From positions 1 to 34,488 of the forward strand of contig JAZURH010000342.1 in assembly GCA_045606125.1 (NCBI GenBank): 34,488 nt of DNA, given 5' to 3'. The position numbers were made by a program, and so were the translations under genes. The notes below the pieces were generated by a model. The model made no database searches. It was not told the DNA's origin and was given only the letters and a program-made list of their open reading frames with translations. Of the stretch, positions 1 through 34,488 are shown one piece after another. The stretch's first letter is position 1. Every line of letters starts with the position of its first letter. The DNA comes from Lentisphaeria bacterium. GTDB taxonomy: Bacteria > Verrucomicrobiota > Lentisphaeria > Oligosphaerales > Oligosphaeraceae.

Positions 1-985
1 TAGGTCCTGTGACCAGGAAAATGCCGTTCGGGCGGCTGATAAGCTTTCTTATGTTAGTCTTGATGTAGTCATTCATGCCAAGACTGTCAAGGCTCAGATT
101 AACAACTCCACGGTCAAGAATACGAAGCACAACGGACTCACCGTATCTGGTCGGCAATGTGGAGACACGAAGGTCGATTGGCTTGTGGTCCACACGAAGT
201 TCAATACGGCCGTCCTGAGGATGACGCCTCTCGGCAATGTTGAGTCCGCTCATGACTTTGATACGGCTTATAACCGGAACGGCAAGATGCTTCGGAGGAG
301 GCGCCATTTCGTAGAGTGCACCGTCAATGCGGTAGCGTATGCGGAATTCATCCGAAAACGGCTCAAAATGAATATCGGACGCCTTGTCTCTGATGGCCTG
401 ATGGATGATAAGATTTACAAAACGGACTATGGGTGCTTCATTTGCCGCCTTTTCAAGTTGGGCGGAGTCATCCATGTCTACAACAGATGACTGTCTTATT
501 TGATCAAGTTCCGTCAGAACATCCGCAATCGTGCTGTTCTTTTCCGGATAAAGTATGTCTATCATTTCATCGACTTCATCAGGATATCCCACAAGAATGC
601 GGCAGTCCTTGTCGAGAATATAGGGAAGTTCATCCGTCAGCTTGCTGTTAAGAGGCTCCGAGGCGGCAAGATAGAGAATATTATCCTCATATTTAACCGG
701 AACTATCTTATAGAACCTTGCCAGATCGTCGCTTACCATTTCCACGACTTCCGGGGGTACTTCCTGGTCCCTGAATGAGAACACCTCAGTACCCAGGTTC
801 TCAGCCATAAGCTTGAGAAGTTCATCCTCGGTAATAATCTTGTAATTGTAAAGCAGCTTTATAAAAGGCCGCTGAAGCCTGTGCACGTCATCGTACACAT
901 CCTCAAGCTGCTCTTCAGTAGCAATGCCTGCATCCAGCAGAAGATGCCATACCATGCTGACATCAGCATCCAAATCAAATGACAT
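1..985 (-). CDS. GspE/PilB-family secretion (T2SS / type IV pilus) ATPase, N-terminal part only; the rest runs off the left edge
   Basis: Absent from the supplied ORF track because no stop lies inside the window. My reverse-strand translation starts at ATG 985..983, with GGAG 7 nt upstream and an in-frame stop at 1048..1046, and stays open to position 1. It reads MSFDLDADVSMVWHLLLDAGIATEEQLEDVY...APIVRFVNLIIHQAIRDKASDIHFEPFSDEFRIRYRIDGALYEM...AERRHPQDGRIELRV...LRVSTLPTRYGESVVLRILD...RPNGIFLVTGP and ends inside the Walker A motif. Confidence 0.85.
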   Translation of the reverse strand, partial: MSFDLDADVSMVWHLLLDAGIATEEQLEDVYDDVHRLQRPFIKLLYNYKIITEDELLKLMAENLGTEVFSFRDQEVPPEVVEMVSDDLARFYKIVPVKYEDNILYLAASEPLNSKLTDELPYILDKDCRILVGYPDEVDEMIDILYPEKNSTIADVLTELDQIRQSSVVDMDDSAQLEKAANEAPIVRFVNLIIHQAIRDKASDIHFEPFSDEFRIRYRIDGALYEMAPPPKHLAVPVISRIKVMSGLNIAERRHPQDGRIELRVDHKPIDLRVSTLPTRYGESVVLRILDRGVVNLSLDSLGMNDYIKTNIRKLISRPNGIFLVTGP

Positions 986-1048
986 ATCTTGACTCCAATG
1001 ATGGATTTTACTCTTTTGCGTCCATAACTTCCACGGCGGCACCAGTTA

Positions 1049-2779
1049 TTATGAATCAACCGTCAGGCGCATGACCTCCCTGATGGATGTAATACCCGCA
1101 GCGGCCTTCAGGATACCATCCTGGCGAAGGGTCTTCATGCCTATTTCACAGGCACGCTTTCTTATTACCGAGGCATCCACCATCTGATAGATCAGATTCT
1201 GAATGCTTTCGTCCAGAACAAATATTTCATAAATACCGATACGCCCTCTGTACCCTTTCTTGCATTCGGGGCATCCGACAGGATCCTTGAAGGTATTTGT
1301 GCTGACTTCTTCCTCAGTAAGCTCAAGATTGGTTATTTCCTCCTGTGTAAGCGTATGCGGAACAGGACATGCCTTGCATAAACGGCGGAGGAGACGCTGA
1401 GCCATGATAGCGCGAACTGACGAGGCCACCAGGAAGGGCTTGATTCCCATATCCATCAGTCGGGTAATGGCAGAAGGCGCGTCATTAGTGTGCAGGGTAC
1501 TGAAGACAAGGTGTCCGGTAAGCGCCGCATTAATGGCGATTTCGCCGGTCTCCTCGTCGCGGATTTCACCGACCATGATGATGTTCGGCGCCTGACGGAG
1601 CATGGCACGCAGAGCATTCACAAATGTCATCTGCACATCCGGGTTGATCTGCACCTGGTTGATTCCGGACAGTTCGTATTCAACAGGGTCTTCCGCAGTA
1701 ATGATCTTGCTGACCGGCTGGTTAAGCGCGTGAAGGAACGAATAGAGAGATGTTGTCTTTCCAGAACCGGTAGGTCCTGTGACCAGAAATATGCCATCCG
1801 GAAAATGTATAATCTGGTCAATGCGCTTCTGATCATCCGGCATGAATCCAAGCTCGGAGATGCCAAGCATGACGCCGCTCTTATCAAGAATACGCATGAC
1901 TATGGACTCGCCCCATGTTGTTGGCAGATCAGAAACACGCAGGTCCAGGTCTCGGCCCATTGCGGTAAACCTGATACGGCCGTCCTGAGGTATACGGTGT
2001 TCTGAAATATCCATTCCGGCCTGGAGCTTCAACCTGGAAAGCACCTGGTTCTGAAGATACTTCGGGGGACTTTCAACTTCGTTCAGCACGCCGTCAATCC
2101 TGTACCGCACGCGGAAACGCTTTTCCATGGGCTCCATGTGAATATCGGAGGCCCTGGAACGGAATGCTTCAAGCAGAAGAAGTGACACAAGCCTTATTAT
2201 GGGGGCGTCATCTTCTTCCTTTGCCTGGCCTGATTCATCCACCGTCACATCTCCAGTCGTATCCATGGTGTTTCCCTGTGTAACATCGACGGTAGTCTCC
2301 GTCATGTCCATAAGGAACTCTTCCATGTTCGAATCCGTCTGGGATCCATAATAATAGTTCAGTGCCTTCTGTATCTGGGATTTGGCGGCCACCACGCCTT
2401 CTACATCCATTTTCAGCAGATACCTTATGGCGTCCAGGGACTCAATGTCTCCGGGATTTTCCATAGCAACCCTGAGTATGCCATTGTTCAGGCTTATTGG
2501 TATCAGGTGATATCTGCGTGCCAGATGCCCGGGGAGCATATCCACGACTTCCGGAAGGATCTTCTTCTCCGCCGTATCAAAATCATAAGTGTCCATTCCA
2601 TATTCTGACGCCAGAAGCTGCACCACATCCCCTTCCGTGCAGATCTTGTCATCATAAAGTGCTTCAAGCGCCGAGCCTGCCTCGTCATTGGCAAACTTCT
2701 CCCGGGCCGTAGCCGCCTGCTCCTCTGTCAGCAGACCCTGCTGCACCATTAAATCAATTACAAAATCGTCGTTGTCCAT
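1049..2779 (-). CDS. GspE/PilB-family secretion ATPase (type II secretion / type IV pilus assembly), full length 576 aa
   Basis: Walker A is LVTGPTGSGKTT. The Asp box and Walker B region is IIMVGEIRD. The His box is GHLVFSTLHTNDA. A tetracysteine Zn motif reads CKAC...CPEC. The conserved core includes ASDIHMEP..RVRYRIDG and PQDGRI. The N-terminus is a T2SSE_N-like domain. Confidence 0.92.
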   Translation of the reverse strand: MDNDDFVIDLMVQQGLLTEEQAATAREKFANDEAGSALEALYDDKICTEGDVVQLLASEYGMDTYDFDTAEKKILPEVVDMLPGHLARRYHLIPISLNNGILRVAMENPGDIESLDAIRYLLKMDVEGVVAAKSQIQKALNYYYGSQTDSNMEEFLMDMTETTVDVTQGNTMDTTGDVTVDESGQAKEEDDAPIIRLVSLLLLEAFRSRASDIHMEPMEKRFRVRYRIDGVLNEVESPPKYLQNQVLSRLKLQAGMDISEHRIPQDGRIRFTAMGRDLDLRVSDLPTTWGESIVMRILDKSGVMLGISELGFMPDDQKRIDQIIHFPDGIFLVTGPTGSGKTTSLYSFLHALNQPVSKIITAEDPVEYELSGINQVQINPDVQMTFVNALRAMLRQAPNIIMVGEIRDEETGEIAINAALTGHLVFSTLHTNDAPSAITRLMDMGIKPFLVASSVRAIMAQRLLRRLCKACPVPHTLTQEEITNLELTEEEVSTNTFKDPVGCPECKKGYRGRIGIYEIFVLDESIQNLIYQMVDASVIRKRACEIGMKTLRQDGILKAAAGITSIREVMRLTVDS

Positions 2780-3003
2780 AGGCTAAAAAATAACTGGTTC
2801 GATTCACAATTCAGCAATGGGCTAAAATACAGCAGCAACTTTATATGTCAATGAACTGTGTGAAAAAAAATCACAGATATTCCATAACTTTTCAAAGCGC
2901 CGGATTCTACAGAAAAATTCAAAAATCCATCTTTGCGATTAAAAAAAGCAATTTCATCAATTCAGCCTTTTCTGCTGCAATTCACAAAATCAGATTGAAG
3001 TTT

Positions 3004-3412
3004 CATGATATTAAAAAGATCTACGGTGAATGTTTCCAGCTTTCCATCCGGACAGAGCAGCTCACTATAAGAGAAGACGCCCCCTGGTTACACGACCGCA
3101 GACTTCCTGGAGGCGGGCAGCTGTTCAGCCATGGCTGCCACTACATAGATCTTCTGCTTTGGATGATGGGCAGGGCACTGCGCGGCACGCATACAGGCAC
3201 AAAATATTGCGGAGCACATCCCGGGCATCGGTGAAAATTGCCGCCAGCATGTTCTTATGGAGCTGCCCCGGGAAATGGTCAAGCCCGCAACTGAGGAAAT
3301 GGAACATTTTTTAGACTGCGTGGACAACGGCACAAAACCCGAAACCTCGCCGGAAGAAAGCCTGGCAGGACTGGAGGTCATTTGGGAACTTTACAGAGCA
3401 GAGGACGAATGA
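3004..3412 (+). pseudogene. Decayed remnant of a Gfo/Idh/MocA-family oxidoreductase (C-terminal domain fragments only, frame-shifted)
   Basis: Frame 1 reads ...IKKIYGECFQLSIRTEQLTIREDAPWLHDRRLPGGGQLFSHGCHYIDLLLWMMG and then stops at 3232..3234. Frame 2 is open from 3167 to 3412 and ends ...EEMEHFLDCVDNGTKPETSPEESLAGLEVIWELYRAEDE*. Both pieces match the typical C-terminal dimerisation domain of the family. No Rossmann N-domain is present and most of the middle is missing. Confidence 0.5.
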
Positions 3413-3511
3413 CGCCTGGCGGATTTCAGCAAAATTGAAATGCCAGCTGACCAGGCATGACTATCAGACGAATTATCTTTTTGCCCTACTGTATTTCCCG
3501 AATGAAAACTC

Positions 3512-4390
3512 TTACGGGACTTCGACCTTTTTCCCGGTGTGCTTCTTTATGAAATCCACATAGTATTTTACTTTTTCAGGCCCGGGGAATCCGGAAGGCA
3601 GAAGATCATCTGCATAGAGCCGGTTCAATTCGGCATATTTGTTTCGCGCCATTGGATTGAAAGGCTCTATGTGAACTCCGGCCACATTTTCGTATTTTTC
3701 AGCAATTTCGGCAATGGCAAGCAGATGTTCCAGCTGATCGTTAACTTCAGGTATCAACGGGCAGCGCAGTATTATCCTTGCTCCGTCTGCATTGAGCCTT
3801 TTCAGATTTTCCAGTATCAGCGAGTTGTCGACCCCAGTCAGTTTACGGTGCAATTCAGCTCCGGTTGCCTTGTAATCATAAAGAAACAGCCCGGTAAAAG
3901 GAATAAGGCGACTCAATGCCTCATAGCTGCCATGACCGCATGTCTCAATGCAGCAATCTATGCCGCGCTGACAGGCAAGGCGGGCAATCTCAAGTGTGAA
4001 TTCCGGCTGAAACAGGGGTTCGCCGCCGGAAATTGTCAAGCCCCCGCCGCTTTCCTCAAAGAACATACGCTCCTTTTCCGCTTCGGCAACTACCTCCCCG
4101 GCGGAAAGCATTCCACCCGCAACAGTAACAGCACCCACAGGACAATTTTCAATGTTCTTCAGCTGCTCTTCTGCCGGGCAGCTCACAGGCAGGCATTTGA
4201 AAATATTTCGGCAGCTTCCGCACTGAAGACATTTCTCCCGGCGGTACATTACCTCAGGATCACCGGATTGAGACTCCGGTGTATGGCACCACAGGCAGCG
4301 CAGTGGACATCCCTTCAAGAACACCACCAGGCGTATTCCCGGGCCATCCTGGGCTGCAAAATGCTTGAAACTCAATACGCGCCCTTTCAT
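3512..4390 (-). CDS. Glycyl-radical enzyme activating protein (radical SAM, PflA family)
   Basis: The radical-SAM CX3CX2C motif reads GCPLRCLWCHTPES. A ferredoxin-like Cys insert reads CLQCGSCRNIFKC...SCPAEE...NCPVGA. I prefer the start at Met20 of the listed ORF (MKGRVLSFKHFAAQDGPGIR), ATG 4390..4388, which forms an ATGA overlap with the stop of the upstream GRE gene. Confidence 0.9.
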   Translation of the reverse strand: MKGRVLSFKHFAAQDGPGIRLVVFLKGCPLRCLWCHTPESQSGDPEVMYRREKCLQCGSCRNIFKCLPVSCPAEEQLKNIENCPVGAVTVAGGMLSAGEVVAEAEKERMFFEESGGGLTISGGEPLFQPEFTLEIARLACQRGIDCCIETCGHGSYEALSRLIPFTGLFLYDYKATGAELHRKLTGVDNSLILENLKRLNADGARIILRCPLIPEVNDQLEHLLAIAEIAEKYENVAGVHIEPFNPMARNKYAELNRLYADDLLPSGFPGPEKVKYYVDFIKKHTGKKVEVP

Positions 4391-6591
4391 AGCACCTCCG
4401 CCTGCCTGATGTAGGCATCCTGTTCTCTGCGCGGCACGGAGTTCCACAGCTGATTCCAGCCGCAGATACGCACCTGCAGATCCCTGTACTGCTCCGGATT
4501 CTCCTGGGCCTTGCGCAAAGTCTCAACATCCATCACATTGAAATGTATTGCATGGCCATAGTTTTTTATGTATGTCATCAGCAGCGCCCGCATGGCATTC
4601 AAACCCGCTTCGCCTGCGATCTCCGAAGGATGCAGCATTATATCCACAGGCAAATCACCCATAAAGCATGATGAATCGAACTTCAGCACCGAAGCTATCA
4701 ATGCAGTCGCCCCGTTAAGCATGCTTCCCTGGGTGGAAGTCATGTTCTTGTTGAGTTCATCCCCTTTCCTGCGTCCGTCGGCGGTAGCCTCCACTGAATC
4801 TGCCCATTCGGCAAAGCGGTTTGAGGAATGAAGCGAGGTAGTGAAGAATCCACCTCTTGAATTCTTTTTTCCATTATACCTTCTGGCCACAGCGGATGTG
4901 AAATGCACTGTCAGGCGGTCAGGAAACTCCAGATTGTTGCCAAATCTCTCCGGATCATTCAGCAGACGCTGCCTGACAAGCTCATCACCCTGAAAATCCC
5001 GGTCAAGCATTGCGGCCAGTTCCTGCAAAGAAAAACATTTCCGTTCAAACACATACCGTTTGATCATGGTCAGACTGTCTGCAGTGGTTGCCGCGCCGCA
5101 TATCCAGAGATTTGTATTATTATACTTTGCGCCTTTGGCATAGCCATCCTGCGCCTGCTGCAAACTGCTTTCAAAAGTACCGGAAACCATGGGAGCCGGA
5201 TTTATCTCATCAAGTTTTTCCTCCATGCGCATCGCCAGTTTCACCCCCTTGTCAAACTGATAAAACAGCTGCCGGAGGAATGCACGGTAAAGACGCGGGA
5301 AAGTGTTCAGTTCCTCTATAGTGCCTGTTTCAAGTCCCATGCGGTGCCCGCTCAGGGGTTCCACACCGTTATGAAGAACCAGTCCCAGTACCTTAGGCAG
5401 ATTCACCGTGACGGGAGCAGTTTCTACAGTGGAGCCTCTGGCGCAGTATTCATAGCAGCCCTTTATGTCCGCCGTCCTGGCTTCACTGAGGGAATATCCG
5501 TATTTCTGCATGGTGCGTATGATACAGGGTTCGCCGACAAAAGCTATGCTGTTGCTTCCGCGGCGTATCATATCCAGGGCATGGTCTATGAAATCCCGTG
5601 GAGTATTTTCCGATACCTTTATCTGCAGTTTCGGGTCATATATCTTCATGTCGTCATATTCATCCAGAATCAGATATGACAGTTCATTAATCGCACTGCT
5701 TGAATCTTCATTTGTACCGCCGAAATAGAATGGATGACCAACTTTATAGTGCATTGCAGTGGCCTGGTACATGAATGACCGGAAGAAATAACGGATATCC
5801 TTTTCCGTATATTCGCCGGAATCAATATCGCGCCTGTAATACGGGTACAGCACTCTGTCCAAATTACCGAATGAACGGGTCTGTATAATATCAACATATT
5901 CCGATATCTGGAAATAGATCCATATTTGCAGCAGTGCCTCATAAGTATTCCGTGGACTTCCATTACGAAGCTGCTTCAGGGCGGTAAGAATCTGCGCCTT
6001 CCTGGGACATTCCGGCAATTTATCCGCCTGTAAGATCAACCTCTCAAGCAGTGACAGTGCCGCATTGTACTCAATTCTGATGCTTTCATAAAATACCCGG
6101 TATTCAGGATGGGATTCAAATTTGCCCGATGCCGCCTTTTCATAGCGGCATGCCCTTTCCAGCAATCCGCTGAACCCCATATCCAGAACAGCATCCCAAT
6201 CCGGAACACAGTGGTCAAAATCCATTCTTATGCTGAGAAGCCTGGTCTGATTGCCCCTGTTTATATCATCAAGCTCTTCCTCCGTGAAAATCCGCTTGTA
6301 AAGCTCTCCGGCCCATTTCGCCATGTGACTCTTAAGCAAAGGCCTTTTAAGGCATGATTCCAGTCCGGGGAAATAATCGTTTACCGATACATCGATTGCA
6401 ACATTGTTCAGGACAAAATCAAATGCCCTTGCCTTTGCCAGCGGCCTGGGCAATTCCTGATCATCCTGATACATCTGCTCGAGCCGGTCCAGCATTTCGG
6501 CAAAGGGCATACCGTCCGCATTGCGATAGAAATCCGGATCGGTGAATTTTCTTTCCATGTATAATCTGTCTTCTTCCCACTGGCTTGTCAT
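4387..6591 (-). CDS. Glycyl radical enzyme, PFL2/dehydratase-lyase type, divergent and short (734 aa), substrate unknown
   Basis: The C-terminal glycyl-radical motif is VRICGWNQLWNSVPRREQDAYIRQ (Gly711, codon 4461..4459). The thiyl loop is DIKGCYEY, with Cys379 (codon 5457..5455) and Glu381. Family-typical blocks include PLAKARAFDFVLNNVAIDVSVNDYFPG, RSFGNLDRVLYPYYRRDIDSGEYTEKDI and GGTNEDSSSAINELSYLIL. SD GGAGGG lies 6 nt upstream of ATG 6591. Confidence 0.9.
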   Translation of the reverse strand: MTSQWEEDRLYMERKFTDPDFYRNADGMPFAEMLDRLEQMYQDDQELPRPLAKARAFDFVLNNVAIDVSVNDYFPGLESCLKRPLLKSHMAKWAGELYKRIFTEEELDDINRGNQTRLLSIRMDFDHCVPDWDAVLDMGFSGLLERACRYEKAASGKFESHPEYRVFYESIRIEYNAALSLLERLILQADKLPECPRKAQILTALKQLRNGSPRNTYEALLQIWIYFQISEYVDIIQTRSFGNLDRVLYPYYRRDIDSGEYTEKDIRYFFRSFMYQATAMHYKVGHPFYFGGTNEDSSSAINELSYLILDEYDDMKIYDPKLQIKVSENTPRDFIDHALDMIRRGSNSIAFVGEPCIIRTMQKYGYSLSEARTADIKGCYEYCARGSTVETAPVTVNLPKVLGLVLHNGVEPLSGHRMGLETGTIEELNTFPRLYRAFLRQLFYQFDKGVKLAMRMEEKLDEINPAPMVSGTFESSLQQAQDGYAKGAKYNNTNLWICGAATTADSLTMIKRYVFERKCFSLQELAAMLDRDFQGDELVRQRLLNDPERFGNNLEFPDRLTVHFTSAVARRYNGKKNSRGGFFTTSLHSSNRFAEWADSVEATADGRRKGDELNKNMTSTQGSMLNGATALIASVLKFDSSCFMGDLPVDIMLHPSEIAGEAGLNAMRALLMTYIKNYGHAIHFNVMDVETLRKAQENPEQYRDLQVRICGWNQLWNSVPRREQDAYIRQAEVL

Positions 6592-6604
6592 AAATGGCCC
6601 TCCG

Positions 6605-6664
6605 TTTTACAAAGACATATTTTACATATAAAAGCCTTGTTCCGCAATGTAAAAACAAGTAAAA
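6605..6664 (-). promoter_or_regulatory. Four TGTAAAA/TTTTACA heptamers (two direct, two inverted) just upstream of the GRE ribosome-binding site; candidate operator or 5'-leader hairpin
   Basis: On the plus strand, TTTTACA sits at 6605-6611 and 6620-6626, TGTAAAA at 6648-6654 and AGTAAAA at 6658-6664. The proximal copy abuts SD GGAGGG (6603..6598). The region is AT-rich, so chance occurrence is possible. Confidence 0.3.
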
Positions 6665-6727
6665 TAAATATACTTTTCTGTATTTTTGCAATATATACTG
6701 ATGTTTTTTTAAGCAGGAAGATGTGTA

Positions 6728-7534
6728 TTACTGCATATACATTTCTTTCCTGAATGTGGCGGGCGGGTATTTCATGGTACGCTTAAAGAACCGTGAAAAA
6801 TAGTATTCATTGGAAAAATGCAGTTCCCCGGCAATTTCCTTTATGGAAAGTCTTCCTTCCTCCAGGAGTTCAACCGCTCTATTAATAATTATATTTTCAT
6901 TGAATTTCCGTGGTGTGATTCCTGTTTCAGCAACGAACTTTCTTGCAAAAGTCTGCTCACCGGAGTTCATAAAGCGTGCCATTTCCGCCACTTTGACATG
7001 GGGATTCATTTGCTGCTGCAGCCATTGAGTCAACCCATTATAGGCCGGCAGATGAGAACTGCGACGGCGGCACAGTTCAAACTCCGGCATCTGCACAAGT
7101 CTGTGCAATATCGTACGGACAAGCAGATGTGCCCCGTTCAGGAACTGCATGGGTTCGATTGCCCCGGTATTCATGGATTCAGCCAGAGGCAGCAGTTCCG
7201 GTGCAATACCATGTTGCGTAAATGCAAAGCAGGAAAGTATTTCCATGCCATGAAGCATTGAAAAGTTAAAATGGATAGACAGACGCTGATGCTTCAGATG
7301 GCAATGCCTTATTTCCGCAAAAGGCGGCACAAGAAGCCACATGCCGCGCTGCAGAAATATCCTGCCGCCACCGTCCTCAAGAAAACTGCCCTCATTGCAA
7401 TCTATGCAGAACAACAGCCGCGCGTGGGGATATTTGGTATGGAACATTCCGTTGCTTTCACCTGAATAAAAGTTTTTGAACTTCAATTTCAAGGAATTGT
7501 CCAGTGCGATAAGTTCCTGCTGCTGCAATTTCAT
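6728..7534 (-). CDS. AraC-family transcriptional regulator (cupin-like sensor domain plus double HTH)
   Basis: The C-terminus reads FARKFVAETGITPRKFNENIIINRAVELLEEGRLSIKEIAGELHFSNEYYFSRFFKRTMKYPPATFRKE, a typical AraC/XylS HTH pair. The N-terminal ~150 aa look like an AraC-type ligand-binding barrel. The gene lies 136 bp upstream of the GRE on the same strand. Confidence 0.85.
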   Translation of the reverse strand: MKLQQQELIALDNSLKLKFKNFYSGESNGMFHTKYPHARLLFCIDCNEGSFLEDGGGRIFLQRGMWLLVPPFAEIRHCHLKHQRLSIHFNFSMLHGMEILSCFAFTQHGIAPELLPLAESMNTGAIEPMQFLNGAHLLVRTILHRLVQMPEFELCRRRSSHLPAYNGLTQWLQQQMNPHVKVAEMARFMNSGEQTFARKFVAETGITPRKFNENIIINRAVELLEEGRLSIKEIAGELHFSNEYYFSRFFKRTMKYPPATFRKEMYMQ

Positions 7535-7911
7535 AATCCCACAAAATCCATATCATCTGCTGCAAATCTCTGATTTTCAGGTTTTAAGATATGCCTCACT
7601 AAAAGTTTATCAAGAACAATCCGCATTTGTCCCGTTATTTCGATTAATGATACAGAATATTTTTTAAACAGGCATTAATTCCGCAAACAGGATTCGTCCA
7701 ACAAGACTTTCTATACTCAATCCGGGACATGAATAGCCTGTGACTTAACTCACAAACCTTCCCTGAAACGAGTCATTTTAAAAAGTTATGAGCAGCTGTG
7801 ATTTTTTAATAAATTTTCTTGTGGCAAATAAAAAGTATGCCTGTATAGTACGGATACAGAAGTCTTTTATACGGTATTAACCGAAGTAAACTTATAAGGA
7901 GAACAGCAATT

Positions 7912-8994
7912 ATGAAAGTAATAGTCATCATGGCCGGCGGTACCGGCGAACGTTTCTGGCCCGTTTCCCGCATAAACAATCCCAAACAGCTCCTTACACT
8001 CAGCGGAAGCGGACAGTCCCTGCTTGAAGAGGCAGTCAGCAGAAGTTCTGCAATAGTCCCCAAAGAAAATATTTTCATAGCAACAAGCCAGCATCTTCAG
8101 CAGGCCATCAAAAATGCGAATCTCGGCATTCCCGAGGAAAATGTGATTGCCGAACCCAGCAAGCGCAATACGGCTGGCTGCCTTATCTATGCGACTGCGA
8201 CCATACTTTCCCGCACAAAGATGTCACCTGAAGAAGTCACAGTAGGCGTACTTACGGCAGACCATCGCATTCCGGATACAATACCCTTCGTGAACACTGT
8301 GGGACGCGCCATGGACGCAGCCGAGCAGACAGAAGGTCTTGTAACAATAGGAATCAGACCCATCAGACCGGAAACAGGCTACGGCTATATTGAAGTACCT
8401 GAAGGAAGCAGCTTGAAAGACGAGCTTATGCCCGTGCAGAGTTTCCGCGAAAAGCCGGATGCGGAAAACGCGGCAAAATACATCGCCTCAAACCGCTTCT
8501 TCTGGAACAGCGGAATGTTCTTCTGGAGACTCAGTTCATTCCAGAATGAATTCGGAAGAGCAAATCCCGTCATGGCAGAAACACTTGAGGACCTGACCGA
8601 GGCCCTGTCGTCCAATTCTCCGGAAAGGGCTGCCAGAATATTTGACGCGCTGCCGAATATCTCAATTGACTATGCCCTCATGGAAAAGGCGAAAAATGTT
8701 TATGTGGTCCCCGGAAACTTTGTCTGGGACGATCTGGGTTCATGGGACGCCCTGGACAGGACCTTCCCCAGGGACAAGGCTGGCAATGTGAGCTACGGTG
8801 CGCCTGTTCTCATTGACACAGCATCCAGCATCGTGTACAACAACAGCAGCGAAATGGCCGTCGGCGTGGTCGGGATGAAGGATGTGATCGTTGTCGTGAA
8901 CGATGATGCAGTCCTGGTAATTCCCAAGGACAAGGCGCAGGATGTACGCAAGCTGGTCATTGCATTGCGTGACCGCGGAGCAAAGCAGCTCTGA
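7912..8994 (+). CDS. Mannose-1-phosphate guanylyltransferase (short NTP-transferase type, no PMI/cupin domain)
   Basis: The N-terminus is MKVIVIMAGGTGERFWPVSR (G-x-G-x-R nucleotidyltransferase signature). Other matching blocks are EPSKRNTAGC, YGYIE, FREKPD, FFWNSGMFFW and DLGSWDAL. SD AAGGAGA lies upstream. Confidence 0.85.
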   Translation: MKVIVIMAGGTGERFWPVSRINNPKQLLTLSGSGQSLLEEAVSRSSAIVPKENIFIATSQHLQQAIKNANLGIPEENVIAEPSKRNTAGCLIYATATILSRTKMSPEEVTVGVLTADHRIPDTIPFVNTVGRAMDAAEQTEGLVTIGIRPIRPETGYGYIEVPEGSSLKDELMPVQSFREKPDAENAAKYIASNRFFWNSGMFFWRLSSFQNEFGRANPVMAETLEDLTEALSSNSPERAARIFDALPNISIDYALMEKAKNVYVVPGNFVWDDLGSWDALDRTFPRDKAGNVSYGAPVLIDTASSIVYNNSSEMAVGVVGMKDVIVVVNDDAVLVIPKDKAQDVRKLVIALRDRGAKQL

Positions 8995-9488
8995 TGTCGG
9001 AAAAATACTGTCCAATACTCAGTACTCTGGGCTATGTACTTTCCCCTGACCGGAAGAAAGTCCTTATGACATACCGGGTTTTCCGGAAGGATGACGACCA
9101 GTTTGGAAAGTACAACGGCCTGGGCGGCCACATGGAGCCAAACGAAGACATTGCCACCTGCATGATACGTGAAATACGGGAGGAGGCCGGCATTGAAGTG
9201 ACGGAAATGACCCTGCGCGGCTCCGTTAACTGGACCAATTTCGGCCCCAAAGGTGAAAACTGGCTTGCCTTTGTGTTCCTGATCACCGGTTTCAGCGGCG
9301 AACCTGCCGCGGAAAGCAATGAGGGTCCGCTGCAATGGGTTCCTGTGGAGAATATCATGGACCTGCCCATGTGGCCCGGAGACAGGTATTTTCTGCCGCT
9401 GGTCTTTGACGATGACCCCCGCCAGTTCCATGCATATCTGCCATATGATCACGACGACCCCATCGGGTGGAACTGCGTCAGGATGTGA
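8994..9488 (+). CDS. Nudix hydrolase, MTH1/NUDT1-like
   Basis: The Nudix box is GLGGHMEPNEDIATCMIREIREEAGI. The KYNGLGGH and WPGDRYFLPLVF blocks resemble MTH1-type oxidised-nucleotide pyrophosphatases. The start overlaps the upstream stop as TGATG (8992-8996). Confidence 0.85.
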   Translation: MSEKYCPILSTLGYVLSPDRKKVLMTYRVFRKDDDQFGKYNGLGGHMEPNEDIATCMIREIREEAGIEVTEMTLRGSVNWTNFGPKGENWLAFVFLITGFSGEPAAESNEGPLQWVPVENIMDLPMWPGDRYFLPLVFDDDPRQFHAYLPYDHDDPIGWNCVRM

Positions 9489-9631
9489 ACTTCCGCTTTT
9501 TCGCCGTGTTCTGTTAGCATTTATGATGAAAAAAAAATCATTTATGCTTTTGTGTTTGAAAAAATGCGTTTATGTTATGCAGAAATCTGTTTGTCATAGT
9601 TTTTGATTGAAGCATAACTGGAGGATATTAT

Positions 9632-10504
9632 ATGAATGTAAGGGGTTGTTATACTGCCATAGTTACTCCTTTCCGCAATGGAAAGGTCGATTTTGGCGCA
9701 CTTGGTGAGCTTCTTGAACAGCAGGTTGCCGGCGGCGTAGCCGGTGTTGTCCCCGTTGGAACGACAGGTGAATCACCCACTCTGGACATGAAAGAGCACG
9801 ACGAGGTAATAGAATTCACAATTGAAAAGATCAACCGCCGCTGCCAGGTCATAGCCGGTACAGGCGGCAATGCGACTTCCGAGGCTGTTCAGCTCAGTAT
9901 CCACGCAGCTGAAATGGGTGCGGATGCGACCCTTCAGGTCACGCCCTACTACAACAAGCCTACCGCGGAGGGCATGTACCGCCATTTCAGCACAGTTGCC
10001 GAGAAGTCCGGCATACCGATAGTGCTTTACAATGTGCCGGGACGCACAGGAAAGGAGATTCCCATTGATGTGATCGCCCGTTTTGACGGCAATCCCCTCG
10101 TAGCCGCAGTCAAGGAAGCCGGCGGCAGCGTGGAACGTGTCAATGCGATCAAGGATGTATGCGACATTCCCGTTCTCAGCGGTGACGACAGCCTGACTCT
10201 TCCCATGATCTCAGTCGGTGCAATCGGTGTCATCAGCGTGGCATCCAATATAATCCCGAAGGATGTGTGCGAAATGGTGGCCAAAGCTCTGGACGGGGAT
10301 TTTGCCGGTGCGTACGCCATACACAAGCGTCTGTATCCGTTCTACCGCGATCTGTTCATTGAAAGCAACCCAATTCCGGTAAAGGCCGCACTTGCCGATC
10401 TGGGTGCCATTGCCGAGGAATACAGACTGCCCCTGTGCGAAATGTCTTCCGGTAACAGAGAGAAGCTGCGTGAGACCATGCGCCGCTGCGGCATCCTTAA
10501 GTAA
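9632..10504 (+). CDS. dapA: 4-hydroxy-tetrahydrodipicolinate synthase
   Basis: Matching blocks are VGTTGESPTL, TPYYNKPT, LYNVPGRTG, VKEAGG (Schiff-base Lys region) and ESNPIPVKAAL. SD GGAGGA lies upstream. Confidence 0.9.
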   Translation: MNVRGCYTAIVTPFRNGKVDFGALGELLEQQVAGGVAGVVPVGTTGESPTLDMKEHDEVIEFTIEKINRRCQVIAGTGGNATSEAVQLSIHAAEMGADATLQVTPYYNKPTAEGMYRHFSTVAEKSGIPIVLYNVPGRTGKEIPIDVIARFDGNPLVAAVKEAGGSVERVNAIKDVCDIPVLSGDDSLTLPMISVGAIGVISVASNIIPKDVCEMVAKALDGDFAGAYAIHKRLYPFYRDLFIESNPIPVKAALADLGAIAEEYRLPLCEMSSGNREKLRETMRRCGILK

Positions 10505-10574
10505 ATGACAAGGCTTTTTTGATGGCGTACTTTTGAGTCCGCCGATCCCGGTCTTTGAAAAACTGGAGAGTTGA

Positions 10575-11267
10575 ATGAAATCCTATTTGCATGCCCTGAA
10601 GGAGGTGTCTTCCCTTCCCATATCATTGGAAAGGCGGCGTCCCGGTGACAGCGCATCGGATTGGCAGCTTGTGCTTATGCGCGGACTGCTTGGTCTTGTA
10701 TGGGGACTTGGCGGTGCGCTGATTGCATGGCTTGTCTCAGGTGAAAAGACGGTTGGCGCCATACTTGGCACTGCCGCAGTCTGCCTGTTGAGGAATCGTC
10801 TTTGTGCCAAGGGCGAAGGAACTGCCGTAGTCGAGCTTTCCAAATGGCTTCTTTCCAATGTCAAAGATCAGGAAATGCGCGGCACCTACAGCAGCCTTGC
10901 TGCTCTCGGCCTGCTTGTTCTGCGTCCGTTCTGCATATATATCCTTCTTCTTCACGGGGTATGGCTGTGGCTTCCCGCAGCTGCTCTTCTTGGCTATGCA
11001 GCAAGCCTTGACTGCGGAAGCATGATCAAGATGGACCAGAGGCACTGGCTGACTGCAGCGGGCATTTCTCTGGTTCTGGGAGCGATAATAAGCAAGACCA
11101 TGCCCAATTATCACGGCATGTTCATATTCTCAATTGCAGCTTCAATTCTCTGCTGGCTGCTGCCCATGGTGATGCACCGTTTCAATCTGAGTTTTTCAAA
11201 GCCGTCCTGCATTTACATTTGCGAGGCAATTGCTCTGATACTCGGTGTGGCTGGCGTGGCCATGTGA
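10575..11267 (+). CDS. Polytopic membrane protein, function unknown
   Basis: This 230-aa ORF has about 5-6 hydrophobic segments, for example LLGLVWGLGGALIAWLV, LAALGLLVLRPFCIYILLL, WLWLPAAALLGYAA and GISLVLGAII. I recognised no catalytic motif. Confidence 0.6.
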   Translation: MKSYLHALKEVSSLPISLERRRPGDSASDWQLVLMRGLLGLVWGLGGALIAWLVSGEKTVGAILGTAAVCLLRNRLCAKGEGTAVVELSKWLLSNVKDQEMRGTYSSLAALGLLVLRPFCIYILLLHGVWLWLPAAALLGYAASLDCGSMIKMDQRHWLTAAGISLVLGAIISKTMPNYHGMFIFSIAASILCWLLPMVMHRFNLSFSKPSCIYICEAIALILGVAGVAM

Positions 11268-11326
11268 AGCGGCAATTTGAGACGCATGCGGTTTTAAACG
11301 CAACAAAAAATTGGCTTTTAAGTCAA

Positions 11327-11359
11327 AACGGCGGCTGTTTATGACGGCCGTCGTTTTTT
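11327..11359 (+). terminator. Putative rho-independent terminator after the membrane-protein gene
   Basis: The stem is AACGGCGGC (11327-11335) paired with GCCGTCGTT (11347-11355), with one mismatch. It runs into a T-tract at 11354-11359. The embedded GACGGCCGTC is itself palindromic. Confidence 0.45.
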
Positions 11360-11375
11360 ATAAACAGGAGAAAGA

Positions 11376-12290
11376 ATGAATTCCATAATAGTTTCCTATG
11401 CGGTCATGGGCCTGGCATGGCTTCTCTGGTCCATGGATCCGATACTGATACGTGTAATAGGGGATGATGTATCCCGTCCTGTTATGGCAGGTCTTTCCCT
11501 GGGAATGGCCGGTCTGATAATGATAGTCCCCGCTATAAAGGGATTTACCCGGATCAGCCGCCGGCGCGATCTGTGGTTCGGCTTCTTCTACTACATAATT
11601 TTTGCCACTGTGATCGCGGATCTTCTCTATGTGATTGCAATTCGTAACCTGAATCCCGGCCTTGTCAGCCTGATTTTGCGTTCCCAGGTCATGATGGCAA
11701 TTCTGTCGGCATGGATATTTTTCAATGAAAAGCCTAACAAATCGGTCATGTTAGGCATGCTTATCGTAATTCTTGGGTATTGCGGGACAGCATATTTCTC
11801 CAATTCAGGAACTGTGCCGACGGAAGACGGCGTAACCAGAAACACGGTTCTGGGATGGCTTTGTGCCATTGCTGCCGCCATGCTGTGGACATCAGGAACC
11901 ATCATGGGCAAGAAACTTATGGAAAATATCAAGTCAAGCCATCTCTGCGGCATGAGAATGCTCACTGCGGGAATAATCACCATTGCGGCCCATATCTGCT
12001 GCGGGGGCGGAGGGGAATACCTGACACTGAGCGGAAAACAGTGGGGCATCATGGCATTGAAATCCCTGTTATGCTCAGCTCTGGCATACGGTCTTTACAT
12101 GTACGGACTGCATCTCTCCCCGGTCACGGCAGCCGCTGCAATAGAACAGGCGGCACCGCTGTTTACCTTGTTTGTGGCGACTTTCTTCCTCCATGAAACA
12201 ATAGCCATGTACCAGTGGTGCACAGTGACCGTCGTATTCATAGGAGCGGCCATAATACTTGTAAACCAGTACAAGCGGGCAAAAATCTGA
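11376..12290 (+). CDS. EamA/DMT-family transporter (10-TM drug/metabolite exporter type)
   Basis: The 304-aa ORF has two repeated 5-TM halves. Typical EamA blocks include IAIRNLNPGLVSLILRSQVMMAILSAWIFFNEKP and AAIEQAAPLFTLFVATFFLHETI. SD AGGAGA lies upstream. Confidence 0.85.
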   Translation: MNSIIVSYAVMGLAWLLWSMDPILIRVIGDDVSRPVMAGLSLGMAGLIMIVPAIKGFTRISRRRDLWFGFFYYIIFATVIADLLYVIAIRNLNPGLVSLILRSQVMMAILSAWIFFNEKPNKSVMLGMLIVILGYCGTAYFSNSGTVPTEDGVTRNTVLGWLCAIAAAMLWTSGTIMGKKLMENIKSSHLCGMRMLTAGIITIAAHICCGGGGEYLTLSGKQWGIMALKSLLCSALAYGLYMYGLHLSPVTAAAAIEQAAPLFTLFVATFFLHETIAMYQWCTVTVVFIGAAIILVNQYKRAKI

Positions 12291-12306
12291 GGATACAAAG
12301 GTTAAT

Positions 12307-14421
12307 ATGGCTCCCCTGCTGCCAATATGGTTCATAGCACTCTGGGCTGCCGCCGCTCTGGCCATAATGCTTGCCGGCTATCGCGGGCTGCGTCTGAACA
12401 GAAGGCGCCTGCTACTGCTTGCCTTGCTTGACATGTCGGTACTCACATGTCTGCTTCTTGCACTGCTGCAGCCAGTTTACAGAAAAAGCAGCCTGCAGAA
12501 AGGAGGATGCAAGATTGTATTGCTGGGAGACTTCTCCGGAAGCATGGCTGTTTGCGACATGCCCTCAGGAATCAGCAGACGCCGGACACTGGCGGATATC
12601 ACGCCATCTCTGCCCGATATAAGAACGGAATACATGGCGTATGCCGGCTCCATGAAACGCGTCGCGGATTTCAGCGGTGACGGCAGCCTGCCGGGGACAA
12701 GTCCGGCAGGAACCCATCTTCTTAAAATCCTTGAGGAATCCGGCAGATCTGTTCCCCTCGCCGCCGTTGTTCTTTTCAGCGACGGGGCAGTCAATGAGGG
12801 GCCATCCCTTACAGAGGCAGCCAAGGAATACAAGCGCCAGGGCATTCCTGTAAGCTGTGTCGGACTGGGTGGCGCATTGGATGTGCCGGATTATTCCGTC
12901 AGATGGCTCTCTCCCATAATGTCCGTAATGCGGGATGAAAACTGCATCCTTTCGGCTATTGTTGATGGCACTGCCCCCGCCGAACTGGAATTGACCTTTT
13001 CCGGAATCGAAGGAGTGATAGAAAAGCGCAAAGTCAGTTTTTCCAGTGCGCCGATACGGATTTCATTTGAAGTCTCTCCCCGAACTGAAGGTGTGCATTC
13101 ATACATGATTGCAGTAGACGGTGCTCCGAAAGAAACCAGAAAGGACAACAATGCCGCCTTTGCCGCGGTGGAGGCAGCTGCCCCGCCAGTGTTCAAGGTC
13201 CTGTCCCTTCTTGCCGGGCTTGACTGGGAGCAGAGATTCATCAATCAATTCGCTGCCGGAAACAACCAGTTTTCTACTGCGTCAATCGTAATGCTTTCAG
13301 AGAAACGCTTTGCCGCAAACGGTTTTCCTGACAATGCAGTTGTCCCGGAAAACAAATTTCCTGACAATTCTGCATTCTATGATAATTTTGACATTGTGAT
13401 CCTGGATACCAGAGCAATTCCAGCACTCGGGGAAAAAGGCATTCTTGCATTAAGGGCATTTGTAGAGAACAAAGGCGGGGGACTTATTGTCCGTGGCCCT
13501 GTCAGTGCAATGCCGTCGGTAATGGCCGATATGCTTCCATCAACAGGAACCGGGCTTGTACAGTCCAAGACTGCTTTGGAATTGAAGTTTCGCACGGATT
13601 TTATTTTCGGCAGAGACAAAACAGGGCTGCTTAACGGAGGACGGGGGGCTTTTCCTGCAGGCGGAGAGGATATTTATTTCCCTCTTGAAGGTCTCAGGAA
13701 ATCCGCCAGGGTAATTGCTGAGCTTGACATGCGGCATGCCGGAGTGCCAATTGCGGCGGGAATGCCCTTTGGTGCGGGACGTGTTGTTCAGACCGGCTTG
13801 GAATCCACATGGAGATGGCACATTTCCGGCAACGGACTTCATGGTGCATGGTGGAGCAATTTGTTTCTATGGCTTGCCGAGGCCGCCAAACCCAGAATAC
13901 GGGAAATGAACGGAAGGCTGACCAGGGCGGGAGAGGAATACCTTCTTGATCTGGCAGTACTGGATGACGATTTTCTACCTGCGCCCGAAGCATCTGTTAC
14001 AGCTCTGATCCGCGGGCCTGACAGTGCCGTTACGGAACTGGTCCTGGAACCGTCCCCTGACGGTGAGGGGCGCTATTCGGCCATCACCTTTCCAGAAAAA
14101 CACGGTGAATACAAGGTGTCCTACAGGATAAAGCTTCCTGAAAGAACTCTGCATAAAGAATCTTTTTTCATGGCATCGTCAGGTGGAAAGGAAATGGAAA
14201 ACACATCTTTTGACGGAACATTGCTCCGCGATGTGGCAAGAATCAGCGGAGGGCGTTATTTTAATGCAGATGAGTACGATATGTCGAATATTCCTTTGTC
14301 GAATAAAGTTCCGAGAGTATATTCTGCTTCATATCCTGCATCATCACGGCTTTTCGCGGTTTTGTTTGTAGTTTCGGCTTTGGTGCTTTGTGCAGTAAGA
14401 AGGCGTTTAGGCTTGAAATAA
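12307..14421 (+). CDS. Membrane-anchored vWA-domain protein (BatA-like) with a GATase1-like middle domain and a C-terminal TM anchor
   Basis: Two N-terminal TM helices are followed by the MIDAS motif VLLGDFSGSM (DxSxS) and then VVLFSDGAVNEG. A ThuA/GATase1-like block reads FDIVILDTRAIPALGEKGILALRAFVENKGGGLIV, and WRWHISG...WWSNLFLWLAE follows. The C-terminal TM is LFAVLFVVSALVLCAV. Confidence 0.75.
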   Translation: MAPLLPIWFIALWAAAALAIMLAGYRGLRLNRRRLLLLALLDMSVLTCLLLALLQPVYRKSSLQKGGCKIVLLGDFSGSMAVCDMPSGISRRRTLADITPSLPDIRTEYMAYAGSMKRVADFSGDGSLPGTSPAGTHLLKILEESGRSVPLAAVVLFSDGAVNEGPSLTEAAKEYKRQGIPVSCVGLGGALDVPDYSVRWLSPIMSVMRDENCILSAIVDGTAPAELELTFSGIEGVIEKRKVSFSSAPIRISFEVSPRTEGVHSYMIAVDGAPKETRKDNNAAFAAVEAAAPPVFKVLSLLAGLDWEQRFINQFAAGNNQFSTASIVMLSEKRFAANGFPDNAVVPENKFPDNSAFYDNFDIVILDTRAIPALGEKGILALRAFVENKGGGLIVRGPVSAMPSVMADMLPSTGTGLVQSKTALELKFRTDFIFGRDKTGLLNGGRGAFPAGGEDIYFPLEGLRKSARVIAELDMRHAGVPIAAGMPFGAGRVVQTGLESTWRWHISGNGLHGAWWSNLFLWLAEAAKPRIREMNGRLTRAGEEYLLDLAVLDDDFLPAPEASVTALIRGPDSAVTELVLEPSPDGEGRYSAITFPEKHGEYKVSYRIKLPERTLHKESFFMASSGGKEMENTSFDGTLLRDVARISGGRYFNADEYDMSNIPLSNKVPRVYSASYPASSRLFAVLFVVSALVLCAVRRRLGLK

Positions 14422-14436
14422 CAGGACGGTTTTCCA

Positions 14437-17400
14437 ATGAAACTTCATCATACATTATGTGCGGCAATTCTGGTTTGCCTGTCTGCATTTGCTTCCGATG
14501 GATGGACTGAACTGATGCAATTCAGAAAGCCTGAAGGCAACCTTGTCTTCAAAATGGCGGGACGCCCGGGTGTCCCCCCGGTGAAACTGCGGATTTCCGG
14601 TGCGGAACGCAAGGCAGTGATAAATATGGGGGACGGGTCATGGAATATTTCATGTACTGATGACAAGGGAACAGGAATATCCCTTCCGGCACCGGTAGAT
14701 CACGGACGGGCGGAAAATGCTTCTGAATATGAAGTCCTGGTAAAATTCCGGGAGGAATGGTGGGCATATTATATAAATGGAATGTTGTGCGGTGAAATGC
14801 AGGCTCCCATGGATCTGGAAGGATGCAGGCTGGAATGGCCGAATGACTCCCGTGTGCAGCTGAGTGCACCCATGGATTTCCAGATAACGGCAAGGCCTTC
14901 GTTCCAATCGGACTTTATGATCGAACCGGGAGCAAAAGATGAATTGCAGCCATGGAAGAAAGAGTACGGCAACTGGCATATACATACGGCCCTGCTTGAA
15001 TCAAAAGACAGGCCCGAGACAGACCAGGGCACAATGAAACGCACGCCGCCATCGGCTGACAAGTCTCCGAATTTCTACTCTCTCAAGGGTGGAGGGAAAG
15101 AAGAGGATTGCCTGCTTACAACAGGAAGCGATCTTTTTGACAACTATACGCTTACGGCATCATTGCAGCCGGAAGGCGGCGAAGCCGGCATTGCATTTCT
15201 GTGCCGCGGAAGCGGAAAGGACACTACATTCTATGCCCTGACTCTGTATCGCGAAAACGACGGTGAAATCAGGCTATGGAAATATGAAAATGGAAAGCGC
15301 ACCAATCTTGTGCGCGTGGCGGTCCCTCTTTATGATAAGCAATGGTATCTGCCCGGCGTCAGCCTTCGCAACGGTGAGATAACAGCTACTCTGGACAATG
15401 CCCTGCTGTTCCGTTACAGAGGACGCATTCCGGCAAACGGCAGAATAGGACTTTTTGCCAAAACACCTGAAGAGACCAGATTTGACGATGTAAAGCTTTC
15501 ATCAAACGGTGATTTTGCGTTGGAAAACGAAAACGATCTGGCGGCAAATACGGTGTTTGCAACGCCCGGCATGGTCCGCCTTGCTGAAAAGCCGGGAGAA
15601 GTGTCTCTGCCGCAAGCCGGTTTTTCATTTAATGTAAAGGCCGGGGAAACAGATGAGATGCTGGCTCTTGGCCGCGCGCATTGTGCCTCGTCTGTGTTTT
15701 CAGCCCGGATTGACAGTGAAAAAGCGGGACTTGTCGCCGGATGGCGTGGAAATGGTCAGCCATATTATGTTTTTCTCAGGACCCGCAAAGGCAGGAATGC
15801 AGATTATGAACTTATACGCTTTGCACCCGGCGGAAAAAGCGTTCTGGACAGGTTTTCCGCGCCATGGCGGGATGGAGACGAGCTTCTTGTGGAAATATCC
15901 GCCTCGGGAATGCTGAAATGCTGCAGCAGCGATGCTATGATTTTCCGCAGGGACGATGTCAAGCCGGGTGCTGCCGGACTTTTCGTTCCTGCAGGTTCCT
16001 CAGCTGAATTCAGTGGTATACTTATGTCCAGAGAGCGTAAAAGGGCCTATGAAAGACTGCAGGAGAACAAGGTCTTTGAAAATGACCCGTTCATGCGTCA
16101 CTGGGCTGCCGCCGAAGGTCAGTGGATAGGCGGAGGCGGTGACATAATGTACCACAAGGGCGACTTCTTCGGCGATTTCAATATGACTCTTCCCTATTTG
16201 GCGGGTGGTGAAATACATTTCGGTCTTGCGGACGGAGCAAAAGAAGGCGCGCTGAAACTGGTTCTGGCTGAAAAGGAAATAAAGATAAGCGGTCCGGACG
16301 AATATACGGAAACCTTTGCGATAGCACCTCAAAAGGCTGACGGAACGATAAATGTGAAGCTGGAAGGCTACTGGCTTGATGTATCCTGTTCCGGTAAACC
16401 CATCATGTCCCGCAGACTGGAGATGCCCCTGAGGGAATACGGAACCAGGGTACTGACCAGGAAATACACCAGCAAAATAATGGAGAAGAGCAGCGTAACC
16501 AGAATGAATGTCATAGATGACTTCTTCAGCGAATCTCCCCATGACTGGCTGGTCAACGGAGGCGACTGGCAGATAATCAACCGTTTTCAGTGTACAGCCA
16601 GCTGGTCCCACATGATAAGCCATTCCCTCGAATCCATGGGCGCATTCTGGCGCAAGCAGCGTTTTGAGGGAGACATGACCCTGGAATTCTATGCCGGGAC
16701 AAGGCATGGCTATTACCACAAAGCAGGCAACATGAACTGCACAATAATGGCAAAAGACAACACTCCGTCCTCCGGCTATACTGTCACATGCTCAGAATGG
16801 GACCATAATAATTCCCAAAACTGGACTGTGCTGTACAGAAACGGCATAAGAATGACCAGATCCGATGCCTACATGGTGCCCCGTCGGCGCATGGGGACTT
16901 ACAGGCGCATACACAATCCTCTTATCGCCAGAGGAAGAGATATTCACGGTGCCTGGTACTATATGAAATTGCGCAAGATAGGCAATAAAATTGAATACTG
17001 GTTTGACGATGAACTGGTAATGACTGCCAATGATGATGATGTGCTCAAAGAAGGTACTTTGGGAATATGGACATTTGACCACAGCATGACGCTGGCCCAA
17101 ATTAAGATCACATACGAAAAAATGGTCAATAAGCAGCATGATGTGAAATTGCTGCCTGCCGAGATACCTGCACCCGCTAAACCTGCCGCCCCTGAACAAT
17201 GGGATGCAACTGCAGGAGGATTCCCGCTTAATGCCATGGAATCAAGATACTGGAAATACAGCGATGCCGTTGCTCAGGGAAAGGCGGAGCAATTTGCATT
17301 GAACACGGACGGCATCATGGTAGTGAACAATCTTGGTGCAGGCGACATGAAAATATCAGCGGAACTTCCCGCTCTGAAACTGGCGGATGTGGCGGGTTTC

Positions 17401-20172
17401 AGGTTCCGGGTGAAAAGGACACGGGGAGCCGGATTCAATTTCTTCTACAATATACTTTCCGAAGACGGAAAGAAGATAATCGGCCGCTATTATCACAGGA
17501 TTTCAGGAACTGATTTTTCAAGAGGTCCCTGGAAGAAGACCGGTGAGACGGAAATACCTGTATTTGAAGGTGCTCTAACAGGCACCGATGGATGGTCAGA
17601 TGTCACAGTATGGCTTCCCCGCTGGATACGAACAAGCGAGGCCGGGGATGCCAAACATCTTGTCAAGGTCGGCGGATTCGGATTGGAGCAGTTCGATTTC
17701 ATGGCTTCCGGAATTGCTGGTAATGCGCCAGGTGATGCCTACGCCGTATGCGATTTCAGACCCATATTCTATAAACGGCCTGAAGTAGTCGTCGGCAAGG
17801 ATGTACGGGCAAATGCCAGACAGGGCCTGACGGGAAGCCGTCCTCCCATGACAATGGATGCCAAGGTTCTGGCCGGACAGCTGGAAAAATGCGCCCAGGG
17901 GACCGACAACCCCTGCGCCTATGTAGATTTAAACAAAGGCGGCTCAGCATTGACTGCAATAGTTGAATGGCTGCCTTCCCACGATGAAGCGGATGTGAAG
18001 GTCGAATGGGCCGACGGCAGATTTGATACAGTAGCCGTGAAAAGCGGAAGACCATATTGTGACTACCGCCTGGAGAATATGAAACTTAAGTTCAACGGCG
18101 CTGATTTAAAACTGATCCATGACAAGCGGGGCGACGCCATTGCAACAGCGGTGATTCCGCGCAATGACGGTGCCGTCGCAAAGTTCGCCGGAGGGAAACT
18201 GGATTTTGAACTTAACCTGGGAAAAAACAATGTCAGGCATTTCCAGCTTGAAACCGGGGATGCAAAACGGGGAAACGCGCCCCCTGCACTTATGAAAATT
18301 GATGGATTCACGCCATTGTGGCTTGGCTTTGAAGAGGAAACTATTCCATCTGCCCTGGTTCGCCAGGGTGAACCGCGCATGATGTTCGATCATGATCCGG
18401 AGACCGGAAGGCATATGATCATAAACAACTATCCCGGCAACGGCGGGTTAAGGACCCAGTATAAGCAAAGTTATTCCATTGCAGAATATCCGGTGATGTT
18501 CCTGCGGTACAATGCCGATGATATGTGCCATGTATCGCTTATATATGGTCACAATTATATCCGCCTGGGGGCCCAGAGCAGCAGAGACAGCCGCAATGTG
18601 CGTTTTGCAAAACCTCTGGAGCAGGACGGTAAATGGCATTCATGGCTGGGCTTTGCAGCTGACGGATTCGTCAACCGAAACTACAATACCAGAAAATATT
18701 CCGTATCCGAATTTACGATAGGGACCGGAAGAGGAGCAGACCAGACAGGAGTCTACAGCAGATTGAAACTGGATGACATCATGGCTGGACCGGCAGTCAA
18801 TTCAGCAGAAAATCTGGCATTTACTCCCACATATTTTGATTTTGACGGCGTGGAGCGGATTGAATATGCATTTTTCAACGGGGAATTGTTCTATGACGGC
18901 AGGGAATTGAACTGGAGCAAAGCTGCACCAGGCGCCAAGATCCAGCCGGTTCTGCCAAAGGATGTCAAGGATGGACTGGCCAGCATACTTGTACGTGCGG
19001 TTGACAAGAGGGGCAATATTTCACCCGTGACACAACTTCCTTTCCTGCTGGACAGGAAGCCTCCCAAAGTCGAAATGGCAGTTGTGACTACTGACCGGCC
19101 GGAACTGAACGGCAAAATGCTGCGGATCAAGGTCGACAAGCATGGAGGAGCTCCGCTGAATCTTGCAAAAGCAGTGTACAAGACATCGGAAAAAAAACTG
19201 GGGATTTCCAGCTGGTCCAATGAATATGACAATACCGAAAACCATGACATCGCATTCCTTAACTACCCCTTCATACTCAGGCGCCAGCTTGATAAGACTC
19301 CGGATGGAGGGACTGTGGATTTCCAGATGTGCGGCATAGAAGACGGTGCTGGAAACAAATGTCCGGATCATTCATATAAGATCAAGGTAAATTTTGCGGG
19401 TGACAAGCGCGGTCCCAGCTGGCACAGCCTTGTGCCCGATGACGGCTATGTCATAGCGCATAACTGGGATGGAACGCAAGTCGCAAACAGTAAGTTTTTC
19501 CACAGCGGAGGCGGACAGGAACTGAGAATCGTAAATGAGGCGGCATCATCCCCGTTCCTGAGGCATTACGGCTATTCAAGAAATGCCAGCTTGATCTGCA
19601 ATATAACGTGGGAACCTGCCAAGACCCCCTGGATGGGCTTCAGGCTGTCAACCACAACACACAGAAAGAATACCTGGACAAGGCTGGTTCTTACCGCCGA
19701 GGACAACAGGCATTTCATTATTTCGCTCACGGCGCCCAGCAAGGAGGCTAATGAACTCAATACAAAACAGACATTCCAGTGGGAAAACAACAAATGGATC
19801 AACTTCTCCTTCAATGTGCTCCAGATGCTCAGGGACAAGAAAATCCCCGATGCGGACAAGATCAAGTTCAAATCCATTACATTCCTGAGAACTGGCATGA
19901 AGCACAGGGATAATCTGCAGCTGGATGACTTCTTTATCATGGGACCACCGGTAAAGAAGCGGGACTGCAGGATAATTGCATTTGACGAAAGCGGCGTGGC
20001 ATCCATAGACATATATGACGGCGATGCTATTGTAAAAACATTGAAAATTGGATCGGACTATTACAATCTGGATGATCTTCGCACAGACAAATTGAGATGG
20101 CTGCGCCTGATAGCAAAGGACAAGGTCGGCAATGTTTCCATTCCATGCTGGCTGCCCATCGCACCAAAATGA
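14437..20172 (+). CDS. Giant secreted protein (1911 aa) with repeated concanavalin-A-like/LamG (DUF1080-like) jelly-roll modules, a Pro-rich linker and C-terminal Ig-like modules
   Basis: The signal peptide is MKLHHTLCAAILVCLSAFASDGW. At least five segments have a LamG/DUF1080-type pattern, for example YTLTASLQPEGGEAGIAFLCRG...FYALTLYRENDGEIRLWKY...GRIGLFAKTPEETRFDDVKL and FEGDMTLEFYAG...GTLGIWTFDHSMTLAQIKITYEKM. The linker is LLPAEIPAPAKPAAPEQWD. Three D-x-x-G-N motifs typical of bacterial Ig-like domains occur late in the protein: AVDKRGNIS, IEDGAGNKC and AKDKVGNVS. The CDS call is strong; the domain calls are pattern-based. Confidence 0.8.
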   Translation: MKLHHTLCAAILVCLSAFASDGWTELMQFRKPEGNLVFKMAGRPGVPPVKLRISGAERKAVINMGDGSWNISCTDDKGTGISLPAPVDHGRAENASEYEVLVKFREEWWAYYINGMLCGEMQAPMDLEGCRLEWPNDSRVQLSAPMDFQITARPSFQSDFMIEPGAKDELQPWKKEYGNWHIHTALLESKDRPETDQGTMKRTPPSADKSPNFYSLKGGGKEEDCLLTTGSDLFDNYTLTASLQPEGGEAGIAFLCRGSGKDTTFYALTLYRENDGEIRLWKYENGKRTNLVRVAVPLYDKQWYLPGVSLRNGEITATLDNALLFRYRGRIPANGRIGLFAKTPEETRFDDVKLSSNGDFALENENDLAANTVFATPGMVRLAEKPGEVSLPQAGFSFNVKAGETDEMLALGRAHCASSVFSARIDSEKAGLVAGWRGNGQPYYVFLRTRKGRNADYELIRFAPGGKSVLDRFSAPWRDGDELLVEISASGMLKCCSSDAMIFRRDDVKPGAAGLFVPAGSSAEFSGILMSRERKRAYERLQENKVFENDPFMRHWAAAEGQWIGGGGDIMYHKGDFFGDFNMTLPYLAGGEIHFGLADGAKEGALKLVLAEKEIKISGPDEYTETFAIAPQKADGTINVKLEGYWLDVSCSGKPIMSRRLEMPLREYGTRVLTRKYTSKIMEKSSVTRMNVIDDFFSESPHDWLVNGGDWQIINRFQCTASWSHMISHSLESMGAFWRKQRFEGDMTLEFYAGTRHGYYHKAGNMNCTIMAKDNTPSSGYTVTCSEWDHNNSQNWTVLYRNGIRMTRSDAYMVPRRRMGTYRRIHNPLIARGRDIHGAWYYMKLRKIGNKIEYWFDDELVMTANDDDVLKEGTLGIWTFDHSMTLAQIKITYEKMVNKQHDVKLLPAEIPAPAKPAAPEQWDATAGGFPLNAMESRYWKYSDAVAQGKAEQFALNTDGIMVVNNLGAGDMKISAELPALKLADVAGFRFRVKRTRGAGFNFFYNILSEDGKKIIGRYYHRISGTDFSRGPWKKTGETEIPVFEGALTGTDGWSDVTVWLPRWIRTSEAGDAKHLVKVGGFGLEQFDFMASGIAGNAPGDAYAVCDFRPIFYKRPEVVVGKDVRANARQGLTGSRPPMTMDAKVLAGQLEKCAQGTDNPCAYVDLNKGGSALTAIVEWLPSHDEADVKVEWADGRFDTVAVKSGRPYCDYRLENMKLKFNGADLKLIHDKRGDAIATAVIPRNDGAVAKFAGGKLDFELNLGKNNVRHFQLETGDAKRGNAPPALMKIDGFTPLWLGFEEETIPSALVRQGEPRMMFDHDPETGRHMIINNYPGNGGLRTQYKQSYSIAEYPVMFLRYNADDMCHVSLIYGHNYIRLGAQSSRDSRNVRFAKPLEQDGKWHSWLGFAADGFVNRNYNTRKYSVSEFTIGTGRGADQTGVYSRLKLDDIMAGPAVNSAENLAFTPTYFDFDGVERIEYAFFNGELFYDGRELNWSKAAPGAKIQPVLPKDVKDGLASILVRAVDKRGNISPVTQLPFLLDRKPPKVEMAVVTTDRPELNGKMLRIKVDKHGGAPLNLAKAVYKTSEKKLGISSWSNEYDNTENHDIAFLNYPFILRRQLDKTPDGGTVDFQMCGIEDGAGNKCPDHSYKIKVNFAGDKRGPSWHSLVPDDGYVIAHNWDGTQVANSKFFHSGGGQELRIVNEAASSPFLRHYGYSRNASLICNITWEPAKTPWMGFRLSTTTHRKNTWTRLVLTAEDNRHFIISLTAPSKEANELNTKQTFQWENNKWINFSFNVLQMLRDKKIPDADKIKFKSITFLRTGMKHRDNLQLDDFFIMGPPVKKRDCRIIAFDESGVASIDIYDGDAIVKTLKIGSDYYNLDDLRTDKLRWLRLIAKDKVGNVSIPCWLPIAPK

Positions 20173-20194
20173 CTGTTTGAATAAAGGAGAATAC

Positions 20195-20932
20195 ATGACA
20201 CGGATAGCATTTATCAGCGATATACACTCAAATATAGATGCCCTGCAGGCGGTGCTGGCCCATATTGATGCAAAGGGGGCTGATATGACTGTCTGCCTGG
20301 GAGACATTGTCGGCTACGGTCCCTGCCCTGTGGAATGCATACAGGAAATACGTAAACGGGAAATACAGAGTGTGATGGGAAACCATGACGAATATGTCAC
20401 TTTGCTTATGGATCCCAAGGTGGAAAAACTGAGGCCGGACATAAAACAGGCAGTGGAATGGACTCAGATGCAGCTTTCAATGGAGGACCTGAAATGGCTC
20501 AGCAAGCTGCCTATGAGAATGGATGCGGATGAGTTTTCCATTCTGCATTCGTCCTTCGCCCCGATAAAATGGTCCTACTGCCTGGATGAGCGCAGTTTCA
20601 AAAACAATTTTGCCTATCAGAACTGCCAGCTGGCATTCTGCGGGCACAGCCACAGTCCGCTTGTGGGAATGGATATCCCCGGCGATGAACCGCAACTGGA
20701 TTTCTACGAAAAACCCAAAATACTGCCTGCGGACAGGAAAGTCATGGTGAATGTGGGATCAGTTGGACAGCCGAGAGACAGAAATCCCAAGGCATGCGTG
20801 GTGTTTTACGAACTTGAGCAGCGTAAAGTCTGGCTGGAGAGAGTGGAATACGATGTAGAGGCGGCAAAAGCGCGTTTTGAGGCAGCAGGATTGCCGGAGC
20901 GTTTCGGGAAGCGCATTATTGACGGTAAATAA
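20195..20932 (+). CDS. Metallophosphoesterase (calcineurin-like, YfcE/MJ0936-type)
   Basis: Matching motifs are FISDIHSN, CLGDIVGYG, GNHD, CGHSH and NVGSVGQPRD. I prefer the start at MTRIAF (ATG 20195) because AAAGGAGA lies 5-6 nt upstream and the listed upstream extension overlaps the preceding gene. Confidence 0.85.
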   Translation: MTRIAFISDIHSNIDALQAVLAHIDAKGADMTVCLGDIVGYGPCPVECIQEIRKREIQSVMGNHDEYVTLLMDPKVEKLRPDIKQAVEWTQMQLSMEDLKWLSKLPMRMDADEFSILHSSFAPIKWSYCLDERSFKNNFAYQNCQLAFCGHSHSPLVGMDIPGDEPQLDFYEKPKILPADRKVMVNVGSVGQPRDRNPKACVVFYELEQRKVWLERVEYDVEAAKARFEAAGLPERFGKRIIDGK

Positions 20933-20944
20933 TAAATTGCGTTT

Positions 20945-22954
20945 ATGACATATATAAAAAGGATGGCAATCATGGTTTTGACAGCCGGCTTGATGGCGCT
21001 GGCCGGTTCCGGTCCCCGGGTCAGCGATGTTGAATTTTACAATGCTCTTGATCTGGACATGCCCGGCCTCGAACAGGTCTCAAAAGCAGCCAATGCAAAG
21101 GATTATGACAAAGCAGGCAAGGCGCTGGCAGCATATTACAGAAATCGCCAGACTCCGTTATGGTTTGTATCATGGAGAGACAGGCCTGCACCGAAGAAGA
21201 CGCCCGGTGTCCGGATCATCAGGGATGCCGAGGAGGTTATGGCCCACAGATTGACCAGCGTCGGCGTAAAGCACCAGTTCGGTCCCCGCATAGACTGGTC
21301 TGCAAATCCCATGAAAAACAAATACAAAGAATGGACTTGGCAGCTGAGCAGGCATGACTGCTGGGAAAAGCTGCGCATTGCTTACTGGCATACGGGAGAT
21401 GACAAATATGCCGCCGAATTTGCAAAGCAGATGATCGGATGGGTGGAAGACAACCCTCCTCCTTCAGACTGGGGAAATTATCCTGGTTCAAGATGGCGTA
21501 CCATTGAGGCCGGCATCAGAAACATGTCAAGCTGGCCGAATTGCTTCTTTGGGTTCTTAGGCTCGCCTTCATTTGATGACAGTGCCATTGTGATTATGCT
21601 GAAGTCCTTCTACGACCATGCCGTCCATCTGAAAAAATATCCCACCAAAGGAAACTGGCTTTGCATGGAAATGTGCGGTCTTTATAATATCGGCGTGCTT
21701 TTCCCAGAATTCAGAGATGCGGAGAAATGGAGGGATTTTGCATTGAAGACCCTTTATGCCGAAATGGAGATACAGGTATATCCGGACGGAGCGCAGACCG
21801 AGCTTGCGCCGGGATATCACGGAGTATCCCTGGGATGCTTTGAAAAGGTTCTGGAAACTGCAAAATTAAACAAGCTTCCAGTACCCGGGGACTATATGAA
21901 ACGCATTGAAAAAATGTATGACTACTATGTCAAATTCTCCAAGCCGAACAGATGCATGCCTGAATTGAATGACTCGGGCAAAGGATCCGTGGTGCGTTTT
22001 GTTGGAAGAGGAGCAACATATTTTCCGGAAAACGAGCATTTCAAATACATTGCATCAAAGGGCAAAAAAGGAGTTGAACCGCCCTACCGCTCTGTGCTGT
22101 TCCCCTATGCGGGCTGGGTTGTTATGCGTTCAGACTGGTCAGAGGATGCACGCTACATGCTTTTTGATGTAGGGCCCTTCGGAACCGGGCACCAGCATGA
22201 AGACAAGCTCTCCATTCTGATTCACGCCTACGGCAGTGACCTGCTCAGCGAAGGCGGAATATATGAGTACGATAATTCAATCTGGAGAAAATATGTTCTT
22301 TTGACTTATGCACATAATACGGCAGTGGTGGATGGATTGTCGCAGGCAAGAGGCGGAAATACAGAACTCTACAGGACTGAAAAACCCCTGAAGAGTAATC
22401 TTATAGTGGATGGAGACATGGAATATGCCTGGGGTATCTATAAGGATGGATACGGGTATAATGAGCACACTCAGGTTACTCATTTCAGATCCGTCACATT
22501 TGTTAAAGGCCGTTTCTGGGTTCTGGCAGATGTATTTACGCCCGGAGATGATGCAACTCATACATACACAAGCATATTCCATTTTGATACACCTGAAGCC
22601 GTTGTGGATAAAAAGTCGAAGACTGTGCGTTCAAATAATCAGGAAAAGGCAAATCTTGCGATAATTCCCGTTATTCCTGAGGGACTTGGACTTGAAGTCG
22701 TGACCGGAGAGAACAAAAACGGCATGCCTCAGGGATGGATCAGGGAAAAGCCGTACAAGATGCGCCCGGTCGCCACGCCCATGTTCAGCCGCACAACGGC
22801 CGGTGTATGCACGGAAGTATACATACTGTATCCACTGAAGGCCGGAGAAGATAATCCGATTGACAAGGCAACGTTCAGCAATAGAACAGTTGACATTAAA
22901 TTGAAAAACGGTGAAAGTTTCAAAATAAGACCATTGTTGGAGCCTAAGGAGTAA
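20945..22954 (+). CDS. Secreted heparinase II/III-family polysaccharide lyase
   Basis: The signal-like N-terminus is MTYIKRMAIMVLTAGLMALAGSG. An alginate-lyase-like alpha/alpha toroid region reads WTWQLSRHDCWEKLRIAYWHTGDDKYAAEFAKQMIGWVEDNPP, RWRTIEAGIR and NWLCMEMCGL. YPDGAQTELAPGYHG follows. The Hepar_II_III C-domain signature is GTGHQHEDKLSILIHAYGSDLL...YAHNTAVVDG. Confidence 0.85.
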   Translation: MTYIKRMAIMVLTAGLMALAGSGPRVSDVEFYNALDLDMPGLEQVSKAANAKDYDKAGKALAAYYRNRQTPLWFVSWRDRPAPKKTPGVRIIRDAEEVMAHRLTSVGVKHQFGPRIDWSANPMKNKYKEWTWQLSRHDCWEKLRIAYWHTGDDKYAAEFAKQMIGWVEDNPPPSDWGNYPGSRWRTIEAGIRNMSSWPNCFFGFLGSPSFDDSAIVIMLKSFYDHAVHLKKYPTKGNWLCMEMCGLYNIGVLFPEFRDAEKWRDFALKTLYAEMEIQVYPDGAQTELAPGYHGVSLGCFEKVLETAKLNKLPVPGDYMKRIEKMYDYYVKFSKPNRCMPELNDSGKGSVVRFVGRGATYFPENEHFKYIASKGKKGVEPPYRSVLFPYAGWVVMRSDWSEDARYMLFDVGPFGTGHQHEDKLSILIHAYGSDLLSEGGIYEYDNSIWRKYVLLTYAHNTAVVDGLSQARGGNTELYRTEKPLKSNLIVDGDMEYAWGIYKDGYGYNEHTQVTHFRSVTFVKGRFWVLADVFTPGDDATHTYTSIFHFDTPEAVVDKKSKTVRSNNQEKANLAIIPVIPEGLGLEVVTGENKNGMPQGWIREKPYKMRPVATPMFSRTTAGVCTEVYILYPLKAGEDNPIDKATFSNRTVDIKLKNGESFKIRPLLEPKE

Positions 22955-22959
22955 AAGAA

Positions 22960-25137
22960 ATGAACATTAGCGATTTACCAGTCGGCGATGCCGGAGCCTG
23001 CATAGAATACAGTTATTTTCCTACGCGTTGGCAGCATTTTCTCTGGCGCAACTGGGGCATAGCTCCGGCAGAGCGCATAGCTGATATACTGGGATGCGAT
23101 GTTGCCAGGGTAAAAGCCGCCGCTGAGGAGCTTGGGCTTCCTTCTTCCCCGGTACTCAGTCCCAAGTGGCTCAGCCATGGATACCTTACCATAATACGCA
23201 AAAACTGGCAGCTGCTGAACTATGAACAGCTGCTTCAGCTTCTGGGATGGAGCGCGGAAAAGCTGGCCTACTCCCTAAAGGAAGAGGATTTCCTTTATCA
23301 CAAGCTGGGAAACCTGAAGCCAATATGCCCGAAAGTCAGCTATACTGAACTCACTCCGGAGCAAAAAGAGGCAACAGCAAAAATAAAGAATATGCTTGGT
23401 TCCTTTATCCCCGCAGAAGAGGCAGATTATAACGAGCATCCGTTCGCATTTGCAGAAAAGTACAAAGCCAGAAAAACTGCGGACGGACGCCAGCGTTTTG
23501 AGTTCAATTTCATTCATTCCTATGCGGCAAGCTGCGGTGATGTGCTGGGCGAAGCAGAAAAGCTGGATCCGGTTCCGGAGAATCTTCTCGAGCAGTATGC
23601 TTCCATGGGAATACAGGGAATATGGATCCATGCCCTGCTGTATCTTCTGTATCCCATTCCGGGGGCGGAAGAGTATTCAGCAGGCCGTGAAAAACGCCTG
23701 GCAAATCTGAAGCGCATAATCGAGCGCTGCGCCCGCTACGGCATAAAGCTGTATCTTTACCTGAACGAACCCCGTTTCATGCCTGCACCATTCTATGACA
23801 AAAAACCGGAATGGAGAGGCATCAAAAAAGACGGTGACGAAGATAATATATGGCATATCTGCACAACGCGCACAAAAGAACCGCTTCAGTGGCTTGAAAG
23901 TGGCCTGAAATGGCTCTTTGCCGAAGCAAAGGGACTGGGGGGCATATTCTGCATCAATCAGTCTGAAAATCCAACAAGCTGCCATTCGCATACTAATTCA
24001 TACGCCTGCCCCTACTGCAGCAAGCATCTGCCTGAGGAAATCGTGTCCGAAGTCATAAGCGCTATGGAAAGAGGCATGCATGCCTCCGCGCCCGAAGCCA
24101 AAATGATTGCATACGACTGGTCATGGACCCGTTTCAGAGGTGATACGGACAATGCTCCTTTCAAGCGTGAAATCATCGACAGGCTCCCGACAGACCTGTA
24201 TTTGAACTGCGTCAGCGAATGGGGCATGAACACAAAGATCGGCGGCGTGAAACAGTATCTGGTGGATTATTCAATTTCCCAGCCCGGTCCCAGCGAAGAG
24301 ACTCTGGAAGTGTGGCGCCATGCCCAGAAGAGGGGCATAAATGCAGTTGCCAAAGTGCAGCTTAACAATTCATGGGAGCTTTCCGCAGTGCCCTATATTC
24401 CGGTACCCTATCTTGTCGAAGAGCATCTCAACAATCTTGAGAAAGCCGGCGTAAAGGGGCTGATGCTGAGCTGGACTCTGGGCGGATATCCCGGAGGAAA
24501 TCTTGAGCTGCTCAAGGCCACGCCGGAAGAAATGGCGGCGGCCCGCTATCACAAGGAAGTGGCGGACATTGTATGCAGGGCAGAAAAGCAGTTCAGCGAA
24601 TCTTTCAGGAACTTCCCCTTTACTGTCGGTGTGATTTACAGAGCGCCCATGAACTATGGACCTATGAACCTGCTTTATCTTGAGCCCAGCGGATACAAGG
24701 CCACCATGGTGGGCTTCCCCTACGATGATCTGAAGGGATGGCGCAGCCTGTATCCGGAGGATATTTTCGAAAATCAGTTCAAGATGCTGACAGAGGGCTG
24801 GAAAGAAGGTTTGAACATCCTTGAAACTGCCGAAGCCAGTCTGACAGAGGCAGAGAAGGCTGATTTCCTGGAATTGAAGACCATGGCGGAAGCGTCATAC
24901 TGCCATTTCCGCAGCACATATATGCAGATATGCTTTGTTCGTGCAAGGGAGGCCGGAAACAAAGAAGGCATGCTTGCCTGTGCAAAGGAGGAACTGGAAT
25001 TGGCACGCTGGCTTTACGGTATAGCCCGCAGGGATTCCCGCATAGGATTCGAGGCAAGCAATCACTATTATTACTCCCTCGGTGACCTGAAGGAAAAAAT
25101 GCTCAACTGCATGCATATCATAGAAAAACTGTCCTGA
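22960..25137 (+). CDS. Uncharacterised cytoplasmic protein, putative clan GH-A-like (beta/alpha)8 glycosidase with a duplicated N-terminal helical module and a C-terminal helical domain
   Basis: No signal peptide. Candidate acid/base motifs are LYLYLNEPRF (E270, nt 23761-23778) or INQSENP (E336). The candidate nucleophile is CVSEWG (E420, nt 24211-24225). A Cys cluster reads CHSHTNSYACPYC (C341/C350/C353). The N-terminal repeat is RNWGIAPAERIADILGCDVARV versus KNWQLLNYEQLLQLLGWSAEKL. The CDS is secure; the function is an inference. Confidence 0.6.
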   Translation: MNISDLPVGDAGACIEYSYFPTRWQHFLWRNWGIAPAERIADILGCDVARVKAAAEELGLPSSPVLSPKWLSHGYLTIIRKNWQLLNYEQLLQLLGWSAEKLAYSLKEEDFLYHKLGNLKPICPKVSYTELTPEQKEATAKIKNMLGSFIPAEEADYNEHPFAFAEKYKARKTADGRQRFEFNFIHSYAASCGDVLGEAEKLDPVPENLLEQYASMGIQGIWIHALLYLLYPIPGAEEYSAGREKRLANLKRIIERCARYGIKLYLYLNEPRFMPAPFYDKKPEWRGIKKDGDEDNIWHICTTRTKEPLQWLESGLKWLFAEAKGLGGIFCINQSENPTSCHSHTNSYACPYCSKHLPEEIVSEVISAMERGMHASAPEAKMIAYDWSWTRFRGDTDNAPFKREIIDRLPTDLYLNCVSEWGMNTKIGGVKQYLVDYSISQPGPSEETLEVWRHAQKRGINAVAKVQLNNSWELSAVPYIPVPYLVEEHLNNLEKAGVKGLMLSWTLGGYPGGNLELLKATPEEMAAARYHKEVADIVCRAEKQFSESFRNFPFTVGVIYRAPMNYGPMNLLYLEPSGYKATMVGFPYDDLKGWRSLYPEDIFENQFKMLTEGWKEGLNILETAEASLTEAEKADFLELKTMAEASYCHFRSTYMQICFVRAREAGNKEGMLACAKEELELARWLYGIARRDSRIGFEASNHYYYSLGDLKEKMLNCMHIIEKLS

Positions 25138-25142
25138 CGGTA

Positions 25143-25189
25143 AATCGAGTAGGAGGTAGGCGAAATAATCGCCTGCCTCCTATTCGATT
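25143..25189. terminator. Long hairpin (21-bp stem, 5-nt loop) between convergent genes; probable bidirectional terminator
   Basis: AATCGAGTAGGAGGTAGGCGA (25143-25163), loop AATAA, then TCGCCTGCCTCCTATTCGATT (25169-25189). All 21 positions pair if two G-U wobbles are allowed. No classic U-tract follows. Confidence 0.55.
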
Positions 25190-25239
25190 GTATGCCTAAC
25201 GACACCATAATCCGGCTTTAAAATATTCAGACTGAAAAA

Positions 25240-26202
25240 CTAATTTTTAGTTTCCTGCGCTATTTTTCTTACTGTCCTTGTTGACGCTCCTGTTGCTGTA
25301 CAAATGTCCTTTACAGCAAAATTATTCAGAAGCATACGCCTTATTATAAAATGCTTCTCCTCGATTCTTCCCTCAGTCCTTCCTTCAGTCCTTCCTTCGG
25401 CTCTTCCTTCAGCTCTTCCTTCGGCTCTTCCCATTGCTTTAAATTGCTCTACTGCCTTGCACATTTCTATTTTTCCTCCCCTTTCATCATTTACAATGTT
25501 GCATCCCAGACAAACATTAAGCACATCAACAGCCTCTTTACTGAGAACCACTCCAGGAGTTTCCTGCTCCATTTCATGACTGATCAAAACTGCGTTATCC
25601 TGATTGCAAAAGAAATTTACCACGGCTTTCAATTCCTCGCAACTTAATTTTTCCCTTTTTTCATGAAGGTCACTCATTTCCAGAACCGTAATCCTGTAAT
25701 CGTTAATAAACGGCCTGAGCGCCTCATCAAACTGAGAATACATTTGCATCAGATTTGTCTTATGACGCCATTTTCGTCTGCCTATGTTAATCACCAGATT
25801 CACAATTGGGGGAATGCCATGCCTTCTTTTTCCTTCTGACTTTTTAAGCTGGGCCATATATGTTCTGGCATCATACTCCATCATGCGCATTACCATTTCC
25901 TCATCACTGCGGGATTGCAATTCAACTCCTAAAATCAGGTAATTTGTGCCGCCGTCAGTATGCATGCCAGCCTGAAACAGCAAATCCCGGAAAAGATTAT
26001 CCGTAACTCCTTCAAGTTCTTTTTTTTCAGAACTGCTTTTTTTCTTTTTATGCAATATTCTCAGCAGTTCCGTCCTTATTTCTCTGAGCTTTCCGGGTTT
26101 AATTCTCTGCTTTCCATCAAAGAGCAGAAAATTAAACAAATCTGCAACGATTTCCTTTCTGTTAAAGAATAATCTTGCAGCTGTATCTTTTTCTGATGTC
26201 AT
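25240..26202 (-). CDS. Rpn/YhgA-like recombination-promoting nuclease / putative transposase (PD-(D/E)XK family)
   Basis: The N-terminus is KEIVADLFNFLLFDGKQRIKPGKL. The core reads NYLILGVELQSRSDEEMVMRMMEYDARTY...PPIVNLVINIGRRKWRHKTNL...LRPFINDYRITVLEMSDL. The C-terminus has a (GRxE)6 repeat followed by an HTH-like tail, DICTATGASTRTVRKIAQ. The gene is visibly more AT-rich than its neighbours. Confidence 0.8.
   Translation of the reverse strand: MTSEKDTAARLFFNRKEIVADLFNFLLFDGKQRIKPGKLREIRTELLRILHKKKKSSSEKKELEGVTDNLFRDLLFQAGMHTDGGTNYLILGVELQSRSDEEMVMRMMEYDARTYMAQLKKSEGKRRHGIPPIVNLVINIGRRKWRHKTNLMQMYSQFDEALRPFINDYRITVLEMSDLHEKREKLSCEELKAVVNFFCNQDNAVLISHEMEQETPGVVLSKEAVDVLNVCLGCNIVNDERGGKIEMCKAVEQFKAMGRAEGRAEGRAEGRTEGRTEGRIEEKHFIIRRMLLNNFAVKDICTATGASTRTVRKIAQETKN
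25360..25431 (-). repeat. 12-bp tandem repeat x6 inside the Rpn gene, encoding GRAE-GRAE-GRAE-GRTE-GRTE-GRIE
   Basis: Read directly on the minus strand: gga aga gcc gaa / gga aga gct gaa / gga aga gcc gaa / gga agg act gaa / gga agg act gag / gga aga atc gag. Confidence 0.9.
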
Positions 26203-26550
26203 AAATATAACCCCTCTTTTTGCTGAATAAAAATGATAAATGGATTTTAATATCCAGTTAGAGAATTTACAATATCTTTTTAAGATTTCAAGAAAAGATA
26301 TTATTTTTTCTAATTATGAATACAAAAAGAAGAGCACATCCATCCTCAAAAACATACAAAGAATACCGAACTGTCTGAAACTGCACCTTGTACTAAGCCC
26401 ACATCAGAAACACTGCAGCTTCATGATTTAAAAAAAGGCATACCGGGGCTGCACTTTCAATCATGCGCCCCACTGCAGTCAATACGCAACAACACATCCC
26501 GGGACAGGAAGCAGCCCTGGTTATAAAAATCAGAAAACAAATATATACTA

Positions 26551-28896
26551 CTACACAAATATACGGCAATTTGTCTCAATTATCGGACATTCCTCCAGGG
26601 GTGTTACTATTGGTTTTGTTTCCGCCGGATGTTTGATTTCCAGATAAATGCCGTCTTGTCTTCTATCCCAGTGTACATATATATTTCCGTATGGCGTTGG
26701 CATTTCTCCGGAAGCTTCAGGCAATCCTGCGGTGTATGGTGAGACTTTGAATGTCCTGAAACCAGGTTCCACCGGTGTTATTCCCAGTATTACGCTGCGG
26801 CAGAAAAATGGCATTATGCTTGCCCAGCCATGACACAGGCTGCCCGCCGCCTCAAAGTCACTTGCGCCGTATTTTGTTTCCCAGAGAGTTGAGCTTGATT
26901 CAAGGGCCATAGGTTCGATACTGCTGCGCAGTTCATCAGCCAATATACTGCGTGCCTCGGCACCGCATGAAACAAGACCCTTGATAAGATAGTGCATCAC
27001 GGGCAGTTCGCAGGGACTCAGGGGGCCGTCCTTGAAAAGTTTAACAAGGTCCTTTTTCTTTTCCGGTGGAACAAGACCGTTTGCCAGCATTATGGCCTGC
27101 ACATGACCGTAAAATTCATCCTTTTCCTCCATGGAATGAGCATATCCCTTTCCGGCAGGATCCCAGAAGAGCCTTTCTATTGTTTCAGCCAGATCCTTCG
27201 CCTTATCCTTCAGGTACTTGCTTCGTGCTGTATTTCCCATGTTCTCATGCATTTCAGCTGCGGTAATAATCGCTTCCAGCAGATATATGTTATACGGTGC
27301 CTGGCCATTGCCTTCAGAGAACTGCAGGCCATTGTTCCATTCGCAGAAGTTCCAGTAATTCTTGCTCTTCCCCGGATGATAAAGGCCATTGAACTTTTCA
27401 TCCGGCGTATCAAGCGCCCTGTCCAGTATAATATCGACTCTTTCATGCCATTTCCTGAACAGATCGTCTTTTCCGCTGTAAAGCCAGTGCTCCCTCAATG
27501 CAGGGATCCATACCATTGTGAATATGGGAATGCGCCTTCCTGAGTGTCCTCCCGGCGATGTTATATACAGATATCCATCCCCGTCAAAATTAGCTCCCAT
27601 CAGATCCAGGCAGTTTTCCGCAAAGTCATAGTTGCCCCAAAGAGAATAGCCATACAGGATCTGGTTGCGGGAATCATATGCGTACATTGACTGCTCCCGC
27701 CAGGGGGTGTCTTCATAATGCTCATGCATACAGAGCTTCAGGGTATATGCCGATTTGCTGTTTATATGAAGCAGGAGTTTGTCGTCGCAGGTGAATGTGC
27801 TTTCCTGCGGCAGCGGCAGTTCCAATGGAATTATCCCCGCATTCCGCAGTTTCAAACCGCTGCTGCAATTTGTAAAATGCAGCTCCAGATAGCGTCCTGA
27901 AATGCGCCTGTGCGGATGCATATATATGTTTGCTCCTTCTCTGCAGATGTATCTGTCAGCGAAATTTCTCAGTCCCACATAGCTTCTTACACGTCCGTCT
28001 TCCAAATGTTCGCCATAACAGATGTCAATAACGGTACCTTCAGGAGCATCCAGGTCCAGGAATACATATCCGCATGTTTCCCTCTGCATGTCCACGATGA
28101 CATATGTTCCGTCCGTTTTTTCCGGACATGGATTTATTTCAAACTCAAAGGAGCCATCCATTGCGATCTTGCTGCGCAGGTATCCGTGCTTGAAATATTT
28201 TTCCGGCAATTTAAGGAAGAAATCTTTTTCACGCCTTGGCGCCATGAAATCATTGAACGCTGTTTCAGCAAATGATTCGTAGTCTTTTTGGCGCACCAGG
28301 TATCCCATCTGGCAAAATTCACCTTCCGTCAGTTTAACTTCTCTGAGCTGCGGGATCTTCCGCATTGACAATTTCGGTCCGGAATCGGTAAAAATGGCAT
28401 TATTCCAGGAATCATCGTTGTAGTCCGGTGATATCCAGTTGTCCGCCTTTCTTGCATCGTACTCAAATACAAACCCCAGTTGGCTTGTCACTTTATGACA
28501 CAGCCCAGTTGTGTACTCATGGGATATGTCCCAGCGCCAGTCTGCTTCAGCACAGGACAGGACCTTGCCGTCAGCAAATATTTCGCACATGAAATATGGT
28601 TCAGCCGCAGCTATGGTGGAAAAATCCATTCCGGCATAGTGTATCTCAACTGCAATTACATTGTTGCCTTTGTGCAGCAGGTCTTCTATTTGCAGCTCCG
28701 ATATGGTACCTTCACCCTTGATGTCCGCCAGCTGTCCTGCCTGGAGCCTGGTTCCGTTAACGAATGCGGCAAATGTCGTTTCAGCAGAGATGTTCAGAAC
28801 GGCCTGCCCGATGCCGTCCCAGATGAAATGTCTTCTGAAGCGAATATAGCTGTCTTTTTCAAATTGTTGTCCCGTAGTAATGAATCTGCTGCACAT
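26551..28896 (-). CDS. GH78-like alpha-L-rhamnosidase-family six-hairpin glycoside hydrolase (cytoplasmic)
   Basis: The N-terminal beta-sandwich pattern is AVLNISAETTFAAFVNGTRL...LLHKGNNVIAVEIHY. Catalytic-domain patterns are TPWREQSMYAYDSRNQILYGYSLWGNYDFAENCLDLM and TLWETKYGASDFEAAGSLCHGWASIMPFFCRSVILGITPVEPGFRTFKVSP. No signal peptide. Confidence 0.65.
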   Translation of the reverse strand: MCSRFITTGQQFEKDSYIRFRRHFIWDGIGQAVLNISAETTFAAFVNGTRLQAGQLADIKGEGTISELQIEDLLHKGNNVIAVEIHYAGMDFSTIAAAEPYFMCEIFADGKVLSCAEADWRWDISHEYTTGLCHKVTSQLGFVFEYDARKADNWISPDYNDDSWNNAIFTDSGPKLSMRKIPQLREVKLTEGEFCQMGYLVRQKDYESFAETAFNDFMAPRREKDFFLKLPEKYFKHGYLRSKIAMDGSFEFEINPCPEKTDGTYVIVDMQRETCGYVFLDLDAPEGTVIDICYGEHLEDGRVRSYVGLRNFADRYICREGANIYMHPHRRISGRYLELHFTNCSSGLKLRNAGIIPLELPLPQESTFTCDDKLLLHINSKSAYTLKLCMHEHYEDTPWREQSMYAYDSRNQILYGYSLWGNYDFAENCLDLMGANFDGDGYLYITSPGGHSGRRIPIFTMVWIPALREHWLYSGKDDLFRKWHERVDIILDRALDTPDEKFNGLYHPGKSKNYWNFCEWNNGLQFSEGNGQAPYNIYLLEAIITAAEMHENMGNTARSKYLKDKAKDLAETIERLFWDPAGKGYAHSMEEKDEFYGHVQAIMLANGLVPPEKKKDLVKLFKDGPLSPCELPVMHYLIKGLVSCGAEARSILADELRSSIEPMALESSSTLWETKYGASDFEAAGSLCHGWASIMPFFCRSVILGITPVEPGFRTFKVSPYTAGLPEASGEMPTPYGNIYVHWDRRQDGIYLEIKHPAETKPIVTPLEECPIIETNCRIFV

Positions 28897-29174
28897 TTTA
28901 ACGCTCCGCCATTCAATAGATGAGTTGTCTATCTATGATGAGCGTAATTTAAATAGAAGAGCACTACAATCAATGGGGAAGTTATGGTTTTAGGCATTTT
29001 TAATGTTTTTTGCGAAATTCTGATACTAATGCCCAGACACCAAAGTGCTCTAAAATGGAACTTGTTTAAAAATAAATGTGCCGGCCTTTCGTCAAAAGCA
29101 GATGGCAATTATGTCAAATATTGCAAAACATGTTCAAGTTCCATTTTTAACTGCTGTTTTTTAAAAAACTGTTG

Positions 29175-29203
29175 TTGAAAAAGAAATCGACAAATAGTAT
29201 AAT
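29175..29203 (+). promoter_or_regulatory. Near-consensus sigma70-type promoter for the GH99-like gene
   Basis: TTGAAA (29175-29180), a 17-nt spacer, then TATAAT (29198-29203). It lies about 100 nt upstream of ATG 29303. Confidence 0.45.
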
Positions 29204-29302
29204 AGTCTCCGTTGCGATATGTTTTGGCTGGTAGCCCCTTGCCATATATTTATTTTGCAGCACATTTTCCGTAAGCGCAGTTTTTTTTGCAATGGAGTAA
29301 AA

Positions 29303-30931
29303 ATGAAAACTCAGATGTCCGGATATGATTATGTTCCCGAGCCCGTACCGGTGAAAAGTTCCATTGAGATTTCAGCTTTTTATTATCCCGGCACGGAGCA
29401 GATGGCCGAATGGGATCAGGTGGATCAGGTCATGCCCCACATAAAGCCTCTTCTCGGATGGTATGACGAAAGCAATCCGGAGGTTGTGGACTGGCAGATA
29501 AAGTGGGCCGTGGAACATGGCATATCAAGTTTCTGCGTGGACTGGTACTGGAACCGTGGAGATCAGCGTCTTGATCACTGGGTGAAGGCATTTTACAAGG
29601 CAAAATACCGCAAATACCTCAAATGGTACATGATGTATGCCAACCACAACAATGTGGGATCCCATTCAACTGAAGACCAGATAAAACTGACTCAGTTCTG
29701 GATAGACAATTACTTCATGACACCTGAATACTACAAGACGGAAGACGGGCGCCCGGTGGTCGTCCTCTGGTCCTGGGACATGATAGACAAGGACTTTGTA
29801 AACGAAGCAAAGGAACGCGGTGAAGTCCTGCAGCCCGGCGAAGGAGTAAAACGTGCATTAAAACTCAGTGACGACATGGCCAAAGCAGCAGGCCTGCCCG
29901 GCATTTGCTTCGTGGATATATACAAAAGCAGAACCTACGAGCAGTGGCTTGTCGACAGAGCGAGGAATGCCGGATACGAGGCCCAGAGTGTATACAATTT
30001 TGATGCAGGTGCATATTTCATTGCAGAAGATTGCCGCAAACCGGATGATACTCCCGCCTCATTTTCATACGATCTCGTCATTGAAGCCTCCAAACGCTGG
30101 TGGAATATGACTTCACTGGACAAATCATTTCCGCTGTGGCCCATCCTGCCTACAGGATGGAATGACAAGCCCAGATCATTTCAGAACGCACGGGTCGTGC
30201 ATGGCAGGACACCTGAGAAATTCCGCGAAATATGCCGCAACTGCAAGGATTTCTGCGAGAAAAACGGTTTTAAAAAAATCATTACCGCTCCGCTGAATGA
30301 ATGGCAGGAGGGCAGCTATATCGAACCCAACCAGGAATTTGGCTTCGGTATGTACGACGCCATAAGGGATGTGTTCTGCGATAAGCCGGAGGGAGGCTTC
30401 CCTCCAAATGTGACGCCAGCCGAACTTGGTCTGGGACCATACGACTATCCGCCCATGGTCCGTCCTGCAACAACAGAATGGGATTTTTCAGAGAATGTAC
30501 AGGGATGGTACAGAAATCCCTTCGGCACGGCCTATCTGAGAATAATTGACAAGGCACTGCATTTTTTCAAAAGCCATCCGGACAAAGCGGCGCTGCGCAT
30601 AAGGCTGACTCCTTTTGCAGCAGAGGATTTTTCGCATTTCAAGATTTTCATGCGCGTGACTCCCAATCCGGATTCACCGACCAAACCCTCCGGAAATGAA
30701 AAGATGACCCTTTTATGGGGAACAACGGACATTCCATTGATCAAGCCGGACATTACCCTGGAGGAAGAATCATCTGTCAGCATTCCCGTCACCCTGGATG
30801 GAGAATGGCATGAATATGCCCTTGATGTGACTGGAAACCCAAACTGGAAAGGACAGGTGAATGAAGTATGGTTCGATCCTGTCAATCTCACTCAATGCTA
30901 TGTTGACATAAAGTGGATGGCATTCCGCTGA
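29303..30931 (+). CDS. GH99-like / WbsX-family glycoside hydrolase-like protein with a C-terminal beta-sandwich (CBM-like) module
   Basis: The N-terminal block is ISAFYYPGTEQMAEWDQV...LLGWYDESNPEVVDWQIKWAVEHGISSFCVDWYWNRGDQRLDHWV, matching the WbsX/GH99-like pattern. I prefer the start at MKTQMSG (ATG 29303, GGAG upstream) because the listed 28-aa extension is hydrophobic and basic junk downstream of the predicted promoter. No signal peptide. Confidence 0.65.
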   Translation: MKTQMSGYDYVPEPVPVKSSIEISAFYYPGTEQMAEWDQVDQVMPHIKPLLGWYDESNPEVVDWQIKWAVEHGISSFCVDWYWNRGDQRLDHWVKAFYKAKYRKYLKWYMMYANHNNVGSHSTEDQIKLTQFWIDNYFMTPEYYKTEDGRPVVVLWSWDMIDKDFVNEAKERGEVLQPGEGVKRALKLSDDMAKAAGLPGICFVDIYKSRTYEQWLVDRARNAGYEAQSVYNFDAGAYFIAEDCRKPDDTPASFSYDLVIEASKRWWNMTSLDKSFPLWPILPTGWNDKPRSFQNARVVHGRTPEKFREICRNCKDFCEKNGFKKIITAPLNEWQEGSYIEPNQEFGFGMYDAIRDVFCDKPEGGFPPNVTPAELGLGPYDYPPMVRPATTEWDFSENVQGWYRNPFGTAYLRIIDKALHFFKSHPDKAALRIRLTPFAAEDFSHFKIFMRVTPNPDSPTKPSGNEKMTLLWGTTDIPLIKPDITLEEESSVSIPVTLDGEWHEYALDVTGNPNWKGQVNEVWFDPVNLTQCYVDIKWMAFR

Positions 30932-30974
30932 ACAGCTTCAGTGACGAATAAAAAGATGCTTCGCCCGCCTTCCC

Positions 30975-32396
30975 TCAGTCCAATATTTTGTGGGCAATGG
31001 AGAAGTATACAAACAGGGCGAACACATCCACTATGGTTGTGATCATGGGGCTTGCCATCAGGGCCGGGTCAAATTTGAACTTCTTTGCTATCATTGGCAG
31101 CAGGCATCCTGTCAGCTTGGCGAATATTATCACTATCATAAGTGTCACGTTCACTATTATGACGATGGGCAGCGACAGGTCTTTCGTGAAGATCAGCATG
31201 CGCATTATATTGGCCAGACACAGCAGCAGTCCCACTGTAGCTCCGACCCTGATCTCCTTCCAGGCTATCAGCAGCCAGTTTTCAAGTTCAACTTCGCCTA
31301 CCGCCATGCCTCGTATAACAAGGGTCGAAGCCTGGGCTCCGCAGTTTCCACCGGTTCCCATAAGCGTGGAGAAGAAGCTGGCAAGGATGACATGGGACGC
31401 AAACAGGTCATTGAAATGAGTTATAATACATTCTGTGAATGTTGCAGACGCCATAAGCAATAGAAGCCATACTATCCTGTTGCGTGCAAGAGTAAAGATC
31501 CCGGTTTTTATATATTCGTCCTCCGATGGGCGAAGGGCCGACATCTTTTCGAAGTCTTCAGTGTTTTCTGCCTCGATCACGTCCACGATATCGTCAATGG
31601 TGATAATTCCCACGACGCGCTCCTCTCTATCCACCACAGGCATGGCAATCAGGTCGTATTCCTTGAACTTGGCGGCCACTTCTTCCTGGTCCTCCAGTGT
31701 GCCGGCAAATATGACCGGGGTAGTCATAATGTCCTTGATAAGAACATTTTCATTGCTCAAAAGTATTGTCCTGAGGGACAGGACTCCCAGCAGCTTGCGG
31801 CCCGGTCCAACAGCATAGCAGTTGTATATAGTTTCCTTGCGCCTTCCCTGTTTCCGTATATGCGAAAGAGCTTCAGCCACCGTCATGGACTCTCGAAGTA
31901 TTATATATTCCACCGTCATCAGACTGCCGGCACTGTTTGGCGGATAGTTCAGTATTGAATTCAACTGCTCCCTTTTGTCTTTTGTGCATTGAGACAGCAG
32001 TTCCTCCACCAGGTTTGCAGGAAGTTCATCCAATACATCAACAGCATCATCCACAGCCAGATCCTGGAACATTTTCATAAAGTCCTGCTTGATCCTGTCC
32101 GTGTTCCGGGGTGATTCAAGGGACTTAACAATCTGGAGCCTTATGGCGCTGTCCACATAGGTAAATATTCCGGCTGCAGTGTCTTTCGGGAATGTCCTGA
32201 ATACAGTTATCTGCTGTTCCGGTGTAAGATACTCCAAAGCCTTGGCAGCGTCCACATAATTCATCGACTCTATGACCTGCCGCAGTCCCCTGAGATTATT
32301 TTCCGCTGAAAGTTCTTCCAGGATTTTTTCCATTTCACTGGAAATACCAGCGTCAATATCACCAACGATAGAGTTAATATTTATTTCAATGTCCAT
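30975..32396 (-). CDS. mgtE: Magnesium transporter MgtE
   Basis: The MgtE N-domain reads LTPEQQITVFRTFPKDTAAGIFTYVDS. A CBS pair reads AGSLMTVEYIILRESMTVAEAL... and IKDIMTTPVIFAGTLEDQEEVAAKFKEYDLIAMPVVDREERVVGIITIDDIVDVI. The TM domain contains GTGGNCGAQASTLVIRGMAVGEV. I prefer the start at MDIEINI (ATG 32396). Confidence 0.9.
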   Translation of the reverse strand: MDIEININSIVGDIDAGISSEMEKILEELSAENNLRGLRQVIESMNYVDAAKALEYLTPEQQITVFRTFPKDTAAGIFTYVDSAIRLQIVKSLESPRNTDRIKQDFMKMFQDLAVDDAVDVLDELPANLVEELLSQCTKDKREQLNSILNYPPNSAGSLMTVEYIILRESMTVAEALSHIRKQGRRKETIYNCYAVGPGRKLLGVLSLRTILLSNENVLIKDIMTTPVIFAGTLEDQEEVAAKFKEYDLIAMPVVDREERVVGIITIDDIVDVIEAENTEDFEKMSALRPSEDEYIKTGIFTLARNRIVWLLLLMASATFTECIITHFNDLFASHVILASFFSTLMGTGGNCGAQASTLVIRGMAVGEVELENWLLIAWKEIRVGATVGLLLCLANIMRMLIFTKDLSLPIVIIVNVTLMIVIIFAKLTGCLLPMIAKKFKFDPALMASPMITTIVDVFALFVYFSIAHKILD

Positions 32397-32664
32397 GTTT
32401 TCACCAATATCATCTGAACAGAAGTTAAAACAAATCGCATTCAGCCACACAGCATAGTTTGCCGTATCTTAATCTTCAGCTGTATTTAATGCAACTGGGA
32501 ACAGAATCGCTACTGTGCTGTGAGCGACTGTCCGGAACCTTCTGATGATGATATAGATTCAAACGCATTTTATGGCTTCCTTGAAAAAACTGCCATAATT
32601 TATCAATATATATTGAAAATCAATACGCCTACGAATAAAGCAGACGCAAAAAAGAAATGCTTAA

Positions 32665-32695
32665 CATGGCGGCAGTCACATGAACAGCCGCCATG
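32665..32695 (-). terminator. Possible terminator hairpin after the flavin-reductase/rubredoxin gene
   Basis: Perfect 9-bp arms, CATGGCGGC (32665-32673) and GCCGCCATG (32687-32695). On the minus strand the T6 run (32653..32648) lies 11 nt downstream, which is not canonical spacing. Confidence 0.35.
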
Positions 32696-32709
32696 GATAA
32701 TATCAATTA

Positions 32710-33516
32710 TTATGCAGGGGAGAAGTTGTCCTTGCTCACTCCGCATACAGGGCAGGTCCAGTCGTCCGGCAGCTGTTCAAAAGGTGTTCCGGCTGGAATG
32801 CCGTGCTGCGGATCTCCCTTTGCCGGATCATATTCCACTTTGCAGATGTTGCAGACGTATTTGCCGCCGTTTCCGGAAGCAGCCGGTTTTGCTGAGGCTG
32901 CGGGGGCTACACCTTCCTGTTTTACAAAATCCGATGCCGGATGCTTGCAGAGGGGACAAATGAAATCCGCCGGCAATTCATCGCCTTCGTAGACATAACC
33001 GCAGATGGTGCACACATAGCCGCTGCCGGATGCCGCTGCAGGCTTCGGCTTTACATTTGCATGATAATAGGCGTATGTCATTGAAGGATCCGTCGACAGT
33101 TCCTGGGCCTCGGTGACTTTGCAGATGAACATTCCATGGGTTCCAAGATCCTGATAGGATTTCACTTCCAGAGATATGAAAGCATTGCAGTTTCCTGTAA
33201 GCACGGGAAGACCGTTAGCTGAACGCAGGAAATTCACATTCTCCATTTTATCCATATCCCGGCCGCTGTGAAAACCGAACTTTTCAAACAGGGTGAAAGG
33301 GGCCTTTTCAGACAGAATGTTCACATTCATCTTCCCGGTCTTGAGTATCATTCCGTGGGAAAAATTGGCCTTGTTGATGGATATGGCATACAAATCATCA
33401 GACACCTGCATGAATGTATTGCATATCATGCCGTTGTCCTTTTCCCCATCGGTTGCGGTCACTACAAAAAGGCCGTAACTGATCTTCCACAGGGCTGATT
33501 TTTCTATGTTACCCAT
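32710..33516 (-). CDS. High-molecular-weight rubredoxin-type protein: flavin-reductase-like domain plus two rubredoxin modules
   Basis: The flavin-reductase-like N-domain reads [28 protein letters not shown] short rubrerythrin-type CxxC...CxxC module reads [32 protein letters not shown] canonical rubredoxin reads [46 protein letters not shown]. Ala/Gly/Ser/Pro linkers join them. Confidence 0.85.
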
Positions 33517-33569
33517 TATGTAATCTCCTTCTTCAACGAACAGTAAGTTGTTTCTTCACAGCAGGTTGT

Positions 33570-34223
33570 TTATTCCAAAATAAGGCTCTGGAAACGATCC
33601 GGCTGATGGTAGTTGGTAATTGTGAGCGGCGCCCATGTGATCCAGTGGGGATGGCTTGTCTTGTCCGCGCACTTATAGAAATTGGCTGTCCATTCCATGT
33701 TGTTCAGAGAGCCTATCTTTCCGCAATAAGGTTCAATAGCCTCAATGGGAATGGTGAACATGACCTGCCAGTTGACCGGCTCTGTGATCTCAGGCTCGAT
33801 GATATGGGGCATGGTGGTCTTCACTGTGATGAGATTGCCATATTCCGGGGAAACTTTGTAGTATTCCTTGAAACCATGGTCCGTGCGGGTCCAATCCGCC
33901 ACATAGTAGAACAGATAGGCTCCGCCTACGCTCATTTCAAGATTGAAGTATCCGGGACCAACAGAGGGCTTGAAGAAGAATTCCACACATGTATCACAGC
34001 AGACGCTGTCCTGATATGTGGTGGCAACTGCCCTTACATAACGGTCTTCACCGCAGAAGAGACCATAAATGTTCGTGTCATCATGAAGCAGCCTGAGAGT
34101 GGTCTTCGGATGATGATCGCTGCTCTTGGGGCATACATTTACCAGTTCGGCCACTTCTGCCGAAGCAAAATCTGATTCCCTGAACAAAGGTGCCTTTGCT
34201 GTGCGGCGGACTATGTACTGCAT
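33570..34223 (-). CDS. CBM9-like / DOMON-like carbohydrate-binding family 9 protein, cytoplasmic
   Basis: The pattern is TTLRLLHDDTNIYGLFCGEDRYVRA...DTCVEFFFKP..GPGYFNLEMSVGG...WQVMFTIPIEAI...EWTANFYKCADKTSHPHWITWAPL...YHQPDRFQSLIL, typical of family-9-like binding modules. No signal peptide. Confidence 0.55.
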   Translation of the reverse strand: MQYIVRRTAKAPLFRESDFASAEVAELVNVCPKSSDHHPKTTLRLLHDDTNIYGLFCGEDRYVRAVATTYQDSVCCDTCVEFFFKPSVGPGYFNLEMSVGGAYLFYYVADWTRTDHGFKEYYKVSPEYGNLITVKTTMPHIIEPEITEPVNWQVMFTIPIEAIEPYCGKIGSLNNMEWTANFYKCADKTSHPHWITWAPLTITNYHQPDRFQSLILE

Positions 34224-34488
34224 TGCTTTTCTCCTCTGAATGTTGAATGAATTATTTAACTTTAGATAAACACAAGGCTAATTTAGCCTGTTTGCCGCAA
34301 TTAACCAGAGAATATAAAAAAAAAATCCACAATGTTTCATAATTTATCAATATCATGATTCAGTATGATTTTTGATAAAACTGTAAATCCCATAGCTTAC
34401 ATTTTGTCCCTGTAATTCATGTCAAATTGACCACATAATTCCACTTAACCTGCTCCTTAGATCTCATTCCCCCCACAATCTCATTCCC

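Follow-up and report, generated by a model that had tools for sequence, protein, structure and literature searches.

What reaction does the glycyl radical enzyme (GRE) of a small regulator-enzyme-activase module in a Lentisphaeria bacterium catalyze, and does it belong to any functional class already described? The module lies in what we call the window, the whole 34,488-nucleotide stretch of DNA that was analyzed (contig JAZURH010000342.1 of assembly GCA_045606125.1). A first-pass annotation, made without database searches, placed an AraC-GRE-activase module at 3512-7534 and suggested a new GRE substrate class, possibly acting on a sugar-derived small molecule. All three open reading frames were recovered as stated, on the minus strand (Table 1).

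Gene organization and surroundings

Table 1. Features of the module and codons of selected GRE residues (window positions).
Feature	Position	Strand	Domain or model match
AraC-family transcriptional regulator, 268 aa	7534-6728	minus	PF12833 (HTH_18), E 1e-16, residues 185-263
AraC-GRE intergenic region, 136 bp; presumed regulated promoter and GRE ribosome-binding site	6592..6727	minus	
Glycyl radical enzyme (GRE), 734 aa, GCYE / R-x-C-G-W-N clade	6591-4387	minus	PF02901 and PF01228
GRE codon, His127 (clade-invariant)	6213-6211	minus	
GRE codon, Arg239 (clade-invariant)	5877-5875	minus	
GRE codon, Cys379	5457-5455	minus	
GRE codon, Glu381	5451-5449	minus	
GRE codon, Gly711	4461-4459	minus	
GRE-activating radical-SAM enzyme, 292 aa from ATG at 4390	4390-3512	minus	TIGR02494
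Gfo/Idh/MocA oxidoreductase remnant (C-terminal half only, frameshifted)	2845..3420	plus	PF22725, residues 61-110 of 129-aa ORF

The C-terminal half of the AraC protein is an HTH_18 DNA-binding domain, to which its PDB matches are limited; the N-terminal half (about 160 aa) has no Pfam or PDB match and is presumed to be the ligand-sensing domain. Searches of the AraC-GRE intergenic region for repeats, an Rfam family, or a convincing consensus promoter found none. The activase reading frame extends from 4447 to 3512, but its true start is the ATG indicated in Table 1, which lies 5 nt downstream of a GGAGG sequence; through the ATGA overlap of this start with the GRE stop codon, the activase is translationally coupled to the GRE. 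The activase scores 254 bits on its family model (cut-off 174) and carries the CxxxCxxC motif as CPLRCLWC. Comparison of cysteine columns across 58 activases indicates that its ferredoxin-like insert is reduced, with 4 instead of 8 conserved cysteines.

The module is flanked on the opposite strand by housekeeping or glycan genes that are unrelated to it, and related loci contain no homolog of any other gene in the window. As the first-pass annotation described, the region is rich in glycan-degrading genes (heparinase II/III, GH78, and CBM9 are present) and the window lacks genes for microcompartment shells and for aldehyde or alcohol dehydrogenases. PTS, kinase, and aldolase genes were also absent from the window. 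The same annotation reported no transporter, which is incorrect: an EamA transporter gene is present at 11376-12290, roughly 4 kb away, as part of a divergent block of genes. The Gfo/Idh/MocA gene beside the module is indeed dead; in a six-frame reading, its reading frame switches and the Rossmann-fold half is absent, leaving a frameshifted C-terminal remnant that adjoins the module but probably plays no functional role in it.

Integrity and fold of the glycyl radical enzyme

The GRE matches both the PFL-like barrel (PF02901, E 6e-88) and the C-terminal glycine-radical domain (PF01228, E 2e-18). The expected thiyl Cys379 and Glu381 (GCYEY) and radical Gly711 (RICGW) are in place as first described, with a Cys-to-Gly spacing of 332 aa. 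An AlphaFold2 model (pLDDT 92.6, pTM 0.92) predicts a canonical GRE barrel, and a Foldseek search with this model returned all PFL2-type GREs at TM 0.83-0.88 (more than 40 GRE chains). No signal peptide was found in the window GRE.

The comparatively short N-terminus had been flagged as a possible start-codon artefact. This is excluded by a ribosome-binding site (GGAGGG at 6603-6598), a TAA stop in the same frame at 6609-6607 that precedes the ATG by six codons, and conservation of the N-terminus from approximately residue 5 in homologs of 717-740 aa. The short N-terminus is thus genuine and common to the family, though what is missing is chiefly an internal stretch of about 36 aa within the N-terminal helical region, not the first helix.

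It is conceivable that the GRE is itself a decaying or non-catalytic relic alongside the dead oxidoreductase gene, as the frameshifted state of that neighbor and the loss of half of the activase auxiliary-cluster cysteines might suggest. However, the GRE reading frame is full-length, none of its catalytic residues is missing, it has a ribosome-binding site, its translation is coupled to that of the activase, and its structure model is of high confidence. The reduced insert also occurs in the aligned activases of two related loci (L009 and L010), and the second cysteine set is absent in 20 of the 58 activases. We therefore regard decay as very improbable.

Placement among characterized enzymes

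The protein satisfies the criteria for the GRE superfamily: a barrel plus glycine-radical domain, a Gly loop of the R-V-x-G-[FWY] kind, a cysteine on the opposing loop about 330 aa upstream, and a cognate radical-SAM activase. It also contains the Cys-x-Glu motif (C379-Y380-E381) of CXE-type 1,2-eliminases and isomerases, as set out in a review (PMC13450708). Below this level it fits no curated family, with equivalog cut-offs missed by three- to twenty-fold and identity to all solved GREs of 20-23% by structural alignment. The best curated model is that of HypD (NF043068; 304.7 bits, cut-off 1100), and the broad PFL2 subfamily model TIGR01774 is likewise not met (273.8 bits, cut-off 678.2). 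The models for CutC and the sulfonate lyases IslA, HpsG, and HpfG (TIGR04394, 202 vs. 1050; NF048009, 237 vs. 1000; NF048011, 202 vs. 1000), for YbiW/PflD (NF007437, 204.8 vs. 1109), and for pyruvate formate-lyase (TIGR01255, 41.8 vs. 994) are not met either; in place of the adjacent Cys-Cys pair of the last, the window GRE has the single cysteine of GCYE. Among residues diagnostic of glycerol and propanediol dehydratases, His127 is present, but the position of Asp447 is a gap in the alignment, and the shell and aldehyde dehydrogenase genes are missing. Asp278 of HypD, which we take to be the residue that binds the substrate amine, aligns with Gln237; more generally, positions that contact the substrate in HypD and glycerol dehydratase are replaced.

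These data bear on whether the GRE could simply be an ortholog of a characterized enzyme, whether hydroxyproline, glycerol, or propanediol dehydratase, choline or isethionate lyase, PflD/YbiW, or pyruvate formate-lyase. The common fold and the CXE motif are compatible with such an assignment; the scores, the low identity, the loop motifs (GCYE vs. GCVE, RICGW vs. RVAGY), and a context without microcompartment, aldehyde dehydrogenase, PTS, or aldolase genes refute it, and we consider it hardly credible. The proposal of a new GRE substrate class withstands both tests that could have overturned it, as the protein neither clusters by identity with a characterized GRE nor owes its short N-terminus to a misplaced start.

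A widespread clade with a conserved triad

The window GRE is a full member of a clade that we define by a GC[YF]E Cys loop, an R-[VLI]-C-G-W-N Gly loop, invariant Asp124, His127, Arg239, and Asn616, and a length of about 680-775 aa; Asp245 is also among the invariant residues. At least 106 full-length clusters at 50% identity (among the best 150) belong to this clade, and a scan of species-representative genomes returned at least 579 matches. Hosts include Victivallales (Lentisphaerota), Planctomycetota, Verrucomicrobiota, and gut Clostridia. A search of the literature on the clade, its hosts, and its contexts found no description of it, and no clade member has a known function.

Conservation was measured in homolog sets of 40, 94, and 106 sequences. 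Cys379, Gly711, and His127 are invariant in the 94 family members and the 106 clade representatives, and Glu381 is retained in 91/94 and 106/106, respectively. The pocket is not uniform within the clade, differing at positions 237, 286, 382, 390, 395, 588, and 590, and substrates therefore surely differ between subfamilies. The subfamily of the window GRE is cytoplasmic and characterized by GCYEY, Gln237, and His588.

The module had been called an orphan, a misleading label given that a very large family carries the AraC-GRE-activase triad as a conserved and widespread unit. An AraC homolog adjoins the GRE, mostly in divergent orientation, in 54 of the 84 loci with a called GRE, and the activase is present in at least 55. 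Only these two genes are conserved neighbors of clade GREs, the triad is kept across phyla, and in three loci (L015, L078, and L067) paralogous triads are arranged in tandem. In the loci compared, conservation with the triad was not seen for any downstream enzyme or transporter.

Association with carbohydrate degradation

In relatives, the triad is repeatedly linked to carbohydrate genes. In three loci, the GRE stop codon is overlapped by a SASA esterase gene; genes for an EamA transporter and an SMP-30/gluconolactonase-like protein occur between GRE and activase, and GH78, GH39, and SGNH esterase genes recur nearby, though this enrichment is modest and was assessed without a genome-background comparison. 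Of the seven partners fused to the N-terminus of clade GREs, six are CAZyme domains (GH2, GH78, CE7 twice, SASA, and a 3-keto-disaccharide hydrolase), and the resulting CAZyme-GRE fusions are located in GH2/GH127/GH92/GH51 operons. Given these repeated operon links and fusions to sugar-degrading enzymes, the clade probably performs an unknown radical step in anaerobic carbohydrate breakdown. The in-operon esterases, lactonase-like gene, EamA transporter, and CAZyme fusions of relatives thus lend independent support to the initial guess of a sugar-derived substrate, while the substrate itself remains an inference.

Alternatively, the substrate could be a non-carbohydrate small molecule, such as a hydroxylated amino acid, osmolyte, or sulfonate, as with HypD, CutC, and IslA, the glycan surroundings being incidental. 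HypD is the top match in both sequence and structure, the window's own neighbors are unrelated genes on the other strand, and Arg239, which is invariant in the clade, could be a binding site for a carboxylate or sulfonate. Against this, Asp278 of HypD is replaced by Gln237, the HypD score is only 305 of a required 1100, amine-, sulfite-, and proline-handling genes do not recur near the relatives' loci, and the predominance of CAZyme domains among fusion partners is difficult to ascribe to chance. We consider this alternative possible but doubtful.

Sugar-directed activity need not involve a free monosaccharide; the GRE may instead act directly on an oligosaccharide or glycan chain, cutting a glycosidic, ether, or non-hydrolysable C-O bond by radical beta-elimination. 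The fusion of clade GRE domains to whole glycoside hydrolases and carbohydrate esterases inside GH operons fits this possibility, and esterase partners could unmask the hydroxyl required for ketyl formation. Twin-arginine (Tat) export signals occur in two distant clade members, and some subclades have Tat or Sec-type signals; one subclade seems to be destined for the periplasm, an inference from Tat-signal GREs, CAZyme-GRE fusions with signal-peptide-like N-termini, and a possibly Tat-targeted activase, and such export would be expected for contact with polymers outside the cytoplasm. However, the window GRE is cytoplasmic and unfused, and it shares just 27-34% identity with CAZyme-fused and exported relatives (31-34% with the exported subclade). 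In the GRE structures solved to date, the active site is buried and accommodates small molecules (PMC13450708), and there is no structural evidence for an open cleft. Direct action on a chain is accordingly an unlikely explanation for this enzyme.

Proposed function

Our preferred interpretation, held with moderate confidence, is that the module is a self-contained, inducible catabolic switch in which the GRE carries out radical C-O cleavage of a carbohydrate-derived small molecule. It builds on an intact gene, fold, catalytic motifs, cognate activase, conserved triad, and the clade's association with carbohydrates, all observed here; the chemistry is inferred from analogous enzymes, namely CXE-type GRE dehydratases and the sugar isomerases YbiW and PflD, radical formation and the nature of the substrate are also inferred, and there are no experimental data. 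A CXE motif with a substrate-bound Glu, together with the general-acid His of glycerol dehydratase, are hallmarks of C-O-cleaving GREs (PMC13450708).

Under this proposal, AraC would sense a small molecule and switch on the GRE-activase operon. The radical-SAM activase, using S-adenosylmethionine, would act on the folded GRE in the cytoplasm, taking a hydrogen from its Gly711, and the putative glycyl radical would be passed on to Cys379. The Cys379 thiyl could then take a hydrogen from the carbinol carbon of the substrate, with Glu381 holding the carbinol hydroxyl; deprotonation would yield a ketyl radical that breaks a C-O bond at the neighboring carbon, expelling water, the oxygen of a ring or ether, or a substituent attached through oxygen. 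The general acid is probably His127 together with Asp124, and the product radical would recover its hydrogen from Cys379. The predicted reaction is a dehydration or a ring or ether opening; its substrate would most likely be a mono- or disaccharide or derivative freed in glycan breakdown, and its product a deoxy-keto sugar or deoxy-lactone that could enter ordinary sugar-acid metabolism.

A broader and more speculative reading, which we consider unlikely, is that the clade represents a new class of carbohydrate-active radical enzymes that break sugar or glycan C-O bonds without oxygen or water, with one subclade exported and the window module as a cytoplasmic, AraC-controlled member. If true, the bonds targeted would be at glycosidic, ether, or esterase-unmasked positions, the clade would be an anaerobic counterpart to oxidative glycan cleavage, and its exported subclade would comprise the first glycyl radical enzymes operating beyond the cytoplasm.

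Comparison with known systems

HypD (PDB 6VXC/6VXE) is the closest characterized relative (phmmer E 3e-72, profile E 1e-114, TM 0.88), sharing the barrel fold, the CXE motif, a histidine equivalent to His127 (His160), and a dedicated activase. It differs in identity (22% by structural alignment), in its GCVE and RVAGY loops, and in length, the window GRE being about 55 aa shorter and without proline-pathway genes nearby. HypD acts on an amino acid and not on a sugar, a point against a sugar substrate.

The B12-independent glycerol and 1,2-propanediol dehydratases (PDB 1R8W, 5I2A, 9RCO) share the CXE motif and a histidine equivalent to His127 (His164 in glycerol dehydratase); they also share the arginine of the nPRGG segment (Arg579) and have a similar Cys-Gly spacing of 330. 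However, besides the gap at Asp447, His281/Ser282 and Tyr640 of glycerol dehydratase are replaced by Gln237/Thr238 and His588, and the conserved GRxDQ motif reads GNLDR with the new invariant Arg239; the window GRE also lacks their microcompartment and aldehyde-handling context.

YbiW and PflD are the sole characterized sugar-acting GREs and open the ring of 1,5-anhydrohexitol-6-phosphate (PMC13450708). Although these enzymes (PDB 8ID7, 8ID0) are only 21% identical to the window GRE, and PflD has Ser-Ser-Leu where the window clade has Gln-x-Arg, they share the CXE motif, and their radical C-O cleavage beside a deprotonated hydroxyl is the chemistry that we propose for the window GRE.

Gene module and start sites

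The minus-strand module comprises an AraC-family regulator, a glycyl radical enzyme (GRE), and a radical-SAM activase (see table). The GRE carries the motifs attributed to it in the first-pass annotation, namely GCYEY (Cys379, Glu381) and RICGW (Gly711) with a Cys-to-Gly spacing of 332 residues; an AlphaFold2 model built on 40 homologues (pLDDT 92.6, pTM 0.92) was matched by Foldseek to every solved PFL2-type GRE at TM 0.83-0.88. The window GRE is very probably a working radical enzyme of unknown specificity, its activity being inferred. Its N-terminus, described at first reading as short, is genuinely so: the ATG at 6591 follows GGAGGG (6603-6598) and an in-frame TAA six codons 5', and homologues of equal length keep the first residues. 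The first helices align with those of glycerol dehydratase (GD; query 36-72 to GD 35-71), and approximately 36 residues are then absent before query residue 80 (GD 116); the shortening is therefore mostly an internal deletion. A further 20 residues or so are lost relative to GD through shorter loops elsewhere.

Translation of the activase most likely starts at ATG 4390, giving 292 aa, because this codon forms an ATGA overlap with the GRE stop and lies 5 nt downstream of GGAGG. At 254 bits, the 292-aa protein exceeds the cut-off of 174 set for TIGR02494, a curated model of GRE activases. Its ferredoxin-like insert keeps four of eight cysteines (C73, C76, C79, C102, ORF numbering), as do the activases of two relatives' loci (L009, L010), and the complete set occurs in 38 of 58 family activases; judged from these cysteines, the three reduced activases probably bind one auxiliary cluster, not two. 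For the AraC ligand domain, PDB matches were confined to the HTH half. The two intergenic regions searched showed no operator-like repeats, promoter and terminator consensus scans performed no better than on shuffled sequence, and an Rfam scan of the whole window returned zero matches.

Features of the window and of related loci (L, relatives' loci; P, cluster representatives)
Feature	Location	Strand	Description
AraC-family regulator	7534-6728	-	268 aa; HTH_18 match
GRE	6591-4387	-	734 aa; PF02901 (E 6e-88), PF01228 (E 2e-18)
Radical-SAM activase	ORF 4447-3512; likely start ATG 4390	-	Radical_SAM/Fer4_12 match
Tandem ATPase genes	2-2779	-	Two, T2SS/T4P-type (GspE/PilB-like); first truncated by window edge
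Gfo/Idh/MocA remnant	2845-3420	+	Oxidoreductase, C-terminal half only; frameshift-split
Large-gene block	12307-25137	+	Co-directional
Transposase gene	25240-26202	-	PD-(D/E)XK / YhgA-like; low-GC stretch (0.41-0.43)
GH78 rhamnosidase	26551-28896
Flavin reductase	32710-33516	-	Fused to rubredoxin-type domains
Tat-bearing GRE P0150	L093:8001-10313
Tat-bearing GRE P0169	L094:86-2413
Activase beside P0150	L093:10330-11916		528 aa; fused metallophosphoesterase domain; signal-less
Activase, CE7-GRE operon	L091:553-1380
Fusion P0151			N-terminal complete GH2 beta-mannosidase-like enzyme
Fusions P0153, P0170			N-terminal CE7 acetyl-xylan esterase
Fusion P0157			N-terminal SASA esterase
Fusion P0240			N-terminal GH78 rhamnosidase
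Fusion P0154			N-terminal 3-keto-disaccharide-hydrolase domain
Fusion P0180			N-terminal domain without assignment
Fusion operon			SASA-GRE, GH2, GH127
Fusion operon			GH127, ..., GH78-GRE, GH92 x3, GH2
Fusion operon			Periplasmic-binding-domain AraC hybrid, activase, GH51, Gfo/Idh/MocA, beta-helix protein, CE7-GRE, AGE-type epimerase, DUF4434
Fusion operon			Gfo/Idh/MocA, GH42-like, esterase, 3-keto-disaccharide-hydrolase-GRE

Size and distribution of the clade

The window gene stands for a large GRE clade that is defined by its motifs, has no assigned function, and is tied to glycan catabolism. A word-indexed search recovered 277 relatives of 700-760 aa, mostly unnamed and from Lentisphaerae, Victivallales, and Planctomycetes, the closest at 72% identity. 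A scan with a single genome for each GTDB species yielded at least 579 matching stretches and extended the carriers beyond PVC bacteria to many Clostridia (Oscillospiraceae, Acutalibacteraceae, Christensenellaceae, Candidatus Ornithomonoglobus); one carrier, Oligosphaera ethanolica DSM 24202, is cultured. Bacteria from gut, rumen, and digesters that are specialised in complex glycans often carry members of the clade. Searched exhaustively with HMMER, a set of 1.84 billion 50%-identity representatives yielded 1294 matches at E <= 1e-30; among the best 150 of these, at least 106 full-length proteins, plus fragments, contain both GC[YF]E and R-[VLI]-C-G-W-N, and canonical GCVE / RVAGY enzymes (790-812 aa) first appear in the list only at about 265 bits.

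Asp124, His127, Arg239, Asp245, Cys379, Tyr380, and Glu381 are essentially invariant in the 106 clade proteins, as are Asp605-Gly-Arg607, Asn616, Arg708, Gly711, Trp712, and Asn713; positions 237, 286, 289, 382, 390, 395, 588, 590, and 612 vary. A fixed catalytic core with variable putative pocket positions is the pattern expected of a clade that diversified over related substrates. Full-text literature searches combining GREs with the host taxa and glycan contexts, and covering recent GRE papers, found no description of the clade. No such enzyme is among those covered in a 2026 review, according to which entire GRE clades remain unvalidated (PMC13450708).

Conservation of the triad

The ORFs of 88 loci were clustered for neighbour analysis, many of the loci being truncated by contig ends. 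An activase neighbours the GRE in at least 55, with more masked by antisense shadow ORFs, and a homologous AraC does so in 54; this AraC is usually divergent from the GRE, unlike that of the window, which is co-directional. Beyond these two genes, ORF clustering across the 88 loci identified no metabolic partner in common, and no homologues of the window's other genes were found in related loci; the triad is therefore a self-contained, portable unit. The label "orphan" given to it initially holds in that fixed pathway partners are lacking and fails in any sense of rarity, since the clade is large and the triad recurs.

Several ORF calls were discarded as artefacts. The position of cluster c5, together with the window's own shadow ORF at 3539-4414, led to the inference that c5 is an antisense shadow ORF of the activase; c13 was likewise inferred to shadow the GRE in antisense; and the 1009-aa and 869-aa "fusions" in L049 and L060 have over-extended starts.

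In six loci (L015, L078, L067, L053, L016, L035), between two and five paralogous GRE genes stand in tandem within 10-17 kb, with AraC and/or activase genes present in most; these loci are mostly from metagenome-assembled Clostridia. Tandem paralogous triads account for five GREs at L015, four at L078, and three at L067, and such arrays suggest diversification over a series of related substrates.

Genes around the module in the window

Genes flanking the triad are unrelated to it and include the T2SS-type ATPases, ManC, NUDIX, a true DapA, EamA, a 1911-aa protein, heparinase II/III, and GH78, among others. The DapA-like gene was considered as a possible sugar-acid aldolase partner and ruled out because it encodes true DapA (352 bits; cut-off 206), and orthology of the window EamA with the in-operon EamA of Clostridia was rejected for lack of similarity at E < 1e-8. 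The adjacent Gfo/Idh/MocA gene is dead, as first reported, its Rossmann-fold half being absent; intact Gfo/Idh/MocA genes lie near clade GREs in L003, L091, and L092, and the adjacency may thus be a relic of an older linkage.

The co-directional block encodes unknown proteins of 704 and 725 aa, the 1911-aa protein with its 3-keto-disaccharide-hydrolase/DUF6250-like domain, a metallophosphoesterase, and a heparinase II/III-type lyase; it probably forms an operon for glycan degradation, several of whose proteins lack annotation. The transposase gene lies between this block and the GH78 rhamnosidase. Flavin reductase-rubredoxin fusions typically serve strict anaerobes as a defence against oxygen or nitric oxide, and the example here would suit a host in which oxygen-sensitive radical enzymes can function.

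Carbohydrate links and gene fusions in relatives

Recurrent neighbours in relatives' loci provide weak links to carbohydrate. They include SGNH/GDSL esterases (eight neighbours); a SASA carbohydrate esterase in four loci, its start overlapping the GRE stop in three; an EamA transporter gene between GRE and activase; an SMP-30/gluconolactonase-like gene immediately 3' of the GRE in two loci (L054, L073); GH78 within 1 kb of the GRE in three independent loci; and GH39, CE15, gluconate-5-dehydrogenase/KduD-type short-chain dehydrogenase, and KDG-kinase-like genes.

Gene fusions are stronger evidence. Seven clade representatives are long fusions whose C-terminal 700 aa are a GRE with intact GCYE and RxCGWN motifs, and their genes (L088-L092) lie in co-directional glycoside-hydrolase operons. 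The recurrence of such fusions, with glycoside hydrolases and carbohydrate esterases as partners, points to a radical step still missing from the anaerobic breakdown of glycans as now understood, and together with the neighbours lends support to the earlier suggestion of a sugar-derived substrate. These relatives share only 27-34% identity with the window GRE; they establish the clade's theme without identifying the substrate of the window enzyme. A carbohydrate substrate of some kind, small molecule or glycan chain, is nonetheless our favoured reading, held with moderate confidence; a non-carbohydrate substrate appears less likely.

Apparent export of a subclade

All seven fusions have hydrophobic, signal-peptide-like N-termini, some lipobox-like, and none was found among the other approximately 250 family proteins examined. 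Two unfused clade GREs bear textbook twin-arginine (Tat) signals (MKADLTRRRFLEGLAAASLG... and MNAETTRRHFLELIAAAAAAG...); the ATG of the MKADLTRRRFLEGLAAASLG GRE (L093) is preceded by a correctly spaced GGAGG. The activase of the CE7-GRE operon, as called, begins MIGRREFVGTSFAWVAVEALG... and has a Tat-like look. The Tat-bearing GREs and six of the fused GREs are mutual closest relatives (41-58% identity), and therefore form a single, apparently exported subclade; the GH78 fusion is a separate event. Tat signals on unfused GREs would imply export of a folded, possibly pre-activated enzyme, and we know of no precedent for a GRE outside the cytoplasm. Direct action of the window GRE on a glycan chain would accord with the fusions to glycoside hydrolases, but this enzyme has no signal peptide, and we consider such action improbable. 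A small carbohydrate-derived molecule is the likeliest single kind of substrate, at about even odds.

Proposed mechanism and significance

The chemistry proposed here takes CXE-type GREs as its template (PMC13450708). On sensing its inducer, AraC would switch on the GRE-activase operon; the activase would place the radical on Gly711, and Cys379 would become the thiyl radical that does the catalysis. If the analogy with all CXE-type GREs holds, Cys379 would take a hydrogen from the carbon whose hydroxyl is bound by Glu381. Loss of a proton would give a ketyl radical, which would expel a vicinal oxygen substituent, His127, paired with the clade-specific Asp124, serving as the putative acid, after which the hydrogen would be handed back. 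The product would be a deoxy-keto sugar, or a 2-deoxy-aldonolactone if the anomeric C-H were attacked; by inference only, the latter would be in keeping with the esterase/lactonase, short-chain dehydrogenase, and KDG-kinase genes that recur nearby.

The compact triad of sensor, enzyme, and activase, needing no other partners, is a convenient unit for expression and screening, and its AraC could act as a ready-made biosensor for the inducer. GREs give anaerobes chemistry that otherwise requires oxygen or vitamin B12, and each time a new GRE clade was assigned, a pathway was opened up (choline to TMA, hydroxyproline, sulfonates, anhydro-sugars); the present clade is marked by loop signatures of its own and is still without an assigned function.

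Comparison with characterized glycyl radical enzymes

Placement relied on bit scores, curated cut-offs, motifs, and Foldseek, without a formal phylogeny including characterized GREs; residue correspondences were read from HMMER alignments. The best NCBIfam model is trans-4-hydroxy-L-proline dehydratase (HypD), at 305 bits against a cut-off of 1100, followed by TIGR01774, the broad PFL2/glycerol-dehydratase subfamily (274 against 678); the CutC, HpfG, HpsG, PflD-type, HPAD, IAD, and PFL models score below TIGR01774. Ranking by PDB sequence gave HypD, glycerol dehydratase, HplG, propanediol dehydratase, PflD, and CutC, all with similar scores, and Foldseek identities to these enzymes were 20-23%, none being preferred. 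On these comparisons the window GRE is no characterized GRE, which agrees with the divergence originally claimed for it.

Its aligned residues depart from theirs at several positions. GD His164 (HypD His160) is kept as His127, whereas HypD Asp278 (GD His281) is replaced by Gln237, GD Asp447 falls in an alignment gap, and the counterpart of GD Tyr640 is His588. The GRxDQ motif, otherwise conserved in GREs, is GNLDR here, and four residues before it stands a new arginine, Arg239. The window GRE is a variant of a known enzyme type and no new kind of system; what is new is the gene's standing as a representative of a large, unassigned GRE clade tied to glycan catabolism.

Follow-up and report, generated by a model that had tools for sequence, protein, structure and literature searches.

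The five genes g1 to g5 (Table 1) are best read, with a probability of roughly 0.65, as a lineage-specific run of separately inherited genes, probably co-transcribed, rather than as one dedicated machine. At least three independently inherited units would have been set side by side in a gut or rumen Victivallales (Lentisphaerae) genome. In one of these, g1 and g3 would be conserved PVC genes of the cell-envelope or housekeeping kind, between which the giant g2 would have been placed in this clade. Another would be g4, a lyase that most likely acts outside the cytoplasm on a GlcNAc-uronic acid polymer resembling heparosan or heparan, and the remaining unit would be g5, a putative cytoplasmic retaining-glycosidase-like enzyme. 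The main interest lies in two uncharacterised families, those of g2 and g5.

Arrangement of the five-gene run

Throughout, the window denotes the whole 34,488-nt stretch of DNA that was analysed. Re-measurement of the open reading frames upheld the tight packing described in an earlier, sequence-only reading of this DNA: all five lie on the + strand, with gaps of 15 (g1-g2), 22 (g2-g3), 12 (g3-g4), and 5 nt (g4-g5), and the EamA gene, 16 nt ahead of g1, is linked as tightly as g1-g5 themselves. The start of g3 was set at the ATG behind an AAGGAG site, and a longer open reading frame from 20132 was set aside. Ribosome-binding sites are present along the run, with that of g5 (AGGAG) sitting within the end of g4, and composition is uniform across the genes. 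The co-directional run begins at 7912, well before g1, and is functionally mixed, reading ManC, NUDIX, DHDPS-family, a 230-aa membrane protein, and EamA before g1 is reached.

Table 1 Features of the five-gene run and its borders, in window coordinates
Feature	Position	Strand	Length	Description
EamA/DMT transporter gene	11376-12290	+		Pfam EamA, E 2.5e-39
g1	12307-14421	+	704 aa	vWA membrane protein
g2	14437-20172	+	1911 aa	Secreted LG-array protein
g3	20195-20932	+	245 aa	Metallophosphoesterase
g4	20945-22954	+	669 aa	Secreted PL12-type lyase
g5	22960-25137	+	725 aa	Cytoplasmic GH-like protein
21-bp hairpin	25143-25189	.		Between convergent g5 and Rpn/YhgA-like gene

A shared transcript is probable because five successive gaps do not exceed 22 nt and no terminator fits between the genes; a terminator scan of the + strand within g1-g5 returned weak intragenic matches only. 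Co-directional, closely spaced, and without an internal terminator, g1-g5 have the layout of an operon, and their co-transcription is likely, as predicted from spacing. Same-strand gaps of ≤25 nt make up 40% of those in related Lentisphaerae loci (n = 89, median 38 nt), and five short gaps in succession are of above-average tightness, yet not exceptional. The 21-bp hairpin reported earlier at 25143 folds with 21 pairs (dG −43.7 kcal/mol, z = −10.6), occurs once in the 34-kb window, has no T-tract, and may serve as a bidirectional terminator or to stabilise RNA.

In related Lentisphaerae genomes, unrelated same-strand neighbours often lie a short distance apart.

Domain architecture of the encoded proteins

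The domain calls previously made for g1-g5 agree with Pfam, profile, and structure-model matches, and the compartments predicted for the proteins are upheld. In g1, two N-terminal transmembrane segments are followed by vWA, Ig-like, GATase1-like, and filamin-like Ig domains and a C-terminal transmembrane segment (hydrophobic residues 1-28, 33-58, and 676-703). The vWA domain is membrane-anchored, as in BatA/BatB, and has an intact MIDAS motif (D75, S77, S79) whose DxSxS signature is invariant in the family. A profile of the g1 family finds Bat-protein vWA structures (3ibs, 4jdu, 4rck) together with GATase1-like ones (3soz, 2gk3, 3rht). The description of g1 as a BatA-like vWA/GATase1-like protein lacking its customary partners also stood up: no MoxR AAA+ ATPase or DUF58 gene was found in the 34-kb window or beside a 39%-identical g1 homologue (L014). 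The latter lies between epimerase and GT9/MsbA-like ABC transporter genes, without a giant protein.

The N-terminus of g2 is signal-peptide-like, which predicts secretion. Pfam recognises a single ConA-like module (PF06439/PF19763, aa ~735-890) within the best-conserved part of the protein (aa ~700-900, PF06439 (DUF1080) and PF19763), and the PF06439 match is weak: it scores 32.8 bits, and none of its domains passes by itself. The AlphaFold2 model of residues 1-1200 is all-beta (pLDDT 83, pTM 0.81) and has neurexin LNS1-6, laminin LG arrays, tandem galectins, and CBM66 among its structural matches; within the protein, residues 197-363 share homology with residues 381-535. On a fair reading of this model, residues 1-1200 would form about six tandem ConA/LG-type beta-sandwich modules, a putative lectin array, in keeping with the at least five modules assigned to this giant exported protein from sequence. 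The g2 family is small and restricted to Lentisphaerae, with members of ~1900-2000 aa.

The third gene encodes a predicted cytoplasmic, ApaH/PrpE-like Metallophos_2 protein, with 3rqz as the nearest solved structure, followed by PrpE/ApaH-like enzymes. It is widely conserved in PVC (54-82% identity across Lentisphaerae, ~40% in Verrucomicrobia) and has envelope-type neighbours, which code for a GT9 heptosyltransferase or for a further vWA protein. Downstream of g3, Verrucomicrobia have genes for a GT9 heptosyltransferase and for a secreted protein of ~300 aa; in 11 Lentisphaeria loci the next genes encode a helical protein of 531 aa and, beyond it, a g1-like protein (~736 aa). The suggestion that the phosphoesterase hints at decorated substrates loses its footing here, since g3 is PVC-wide and its usual neighbours are not catabolic.

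The assignment of g4 as a secreted heparinase II/III lyase, more precisely of polysaccharide lyase family 12, is well founded: Hepar_II_III_N and Hepar_II_III_C score 290.9 and 98 bits (cut-offs 22 and 24), and the top PDB matches are heparinase III (5jmd, 4mmh, 4fnv), with alginate lyases reaching only E 1e-4. The motifs GNW (236-238), PGYH (289-292), and GHQHED (415-420) carry an Asn, a Tyr-His pair, and a His that are identical in HepIII structures, positions which we take to be the HepIII catalytic residues. The substrate of g4 may differ from that of HepC, because g4 scores 227 bits against the HepC equivalog NF045573, below its 700-bit cut-off.

A confident AlphaFold2 model of g5 (pLDDT 92.4) comprises an N-terminal helical domain, a (beta/alpha)8 barrel as in clan GH-A-like retaining glycosidases, and a C-terminal helical bundle. 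Foldseek matches it to GH138 (top), GH89, GH20, and GH84 structures and to viral GH5 models. Residues N269-E270-P271, S419-E420, C301, C341, C350, and C353 are all invariant in the family; judging from strands in the model, the first motif follows strand 263-268 and the second strand 414-418. No established GH family was recovered: g5 hit nothing in Pfam or NCBIfam, and no PDB sequence with E ≤ 1. Some of its relatives have a GH20b-type domain at the N-terminus. The proposal of a novel GH-A-like enzyme is in keeping with this TIM barrel without a Pfam domain, and g5 belongs to a large uncharacterised GH-like family, predicted to be cytoplasmic.

Gene neighbourhoods across related genomes

The order of g1-g5 is not conserved across related genomes. 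Conservation of the vWA, giant-protein, and lyase trio had been put forward as a check, and this trio (g1, g2, and g4) was found in no other locus. The order g1-g2-g3 appears in only one other genome, that of the nearest relative, RGIG3456 (50%, 62%, and 82% identity to g1, g2, and g3; g2 and g3 overlap by 4 nt), whose contig ends inside g3, so that g4-g5 could come next there. Across the 75 g3 loci surveyed, g2 adjoins g3 only in L015, L017, and L082 (Victivallales), and two of these, L017 and L082, are further genomes with g2-g3 and no g1. The recurring blocks are confined to the closest Victivallales relatives, and g2 homologues at 35-41% identity (L008, L009, L010, and L012/L013; four distinct loci) have none of g1, g3, g4, or g5 as neighbours.

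Neither g4 nor g5 occurs in any of the 75 g3 loci, ~26 Lentisphaeria loci included, and none of the 87 g5 loci holds a homologue of g1-g4. The g3-g4 and g4-g5 junctions have no other occurrence among 87 g5 loci, 75 g3 loci, 8 further g2 loci (7 distinct contigs), and 1 g1 locus. Homologues of g4 were absent from all 169 related loci (~2 Mb), and a search for loci of g4 orthologues likewise came back empty. The neighbours of g5 in ~13-14 of 75 loci form a cluster of LacI, M24, CE4, and DUF6786 genes. The two closest g5 loci (L091 and L093, 62-63% identity) have, as in the window, a WbsX-like gene downstream (55-57% identity) but, unlike the window, no lyase upstream.

Alternative explanations

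The sequence-only reading had proposed that the five genes serve one dedicated system at the cell surface that captures and depolymerises glycans, in which g1 would anchor or assemble g2, g2 would bind an acidic polysaccharide, g4 would cut it, and g3 and g5 would finish the products in the cytoplasm. Tight packing with no space for terminators, a secreted multi-LG/ConA-like array beside a secreted PL12-like lyase, a glycosidase-like fold in g5, and the recurrence of g1-g2-g3 in RGIG3456 are all consistent with such a system. We nevertheless consider it quite unlikely, as it is not supported by the neighbourhoods (0/87 g5 loci, 0/75 g3 loci): no other locus joins g1-g3 members to g4 or g5, g3 is PVC-conserved among envelope-type genes, g1 homologues occur without the giant protein and giant proteins without g1, and no catabolic-type transporter or regulator is seen apart from the generic EamA. 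It is also unlikely that g4 and g5 alone constitute a heparosan/heparan-type module with g1-g3 as unrelated passengers, the PL12 lyase making oligosaccharides that would be imported and trimmed by g5 as a GH89-like alpha-N-acetylglucosaminidase. The absence of any PL12 or Hepar_II_III homologue near g5 in 87 loci argues against this pairing, as do a window without GH88, another unsaturated uronyl hydrolase, or a sulfatase, and close g5 orthologues that share downstream but not upstream synteny. The g5 model does resemble human NAGLU and CpGH89 (TMq 0.39-0.44) as well as GH20 and GH84 N-acetylhexosaminidases, but these TM-scores are modest and the best fold match is GH138, not GH89. The 5-nt gap with its embedded AGGAG site, the GH20b-type domain of some g5 relatives, and the CE4 deacetylase that usually partners the family, which fits N-acetyl sugars, speak for the pair.

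An envelope module of g1, g2, and g3, with g1 and g3 as partners across Lentisphaeria and g2 inserted in this clade as a surface or periplasmic client, appears highly improbable. It would account for the proximity (within ~2 kb, in a different order) of g3 and a g1-like gene in 11 other Lentisphaeria loci, for g1-g2-g3 in two genomes, and for the GT9 heptosyltransferase genes adjoining both the g1 and g3 families. However, that g1-like neighbour shares no more than 27-29% identity with g1, falls in a separate clade, and may be a paralogue; the 531-aa helical protein linking the two elsewhere is unrelated to g2; L017 and L082 have g2-g3 without g1; and the closeness may mirror only an inherited housekeeping neighbourhood. 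As a further reading, g1 and g3, which lie close together in two gene orders across Lentisphaeria, might be a functional pair that recruited g2 between them; with g4 and g5 co-transcribed, the whole would be a newly put together surface system that captures and depolymerises glycans. This we regard as very unlikely; such a system would have no counterpart among described PULs.

Three points weigh against a run of separately inherited genes: shared transcription can reflect shared function despite narrow conservation, g1-g2-g3 is kept in RGIG3456, and the set makes biochemical sense, with a lyase and a lectin-like array that are both secreted and an enzyme resembling GH89/GH20. We still favour separate inheritance given the missing conserved synteny, which, like the anatomy of the run and the folds, is shown here; co-transcription, the substrates, and the lack of one dedicated machine are what we infer. 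For g5, its usual partners (LacI, M24, CE4 deacetylase, and DUF6786-like) would point to the processing of imported N-acetylated sugars.

Comparison with known systems

In the Bat (Bacteroides aerotolerance) system, the vWA membrane proteins BatA and BatB are encoded with MoxR and DUF58 genes (PMC3557215, PMC5700661). Like these proteins, g1 carries a MIDAS-bearing vWA domain after N-terminal transmembrane segments, and the profile of its family picks out both BatB (3ibs) and an 'aerotolerance-related membrane protein' (4jdu). Unlike them, it adds Ig-like and GATase1-like domains and a C-terminal transmembrane segment, and the MoxR/DUF58 genes are missing both in the window and beside every g1 homologue examined. 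For g2, the nearest comparison is with the DUF1080 (PF06439) enzymes AL2/BT2 of the 3-keto-glycoside pathway (bioRxiv 10.1101/2024.03.25.586180), given that the module at aa ~700-900 matches PF06439 and PF19763. A g2 homologue (L017) also lies near sugar-phosphate-isomerase-like TIM-barrel and Gfo/Idh/MocA genes. The difference is that g2 carries the module inside a multi-LG protein of ~2000 aa, and that no oxidoreductase or isomerase-like partner gene is present in the window.

Alignments of the lyase g4 with Bacteroides thetaiotaomicron BT4657 (PL12 heparinase III, 5jmd; E 4e-56) and Pedobacter HepIII (E 5e-55) cover almost the whole of g4, which keeps their Asn, Tyr-His, and His motifs and, like them, is predicted to be secreted; unlike the B. 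thetaiotaomicron heparin/heparan sulfate locus, the window has no SusC/D pair, GH88, sulfatase, or other lyase. As in GH89, GH20, GH84, and GH138, the g5 model shows a TIM barrel followed by a helical bundle. Its invariant NEP motif comes behind one barrel strand and its invariant Glu behind another, three strands further on, which makes the two Glu residues a candidate acid/base and nucleophile. It differs from these families in lacking detectable sequence similarity to solved structures or Pfam families, in its own helical domain at the N-terminus, in its cluster of four cysteines, and in being cytoplasmic.

Layout and packing of the gene run

Analysis of ORFs, gaps and folding bore out the layout described in the sequence-only reading, namely five ORFs (g1-g5) with intergenic gaps of 15, 22, 12 and 5 nt, 16 nt between g1 and the upstream EamA transporter gene, and a 21-bp hairpin after g5 (see table). 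For g3, the start was taken as the ATG at 20195, which has an AAGGAG site in front, and not as that of the longer ORF from 20132. GC and GC3 were even along the whole g1-g5 run, and a terminator scan of the plus strand gave only weak matches inside the train, all intragenic. The hairpin itself (21 pairs, dG -43.7 kcal/mol, z = -10.6 vs shuffles) has no T-tract and is a possible bidirectional terminator. The idea that it is a repeat associated with the neighbouring Rpn-like gene was rejected, the hairpin having no second copy within the window.

Coordinates of the five-gene run and flanking features
Feature	Position	Strand	Description
EamA gene	11376-12290		transporter gene, 16 nt before g1
g1	12307-14421	+	ORF, 704 aa; vWA membrane protein
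g2	14437-20172	+	ORF, 1911 aa; giant LG-array protein
g3	20195-20932	+	ORF, 245 aa; metallophosphoesterase
g4	20945-22954	+	ORF, 669 aa; PL12-type lyase
g5	22960-25137	+	ORF, 725 aa; GH-like protein
Hairpin	25143-25189		between g5 and convergent Rpn/YhgA-like gene
Rpn/YhgA-like gene	25240-26202		convergent to g5
WbsX-like gene	29219-30931		downstream of g5

The co-directional run begins at 7912, with genes for ManC, a NUDIX protein, a DHDPS-family protein, a 230-aa membrane protein and EamA ahead of g1, so that the five-gene boundary is partly arbitrary. Divergent from the ManC gene lies an AraC regulator gene (6728-7534), itself preceded by a minus-strand pair (3512-6591) in which the gene for a glycyl-radical enzyme (PFL-like and Gly_radical) overlaps that of its own radical-SAM activase.

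In nine related Lentisphaerae loci, called genes that neighbour each other on the same strand were separated by a median gap of 38 nt, with 40% of gaps at 25 nt or less (n = 89), and this sample includes pairs that look functionally unlinked, e.g., the succession of proS, an acyl-CoA-synthetase-like gene, proC and an AraC regulator in locus L004. Packing in the window is tighter than this average and favours co-transcription of g1-g5; as evidence for a common function, it is weak.

Protein families encoded by the run

The gene annotation of the sequence-only reading was right, and database and structure comparisons extended it. The profile built from 16 g1 family members matched Bat vWA structures at positions 72-208 (3ibs, i.e., BatB, 4jdu and 4rck), GATase1-like structures at 365-555 (3soz, 2gk3 and 3rht), Ig-like domains at ~220-310 and filamin-type Ig domains at 556-654. 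No variation was seen across the family in the MIDAS motif D75-x-S77-x-S79, hydrophobic segments span residues 1-28, 33-58 and 676-703 of g1, and distant family members match PF07090 (GATase1_like).

The product of g2 has a signal-peptide-like N-terminus and belongs to a family of 29 members of about 1900-2000 aa, found in Lentisphaerae only. Pfam recognized a single ConA-like module (PF06439 and PF19763, aa ~735-890), and a search with ten overlapping g2 segments returned nothing significant besides this DUF1080/DUF6250 module. An AlphaFold2 model of residues 1-1200 was almost all beta (pLDDT 83, pTM 0.81), with Foldseek matches to neurexin-1alpha LNS1-6 (E 5e-15) as well as to laminin LG arrays, tandem galectins and CBM66. 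Within the protein, segment 197-363 is also homologous to segment 381-535. A fair reading of the model is that these first 1200 residues comprise about six beta-sandwich modules. The DUF1080-like module is the most conserved stretch of the family (65-71% column identity), and since characterised DUF1080 members are 3-keto-glycoside lyases/hydratases and not lectins (bioRxiv 10.1101/2024.03.25.586180), the label "lectin" is insecure for it.

By Pfam, g3 is a Metallophos_2 enzyme. Among solved structures, the structural-genomics metallophosphoesterase 3rqz comes closest to it (E 5e-38), ahead of PrpE/ApaH-type enzymes; NCBIfam matches to ApaH and YfcE were both sub-threshold. Because of GT9 neighbours in related genomes, an LpxH/LpxG-type lipid A enzyme was also considered for g3 and rejected, given these 3rqz and PrpE/ApaH/YfcE-type best matches and no match to an LpxH model. 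The proposal that the phosphoesterase points to phosphodiester-decorated substrates found no support. In g4, Hepar_II_III_N and Hepar_II_III_C domains (Pfam) are present, the protein aligns with the PL12 heparinase III structures 5jmd and 4mmh (E about 1e-55), and the GNW, P(G)YH and GxH motifs are retained.

The g5 product had no Pfam, NCBIfam or PDB sequence match, and an exact look-up of the window protein found no record. Its family is nonetheless large, with 2519 clusters at 50% identity (E up to 0.001) or 859 (E up to 1e-30), some members carrying a GH20b-type N-terminal domain or fusions to GH95, alkaline phosphatase or N-acetyltransferase domains. In a confident AlphaFold2 model (pLDDT 92.4, pTM 0.92), a (beta/alpha)8 barrel is flanked by an N-terminal helical domain and a C-terminal helical bundle, with GH138 BT0997, GH89 (CpGH89 and human NAGLU), GH20 and GH84 as best fold matches; a Foldseek search against viral structures again gave generic GH5 and TIM-barrel matches and nothing more. 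Invariant residues include N269-E270-P271, which follows strand 263-268, and S419-E420, which follows strand 414-418. An NEP motif with a Glu three strands on is the pattern of clan GH-A, to which g5 is tentatively likened. Four cysteines (C301, C341, C350 and C353), including a CxSHxxxxxCPxC stretch in the TIM-barrel region, are invariant in 38 family members and may hold zinc or another metal in a structural role, a feature that is unusual in a glycosidase-like barrel. The family is a good candidate for a new glycoside hydrolase family acting on N-acetylated sugars.

Gene neighbourhoods in related genomes

Where homologues of g1, g2 and g5 carry names, they belong to MAGs of Victivallales and other Lentisphaerae, many of which were sampled from rumen or gut. 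We searched 87 g5 loci (7 from exact protein look-up and 80 from a metagenome scan) with all window proteins, and none contained a g1-g4 homologue. In 13-14 of 75 loci, g5 instead adjoins genes for a LacI regulator, an M24 (creatinase/prolidase-like) protein, a CE4 polysaccharide deacetylase and a DUF6786-like protein (e.g., L005, L108, L110, L111, L122, L127, L130 and L154), with two g5 paralogues in this cluster in L110 and L111; elsewhere, AraC or GntR regulators and GHL6, DUF4838 or GH39 genes are adjacent. Two loci with close g5 homologues (L091 and L093, 62-63% identity) keep a WbsX-like gene (55-57% identity) just downstream of g5 and have unrelated minus-strand genes upstream, which indicates that the g4/g5 junction is not ancestral.

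In the window, an Rpn/YhgA-like gene (Transposase_31, PD-(D/E)XK) and a GH78 rhamnosidase gene (25240-28896) separate g5 from the WbsX-like gene, and relative to L091 and L093 this block appears to mark an insertion or a point of rearrangement. The Rpn/YhgA-like protein carries a C-terminal GRAEGR/GRTEGR repeat, and the intergenic region in front of the WbsX-like gene contains, at 29139-29186, an imperfect palindrome that is AT-rich and whose 27-nt arms are 78% complementary.

For g3, scanning species-representative genomes yielded 75 loci, with identities of 54-82% in Lentisphaerae and ~40% in Verrucomicrobia including Akkermansia, and in none of them was g4 or g5 near g3. In Verrucomicrobia (L040-L088, including Akkermansia L087), the genes that come after g3 are nearly always those for a GT9 heptosyltransferase and a ~300-aa secreted protein. 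In many Lentisphaeria, a 531-aa helical cytoplasmic protein comes after g3, followed in 11 loci by a ~736-aa g1-like protein that forms its own clade (26-29% identity to g1, essentially full-length). The 531-aa protein was rejected as a short g2 relative, having no similarity to it (HMM E > 0.7). A g1 homologue in L014 (39% identity) is flanked by an NAD-dependent epimerase gene on one side and by GT9 heptosyltransferase and MsbA-like ABC genes on the other. These GT9 neighbours suggest a link of the g3 and g1 families to the envelope or LPS core.

For g4, the metagenome scan matched 37 stretches, none of them a relative, so its neighbourhood was judged indirectly from the 169 related loci retrieved, in which no g4 homologue occurs.

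A conserved system or a mosaic

Neighbourhood conservation had been proposed as a check on the idea that g1-g5 form one surface system for glycan capture and depolymerisation. The sequence-only interpretation was borne out in part, in that its annotation was right and some of the order does recur: in the nearest relative, RGIG3456 (L011, which shares its contig with L015), g1, g2 and g3 stand in this order at identities of 50%, 62% and 82%, with g2 and g3 overlapping by 4 nt and the contig stopping inside g3. The five-gene set is not conserved across the 87 g5 and 75 g3 loci, and the arrangement is most likely fortuitous and lineage-specific. A full five-gene capture system is quite improbable. 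In these genomes, unrelated genes often stand in such tight co-directional order. An envelope module of g1-g2-g3 would account for the order in RGIG3456 and is very unlikely: g2-g3 occurs without g1, across a gap of ~240 nt, in L017 and L082. Beside g2 homologues at 35-41% identity (L008, L009, L010 and L012/L013), the other four genes of the run are all absent. Pairing of g4 with g5 for a heparosan-type substrate is made attractive by the GH89-like fold of g5, but synteny gives it no support, and we regard it as unlikely.

We favour a mosaic, at a probability of roughly 0.65, in which g1-g5 are likely transcribed together yet do not form a dedicated machine. In such a mosaic, g1 and g3 would behave as conserved PVC envelope or housekeeping genes, recurring near each other and GT9 in varying arrangements, and g2 would be a clade-specific giant secreted LG-array protein adjoining g3 in a few Victivallales only. 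The lyase g4 would be a sporadic secreted PL12 enzyme, and g5 a cytoplasmic enzyme of glycosidase-like type and wide occurrence, with usual partners that suggest N-acetylated sugars. As a five-gene system, the lineage-specific run is of small significance, and it cautions against inferring function from spacing alone in PVC bacteria. Its interest comes mainly from two uncharacterised families, both tractable targets for enzymology: g5, large and confidently folded with no Pfam or CAZy-type assignment, and the Lentisphaerae-only ~2000-aa LG-array proteins of g2, with their strongly conserved DUF1080-like core.

Comparison with known systems

Although g1 resembles the BatA/BatB vWA proteins (PMC3557215, PMC5700661), the MoxR and DUF58 neighbours that define the Bat vWA system are absent beside it. 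Likewise, g4 shares PL12-type domains and closest structures with the Bacteroides heparin/heparan sulfate PUL but is not a HepC equivalog, scoring 227 bits, far short of the 700-bit cut-off, and every other hallmark of that PUL is absent from the window locus. By fold, g5 is akin to GH20/84/89/138-type glycosidases, yet by sequence it falls in no established family. In L017 (Victivallales RGIG6748, 3891-15058), the g2 homologue contains the DUF1080-like module, and downstream of it come g3, a GH2 gene and genes for a TIM-barrel protein (AP_endonuc_2, "sugar phosphate isomerase-like") and for an oxidoreductase of the Gfo/Idh/MocA type. The 3-keto-glycoside (AL/BT) pathway, described recently, is made up of DUF1080, isomerase-like and Gfo proteins.
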